Assembly: GCA_905178155.1 (NCBI GenBank)
Contig: CAJINV010000001.1
Location: 5,119,994-5,183,993 of the forward strand
Direction of reading: 5' to 3'
Length of the DNA stretch: 64,000 nt
Source of the DNA: Amoebophrya sp. A120
Taxonomy: Eukaryota; Protista; Dinoflagellata
Within the stretch, counting starts at the first letter, position 1, and each line of letters begins with the position of its first letter. Shown here in pieces: positions 1 through 64,000 of the stretch. The translations under genes were made by a program, and so were the position numbers. The notes under the pieces were generated by a model, which was given only the letters and a program-made list of their open reading frames with translations, was not told the origin of the DNA and ran no database searches.

Positions 1-126
1 TGCGTGCGCGCGCGCGTGCGCGCAAAAACGCAGCTCCGCGCGCGCGCGCGCACGCGCAAACGCGCCAAAAAGCGCGCGCGCGCGCGCAAAAACACGCAAA
101 ACGCGCGCGCGCGCGCGCACGCACAC
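1..126. repeat. (GC)n-rich low-complexity repeat with A-tracts, cut by the window edge
   Basis: Alternating GCGCGC runs interrupted by AAAA tracts; the ORF over it is a repeat artefact. Confidence 0.7.
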
Positions 127-747
127 CTCACAGCTTTACATGTTGCTTTCTGCTGGATCTTTGCTGCTAGCTCCCTAGATTATGGAGCTGCGGATTCATT
201 TGATTGACGAGAGGTGAAGATGAGTGGTTTTATCTAAATTATCAACTCAAAATAGCTTGATGTGCCTTATTCCTTCAGTTTATTTTTTGGTTTGGGTTGA
301 AAATCATTGAAGATTCAAAATGTCTGATAGTGATAGAATCTTCAATGAAACAGAATACATAGCGGCAGAAACGCTTTCCTCTGGGAGTTGTGATGATATT
401 CTTGTTTTCGTTCATTTCCAATTAGTGATTGGTGAAAGTCGTGCCGAAAAAATGCGACAAAACTAAAAATCGAAGAATCTTCGAAAGGCAGCGAAGTGCT
501 AGATGTAGATAGTGCATTTGTAAAATTCGTTTGAAAAGAAGCTCGAAAAAATTTGTTTATCAAAACCAGTCTGTATTTCATTATCATTTCCAGTTTTCCA
601 TGTTCTTTTCTATTGCAGTAAACATCATACACTGAATTTTCAATTTTGAACTAAGAGAACAAGCACTTCATTAGAAGTAGAAAGATGTAGAACGAAAAAA
701 CAAGTTCACAAAAAAAAATCTCTCTCGGCGGCAAAAATTCTATAAAT

Positions 748-3700
748 TCATTTACTCTCCTGGTCCTTATCGCCACCCTCGTTCTCCGCCGTCAAGGCCA
801 TCGCGTCCAGCTCAAACTTCCTCCCTTCGGCCATGCACTGCAGCTTCTGCTCGCAGAAGAGCAGACTTTTCTTCTTCCCGTCGTCGAGCTTACGGTGTTT
901 TTTGATCGACTCCACGGCACTTTGCACGACCTTTAGTGCGTCCGGCACAAACGGGAGGGTGTGGTCCAACAGTTTCTTTTCCACGAAACCGTCGTAAAAC
1001 ACCGCCAAAGTCTTGTCGTCCAGCAATTTGTGAAGCGCATGCGAAAAGTGGATCAGCGTGCCCGCGGTCTCCGTTTGCAGCAAAGCACCGGAATTGGTTG
1101 TGTTAGGCTTGTTGCTTCGTTTCTTCTGCTGCGGTTCTTCCGCGCAGGGGAAATCACGACCTTGCTCCACGACCTGATAGCAAGCGTGTTTTTCAATTTG
1201 GCTCATGATTTCGTAGATACGTTGAATTTGGATCTATGCCCATTTTCAGTTTGAAGTGGCTCGAGGGTCCTGCTGAAAAGTGAAGATATGATTTGTGTAC
1301 TCAAAGAGTAAGTAGTACGTTAACGTTTTTCTTCTTGGGTCGTCCTCGGGTCTTTTTCCCTACCGCCTCAACGGTCGCCACCAATTCCTTCTCCTTGCCC
1401 TCTCTGACCTCCTCGTTTGTTCCAGCCGACGGAAACACCGCCTCCGTGCCACAAGCGTGAGTAAGAGCAGTATTCGCCTTTTCCTCCTCCGCATCACCAC
1501 CGCCATGCTCACCACCAACAGCAGCTTCGTCCTCGTCCCTCACCGCTCGACCATTCGACGTTTGGATGACCTCCAAGCCGGCAGCCCGCTGCAAAAGGTT
1601 CGCCACCAGTCCCTGCCTTTTGTTCATCGGGATATGCTGCGCTACCAAACTGGACAAAAACTTCACCTTCTCAACGCTTTTATCATTCTCCCCCTGGAAG
1701 TGCAAGCGGGTCACCACTTCCGGAAAGGCGACGTGCATCTTCTGCTTTTTGTCCGCACAGGTGCAGAGATCCGACAAGATGCCGCGGGAGTCCTTGGAGT
1801 AGAGTTCCAGCATTTCACCAATCAGCTGCGGGCAGGCTTTCAAAAAGTCCTTCATCAAAAGCTGCTTCAGCAACTGCAAAATCGCGGACTGGCTGTGCTC
1901 CTTCTTGTTGTTCTCAGCATTGTTCTTCGCAATAGTTGTCCTCGTTGTGCGCAAGCTGCGCAGCATCTCGATGTACACATCCCGGACCGGCTGCGTGATT
2001 TGCGCGTTCCTGAGCGTTAGGTCGGCCAAGCCTGCGCAGAGAATCTCCCCGAGGATCGGATCTTGATCGAGGAGCCGTCCTTCCCCTTGGGCGTCCCGAG
2101 TGGTAGTTGTCAACATCCTACTCCTGTTGTTGGACGAAGATGAATTGGCTTGGTGCTTCTGTGCCGGTGCGCTCCAGTTGAACATGGCTCCAATATCAAC
2201 GGCCTTGCCGCCCGCTGCCGTTCTCTTCGCTTTCTGCTTGTTCGGTCCGCCCGCTCCTGCGACCAGGAGCTTTTTGAAAGCCGGCAAGTCGCCCATAATC
2301 GCGTAGACAACGGTGTAGAGTTTGCTCCGCGCCAGATCCGGGGAAACGAGAAAGACTTTCAGTAGGGCAAGCAACGCGGATCGACGAAGCCGCCGAATAT
2401 GGTTTTGTTCAACAAGAACCTCCTCCTCCGCGCCGGTTTTATTTTTCTCGCCGGTGTTCTGCTCGAGACCGAAAAGCCCGGTAGAAAAGCGGGTAGTTGT
2501 CGTGTTGCCTGCGGGCTGCTGATCCACCAAATCCGCACCGTCCGCAAAAAAACACTGTTCCACAGCGGGGACCATAATCGCCAGTAGATTCTTCGATCGC
2601 TTTTCGTAGTTTACAAGCGCATTCTCAGAGAGCTGCAATGGCAACTTGTCTGCAGCAGTACTATCCTTGGCAGTGGATTTGAAAAGTTGCTCCGGTAGAT
2701 CATGATGATCATTTTTACTCGTGGCCACTATCTTCGCATTTTCCAGCTGAACCTTGTCAGCGGCCTTCTGCAGTTGTTCGTGTTCCTTGGTCACTGTTTC
2801 TTGCTGCTGCACTAGCATGTCAATCACCGACTTCATGCGCGCAGAAACATGACCGACCACGAAGCACAGGAGCTCCGCACCGGGGACAGTATGTGTGGCG
2901 TGGTGCTCGCCTTCGGTCATGGCGAGGAACCAGGCGCTCCACACGACCTCGGGACAAAGGTAGCGCCAAGGCTGCTGCGTCTCGACGTCTGTCCCCTCTA
3001 CGCTGGTGTTGGAACAGCCCGAGGATGAGAAGTACTCGATGGAAAATTTGGCTTGTACACGGTTGTTCGCAGATGGCCTTACTGAACTCCGTCTGACGGG
3101 GTCGGAAGAGAACGCATCAGAAATGTTGGCCTCCTTCGATGACCATGAAGTAGGTGGCTGCTTCCGCACGATGGTAACTGGCACTACGTCGACCTTGTTC
3201 GCAGCGCTCGCCTCGACGAAATGCGTCTTCAATCTCTTGGGTTTCGGAGACAAGTAAGCGGCTTCTCGTTGACTTTGTTCCGGCGGTACAACCATTTTCT
3301 TCGAACTTTTTGTTCGTCCAACATCCTTCGTTTTATTTTTACTCGCACCAGTATCCGACGGTGCTGCAGCAGCCGGCGCACTGGAAGTTGTAGATGCGCC
3401 GAGAAGAGACCACGGCGACAACGCACCAGTTTTCTGTTGTTCTCGTCGTCCCGTTTCCGCTTGCATTAAGATGTTCATTTCGACGGGAAAAGCCAGTCCA
3501 AATGCAAAAGACAAATCCACAAGCTCCTGCGCACACTGGAGACGGTTTCCGGTGGTTGGATGTCGTTCTTCCTCGAGAAGACTTCCACCCGCCGAGACAG
3601 CGGTGGTCTGCGTCATCGTTAGCCTCGCAAACAATGGCATGAGCTTTTCCTCAAAACCCGACCAGAGTCGAACGAGGCGATCCCGAGACTGTATCACCGT

Positions 3701-6700
3701 GTTCTCCAGCCTTTTCGCTTTCTCTTCCTTGACCTGTTGCGCGTTACTTGCGGACACCGATCCAAAAACCGGATGAATCGCTGGCGGCAGCATCAGGCGC
3801 CGTCGCTTGGCGTTTGCGTCTTGGTCGTTGTTCACTGGTGTAGCTCTTGAAGCCGTAGCTTTTTTCCCACGGCCCTTCGCGCCTTTCTTGTTTCCACCTA
3901 CTTGTACAGCGAGATTGCTGGTCGTATCTTCGACCTGCTGCATGCCATTAGCATTCTTGTCGCCTTGGTTCTTATTTCCCTCGGTCTTCATCGCGGCCAG
4001 CTGTTCGACGGCGTCTTTCATTTCCGCAAGCACTCTCTTCACGACGGCTTTTGCCGCAGCAGCGCACAAACCCAGCTGGTCAACGGAGATGGGGAGATCA
4101 GACCGCGTGGCGAGCTGGTTGCTGACCCACAACACCTGCCGCGTCATCTCCTCGCTGGCGCCGACACCGGCAAGGATTACGTGAATCTTTTTGAGAAAAA
4201 TACCGGGTTTGGCAGCTGCAGAAGACCCCCTGCTCATTGCGCCGCCGTCCTTGACATTAGCACTACTGGTCGACATGAAAGAAAACACTTCCTTCGCGAA
4301 CTTGTGCAGCAGCTGCCGGTCCTTCATGCGATTGACTTGCGCGACCAACGCGAGCTCATCCGCCTGGGTCTTCGCGGAATCAAACAAGTCTTGCAATTTT
4401 GCCAGCGAGTCGACTTCCTCGCTGAAGCAGACGCAGGCGGCGTTCCCGATCTCCGTGCGGTCACTCAAGACCAATGCGTACACCTTCAGGGCCAACCGGT
4501 GCAGCAAATTCCTTGCGAAAGAGGAGGAAGACGTTGTTTTCTGCATCTTCTGCACGGTGGAAATCACTTCCAGAACGTCCTGGCTCACGGTGCTCGACAA
4601 CAACAGATCCATGGCCGGAAGAATTTCGGCTTCGAAGAGGTCAGTGAACCGCTTCTGCTTTGCCTTCAACGTTCGTTGTTCCACCGCAGCTACAGGTGTA
4701 CTACTAGTGCTAGTTGTTGTACTTGCTTTTCCTTTTGTTGCGCCTTCTACTTCTTCTTTTTTGGCCATAACATTCGCCATCTCCTCATCTGCCGATGAAG
4801 TGTTCTTCTTTGACATGTCTTTGGCTGGCTCCTTGCGCTTTTTATTTTCTGGATTGTCGTCGGCCAAAAGGTCGTCTTCCTCATCCACGACGCTGGAGGA
4901 AACGGACTTATTCCCCTCGTCGCTATGGTCGACAGAACCAGAAGGATTTTGAACCCCAGCATGATTTTCTGTCTTCGCTTCCCGTTCCCGTTCCAGCAAC
5001 GCAGTAAACGGCTCCTGCTCGATCAGAACACAGCACAGCTTCAAAGCCTGCCTCCGGATGATGCACGTCACGTCGCGCAACCGTTTCGCAGCTTCTTCCG
5101 CAATCGCGAGGTGGAAGGTGGCCGCGGGATAGCGATCGCTGCTGTCAACATCATCAACCGAAGATGTTTTTGCTTCTATGTCATCTTTCACGACTTGTTG
5201 AACAGCGAAAGGATCTTCCACGCCCCTCCCCGCAGCACTCTGAATCATCTCACCCAGGAGCTTCAGCGCACGGCTCCGGACGTAGGACACCTTGTCCGCG
5301 CAGTGCAGCAGGAGAGTCGCTTGGATTTGCTTATTTCTGCGGGCAATTGTCAAAGACGATGTGCTTGAGGCTGCGGAAAGTAAAACATCCTGGCTCCTGT
5401 TCTTGTCCAGTACGGTCTTCATGGGAGAAGATTCTTTGGATGCGGGGATTGTACCATTCTCCAGGACGGCGCTCTCTTTCGTGCCCATGCTGGACGACGA
5501 GCTGTTCAACATGATCGTCGTGCTTGTCTCTGTACCCGATCCAGTAGAACCGAGGGAATTCGAAACAATCGCAGTCAAAATGTCCTGCCGCACCTGGTAA
5601 TCGGGGCAGACGCCAAGAAACGTCAAGATTTCGTCGAAGTTCTGCTCGAACATGGCATTTTGCTCCTCGGCGAACAAGGGAAAAAAACCACCTGACAATG
5701 GTTATTCCAAATTGATCTATCAGCATTGCAGCTCGACGCACAGAAACACAAATTGTGGTACGAAAAAAGCATGATCCTCTGTCATCCTGCTATCAGCTTC
5801 ACCTTCAGCGCGGAACAATACTAAATTATTGCGTAGAAGACTACACGTGGTCACAACCTTTGTACCTGCTAAGCTGCGAAACGTGGTTTGCGCGTTCTTT
5901 GCGACTTTGAGCGTTGTTGCGATGTCCACCACCTGTTGCTCACCAGGACCAGCAGCACCGCTGCTCCCAGACAAAGTTCCTGCTGTTGCGCGGTGTTTCT
6001 GCATCTGATTGCGGGCCTCCTCCAGCAGGAACCGGACCACCGGCACATCACGGAAGGAGGTCGACGTGCTGTTCTCCATCGAGGAAAATTCCTGGTGCCA
6101 GGTCCGCAGCTGACGCAACAGCAGTCTCCAGTACCGCTCGCGAACGGAGTGCTTCAACGTGAACATCTCGCCAAGCCGGTTCGCCAGCAACATCCATTTC
6201 GTGACCAAATACGTCACGATTTCGGGAGCTTGTTGTGCTGCTTGTTGTCGTGGTCGTCCGCTGCCCTTAGGAGCAGTGACAGAAGAAGTTGACGCCACGT
6301 TATTGTTTTCCTCTTGTTGTAAATTGTCTTCGTCGTCCTCCGCAGCCTCATTCATTTTCTTGACTGATTTTGGTGCCGTAGCGATCAACGCGCACCACAA
6401 CTCGTCTAAAATCGTCTGGTTGTGGTCTTCAGATAAGAAATTCAACATCTTCCCGGAATTTCTTGTCTTGTCTTGTTGTTCAAACTGCGCCAGAGCAGAA
6501 GCGGGGTCGGAAAACAGCCCGAAAGTCGCCTCCCTCGCGTACGTGAACAGTGCCACCGAGGTAAGCGGAAGCCCGGCGCGCCCTGCGCGGGACGGGTAGG
6601 ACATTATCCAGTTTAATACGACCGCCAAAGTCTTGGCCGCAATGACGGAAAGCAAAGGACCGGAAGGGTGGAAATTCTCATTTTTTTCATTCGCGGCCGA

Positions 6701-8280
6701 GGTTGTAGCTGTAGCTCCACCGTCGGATACAAACGACTCGTTCAGTGCGCTGAAATCATCATCGTCGTCGTGCAGCACTAGCGGGTTTTTGCGCTTGTTC
6801 GAGTTCTTTTTCGGCGCTGCGTGCTTCTTATTCTTGCTGCCGCTCGAGGTTTTCTTCGAGCCGGAGTGTGTTTTTGTGGTTTTCATTTGGTCTTGTTCAG
6901 CCAGATGCTGGTGGCGACCACCATAGTTGGCGCTAGCGCTAGAAGACGCTTCTCCGTCCGCACGACAAGGGATTTGCATGAGCAAGCCGAGGAGAAAAAC
7001 CAGCGGCTGCAGATCCGGAAAAGTGGTCGTGGTCTGCAGCGGGTCCAGAATCGTGTGCGACACGATATGCCCCGCTCAAACGTTACAATCTCAAACGTTA
7101 CAATAGAATCTGAGATTTGTCTTGCATGATCAACATGACAGACTCGGACAGCATTCCACTTTCTGCAATACAAATTTCGCCAGATTGTAGTGCGGATTGG
7201 GACTCCAGAACTTGTCATGCGCAATCCTGTGGGAGTAGAGTAGATCATGCACTTCTTGCAACACAAATTCCAGATTCTATTGTAACGTTTGAGATTGTAA
7301 CACCTGAGCAGGTTATACACGAAATCAGAGTCGAAAACCACGGCGAGCTTCTGACGGTCCCGGAAGGAGAGCAAGTCGTTGTCTTTTGTCGTGCCTGCCG
7401 CAGGAGCAGCGTCCTCGTCAAACGAACTCTGCTCATCGGTCGATTGTAACTCTTGTTCCATTGCGGACACACTGGTAGCGTCGTTTTTGTCGACAGCACT
7501 GGAAGTATCGCTCAAAAATCGATGGTTGCCTTTATTGTTCTTTTTCGCCAGTAAAAATGACCCGCCACCAGCTGCTAGCTTCAATTCGTGATCCTTCTTG
7601 CTGAGAAGAGCAGGAACTGCTTTTGCGATGGTTTTGTACACGAGAAGAAACGTGTCCTTGTTCCATTTTATCATGTCAGTGTTCGACGGTGCTGCTGCAT
7701 TTTTACCGTTCTTCTTCAGCTGCATTGCTTCTTCCCTATTGTTCAACCCGACAGCTGCTCCACCGACCATCCACTCGACCGCAGAGCTTTTCAGGTCCTC
7801 CGCTGCAAACGCAGAGAGGACACCAGATGACGACCCGGAAGCTGTGGCGCTCTGTAGTTCATCCTCGCCGAAGGACGAGAGGGTGCTTACGTCGAGGTCG
7901 CCTGGCGCCGAGGCGAGGAAGTCGTCGAGCTCGTCCCTGAACTCCGCGAGTTTCTGCGGCTTCAGTGGCATTTCGAACACCGGTTGCACCGACCGCGGAG
8001 CCAGCTGTTTTTTCGCCACAGGAGCTACGGCAGACGAGGCGGTGGTGGTGGTGGATCTATTCATCTGGAAGGACCGAGAAATAGACGAAGAGGCGTGTTG
8101 TTGCTTTTGTCCGTTATTTTTCGAAGAGGGCATCGACATCTTCATCATTTTCCCCACCACGGGAGGACGACCTTGTTGCAACTTGTTGTAGTTGTTCCCG
8201 GTCTTGGTATTCGTCTTCTCCGAGGCTGCGGGTTTTTTTACCGCCGGAGCCGGCCGGCTCGGGTTGGGTCGTCTCGGCAT
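748..8280 (-). CDS. Large multi-exon HEAT-repeat protein, condensin non-SMC subunit (CAP-D2/D3, Cnd1)-like
   Basis: ORFs 6883-8286, 5720-7063 and 1301-5698 join through the TIR intron 7066-7317 (spliced SDFV|SHTILD) and a putative GT-AG intron 5692-5865. HEAT-like motifs DKVSYVRSRALKLL, RLRDVTCIIRRQALKL and LRRSALLALLKVFLVS recall CAP-D2. ORF 748-1206 as last exon is tentative. Confidence 0.5.
7066..7317. mobile_element. Introner-like TIR intron (family E)
   Basis: TATG...TATA ends; long inverted repeat TTACAATCTCAAACGTTACAATAGAATCTG; perfect flanking direct repeat CACGA; removal restores the frame. Confidence 0.9.
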
Positions 8281-9766
8281 GCTCAAAGACGGCTCTTTAT
8301 TTTTACTTTTAGGTAGAAGATATTTGTCGTTCGAAAGCTGTTAGATGGTCGAGTCGATGTGACAGTTCAGGCTCATCTGTAGTCTGCGCGCTGTGGCCTT
8401 CGATTTTGAATTTTGATGCTGCTTCTAGTAAATAAAGAACTTGCGTGTTCGTCTATTCGGTTTTTTTTTGTTGAACAACCTGGGTTCAATTTGAGGTTTG
8501 TTGTTAGTTTTCGCTTTGTTTAGTCTTTGAGCGACGAATGGAAGTAAAAACGTGTTGTCAGTTTTGCAAACAAAATCAAAATCCGCTCGAGTTGCAGCTT
8601 TGCGTTAAAGGCAGTTGGGTATGCGACTTCATCTCACAACGAAAGAAAAAGTGACCTTCAACACTCTTCAGCAAATTTGGCCCCTCGTCATGTTGCGGCT
8701 TTTGCAACGAAAACGCTCTACGTCTCTCGCCGCCTCCAAAAAAAATGATCCGAAAAACAGTGCAAATAAAAGAAACCGAGGAAACGCAGACACAGCGACA
8801 AATCATACCTGCGTGGACGAATAGGCTTCATGGTTGAAGCAAACAACGCCGACCTCACCCGTCGGGTCAGACGAGGCCCGATGCCCGGGCTGTCGCGGTT
8901 GTGGTTGATGTTTTTATGCTTTTCTAAAAACAAGCGACATTCTCAACCTTTGCCTAGATTTTTGCAGAAGTCAGCAGAGAGAGTACTATCGTAGGCAACC
9001 AAGACCAGGCCGTAAGCGATTTGCATTTGATCTATGTAGAGGCCTAAACGTGAGTGATCAAACTCATAAGGTTAGAAAGAGTTAGTACTTGAAACAAGTT
9101 CGTCACTACTTATAAACAACTTCATGTAGATAGATTTATCTAAGAAAAAGATGCCAATTCATCGACATAAAATACTTGTACATTTTGGTTTTCCGAAATT
9201 CGACCGGATTGTTCAAAACAAGCTATTCTTTTTCCCTCCTCGTTCAAGCCGATATCTTATGGTGTACTCGTTGTTGACCAAAATCTATGATTTTGTTCTC
9301 CTTTTGCATCATACAGAAGATTGTTATTTGATCGAAACCTCGATGTCGTTAACGTTATGTGCTGTTGTCAATATAACATAAAGTTGCATTTTTATTTTTT
9401 ATTTATTTGATCCACTCTTGTTTCAAACAGACGTGGCGCTCGCTCTTTGATCCTGCTGTTCTTGCAGCGACCCACTGAACAACGAGGTTGTGGAAGCACA
9501 GTGAAACGAAACCCACCTACGCAACACGACATCTAGACGCGAGGCTGGAGGAGAACATCGCGCTGGAGGGTGTGACCATGGCGGGCCGGCTCTTGCGCTG
9601 GTTCCTTATAGTTTCATCAATCAGAGGGCGCACTCCTGGTGCGCAGCACAGAATGATTATACTACGGTGTGTAGGGAGACGCTGCCTGAGCGGCTCCACG
9701 TGCGACTGGCACCAGGCCAGAAGTAGTGACGGCTGTACGTTCAAGGTGGCAAAATGCCCTTCGTGC

Positions 9767-12700
9767 TCAAAAATTGCCCCTGTGCTGGGGCGGCGGTGGC
9801 CCGGCTGCGTCGCCGCCGCCGGCGGCACGGCGCCGCTCGTCTTGGTGTGCGCGCGTTTCGTATGTGACGTAGGAGAACAGGCGCGCCAGGCGCTGCGGGT
9901 CCGATAGCCCGCCAAGGTCCCCGACTACGTAACACTCTAGGAAGTGGGCCGGCGTGTCCGCAACGGCGTCGCACTTGGGACACATACGGCCGAGAAGCCC
10001 GGCCGGGGTGAGTTGCTTGAAGCGGGTGGCGCCTAGTAGGCTTGCCGCAGTTACTTGAACCTCACGACTTTCGCCCTGCGCGCTGAGTTCTTTGTACAGT
10101 TTCTTGCAGGCCGGGCGGTCCGGGAGGAAGACACTGCAGAGGCTGCCACTGACGGACGGGGCCGCCCGCTTCAGCGACTGCATGGTGTCCGCTTCTTGCC
10201 TGTCTAGTTCCGCCTTGACTAGTCCTTTCATGTCGTCCAGGGTCGGTGCCTGTGGCCACTCAGCTGGCGCGGGACCGAGGGCGGCGGCGTGGTCGGCCAA
10301 GGTGTCCGCGACTTCGTTGTGGGTGACCCCAGTGTGGCCGTACACATGCTGGATCCTGATGCATTTGTAGAGCCGACTGACCCGCTCCAGGCGGGCCATC
10401 ATCTCGCACTCTGCATCTGTAGCCAGCCCGCCGCACTGCGCAAGCGTTTTAATGCGGGCGAGGACTGACTGTGCGTCGGACAAAAGCAGTAACTCTTGAG
10501 CGGCAGTATCTTCTTCGGCGGCGGCCTGGATGGCGAGGCCGAGCAGATCCATGAGGGCCGTGAACTCCGGGCGGTAGGAGCTTTTGTTCCCACCCCAAGC
10601 TCCGGCAAGCACCCTCGCTTCGCGGCTGCTGTGAAGGTAGGCAGCCGAGGCCCCGCGCCCTGTTGCTGCAAGGTGTGCCCCGTCGCACGCCCCGGTGAAC
10701 TTGTAGCGCGCCGCTAGTTCATCTCTGGTCCCGGCGAGCTCATGCGAGTGCACCCGCAAGTTCTCTAGCCGCCCCACCTGGGGGCGGTAGGTTTGGAGGC
10801 GCTGCACCTGGTGCCGGTTCCAGCCTGCACTCTCTAGGGTCTTGACCGCTTCCATAGCCCAGGGGGGACACTGCGCAGCCGGTGGCGCAAATTGTCGGTC
10901 GGCTTCCTGATCCGATTCCAGCTCAGGGGCGTAGGTATGATACACCCGGCGGGCCGGCTGCTGCTCAGCACTGGGGCTTTGTGCAGTTGAAGCTTGCGCG
11001 GGAGGCAGGGCCACCCAATGTGTCCAGGAGGTGACCGCCGTTGTGTACGGGCAGTCAGGCCGGAGCGCCGCAAGTTCCGTCGGGTCTTGCGCGCGCATTT
11101 CGCGCGGGGGCAACGCCGGCTCATAGACATACCGCAACCCCGGGATCGTCTCTGCAATCCGCTCCCGCAGCGGCGTGGACGAGGCCCGGAGCAGTCTGTC
11201 AACAAAGGAAGCAAGACGCGACGTGTATATGTTAAACACGCTCTGGAGGTTGCTCCCCATGTACAGCGACTCCAGGCGCTGGGTGCGCGACGTCCCCAGC
11301 ACTATTCTGGCTGCTGGGTTGATGATCTTCGTGTTGAGTTTTTGGAGAGCTGCCTGCGAGGCGCAGCTCCCGTAAATCGTCACCCCATACCCCAGGATGT
11401 GCGAGACCAAAAAGAGACTTGTTTGCGACAACGTGGCTACATCAAGTCCCCAGTGGCGGTTTGCCAAGGACCGCAGGATGGAGAGCCTCAGCGTGCACTT
11501 CTTCTCGATGTGGGCCAGATGAGCACACATCGTGAAGCGATGGTCGACCAGGAGCCCCAACACCCGGAGGGAGTTCTTGGTCGGGTATGGGATCGCAGCA
11601 AGCTGTGCCGGTGGCTGCTCCACCGGCGTTGGGTCTTTGCGCACCCTTCCGTAGGTGTCGTGTTGTCGCCGGTACACACCGGTCTTCGGAACGTCGAGCC
11701 ACATGGCCTCCATCTTCGAGGGGGCAAGCCGCAGTCCACGTGCGACAAGCGACGCCGAGAGCGCCTCCTCGAACTGCGCGGCGATAGCCGCACACTCTTC
11801 TGGTGAGTTCCCGTCGATGATGGCCGTGCCGTCATCAGCAAAGAAACGCAACCAAAGTCCCGCCCCGACTTTTGCCGAGACTTCTGACGCCGTACCCGCG
11901 AGAAGTGAGTTCCACGCCCAAGGGGATAAAGCCCCTCCTTGGGGGATTCCAGTGCAAGGCCGGAACCACTGCGACCGCTCCTGCCCCACCTGGGAGCAGA
12001 AGGCACGGTGGCGCAGCCAGCGCCATATGTAGCGCACCAGACCGGCGTCGATTCCCTGCCGGAGTAGTTGATCGACCAGCTTCGTATGTGGGACCGAGTC
12101 GAAGGCCCCGGCTATGTCTGTTTGCACGATGAGGATCGTCCTGCCCTTTTTCGCTAGCCCATCCACGTGGGTCGCCAACTCTTGGAGAAGTATCTCCGTG
12201 CACTTCCCTCGCTGGTAGGCGTGCTGGGACGCGTCTTCCGTTTCCGGAAGACGGCCCAGCACAACCCTCTCCAGCAGTTTCGCCACTGTGGAGATGAGGG
12301 AAATGGGTCTGTAGGAGCCCATCTGTTCTGGCGGTCGTCCGGCTTTGTCTAACCAGATTACCTTGCTGTTGCTGAAAGCGTCCGGAAGACCTTCACTGCG
12401 GAGGACGCGGGTGTAGAGTGCGGCCAATGTGTGCCAGGTCGGGCCTCGCCAGACTTCTAGCGGCAAGTCGTCTAGCCCGGGCGCCTTGCCCTTTCCCAGC
12501 AGCTTGTATGCGGCCTCTACCTCCGTCGCGGTTACCTCGGCCACCGGCGCCGCCATGTCCAGCGCGCTCTGGGTTGCCGGCGAGAGTTGGGACGGGTGGT
12601 CCGCTTGGAACATGTACTTGTCCCTGAGGTGTGCCCCCAGGGCCGCTGCCTTGGCGCGGTCTGTGTTGCACCAACGCCCGTGGCTGTCCTTGATGGCGGA

Positions 12701-14074
12701 GCGGACGGTCCGCTTGAGCCAGGGAAGCCTGCCGTCGCTTTTGGCCAGAAAGCGCCAGAGCGGCCGCATTGAGCCGGAGACTTTGCAACCCCTCAGAAAG
12801 CGGCGCCATCCTGCCGCCCGGATGATGCGCTCGAGTCTAAGAATTTCGGCATGGTCGTCCTGCTTGTAGGCCTCTTCGAGTGCAACAGCATCTTCATGCC
12901 ATGCGTGATTGGCGAGAAACTGCTTCCTGGTGGGTGGGCGGCCGGTGCCTTCCACGGTTATTCGCCACGGCGAGACTGCTTCCGCTACCCGTTCTATTAG
13001 TGCCTCCGTGTAGTCGTTGATCGTCGGAATGTCCTCATCCGCAGCTTGTTCCGCCATCGCAGCTGCTAGCCGTGCGTCGAGTTGCGCAACTTCAGCAACG
13101 ACATCTGGGTCATTGCTGGTGGCATCTGGAAGCACGTATCGGGCGATGGAGCGCGCTTTCGCTGGGTCCTGGTACGTTTCCAACCGTGTGACAAGCGGCA
13201 GGTGGTCGCAGCTCTTCGGGGCGCCATGGTCTACCCACGTTGGCTGAATGGGCCCTGCTTCTGGTTGTCCCGGACCTTGTTCTGCGTCCCAGTCGTCGCC
13301 TGCCCCGAATGCGTGCTCTGCTAGCCTTGGGAAGATGCAGGTGGACCCGGGGCGCCACAGAATGCGGTCGGGTGTCGTAATTGGCGCGCAGGCGGGATAG
13401 GTTTTGTCGTTCGGCGTTAGATCGAGCATCCCGGCGTCGGCGCCACCGCCGCTACTCAGCCAGCGGCTGTGCCACTGATTGATATTGAGATCCCCCATGA
13501 GCAGAACATCTTCGTCTGGTGCTGCGGGGGCAAAAATTTCCGCGAGTTCATGATCGCGCGGCGTCGTGCCGGGCGCAATATATACAAGACAAATGAGTGC
13601 TGTGCGGGTTCCCCATTCTCCACCGGGGAGAATAATCCGCACGCGAGCTACTTCAATTTTGCTTCCTTTTTTCCAGTGCGGGATGGATTTCGTGGTCGGG
13701 CAGACGGTTACTCTTGGGCCTGCATAGATCGCAAGACCCCCTGCAGTTTTGTTGCTGTGAGCGCGGATAAAGGTCGCCTCCCGGGCGTATCCGCGTTTCT
13801 CCCAACTCTTGTCGAGCGGCTTCAGCGCTTTTTCGTCTGCCAGAGTTTCCACTACGCCCACAAGATCCGCCTCAAGCTCACGGCAGCGCTGGATGATGCC
13901 GTGCGTTTTGCGGCGGATCCCATTTACGTTCCAGGTAACCAGCCGAAGGGCGGATTGGTCACCTGGATCGTTGTTACTCGTGAGCGTGAGTTCACAGAAG
14001 AGCCCGCAGTCTCCCGTTCGGGAGAATGAGAATCTGATATGCTGCGCCGAGCAAACCCCGGTCTTTCGGTGCAA
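9767..14074 (-). CDS. LINE ORF2: APE endonuclease, reverse transcriptase, RNase H and C-terminal zinc knuckle
   Basis: APE motifs LVTWNVNG, MGDLN and CDHLP; RT motifs KAPGLD, YRPISL, GIPQGGALSP and FFADD; RNase H motifs CDGA, LSDAQS and HVYGHTGVTHNEVADTLA; CPKC...HFLEC. Confidence 0.95.
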   Translation of the reverse strand: MHRKTGVCSAQHIRFSFSRTGDCGLFCELTLTSNNDPGDQSALRLVTWNVNGIRRKTHGIIQRCRELEADLVGVVETLADEKALKPLDKSWEKRGYAREATFIRAHSNKTAGGLAIYAGPRVTVCPTTKSIPHWKKGSKIEVARVRIILPGGEWGTRTALICLVYIAPGTTPRDHELAEIFAPAAPDEDVLLMGDLNINQWHSRWLSSGGGADAGMLDLTPNDKTYPACAPITTPDRILWRPGSTCIFPRLAEHAFGAGDDWDAEQGPGQPEAGPIQPTWVDHGAPKSCDHLPLVTRLETYQDPAKARSIARYVLPDATSNDPDVVAEVAQLDARLAAAMAEQAADEDIPTINDYTEALIERVAEAVSPWRITVEGTGRPPTRKQFLANHAWHEDAVALEEAYKQDDHAEILRLERIIRAAGWRRFLRGCKVSGSMRPLWRFLAKSDGRLPWLKRTVRSAIKDSHGRWCNTDRAKAAALGAHLRDKYMFQADHPSQLSPATQSALDMAAPVAEVTATEVEAAYKLLGKGKAPGLDDLPLEVWRGPTWHTLAALYTRVLRSEGLPDAFSNSKVIWLDKAGRPPEQMGSYRPISLISTVAKLLERVVLGRLPETEDASQHAYQRGKCTEILLQELATHVDGLAKKGRTILIVQTDIAGAFDSVPHTKLVDQLLRQGIDAGLVRYIWRWLRHRAFCSQVGQERSQWFRPCTGIPQGGALSPWAWNSLLAGTASEVSAKVGAGLWLRFFADDGTAIIDGNSPEECAAIAAQFEEALSASLVARGLRLAPSKMEAMWLDVPKTGVYRRQHDTYGRVRKDPTPVEQPPAQLAAIPYPTKNSLRVLGLLVDHRFTMCAHLAHIEKKCTLRLSILRSLANRHWGLDVATLSQTSLFLVSHILGYGVTIYGSCASQAALQKLNTKIINPAARIVLGTSRTQRLESLYMGSNLQSVFNIYTSRLASFVDRLLRASSTPLRERIAETIPGLRYVYEPALPPREMRAQDPTELAALRPDCPYTTAVTSWTHWVALPPAQASTAQSPSAEQQPARRVYHTYAPELESDQEADRQFAPPAAQCPPWAMEAVKTLESAGWNRHQVQRLQTYRPQVGRLENLRVHSHELAGTRDELAARYKFTGACDGAHLAATGRGASAAYLHSSREARVLAGAWGGNKSSYRPEFTALMDLLGLAIQAAAEEDTAAQELLLLSDAQSVLARIKTLAQCGGLATDAECEMMARLERVSRLYKCIRIQHVYGHTGVTHNEVADTLADHAAALGPAPAEWPQAPTLDDMKGLVKAELDRQEADTMQSLKRAAPSVSGSLCSVFLPDRPACKKLYKELSAQGESREVQVTAASLLGATRFKQLTPAGLLGRMCPKCDAVADTPAHFLECYVVGDLGGLSDPQRLARLFSYVTYETRAHQDERRRAAGGGDAAGPPPPQHRGNF

Positions 14075-16085
14075 TGATCTTCACGTCGCAGGTGGATCGG
14101 TCGTATTTCCGCTGTGAGTCGTCAAACACACCTCCCCCTACCGCTCCCCAGAAACGGATCGTGACGCCGAGAGCGTGCGCCGCCCCCTGTAGTTCGACGT
14201 CGGACGTCCTTGCCGACTTCGGGTGGGCCGTTTCCTTAATGCCGGCCTCCACCTTCGTGCTGAAGGTTTCTTTGTTCATCTGTCCACCCTCCCGGACGTG
14301 GAGCTCATACAGCGCGTCAATGCTGTTGTAGTGCACTGTGTCGCTGGCGCAGATGAGGTACGCCTTCTCAGCATGTGCGGCGCCCCCGGTGGCGGCTGCG
14401 CTTGTGCTGCTGGCCGCGCCGGAAGCGGCAGCTCGATCCGCGGCTGCGCTGGCAACTTTTTCGCTTGCGAAGATTGTTTTCCCCTTCTTCGATAAGCCCG
14501 CCGTCGGAAGTTGCTGGCCGTCGAGGAGGTCGCCTACCGGTTGCGTAGCCACGCCCGGCTTAGCGAGCAGGAGAGGAACATTGTGGTCCTTGCTGCAGGC
14601 AGGCGGCCCCCCCTTGGGGCAGACTCCCGTCCGCTGGTACCCCGTGCACGGTTCCTTCGCGTTCAGCTGGTTGCCCACGCCTGCCGACTTCAGGAACTGC
14701 TGGTTGGTCAGTTTGCGGTAAAGCTGGTCCACGCGGCAACCATGTGCGAGCTTCACCAGTTGCGGCTTGGCTTTCGTGACTTTCTCGATTTCTTGTAACC
14801 ACTCGATTTGCGGCAAGCCGGGCTGTTGGTCGAGGATAGACTTTGCGACGTCCCGAATAGTTTGCTTTTCCGCCTCCGTTGGTTGCGTTTGGCGTTCCGC
14901 TAGGAATTCCGTGATGGTTTTCCCGAAGAGCCGCTTGCAATCGTGGCTGCGGAGGCGGAGCCGCACCCACAGCTGCGACGTTATTTCTTCTGGAGCGACC
15001 CAGGGGTCATACTCATCAAGAAGCTTCTGAAGATCGGCCAGTTCTGGGCGGGCTGTTGCGGCTTTGTTGATGTTGTTGCTTCTGGCACCACTTGATTGCT
15101 GTGAAGATGTCGGCTTGTGCATGGTTACCGTACTTGGTCCTGGTGCGGAGGATGAAGCAGCTGCTGCGCTGCTGGAGGCGACGTTGTTGCCGGGCGCCGT
15201 TTTATCCACCGCCGGCGCGGTATTGGTCGTCTCCGCTCTGCCCGAGTTTGTGCTGCCGGTGTTCTGACCTACGGTCGATCCAGCAGGAGGGCTGGCAGCA
15301 GTTCTTTGGGTGCGTCGAGGGCTGCGTTCTCGCGCAGCCCCTTGAGCCGGTGCATTAGGTTGCCCCTGTCGATTTCTTGGGCGCAGTGCCAACAAGCACT
15401 GCCCGACCGTGTCGCGGAGGATGCCGCGGATCTGGTGTCCTCTAATGTGGAATCTGTTCCACAGCATCTTCTGGACCTGCTTGCTGGTGGTTCTCGTGTT
15501 CAGCAGGTAGGCCTCCCGAATGACCTGCTTTACTTCATTCCTCCCCGGCAGATTGGCATGCGACATCGTCGCATCTTCTGCCTTGGTGTGTTTGTCTGAA
15601 GTGGTGCCGGCTGAGCTTGCCGGCGTTGCGGGAAAGACGGCGTGGCTGTGGTTGGAGCGACTTAGATTGGTGCTGGTGTGTTTGTGAGGTGCAGTCTGTG
15701 TTTGTGTGGCAGGCGCCGTGATAACCGGAGGCGCAGGCATGGGCATCTTGCGACAGCACTGCTCTGTCGCGCCGCAGGTCGGCGTTTGCGTGTAGACAAC
15801 GGTAGACGGCCCCCAGGGCGTGTGCAGGTTGTCTTGCATATTGCGCAGGGCAATGCACTTCTCGAGCGGCACGTTCACAAAACTGTCATGCTGACAGCAC
15901 GAGCTGGCTGTCATCGTTCCAAAATTGATGATCGGCGGCGCTGTTCCCATAGTGCCGACCGTTTTGCACCGCTTGCAGAGGCAGTGCATCCCTTCGCCTA
16001 GGGACTGACGCATGCAGAGAACGGGAGCATTGCAGCCGGACTGCTGCATCGGGAAACAACAGGAGCCGATCATTTTGTAGCGCAA
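13992..16085 (-). CDS. LINE ORF1: Cys-rich N-terminus and CCCH zinc finger
   Basis: 697-aa ORF inside the TSD-bounded element, upstream of and overlapping ORF2; CTGYQRTGVCPKGGPPACSKDH is a CCCH-type finger. Confidence 0.8.
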   Translation of the reverse strand: MRYKMIGSCCFPMQQSGCNAPVLCMRQSLGEGMHCLCKRCKTVGTMGTAPPIINFGTMTASSCCQHDSFVNVPLEKCIALRNMQDNLHTPWGPSTVVYTQTPTCGATEQCCRKMPMPAPPVITAPATQTQTAPHKHTSTNLSRSNHSHAVFPATPASSAGTTSDKHTKAEDATMSHANLPGRNEVKQVIREAYLLNTRTTSKQVQKMLWNRFHIRGHQIRGILRDTVGQCLLALRPRNRQGQPNAPAQGAARERSPRRTQRTAASPPAGSTVGQNTGSTNSGRAETTNTAPAVDKTAPGNNVASSSAAAASSSAPGPSTVTMHKPTSSQQSSGARSNNINKAATARPELADLQKLLDEYDPWVAPEEITSQLWVRLRLRSHDCKRLFGKTITEFLAERQTQPTEAEKQTIRDVAKSILDQQPGLPQIEWLQEIEKVTKAKPQLVKLAHGCRVDQLYRKLTNQQFLKSAGVGNQLNAKEPCTGYQRTGVCPKGGPPACSKDHNVPLLLAKPGVATQPVGDLLDGQQLPTAGLSKKGKTIFASEKVASAAADRAAASGAASSTSAAATGGAAHAEKAYLICASDTVHYNSIDALYELHVREGGQMNKETFSTKVEAGIKETAHPKSARTSDVELQGAAHALGVTIRFWGAVGGGVFDDSQRKYDRSTCDVKIIAPKDRGLLGAAYQILILPNGRLRALL

Positions 16086-18026
16086 TAACCTGACTGCGCT
16101 TAGTTGCTAAGCAAAAGGTAACTTGGTGCAGGCGCTGTCTAGTGAAGCAAGACTTCGCGGCGAAGCCTGTGAAGCGTAGTTATTAGCTGTAGTGATGTTG
16201 AGAGTGTCTAACTCCGTACCTAGTGTGGTCTAGTTTGTCGGTTTAGTTCGCGTCTTTAGGTGTGGTTTGTTGCTAAGTAAATTGCGAGCTGTGACAAGCA
16301 GACGGTGCAGTTTATAGGTGCAGTCTAGAGGTGGTAAAGGCAGAGGTTCAAGTTGGAACTGTAGTGATGAATCGCCGGGATTCTTAACAAAGCCTTACCT
16401 AGTAGTTACCGATTCAGAGGCTTTCTTCAAGTGCGGAAGCGTGTTCCGACTTTATCGCACTCCCTTTAGACCGAACTGTTTACATTGTGTCCTTAACCCG
16501 CCGGTGCTATGATGGTATTTAGCATCTTTAAGGGTAGTAAAGAATGCGGAAACCCATATACAGGTCGGCGGGATTGGGACTCCTAGAGAGCGAGCCGAAT
16601 AGGCGGGAAGGGCGATACCCACCCGACCGCATTGGAGACCGATATCACTGGCCCTCGAGAGTGTGGCACAACCGACAAAGGTGAGACATTAACCCTAATA
16701 CTAGGGTTAATTTTTAAATTTTAATAATTTTAATTTGGGCAGCACCTACACAGGAGTGACAACCGAACTAAATTTGCAAATTTTCCAGCATTCCATGCTG
16801 TTTTTGCCCGACTTCTAGCCGGTTTTGTGACCGAGGTGTGCTCTTCAGGAGCAACAATTGATCTGCGGGAACCGAGACATAGATACTTGAGTTCTTTGAG
16901 ATCGAAACTGACCGATGTGTGCACCGACATTTGTGAAACTCACCAGGAGCGATGGTTCTTGACCACCTAGTTGCGCGATCGATATTTACAAATATCTTTG
17001 AACATTTCCAGGTTCTTGTCACGACTTCCCTTCCCACCAGGGGCGGGCAGTTGCATTTTTATGAAAAAAAGTAAAACGGCAACCGTAAAACTTAAAGTGA
17101 AACTTCTCGCATAGTTGTAGTCCTTTGAAGATACTTATCGATCCGTATCCCAATTAATAAATAGTGTGGCTCAGAAGTCTGACCGTCCGACCCTTTTACG
17201 CATACGCAGCATTAATAATGCTGCTTCGAGCTCCATTGGTATAATACCTCCACCATTGAGTACTAACTTGGTATTCCTCCCAGATCAGGCCGGCACTTGA
17301 CGACAGAGACCACAATCTAGAATAAAAGTTGTTCGCTTCTATTCATATTCTGTTGACCAGAAAAGCGATCGTCTCTCTGGAAAATGAAAATAAAAATGAC
17401 AGCTTCAAAAGCTGAAAATAATAAACGGAAAATAAATTCACGATTGACCACGAAGAGCAGTCTTCACAAAAAGTAGACATCTGCTCATGCTGTTGTCGGT
17501 ATGCCAACGTCAGCGTCAAGTTGTTGAAATTCATATTCAACACGTTTTTGCATAAAAAGCAGCGAAAGTGACCTAAAAGAAGTGCAACCAGAAATATTCT
17601 ATAGATAACATTAACTACAATATGAATATTTATAGTTGGTGAAGGAAAAAATAAAGCTGCATTGTCATAACTGAAACCTGTAGTTAGTACGCTATTCCAC
17701 ATCTCCCAAAATAAAATATAGAAACGAAAAAACACTGATTTGTTCGGATTCTGTGGTCAATAGATAGTATCAAACCTGAGCTCTCAATTGAACTTGTTCA
17801 GTTGTCTTGTGAAAAACAACGCTTGCAACAATCAATGACAATCAGCAGGACCGAAACGTTATCTTTGCTATACACAGTTCGCCTTTTCTTGAGGTTGACG
17901 CAACTGAGGTTAGCTAAAACTTAAACGTTCTTGGAAATACTTACTTTTCGAAAAGTAATTCCACCAGAGCAAGTCGACCTGGCCTGCTTTGACGAGCGAA
18001 AAAGCAGATCCACTCGTCACGACCCC

Positions 18027-21000
18027 TTACAACTCGTCCTGCTTTTCGGACTCCCCCGCAGAGACCGGCGCAGCCGGCGCTTCCGGCGGCGGCAGCGGCG
18101 GGGAAGAAGAGCAGTGCTTGTAGAAGAAGAAAACGTGGCCCATCTTGTTGGAGATCGCGATCACGGCCACCAACAACATGAACAAGGCGACATCGTTCTC
18201 CGGTTCAAAGGTCTTGAACGCCAGGGCATTGAGCTTGCGCAACACGAACTCCCCCGTATTTCCGAAGCACTCGTACGCCGGGACGTCGGAATGGCCAAGG
18301 CACGTGTACCCGGCCGCATTAGCGCCCGCGGGGTACTGGCACTGCTGCAGATCCGCTTGGGCCTGCGTGAACGTGGTGCCATCAACCACCGGGCACGAAA
18401 CCGCGCCCGGAATGCTGCGCTCCGTCCAGGCAAACTCGATGTACATCTGGTTCGCCAAGCCCCACCGGGTCGGCATCGTGTAAGTGAAGAGTTTGAAGGG
18501 GTAGTTGACTTCGTCGATGTTCACCATCAAACCGCTGAACAAGAACGCATTGTACCTGATAGAACGCGCAACGACAGAGAAGGTTGAGGTTTCTATTTTG
18601 ATTTTTTGCATCTTCATTCAAGAAAATCACTAGTATAGCCTTTCACTTTCCATGATGGCATGGACAACGAGCATGATGTTGAGAGGGTATCATATTATTT
18701 ATATAGACAAGTTCTCCACCACAGCACTGCGCGTTCGTTGGGCTTGGGAACAACGATAAAAAGCAGAAACAAGGATAAAAGTAAAACCATCTACCAGGAT
18801 TAAGAAAAATTTCTTTTTTACCAGTAGACGATCATGGCGAGGAGTCCGATGAGGACGTTCATGGACAGAACCGAGGCCATCTGCGCGAAGAACTCGAAGG
18901 AGATGTAGTAGACCCAAACGTTGACGTGGGTGATCTATGCATTGCAAATATGTCTGGGTCTGCAAAGTTGGAACTTGTAATGCTGGTCTTACATGGCATG
19001 GCATGGCATGAGGCTTGCGCCCTCCAGGTACATGGAATGCCAAATGCACCAGGGATCCGCTTTCTGCGGATTCTATGTTTGTAGGGGACACCCGCGACGC
19101 CGCCCTAAGACAGCGAACCCCGATAATAACAAGAGGGCGCAATCCTTGGCGACGACAGAGAAGCCTCCTCTTCTTGCAATGTTGGTTTATCCCTAATTCA
19201 TTCTCTGGCATCTGTGAGCTGATCCAAGTCCGGGCGCAAGTGCCTCGAGTGTTGATTTCCCGGCGCTCGGTTGCGTTCGAGTAGTTGGGGGGGCTACTCT
19301 AAGGGTACAGGGACCTACATTCCTGTGAAATCTGTACTGCAACTGCATGACCAACAAAAGTCGCAGCCTCTCTTGTCGTACAAAAACGCTGTTTCTCATG
19401 CGGAGTGCGTATGAGAAAGCGTTCTGCAAACTTGTCATACTTTCCTGCGTACGGAAGTGTTTTCGTCATCCATCACAAGTTCAAGTTTCCGACCCCAGGC
19501 ATATTTGCATTTGATATGATCAGCACGTTCTCGATGTTCCACCGCATGTTGCCCAGCCAGTAGGTCGGAATCCACAAGACGCACATGGCCAGCACCAGGC
19601 ACATGGGGATGGAGATCAGGGTCATCGCGGTCAAGTACATCCAGGCGGAGTAGAACCCGTTGCGAATCTCGTTCTTGACCAGCTTGAAGCTGAAGTTGTA
19701 GAACACGGTGGCGGCCGCGGCGAACAAAGTCTGCGCACAGAAGATCCACCCCATCAGCCAGGCTTTCATCATGGCGTTCTCCTGGGACCACTCAAAGTGC
19801 CCCGCGTACGCGATGTCAAAGAAGATGGAGGAGCCCATGTACAACATCATCCGTCCGAGATACGGTGTCTATCAAAATGAAAAATCCCCCCTCCCCATAT
19901 CAAAACGGATATTTGTGATGCTGATTTGCGGTCACAAATCATCTTTGTCTTGCATATGGGGTAATAGGAGTCATCTGACGCATTCCAGAGCTAGTCTGTA
20001 ATGCGCTTCGGCTATTGCAAGCCTGCTGTTTGCCATGCGCAATTTCTAGCCTTCTGCATGCCCAGACAGGCTTAGAAAATACCGCCAAGCACTTTCTGCA
20101 AGACAAATCTGATTTGCGTACGCAAATCCAGCATCAGAAACTTCGTTTCGATATGAGGAGGGGGGATTTTGCCTCACAATAGCGTCGGATCGGTCACGCA
20201 GGACACCAGCAGTTCGCGGTAGAACAGCGTTTTGATCAAGCTCGCGCCGGACGGGGGCAGCAGACTGTTCCCCGTAGATTCCGTGGCGGCGCCGGTGGGG
20301 ACCACGGTGGACGTGAACTCGCCGAGCGGGCCGCCGTTGACGGAATCCGTGTGCTTCTTGCTCGCTTTCCAACCGGACAAAATCTTTTCCTGCTGCTCCT
20401 TCGAAGCGAAGTCGCTGTTCACCAAATCCAAGTAGTACTCCGCGGGGTTGGTCAGCGCCGGCACCGTGAATCCGATGGACGAGAAGTGTTGCTGAATCTC
20501 CGGCCGCGGCCCGCAGTAGGCCATCTCGCCAGAAGCCAGGATGGCCACCTCGTCGCACAGGGACCAGATTTCGTAGGAGGGCTGGTGGATGGTGCACACC
20601 ACCACCATGTTCTTCAGTTGTGCGACTTTGCGCAGGTAGTACATCATCAAGTACGCCGACGCGGAGTCGATTCCCGTGGTGGGCTCGTCCAGGAACATGA
20701 TGCGGGGCTCGCGCAGCAGGCCGCACGCGACGCACAGCCGCTTTTTCTGCCCCGCGGTCATGCCGCTGTTCCCGAGGATGCCGCCCGCCTTCTGGTCTTC
20801 GCAGTCCTTTAGACCCATGGCGACCAGCATTTTTTCCACGGCCTCGGGAATTTTGCTTTTGTCCGCCATCACCAGGTTGGCGGTAAACTCCAGGTTCTGG
20901 CGGCAGGTCAGGGTCTGGATCAGCTGGATGTACTGCGGCACGTACACGCAGTCTTGCGCGAGGTCGTTCAAATGCGTCACGGAACGCCCGTTCACGTACA

Positions 21001-24000
21001 GTAAACCCTGCATCTGCAGGTTCCCGGCCAGGTTGAAGGTGACCGCATCCAGCCACGTGGTCTTACCGGCGCCGGACGGCCCCAGCATCGCGCAAACCTG
21101 CCCCCCGGACGCTTTCAGGGAAATGGACTTCACGAGCGGCTTCTCAGACGTGGGTGTGCCGAACATAGGCTTTTTCGCCTTGATCTGCACAGAGAGTTTG
21201 CAGCACTCAAACCGGTTCGGATTTTCCGGCTCGAACGGCTTCAGGTCCATACCTGGGTTTGAACATGATATGGTAAAATTCAAAAAAAGACCTCGTCGCT
21301 GTGTGCAAGCTACAAGCTGCAAGCAGCTGCACAGTGCAGCTGCTTGTTTACTGCGGGCACTGAAACGCCGCTAGCCGCTCTCGTCGAGGACGAGCTTGTG
21401 CTTACTAGTCTGTTTCGAAAACGAAAAGGTAAAGGCGATTGATGACAAATAATAGAACATGAACATCCTATTGCAGGCGCACTATACCCAGGGTCATGGT
21501 GCGCGCGCGCAGCACATCGGAAGCCAGTTTTTCGTCCATGGTTTGCGGCTTCACCGTTTCGCCCTCCGGCTTGATGGCGACCGGATCCGAGGCATTCGGC
21601 GGCAACTCAACCTTTCCACTGCTCCAGCACTCCTTGTAGAATAAAAAGGCGTGGACCACGGTGAAATAGAAAGCAAGTCCGATCAGGACGAGCACGCGAA
21701 TCCCGAGCAGATCATCATCCGTGTCGATCGCCGGATAGTAGGTCTTCAAAGACTTCAACACCTGAATTTATCAGTTTGAAAATGTGACGAGCAGCACGAG
21801 CCGCAGCATATTAAGATTAACCATAACAGCTGTAATGCCATTACTTTGCTGTTCAGCTTGTTTGAAGCTGAACAGCAAAGTAAAAATGGCATTCATCTTG
21901 AAGAACAGCAAAGTAATGGCGGATGAACCCTTCATCTTGATGAAGAAGATCGGCATTTTTGTATCAATATCATACCTCATTTCTACTACCAACAACAAAC
22001 TCACGAGTGCACTTTTTTTATTTCGATTTATTTCGAGATGTATTTATCAAGTACCTGCACGCCGGTGTAACCCCAGCAGTTGAAGTCTTCCTTGCCGCCC
22101 GTGGAAATCGAGTCGGGGCAGGTGAAGCCGGTGGTTTCGCCGGGCAGGTAGATGCAGGTCGGAGACGAAACGCCCGTGGCAGTCGCGCACGGTGCGGCGC
22201 TGCCCCAGGACTCCTCGTGTTCGAAGTCGGAATACAGAAAGATGGCGGTAGCGTGGCGGTGCGGGGACATGTAGGTGAACGCGCGGAAGGGCCAGGGCAC
22301 GTTGTCCGGGTCCAGAAACATGCCACAGAACAGGAAGGAGGCGTACCAGAACTGAATCATGCCGCCCATACCCAGAATCAGCGGGCCGGTCATGGCGCAC
22401 ACGCGGCCGCACGCGTCGAAGACCTGGATCAACAGGAACTGGGTGATCAAGCCCCAGTAGGAGGGTTCCGCGTACCAGCCGCCAAACCAGGGAAAGTAGA
22501 TGGAGCCGTACATGCTGATCGCCGCGAGCAGGAAGTGGATGGGGATGGACAGCACCACGATGGCGAGCAGGTACTCGGCCGTTTTGTAGTACCCGTTGCG
22601 CACCTCCTGCGACACGATCGGGAAGGTGGACTTGAAAAAGTAAACGCACACGATGGAGTAGATGCTGTTCGAGGTCATGATCATGAACAGCGGCCAGATC
22701 TTGCTCATCACGTACTTGTTGTCGTATTGTGAGGAAAAATCCCCCCTCCCCATATCAAATCGAAGTTGCTGGCGCTGTATTTGAGTACACAAATCAGGTT
22801 TGTCTTGCAGAAAGTGCTTGGCGGCATTTTCTGAGCCTGTTTGGGTATGCAGAAGGCTAGCAATTACACATGGCAAACAGGTTTGCAGTAGCCGAAAGCG
22901 CATGACAGATTGGCTTTGGAATGCGCCACATGGCTCCTATTGCCCTATAGGCAAGACAAAGACGATTTGTGACCCCAAATCAGCATTACAAATTTCCATT
23001 TTGATATGGGGAGGGGGGCTTTTTCCTTTTGATATGTCGTGGCCCCTGCCCTCCCACCAGAGGAGAATCATAAACACGTTCGTGACCCACATGATGATCG
23101 GACGCAGCAGGTACAGAACCGGGTCGGTGCGCGCCACGCGCCACTCGCGCGCGAACACCGCCTTCAGCCGGGTGCCGGCGGTGGACTGTTTCTTGCGGGG
23201 AATCAGCTGCAGGGCGCGCTCGTACACGTCCTCGGAAATCATCTGGGTGTCGCGTTTGTGCATGCCGTTGTCGTTCCCATTGTCGTCCGCGGTGGTGGAG
23301 GATCCGGAGTCCGCGTACGTTCCCAGACCGCTCTTGCCCTTGGTCTTCCAGTTTTCCAGCAGGTCCACGACGGAGCAGGCGATTCCCTTCTGCTTCCGCT
23401 TGTCCTGCGGCATGGCCGGGTTCACGAGGTCCAACACAAAGTCCGCCGGGTTCGAGGCGGCCGGGCAGTCGATCTCGGCCGCGCGCTCGAAGTAGGGCAA
23501 CATCTCGCGCCGGGGGCCGGAGAACGCGACCTGCCCCTTGGACAAAACCAAAACGTGGTCCAGCATGCTGAACACGTTGGTCGGCGGCTGCTGCAACGTA
23601 ATCACGACACACAGCCGGAACCTCACCGCCAAGTCGCGCACCACCTTCATCACGTTGTACGCAGCGGCGGAATCCAAACCGGACGTCGGCTCATCGACAT
23701 ACAGAACCTGACAATAATTTCATGATTCGGGATTTCTCGGTCGATGTTGATATTATCCTCAGTCGCCTTTATCGTGCCCATCGAGCGTTATGTTTGTGGG
23801 AAACTGCTTGCACCTGCAGCCTTGTGCTAGTATATACATTCTCTTATCTCATAATTTGTGATTGTAAAAGCGGCACAAGTATAGTACAGCTTAGAAGTAC
23901 ACCACAAGTACCTTCGGTTCGCGCAGCAGCGCCAGCCCGAGCGCTAGACGCTTCTTCTGTCCGCCCGACATACCCTTCAAACCGATGTACCCCCCCACGA

Positions 24001-24758
24001 CGGTGTCCGCACAGGTGGTCAAGCCTAGTAGGTCCATCAACGCATTGACCCGGTCCGTGATCTCCTCCGTCGTGTCATTCGACAGGATGGACGCGGTGTA
24101 TGCCAGTGCACAACTCCCCCTCCCCCTCATTTCTAAATACAAAATCCCAAATCCAGTTCCTGCCTTGCAGCACTCTTTGCATGACAAATTCTGGAAGCCC
24201 AAACAGTACGACAGTCGGCGCATGAACTTGTCATGCCCATGCGCAGGCTCCACGTATCTTCGTGTTTGTCTTGCTGTTCATGCCATACAAATGGGGGGGA
24301 GGGGGAGTTGTGCACTTTCATACGGTGTGCGTGAGCGCCTGGCGGCAGGTCAGGGTGGGGTACTGCGAGTCCACGCAGGGCACGAAGGCGCAGTGGCGAC
24401 TGAAGTCCGAGATGTTTCCCAGCCGCTCGCCGCCGTGCGTGATCTCCGCCTGCAGCAGGTTGCGCGGCATCGCGTCGCCGGTCTTCGCCCCGAACATGCC
24501 GTCCTTCGGGGTTTTCGCACTGAATGTCAGCAGGTCCAGCAGGACCGACTTCCCGGACCCCGAGGGGCCAATCACGCCCAACAGCTCGCCGGGGGCGCAT
24601 TCGAAGCTGACGTTGTTCAGTAGCACCTTGCCCTTCGCGTGGTACTTGCAGGACTGCACCAGCAAGTTCTCGCTGGCGACACCCGCCTTGGTCACCAGCT
24701 TGTCTGCGATCTGGGTGGCCATTTCTTGTTGTTCGGAAGTTGCCGTGGTTTCTGCCAT
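18027..24758 (-). CDS. Full-size ABCG/PDR-type transporter (NBD-TMD-NBD-TMD), 9 exons
   Basis: Walker A GPSGSGKS and GPSGAGKT; signatures MSGGQKKR and MTAGQKKR; Walker B VLYVDEPTSGLDS and MFLDEPTTGIDS. GT-AG introns at 23708-23911, 21762-22054, 21253-21487 and 18556-18821, plus four TIR introns; all junctions are in frame. Confidence 0.93.
18936..19516. mobile_element. Introner-like TIR intron (family A, oversized at 581 bp)
   Basis: TATGCATTGCAAATATGTCTGGGTC ... GACCCCAGGCATATTTGCATTTGATA; perfect direct repeat TGATC; spliced NVLI|THVNVW. Confidence 0.9.
19870..20181. mobile_element. Introner-like TIR intron (family B)
   Basis: TIR core AAAATCCCCCCTCCCCATATC; direct repeat GTGTC/GCGTC; spliced TDPT|PYLGR. 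Confidence 0.9.
22725..23034. mobile_element. Introner-like TIR intron (family B, opposite orientation to 19870-20181)
   Basis: TATTGTGAGGAAAAATCCCCCCTCCCCATATC ... GATATGGGGAGGGGGGCTTTTTCCTTTTGATA; perfect direct repeat TGTCG; spliced GRGHD|NKYVM. Confidence 0.92.
24099..24322. mobile_element. Introner-like TIR intron (family B-related)
   Basis: TIR TATGnnAGTGCACAACTCCCCCTCCCC; perfect direct repeat CGGTG; spliced ALTHT|ASILS. Confidence 0.92.
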
Positions 24759-26279
24759 CGACACCCAAATTTGTAGACAACTTGTCTAAGACAAGAAAGA
24801 AAATCTATCGACAGCGAGGAAGATCTTCCAAAAAAAAAGTAGCCTGTTACTGATTTTTTCAATCAAATAGCCGGTAGAAGTTCTTGTGCCAACTACAGAC
24901 TAAGTGGTCACAAAAACTAAGCTGCACCAGCATACATTTCTCACAACTAACAACATGGACATAGAGTAGACAACAAGAACAAATGGTGAACGTGAACGAT
25001 GGATACTCTTACTCACTTACTTACTCTCGTAGAGAAATAAACTTCGTAAAGAAAGAACCAGGTGGGTCTTCTATCTTGAAACGATTTCGAAATAAAACGT
25101 CAGGGGTTCTCGTCCACCACCACCAGGCAGAACAAATTTAACACTACGATGGAGTCAGTTTCTCTTTACCTTCTTACCGTGATACTTCGACGATTGGGGT
25201 ATTTGTTTCAACCGACCAGAACAATAATTCAGGCTAGAGCTCGGGAGGTGGACGGAAGTAGTCGATAAAAAAGTACCTAGATTTTATCAACTACGACAAG
25301 TTTATTCACTTCTGACGACAATTTGGATTTTCAAGTAAAAATATCAGCTACTCGTGCTGCTGCTTTTTTAGCTTGGTAATTGATTTCTTTCTCTGTCTTA
25401 ATTGCCTCTTTGACTAGTGGGGATTTCGTTTTTGGTTCAGCCGAGTGTCGAAACCTGTCTGTGTGGGGTGAAATCAACGAAAGCTCGAAACAACTACGAC
25501 CTCACTGACGAAACTGGCGTTATTGCACATGCAGACTCTTGCGTGATGAAGACACCACTACTCTTGCAGTGATTTTGGTTTTTTATTCTCACGAAGTGCT
25601 CAAAAACTTGAAGAATAAACCATTCTTTTAGGGTTCGCAGCTATCACTCTCGAGTGCCATTGTCTAGATTTTGATGTTGAAAAAACGAATCAGACAGCAC
25701 CGAGTCTAACTACCGTTTTGCATGATGATAAAACGGCCCTGAGAACAACACAGCGAACGGAGTCAATCTCTGTGCAGGGATTCCGAACGGAGTCAATTTC
25801 TGCACAGGACATGAACTCCGCAATTTTTACATTCGTATTTTACAGGCACAATTTCGCTCCTAGAGAGAAGTGCATCAAGGTCGTTGGCAGATCAATCTCA
25901 ATGTACTAGTTGCTGCTCTTTAATTGCAGCTCTTGGGGCAATTGACTATTGTAAGTGGCCGGCGTCCTCTCCTCAACTGGAATTGGTATCATGAATCTCC
26001 GTCAAGCAACGAAAAAAAAGCGTGAACTTCATGAAAAAGTCATCGTACAGATCGTGTGTCTTCAAACGAACGCCATTTTCACCGATGATTTTCTTTCCTC
26101 TCTAGATGTTGTATCTATCAATTCTAGCCGCGAGAGCAGTCCTGATGAATTCTATCCGCGAGAGTCCTCCCGGTGACGAGGACCCCGGGCAATGCAACTT
26201 TTTTTGAGTTATGACAATTCTCGATTGATGCGCGAAACAACTCGTGAACAGGAGTACAACTCCCTTTTCCGCCTAGAAG

Positions 26280-29200
26280 CTATGCTGCTGCCGACTGTTG
26301 CACTCTGCTGTAGTATTGTTTTTGTAGTCTGTCCAAAAGCTGGCGCTCCTCTTGTAGGCTGAATTTTGTCTCGCTGGCCTCGACCGGCAACTTCTCCGGA
26401 CTGGTGCTAGCTGTTGGTCCTGTAGGCTTCTGGCTCAGTGTTCTCGTCCTCGTCGTCGAGGACCCGCTATTACAACTAGATGCCCCGCGACTTTTAGTGC
26501 CGCGCGTTGTTGGACGGCTCTCGTTCCCCCGCTCGTCGTTGTTATTTGTCAGGTCGATTCGGATCAAGTCGATACCTTGCTGGTGCTTGGCGCCCGTTGT
26601 GGTTGACTTCTTCTTCGCTGAGCTGGAGAGCAGCAGCGCTGGCGCAGGAGCTCCTGCGTCATTATCTTTATTCACATCTCGGAGGTCCAGGTCCTCGTCG
26701 CGAGGACCCGTCACGTCCCTGCTGTCCTCCTGTTCTCTCACTGGGGAGTTCAAGCTACGGACGGAGCGGCGCACCGCTCGGGATGATATGAGCACCTCGG
26801 GTTCGTCGGTTTGGCTGTTGGAGGTGGTTTTCTGCTCCTTTAATATTTTGAAGTCGTCGCGGAGGTGGTCGTCTCTACTCTGTAGAAGTACTGCGCCGCT
26901 GCGACTGGGGTCCGCTTCTAGTGCCGGCGCTGGTTCACTTGTTGTACAACCGGTTCGACTTGTAGTTGCGCCCAGAACGACGTTTTCAATCCACGCGGCT
27001 GCAGCCCGTCCAGGGGAGACGCGAACGTACCGGCGCGTGGATCGCGAACCGCTGCGGCTCCGCGTGCAGTCCGCGCTCGATGTGCGATCGCGGCGGTACT
27101 GGTGCGGGGTCGTGTCCCCGTCATCCAAATCTGATGTCGGTTCCTTCCTCCTGTTCGGTGAGAAGTTGTACTCATGTTCTTTCGTTTTGTTCATGTTCGC
27201 ACGAATTGGAGAACTTTTTCTTGGCTGCCGATCTCGTAGGTCCGCTGCTTGCTCTGTAGTGACTACAGTTGCAGTGACGCCCACGCTCTTCGTTCTTTCG
27301 ACAGATCGTCCTGCAGAAGACGAGTTGTCAGCAGCGTTTGTTCCAGCTACAGAAGTCATCACAGTCATCATCTTTGCAATCAGGCTGGTGACTGTGGGAA
27401 ATTGCTCGTCTAGCAGGACGTCCGTAGGTTGTCCAGTCTCGGAAAACCCGAGGTGGCGGAGAGACAGCGGCAGCGGCGACATCCAGTTGTTTCCTAGTTG
27501 TCGTTATCAAATGTAAAAGTGTCTGGGTCTGGAAGAATGCAAGTTTGTCATGCTTGTCTGGCATGAATCTTAAATCTGCCATGCACGTTACCCAAGAGCT
27601 CCGTTTTTCTGTGATGCAGAAGCGCAGTTTGTCATGCAGAATAGGCAACACCTAGGAGCTCAGAAACTTGTCATGCTGAGCCAGCATTTGCAGCTTCATC
27701 ATGAGACGCCACCCAGCATCACAAGTTCCCAGACCCAGACATTTTTACTTTTGATACCCGTGCGCTTGGCGTGAGGGGGCGACTACTCGAAGGGGTGAGC
27801 GGACGACTAGATGTTGAGGCGGCTCCCGCAGCAGTATCAAGTGTAAAAATGTCTGGGTCTGGAAGAATGCGCGATTTGTCATGCTGCTTTTCCATGACCC
27901 ATGAGGTCTGGAATGCCGGAGCTAGCATGACAGATTCTGCGCGACGTTTCTAATGCCTATCCTGCATGAGAATCTACCTCCTGACTTGGTCAAAATTGGG
28001 CGACTTTTGGTAATCATGCAACACAGATTTTTGCAGGCTGCAGATTTAGCATGACAAGTTGCATTCTTCCAGACCCAGACATTTTTACACTTGATAAGCA
28101 GCGTGCTCCTGCAACGGTTGGAGCTGTATAATCGCCCCAGGGTTGTTGTGGGTGGAGCTCCTGCTTCCCAACTGTGGTAAAGCCGGTGCCGCGGCGGCGG
28201 GTCTTGCAGAGGTACTACTTGTTGTACTACCAGCACCTGCTGAAGAAAAAGCAGCTGGTGACGCGAAGACATCCGCCTGCTTTAGTAGTACTTGGGACGA
28301 TTTTTCATCTTCTCCGCTGTAGTTGTGAGCATCTTGTTTTCGGCCGTTGTTGGTTTCTAGTTCTTCCGTTTGGTTCTGATTTTTACCTTGGTCGTCGAGG
28401 TTCCATTGCTGCTGAACTTGCTCCACAGAGGCAGCTCGTCCTGGCATATAATTACGAACAGTCGACGCCGCTGCAAGGGTCCGATTTTTGTTCTCGCTTC
28501 CGGCCTGATCAGCTCTTTCTTGCACGGACATCAATTCCAGCATCCTCACCCGTTCCGCTAACCGCCGGTTTTCGTCCTCCAGCTTCAGCGCGCGCAACCG
28601 GTAGTCCACGGCCAGGTTCGGCCGCACCTCCGTCTGCAGCACCACCGAGCTGCAGCGCTGGGCGAACCGCAGGGTAGACAGACTCTCCTGCGCGTTTTGG
28701 AGCAACGCGGACATGGTGGCGACCAGGGCCGTCTTGCAGTTGCCGACCAGTGCCTCCTTCAGCAGAAACGTCATCAAGGAGTTGCGGAAGGGAACGAACC
28801 CGCTCTCGTTCTGCATCGCAATCACCACCTGCTCCAAAAAGTGCAGACTCTTGTTGATCGATTTCGCCTCGGTCAATCTGCCGACGTGGTTCACAGCCTG
28901 CTTGTTTTTGCCTTGCGGCTCGCCTGGAAGAAGACCGCCTGGTGCAGACGAGGCCTGCTGCTGCCCGAGCGAACAAGTTTTGTACACCTGGGAGCAAAGT
29001 CATGAACACGATTGTATGTCATCATTATCATTATCATCATCATCATCATTCATCTATCATTAGTGTTTTATCATATTTTGTGTTGTCGTTCTCTGCGCCT
29101 GTACTGCTGCATTCCGTATCCTTACCGATTGAAAGTATGAAGCACAAACAACGACACCAGGAGCACAGTGCGGATATATCAAACTAAAAAATGAGTTGGA

Positions 29201-31363
29201 GAGAACTCTTACCCGCTCACTACCGGCAAGGTCCACCAGGTGTAAGCGCGCCGCTAAATGCGTATCCCCCTCCCACTGTTCTACAAATATGGTGAAAATC
29301 GCGTGCGAGCGGCTGCTATTGCTGTTGGTCTTCGTGTATGCATGGACAAAAAAGTCTCGGCTTTTGCATTTCTTTGCCATCTTACCTTAACATACTATCA
29401 GTGACGCAAATCGATGCACCATTTTTTTCTGTCGCCAGAAGAACGACGAGGCGTCCTATTTCCGCTTCATGACTATGTTGACAATGCTTCATGTATAATG
29501 CTTGTGCAATTCATCCTTGTAAGAAGTGTACTATCTGCACTGCGTTTCTTGGTACAACGAAGATAGATTTCTACTCCTTGTGGCTAAAAAGCCGATTTGT
29601 AGTAAACATCCTTCGCGCTGGATAAGGTGCGCGCGTCGGACCGATTGAGCGCCGCGAGAAAGACGCAATCCAACGCCTCTCGTTCCGATTGGCAAACGTG
29701 CTCCGCCAGATTCGGCTGGGTCTGGAACTATCCTGACCAAAAATGTCCCCACCCCCGAGTCAAGATGGGGAATCTGCTACACAAATCAACCAGCCGAAGC
29801 TTTGGCTGTTGCGCATGACAAGATTGGCCTCGTATTGTGACCCTGTTTAGCTAGTTCGGCACAGCGTCACAGATCTAGCGTATCATAACAATTCGAGCAT
29901 CACAAATCCCAGAACACGAGTAGAAAATGCTTCTCATAGAGCTCCGCATGAGCTACATTTTGAGCATGCAGATTTGCATTACAACTCTGGGGTGTGGGCC
30001 CCGTTTTTACACAGGATAGGAACAAGTCCACTTTCAGCGACGGCGCGGTCCCGGAGTTCGCCTGCGGCTGCAACAGGAGATCGTAGCCTTGGTCGTTGTA
30101 CACTTCGAGGCATTTCACAGAGACCTGATACCGGTAGTAGCTGCCCTCATGGTCCTCCTCGGTTCCCGTACTACAACTTTCGCCGAGGCCGCTGCGCCGC
30201 AACTCCGCTATCCTATGTAAAAACGTCCCCACCCCATAGTGAAGATGGAAAGTCGGCTAGACAAATCCACAAGCTTTGGTTTTTTTGCATGACAAATTTG
30301 GACTGGTATTGTAGTGCTGTTTCAGGTAGTTGCGCAGCATCACAGATCTAGTATATGATGCTCATTGGAGCATGACAAATTCCAAAATACGCCTAGAAAA
30401 TGCTTCTCATGGGGCTCCGCATGAGAAACATTCTCAGCATGCAGATTTGCATTACAACTATGGTGTGGGGACGTTTTTAAATACGATATCCGCGTCCTTT
30501 TCCCGCAGCTTCTGGAACACCCCACAGAGGAACCGCGGGATGAGACCGCGCTCCCGGTACTTACTGCCACCGTAGATCGTATATGTCTTCCCCGTGCCGG
30601 TTTGGCCGTACGCAAAAACGCAACCCGTAATGCCCCGCACCAAGTTGTCCACGAACGGCTCAAACTCGGCGAAAATTTCCTCTTGTTCCGAGTGGGGCGT
30701 GAACACTTGCCCGTTGAACAGCCCCCGGTAGCTGCTGCAGGGTAGCACCGGCTGCTGCGGCTGAAGCTGATGCCCAGTAGAGTGCAGCTGCTCCGCATCG
30801 TGATTATACGCCGAATTATGGGATGAAGAACCCGTTGTAGAATTGCCATTGTAACCTGATGTAGATAACAGCTGTGGTAAAAATTTATTTTACCCGCCAT
30901 GGCGGGCACGCAACTCATCTCACTTGCGACCACCCTCAAGAAGCCTCTTGATTAAGAGGAAGACCAACATGAAAAACACTTTATTGTTCACAACGAGCGT
31001 GAGGCCCTAGCATTGCTTTTTACTTGTGTAGTTCGTTTATTTTCTTGAACCTCGTCTTGTCTTGATTTTTCCTTTCCACAAAGCCAAGGGGTTGATGCTA
31101 ATTGTGAACGGATAAGTTTATGGCTTCTTCTTGATGATCATGATCCTCATCTATAGAGGACATGAACATGATTTTTATGATTGATATGTGGCAATATTAA
31201 ACGGACCCGTAGCTGTACCTTGTTGATGCGGGATTTCGAGGCTGAGCCAGTGCTCGTTCTCAGCGGTGCTCTGGACCTCGATCTGGCAGGTGGCGTCTTC
31301 CGGATCGAAAACAGGGCAGATCCGCGCATAGGTCGCAAGGCGCGCCCCTCCTCCGGGTGACAT
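26280..31363 (-). CDS. Kinesin motor protein, kinesin-9 (KIF6/KIF9)-like, multi-exon; 5' end uncertain
   Basis: [60 protein letters not shown] and STLRFA. Five TIR-type introns, a GT-AG intron at 28988-29212, and an unresolved first intron. Confidence 0.9.
27505..27756. mobile_element. Introner-like TIR intron (family A)
   Basis: TATCAAATGTAAAAGTGTCTGGGTCTGG ... CCAGACCCAGACATTTTTACTTTTGATA; degenerate direct repeat GTCGT/CCCGT; removing the element plus 5 nt joins into the frame of ORF 26280-27482. Confidence 0.88.
27835..28096. mobile_element. Introner-like TIR intron (family A)
   Basis: Perfect TIR TATCAAGTGTAAAAATGTCTGGGTCTGGAAGAATGC; perfect direct repeat AGCAG. Confidence 0.92.
29337..29624. 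mobile_element. Decayed introner-like intron
   Basis: TAT...ATA ends, partial direct repeat TCGTG/AGGTG, little TIR left; removing the element plus 5 nt gives [17 protein letters not shown] (kinesin switch I). Confidence 0.7.
29729..30018. mobile_element. Introner-like TIR intron (family C)
   Basis: TATCCTG...TCCCCACCCC-type TIR; perfect direct repeat GGAAC; spliced VDLF|QTQPNL. Confidence 0.9.
30209..30488. mobile_element. Introner-like TIR intron (family C)
   Basis: TATCCTATGTAAAAACGTCCCCACCCCATAGT ... ACTATGGTGTGGGGACGTTTTTAAATACGATA; perfect direct repeat TCCGC; spliced EKDA|ELRR. Confidence 0.92.
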
Positions 31364-32566
31364 GATGTGAAGATGAAACTACCCCCGATGTCAGAATTCC
31401 CTTGTAGTTCCCAAACGGATTTTGACTCACGCAATACACTTCCCTTTTGGGTGCGGGACCTTTAATATGATCCACGCCTTCTCGAATCGCATCGGTTCGC
31501 CATCGCCTTCGCCGGTTCTCCTTCTCTGACAAAAACGAAAGCAAGGACGACAAGCGGGAACTCCTACACTAATACTTGTATAAACTAGCTTGGCGTGATC
31601 CGCACAGAGTCCGAAACGTGGCCTCAACATCTCTCCGTATGTAATAGAATAAGTGGAAAATAGAATACATGTTGTAGTTGTACTTACTCGTAATCTTTTT
31701 AGTAAATACGCTGCTTATTTTTCTATGTCGTCAACAACCATCTCACTACAATTTTACTCTTTTGCGAGCCTTGTTCGTTTAGCGGTAGCGCTCATCTCAT
31801 GCAGGAAATGGCGCTACGCTGTTTCTCACACTCTACGAACCACGACACCTTTGGGGGTCGGTGCGGCTCCTAGTCGTACACGTTGTACATGTACTCCAGT
31901 GACAACATAAGTACAATTTCTCTTCCAAGTCGCAATCGCGGCAGAACAAAAAGCCGCATTGGCAGTGATCGATGACCGAGAGAACGGCACCGAGAGAACG
32001 GCACTGCATTGCAACACGGCAACCGAGAGAACGGCACCGTGCATCCCTGTCTGACGGCGCAGTTCTTCCTTGAGCAGACTACAAACATTGTTGAAGAAAC
32101 TTCTACTCCTCATCCAACTAGCCAGCAACGCTGCAAAATTGATAAAGCAGTCCGCATCATAGTGCTCGAAACATCATACAGTGAAAGACACTACTTCACA
32201 CTCGCCGCGAGGTGAATATTGGAGTTAGGACTCAACACCAGTCTTCTTCTCAACGAGTTGTTCGGTCAAACGAGCGCGAGAAGAAACTGCACCATTCTCA
32301 TACATCTTTTCGCCTCCTGGAAACGCCGACGCCGAAGAACGATGATGCTAAGATGAGAGTACGTACTTCTTCGCTGGTGTACCATCTACTTCTCATACAA
32401 GAAAGCTTCCCGGATCTTCCTGACGAAACATATTAGCGCTCTGCCTGCATCCTCCACTTCGCGGAAGCGTTTCCTCCTTTTTTGCAATTTCCAGTCCCAA
32501 ATCAGGTGTTGGTAGTTGACCTTGAATGATGGCTGCTCGTCCTCCGCACAGTACAATTGAAGCGCT

Positions 32567-35500
32567 TCAATGTTGATCTCCTTTCATCTCATCGTCTTCG
32601 AGCAGTTGCTGCACGGCGACCCGACCGTTTCCCTTTTTGGTGTACCGAACCAATACAGACTCGCCCCGGTGCGGTTTTCCCGGCCCGGCCACGGCATCCC
32701 CAAGAAAAAAGGAAAAGCAGGCACGATATATTATTTCGAGTGTATGGCAAATAGAATTACTTTTACTTACACAGAAAAATCTGCATTGCATACCCTGAGC
32801 AGCATGCTATGGATTCACCCATGCAGGATTTCCATTTTCTGTGTGTTACTTAGTGTTTATTTCTGCATAGTATGCCTTGCCTGCTTTTTTTCTGTGGGAT
32901 ACACGGTGATGAAGTCGTAGAGCTTCTTCGCGTCCCGCATAAATTCCGCTTCGTCCATCAGCATTCGCACTGGCGCGGTTTGCACCGGCGGCGCTTTGTT
33001 TTTTTCATCCACGAGGTTAATATTTTCGTCGTCGTCCTCCCGCCTAGTGCTGGAGAACGCCGGAGCCACAACGCCAGGTGCCGGTCGTGCTGAAGGCATT
33101 AAGGCTGAGGAACTACGATCCGACTGGGTGAAGACAGGAGTCGGGTGCTGCACCATCTGCAGCCCGAGTAGTTGCGCTTGCATGCCTCCGGGTGGCCCCA
33201 AACCTGTCGGTGACGGGCGGACACCTGCGAATGTTGTACCTCCTGCCAACATCGTGGAGGTGCTACTAACCGTAGAAGCAGATGGCGGGTTCATGGACGG
33301 CGCGGGCGGGAGCCTAGCGAGAGAAGTAGCGGCCTGGGGAGTAGAAGCAGCCGCGCGGCCTGGTGCAGGGTCGTGCACCACCAGCGCTTCACCGCGCTTC
33401 GCCTGCAGGGCCATCTGCCGCTTAGTCAGGGGCGGTGGCGCGCGCGGCGCACCGTAAGGCAGGTCGTCCCCCTCTTCTACCTCATCGTCCAAGTCCCGAG
33501 TGGCCGCGGACCGCTTCCGCCCACTTGCGCGGTTTTTGCCGGGTGGGGGTCCGGAGCCTTTGCTTCGGCCCGCTCCCGCGGTTTCTTCTTTCCGCCGACG
33601 TCGGCCTTGGCGGCGGCCACCCTGAAGTGTTCATGAAAATGTTCGCATCGCGATCGTACCAGATAGAACAAGTAGGAGCATATTCCCTATTTCTTTCGAA
33701 AACTACACGCAGGCAAGTTGCGAAGAACTTTCAGGCACGAGCGCCACTTTTTCTTTTTCTTTCCAGATTCTTCATCTTCATCACCACATTACGCTCCGAA
33801 ATCAATCAGCACGATGCAGCAATATCATGGAACCTACAGTAAAACAAAATTTTGCGATCACAGAAAGAAGCAGCTCGAGATGACCTACTTACATGCTTCG
33901 CGTCCTCCTCGGAGGAAGAGGCAGCCGGACTTGATGACCCCTTCGCGAGGAGCCCTTGGCTGAGCATCCGGATTTCGTCCCCCGTGAGTTCCAGCTCGGT
34001 GTTTTGCTCGTCGAACACCCGCATAGGCCCGGTTTCTGCGTCGCCGGGCTGGGTGCAATCCGTTTCCCGAAGGAAGCTGCAGCTAAATGTACGCCCGGAC
34101 TCCTCCGAGAAAAGCCGTCGCGTGAATGCGTCCACCTTGCGAAGCCTTCCGCACAGTGCGCAGGTGAGAAAGTGCGCTGCGTTCGATTGCGCCGCATCCT
34201 GATGATCGGAGAGGGATTACTATGACCAGCGATTCCACCTTGAACAAACGTTGAATTGCACCCGGATGCACGACCTGCAAAAGATAAAGAAGTAGATGAA
34301 AATGCAGAAGTATACACTTCTGCTTCGCCGTGCTTGCCCTTGCCCGATTCCGATAAGCGGGTCCGCACTCATCGTCGCGTATGCCTTCAGCGCTGCCTGT
34401 CTGGGCTCGTGGGACCGCCGATGCAAGCGCATCCCGCTCGTCCCAGATGGGTCACTCGTTCCAGGAAACGACATTTTCGTTCCAGATGATCAAACCGGGG
34501 GATGTTCACCTTGACATCATAAACGAAGTGAAGACGAAGAGCACCCGCAGTGCAAGTAGTATTGAACCTCCCGCCGAGGAACTTCGCGTTTTTGAAGAAA
34601 GCGCACGTCTCTCCTAGACAAGGAACCTGGATGAAGAAGATCCAGACTCGTTTTTCCATTTAACAGGAAACTCAAACGATATTTACGAACGCAAAATCAC
34701 GAACAACGCTTTTCTTCGTCGAGGTGAGAATTCCCTGGCTTCAGTCCGCCGTCGCCATCTCATCTGTCTCCGCAAATTATGCACACACAAGAAAATTCTC
34801 AGAATACAATGGGTCGGGCTGATATTTTGCTCATTTGTGGTTCGTGCGCCAGGACGATTATTGCCCATCAAGATTGTAGTGTACATAATGAAAGCGCACT
34901 GGGTCGTGGTGTGTAAGCAGGCGGCAAGAAGATGATATCGCCAAAGATCATTTTCGTTTCACGGATAATTGATAACCATAGCAAAGCGTTTCTTGATAGT
35001 TTCGTTTCGTTTTCTTTCATTTTGGTCGTGCATCTAGTTGGATCTATCATAGACGGTTAGGTTACGTTTGGTCGTTTCATTTCTTTCCTCAAGAAAACTC
35101 CAGGCGACGGCTGCGACGTTCCATGACCCCCGCACCATGATCCTGCTAAAAGTTTACAGGTATTTGCGCACGTGCCACATGTCGTCGGGGAGGTGTTCGA
35201 AGAGCGGGCGGAACCTGGGTTCGGATTTGGAGAGGAGCTTGAAGATTTCCAGAACCACCTGCGGGAACTCGTTGTAGTACTTCGCACAATGCTCCACCAG
35301 GTCCACGCACTGCTCGTAGGCCACGGAGGCGGGACTCTCGACCGGCACCCCGATGCGCGCAGACACGAAGAGAAAGTCGGACCCGCCGTCGGGATCGTTC
35401 TTCCGACTCAGGAAGTGCTTCAGGGTGAAGAGCACCTTTTCTGGCATGTCGTGCAGCAGCTTGAACGCCGTGGGAATCACCGAGGCCCCGTACACCTCCT

Positions 35501-64000: not shown

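Follow-up and report, generated by a model that had tools for sequence, protein, structure and literature searches.

Amoebophrya A120 carries introners, which the available parts of two accounts describe as short, repeated non-canonical introns with TAT inverted ends, often AAA after 7 nt, 3-5-nt direct repeats and a length of ~240 nt, lying in co-oriented gene blocks (PMC7789003; PMC12130899). A120 fam38 has a 5-bp TSD and TA/TA termini and, in the accessible text of one of these studies, is classed as Ginger-like (PMC12130899). The means by which ~30,000 repeated introns came to be dispersed in a genome lacking a recognised transposase, and the way they are spliced in the absence of U1, are stated as open questions in the available sections of the account by Farhat et al. 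(PMC7789003); the same sections report putative transposases in A25 only, from which Farhat et al. conclude that general mobilisation by a transposase is ruled out (PMC7789003). In other systems, transposon proteins bind subterminal repeats, as excerpts of the respective reports describe for Emigrant/Lemi1 (PMC1636448), Herves (PMC3143072) and Spm TnpA (PMC2613891).

The window, the whole 64,000-nt stretch of DNA that we analysed, contains 20 counted TIR elements, which are MITE-like in being short, non-coding, bounded by TIRs and a TSD, and present in many copies. With one degraded element and the host gene that four of them interrupt, they are as follows.

7066..7317, family E TIR introner; its first inward site lies 53 bp inside the end; motif copies: 1 strict, 5 PWM
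18936..19516, family A introner of 581 bp, containing additional interior sequence; RNA-type contigs skip it and 5 nt more
19870..20181, family C introner; likewise skipped, along with 5 nt, in RNA-type contigs
22725..23034, family C introner, in the opposite orientation to 19870
24099..24322, family H introner
26283..30889, minus strand, host kinesin gene; ends approximate; interrupted by four elements
27505..27756, family A TIR introner; 5-bp TSD degraded, with 2 mismatches; motif cores at 27546, 27610, 27630, 27669 (plus) and 27716 (minus)
27835..28096, family A TIR introner; TIR 36 bp, perfect; 5-bp TSD perfect; removed in RNA-type contigs; motif cores at 27877, 27949 (plus) and 27925, 27964, 28018, 28049 (minus)
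29729..30018, family B TIR introner; 5-bp TSD; splicing judged from gene context alone; motif copies at 29776, 29813, 29864, 29897, 29976, all on the same strand
30209..30488, family B TIR introner; 5-bp TSD; splicing deduced; six motif copies on one strand, at 30256, 30287, 30337, 30370, 30419, 30449
32696..32902, degraded TIR element with a 5-bp TSD and decayed motif copies; ends set by eye; outside the 20 counted
36415..36677, TIR introner with motif copies
38087..38339, family A-type introner
41676..41953, family B introner; most motifs on the minus strand
42127..42406, family B introner, oriented opposite to 41676 and sharing its minus-strand ORF; all motifs on the plus strand
44241..44442, family D introner; 4 strict copies
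44484..44745, family A introner
45008..45257, family B-group introner
48468..48726, TIR introner; 0 strict and 8 PWM copies (relaxed TTGC-type only)
48839..49135, family A introner; 6 strict copies
57105..57334, family A-type introner
57422..57571, family F introner of 150 bp; 2 strict copies, 31 bp apart

The kinesin gene is recognisable by a P-loop just beyond 30488, switch motifs near 29215-29320 and a Pfam Kinesin match at 28100-28999. Four of the 20 elements are skipped, together with 5 extra nt, in contigs X3 and X5, which we presume to derive from RNA and which also skip GT-AG introns; positions 27501-27757, for example, are absent from them, in keeping with removal of the element at 27505..27756. 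This RNA evidence covers 18000-37990, and splicing of the other window elements is deduced from their ORFs. The raw-read run X9 supplied only 22 reads, on element ends, and reads of the DNA run X1 pile up over the elements, a depth that does not represent copy number.

Among the matches listed, TAT stands at both ends of 312 of the 347 full-length copies found without requiring it, and the TSD of these 312 is a perfect 5-bp repeat in 254, with one mismatch in 40, two in 10 and three or more in 8. TAT followed by 7 variable nt and at least 3 A is the pattern of 9 of the 13 families, and other bases occupy these places in E, G, H and I. With TAT..ATA ends, a 5-bp TSD and splicing in RNA-type contigs, the elements match the published A120-type introners. 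An earlier reading of this DNA made from sequence only had called the TIR families unrelated; this stands insofar as 108 of 114 between-family pairs show no interior similarity once the motif is masked (a comparison of limited power, A1 being unlinked to the other A groups as well), but 6 of the 114 pairs are similar and TA ends and a 5-bp TSD are common to all families. They are better described as one related group, and their common descent is probable. By eye, families D and F have a similar stretch in common. TIR positions 11-30 differ between families yet are conserved as strongly as the motif, so a single shared transposase is not the obvious reading. Scored as a copy of the motif, the terminal TIR reaches a mean of -5 against a background of about -13 and is strong only in family F, which weakly supports the terminal TIR being itself a copy of the motif.

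The interior motif is a real feature of these elements. The strict pattern T[GC]TNATGC was searched on both strands of the window, and TGTNATGC has 53 matches in the 5,487 bp of the 20 elements and 6 in the remaining 58,513 bp, a 94-fold enrichment (binomial p ~1e-49); after dinucleotide shuffling of the elements, 200 replicates averaged 1.6 matches and never exceeded 5. AT-rich DNA outside the elements has 2 matches in 12,081 bp; of two GT-AG introns with RNA support, one has no PWM site and the other a single one. A strict match outside the elements, at 21831, falls within what looks like a canonical intron. Short TIR introners carry 4-8 copies each, and the whole site is ~12 nt wide (RYYTGTVWTGCW), family-weighted information being limited to these positions. 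The several copies originally reported are there in 27505..27756 (5 strict), 30209..30488 (5 strict) and 44241..44442, as are the two in 57422..57571; for 7066..7317 the claim survives through the relaxed PWM, which admits TTGC variants, and fails under the strict pattern.

Beyond the window, our counts rest on loci recovered by a single metagenome scan that used a family A end as bait, at least 130 of them (0.54 Mb); none of the listed loci overlaps the window. Family A is over-represented, so we applied family weighting. Among the matches listed, 313 elements detected independently of the motif contain 962 motif matches in 76,760 bp, with at least one in 304 of the 313, and their flanks (37,151 bp) contain 2; with the bait family left out, 159 of 167 elements have at least one.

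The motif copies are also regularly spaced, as the sequence-only reading had proposed to examine. Among the matches listed, same-strand pairs 30-33 bp apart are found in 12 of 13 families, with a peak at 31-33 bp and a weighted mean of 31.9 bp, or ~10.6 bp per turn; the exception, family G, has a convergent pair at 45-49 bp in 11 of 11 copies, and when one random member is drawn per family, 8-12 of the 13 families still show the same-strand pair. In randomised layouts the best 4-nt window reached 10 families in 4 of 2,000 trials. The six copies in 30209..30488 illustrate the arrangement: they form pairs at 31, 33 and 30 bp, and the outermost is 33 bp away from the right end. A first inward site is present at 26 of 32 consensus ends, and its distance to the end of the element is 33-34, 41-45 or 53-57 bp, values that step by about one helical turn. 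In a post hoc test uncorrected for descent, 14 values taken at family level give R=0.79 for a period of 10.5 bp (p=1.5e-4), and these positions fit 11 bp, the repeat of A-form RNA, equally well. Three turns of B-DNA measure 31.5 bp and three of A-form RNA 33 bp, and the mean pair spacing is nearer the former. Indels within the 32-bp pair are only slightly rarer than elsewhere, affecting 8.5% of copy-segments against 11.1% (p=0.07 when tested by segment).

Neither strand is preferred. Among the matches listed, pre-mRNAs hold 500 sense and 470 antisense sites (p=0.35; 163 of 328 elements with firm strand), and family B, which has 5.9 sites on one strand and 0.4 on the other, is inserted 9:12 by orientation. 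A strand-specific intronic splicing enhancer was considered as a candidate and is ruled against by these two results. Decay is the same for sense as for antisense sites (0.037 vs 0.032, p=0.18), and likewise for sites in 5' and 3' halves. Within families, by contrast, the core is constrained position by position: among the matches listed (301 of 347 copies), substitutions per tip-site on internal branches are 0.0097 for the core vs 0.0423 for other interior, and on tips 0.033 vs 0.081, so that, compared with the remaining interior, the core changes ~4 times less on branches that gave rise to daughter copies and ~2.4 times less on tips (Fisher p=1e-7 for the internal-tip contrast). At the degenerate position of the motif the rate of change equals that of the interior, and the neighbouring motif positions change more slowly. 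Across six sequence classes, tip rate equals 0.022 + 1.5 x internal rate (r=0.98), and the intercept matches half of the TSD mismatch rate of 0.04, from which we infer that cores decay after insertion at 60-96% of the neutral rate. When 51 older copies, marked by mismatched TSDs, are compared with 250 younger ones, the excess change is 0.002 (-0.008 to 0.013) in the core and 0.013 (-0.003 to 0.031) for interior sequence; the core had the smaller excess in 93% of bootstraps, which hints, without reaching significance, at core protection after insertion.

Together, these measurements support a common cis-signal on both strands, as first proposed, and of the two functions then offered for it, a transposase site or a splicing-factor site, they fit the DNA-level one better. 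We consider it probable, with moderate confidence, that the motif is a 12-bp phased double-stranded DNA site for a transposase or helper that would move these non-coding elements, selected mainly at transposition; the absence of strand bias, insertion either way round, helix spacing and constraint that is strongest on daughter-leaving lineages all favour this over a splicing-factor site. Several protein subunits would bind one face of the helix. The first would sit ~3, 4 or 5 turns inside the cut end and its neighbour another 3 turns inward, and a weaker half-site, inverted, may often follow 15 bp downstream; covariation of the half-sites is weak and partly double-counted. The bound subunits would jointly help to pair the two element ends, and copies losing sites would stop producing daughters, such that the motif could persist while other interior sequence diverges. 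The binder could be element-encoded or a host protein recruited for transposition, and removal from RNA would proceed mainly through the paired TIR stem and the ends rather than the motif.

This account leaves room for a host role after insertion, and strand independence and helical phase would suit any protein that binds duplex DNA. A host DNA-binding or chromatin protein might thus read the phased sites in every copy and mark the element, for example by recruiting splicing machinery, with the host maintaining the motif. One motif common to families that differ at TIR positions 11-30 is consistent with this, as are the protection hinted at in older copies and the reported failure to detect U1 snRNA in these genomes, as given in the accessible text (PMC7789003). 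Host selection should, however, act on all copies alike, whereas internal branches show roughly twice the constraint of tips and the implied decay after insertion is 60-96% of the neutral rate, and we regard such maintenance as unlikely. Slightly less likely again is a speculative combination in which one protein, possibly host or domesticated instead of a transposase specific to each family, reads the phased code in all families both for mobilising the elements and for marking them for precise removal from the transcript; if true, a single signal in the DNA would connect the origin of introns with their non-canonical splicing.

The motif might instead act in RNA, as sequence or as part of a double-stranded stem, read by a splicing factor for non-canonical introns. 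The elements are removed from RNA-type contigs and fold strongly (z ~ -6.5); cores are predicted to be paired in RNA at 0.74 vs 0.58 for the rest (60 of 163 elements); the first sites of both ends are in register within the stem in several families; and in 18 of 27 pairs, against 10.5 after shuffling, the inverted halves agree at the degenerate position, with some pairs counted twice. Yet pairing in register is impossible in families B, D and M, which have a first inward site at one end only, and in A1 and C, where the distances are unequal. With the lack of sense bias, the nearly one-stranded family that inserts both ways, the equal decay of strands and halves and a pair spacing closer to B-DNA turns, an RNA-level role is doubtful, and a shade more so than the combined one. 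Most improbable is that the motif is a functionless relic of one ancestor built from a repeated unit. The shared ends and TSD, the few similar masked interiors and the stretch common to D and F would suit such descent, but the 4-fold lower change at core positions than at adjacent bases already disfavours it, and most interiors are otherwise dissimilar, within the limited power noted above. Descent also leaves the ~10-bp steps of the first sites unexplained, and the variable motif position is identical in only 8 of 28 pairs, which argues that the paired units are not recent duplicates.

Pfam scans of 146 of 209 long ORFs from the loci (at least 0.54 Mb) gave no DDE or integrase match, and a 2.9-kb TIR element (L058:6264-9203) has 5 ORFs with no Pfam match. 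No autonomous element was found among the long TIR-bounded stretches and unpaired ends of the window and listed loci. Viral contigs gave 0 matches to the family A end and no cognate transposase or autonomous element; their 23 paired-motif matches, none in a TIR element with a TSD, were treated as unrelated.

A 12-bp site with fixed spacing and phase offers a pull-down bait for a candidate binder and a signature by which decayed copies or autonomous partners could be recognised, and it enables a genome-wide test of whether the interior serves transposition or splicing. The finding argues that many "families" form one mobilisation system.

The elements themselves are already known; a phased motif common to several families was not found in the papers searched. 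Our literature search returned no description of this motif, with 0 matches to "CATG" in the Farhat supplement text, and the available sections of the A120 account by Farhat et al. describe terminal IR/DR motifs only, with no shared interior motif or phasing (PMC7789003). As given in the accessible parts of the respective reports, IS3EU and GingerRoot share the TA..TA termini and have a 6-bp TSD rather than 5 bp (PMC10045372, PMC6839031), and Ginger1 and Ginger2 have TG..CA rather than TAT..ATA termini (PMC6839031), some Ginger2 elements having a 5-bp TSD as here. Euglenid nonconventional introns are likewise MITE-like and TIR-paired, with non-canonical junctions and TSD-like repeats; the portions of that work available place the conserved signal at the paired ends and describe no phased interior motif (PMC11282704). 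Subterminal binding repeats as such are a known kind of signal, and the motif resembles the Emigrant/Lemi1, Herves and Spm TnpA sites, so far as the excerpted reports describe them, in being short, repeated in both orientations between the TIRs of non-autonomous elements and conserved in active lineages. Unlike those repeats, it is shared among at least 13 families whose TIR bodies differ, occurs throughout the interior and stays in helical phase with the element end, and the elements that carry it are spliced as introns as well.

Inverted repeats bound each of 20 elements of 150-581 bp in the window, a eukaryotic stretch of ~51% GC with genes on the minus strand; nearly all start with TAT, their flanking duplications are 5 bp, and the window has one decayed copy in addition. 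Four interrupt a kinesin gene at 27505..30488. Across 5,487 bp of element sequence there are 53 copies of the strict motif TGTNATGC, against 6 in the remaining 58,513 bp of the window, and shuffled elements carry a mean of 1.6 and a maximum of 5 copies. The motif is real, and the enrichment proposed in the sequence-only reading is borne out, as are its per-element counts except at 7066-7317, where there is one strict copy. Four window elements, each with five flanking bases, are absent from contigs of runs X3 and X5, which were tentatively classed as RNA by software; these contigs also skip GT-AG introns, and reads of a DNA run pile up over the window elements. In RNA-type contigs at 27501-27757 and 19865/19866-20181/20182, the intron in transcript direction comprises 1 nt, the element and 4 nt, and such excision restores one copy of the target-site duplication (TSD); a mismatched TSD fixes this register at 27505, and the element at 19870 is compatible with it. 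The elements at 41676 and 42127 face opposite ways inside one ORF.

For replication, one element end served as the query against metagenome contigs, and elements were called by ends and TSD alone, which gave at least 333 (16 of them inside the window) and one candidate in reversed control sequence. Removal of 5 elements longer than 450 bp left 328, of which 7 are singletons and the others group into 13 families with at least 3 copies each. Among the matches listed, the strict motif is present in 304 of 313 elements outside the window, at 12.5 per kb versus 0.05 per kb in flanks, and in 159 of 167 when the bait family is left out. The motif is probably functional. Some introners have gained insertions of 250-1,100 bp (metagenome loci L026:5001-5972, L070:1547-2930 and L027:8961-9456; window 18936-19516) and are otherwise ordinary, with both ends and TSD kept; one family B copy (L023:5329-5608) has a flanking duplication of 8 bp, not 5 bp.

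With families weighted equally, ~12 nt, RYYTGTVWTGCW, hold all the information. The spacing check suggested earlier gave a preferred distance: same-strand pairs peak at 31-33 bp (mean 31.9) and are present in 12 of 13 families, or in 8-12 of 13 with one random member per family; randomised layouts, each at its best spacing window, showed a pair in at least 8 families in 143 of 2,000 trials and in 10 families in 4 of 2,000. At 27 of 95 consensus sites (background 4.6%), a weaker half-site in inverted orientation follows 15 bp downstream. The one family that lacks the 32-bp pair shows convergent sites 45-49 bp apart in 11 of 11 copies, a spacing that falls on the same grid (32+15). Measured from the terminus, the first site that faces inward is at 33-34, 41-45 or 53-57 bp in 26 of 32 consensus ends. 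For 14 family-level values, a period of 10.5 bp gives R=0.79 (p=1.5e-4), a p value that is optimistic because the pattern was noticed before testing and families share ancestry. The family-specific TIR positions 11-30, as conserved as the motif, often seem to hold a tandem pair of ~6 bp (two copies of GTCTGG in family A, two of TCGTAC in family F) that may be a second, family-specific binding site.

The families had been called unrelated. After motif sites and ends had been masked, similarity between consensus interiors persisted in 6 of 114 between-family pairs, and the other 108 showed none in a comparison of limited power, since A1 was unlinked to other A groups (3 of 6 within-A positive-control pairs scored z 9-15). 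The families probably form one related group, within which the motif and its geometry are the part retained.

Trees were built for families with at least 8 copies, taking in 301 of the 347 copies detected when neither TAT nor a TSD was required; 23 copies with TSD out of register and the small families were dropped. Core bases change at 0.0097 per tip-site on internal branches and at 0.033 on the tips, whereas the rest of the interior changes at 0.042 and 0.081, respectively (p=1e-7 for core versus other interior, internal branches versus tips); a separate analysis agrees, and TIR positions 16-30 change like the cores. When a line is fitted to six sequence classes, the rate after insertion comes out at 0.022, roughly half of the 0.040 measured for TSD mismatches, which implies that inserted cores decay at 60-96% of neutral, a range set by constraint on the exonic TSD copy. 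Together, branch rates and fitted decay suggest that most, perhaps not all, constraint acts on copies that transposed. This argues against a host DNA-binding factor whose motif is maintained by host selection, a reading we consider unlikely, although a direct comparison of old and young copies leans, non-significantly, towards some core protection. Among 438 stranded ends, no tip change hits the A of the terminal TAT (positions 1 and 3: 7 and 9), possibly a post-insertion (splicing) constraint on that base. Of 225 stranded copies, 66 have A as the first intron base at the target site, versus 39 for the antisense control, and acceptors in sense orientation less often carry TC/CT/TT; these biases are a mild filter on tolerated insertions.

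The sequence-only reading left transposase binding and splicing-factor binding side by side. An RNA splicing signal would fit the more frequent predicted pairing of cores on folding and the above-chance match of inverted halves at the variable base. It is nevertheless doubtful, even more so than a host factor: sites in pre-mRNA are 500 sense and 470 antisense (163 of 328 elements with firm gene strand), on both strands as originally described, and polar family B, with 5.9 versus 0.4 sites per strand, inserts in orientations 9:12. Moreover, in several families only one end has the first site, or its distance differs between the two ends, so that pairing in the terminal stem is not always possible. 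That the motif is a functionless relic seems very improbable. We favour, with moderate confidence, a candidate duplex-DNA site at which mobilising machinery would bind phased copies on one helical face; in the parts of the reports available to us, such binding is shown for the subterminal repeats of Emigrant, Herves and Spm (PMC1636448, PMC3143072, PMC2613891). No transposase was found in a Pfam scan of 146 of 209 long ORFs from the loci or in long TIR-bounded stretches, and the available text of Farhat et al. reports none in A120 (PMC7789003). L058:6264-9203, a 2,940-bp metagenome element with perfect 30-bp TIRs, a 5-bp TSD and internal short repeats, has no recognisable protein in 5 ORFs scanned and is possibly a large non-autonomous derivative.

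The window also holds an apparently intact mobile element, identified by ORFs and Pfam domains:
9770-16106, minus strand, LINE-like retrotransposon
Domains of an endonuclease, a reverse transcriptase and an RNase H fall in its 1,437-aa ORF; the 704-aa ORF upstream has no Pfam match. The interval 35570-36108 is not spanned by the unique DNA contigs listed, with depth modestly raised near 36079-36106; no TIR or motif was seen on inspection, and it is possibly another repeat type. A-rich direct and inverted repeats with a 12-bp period occupy 61290-61550. Run X9 (RNA, same species label) yields only 22 reads, all partial, on family A ends (27505; 28041-28096) and none on exons, and perhaps represents a different lineage carrying related elements.

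Both the introner elements and the general type of subterminal binding repeat have been described before; one helix-phased motif common to these families was not found in the literature searched or in one supplement's text, figures aside. The motif makes an open question directly testable. As far as the sources at hand describe them, IS3EU/GingerRoot elements are partly alike in their TA ends but have 6-bp TSDs, versus 5 bp here (PMC10045372, PMC6839031), and an A120 family labelled Ginger-like resembles the present elements in combining TA ends with a 5-bp TSD (PMC12130899); we claim likeness only, and membership of neither. The window elements match the introners described in A120, a parasitic dinoflagellate, whose inverted repeats start with TAT, followed by seven variable bases and then As (PMC7789003).
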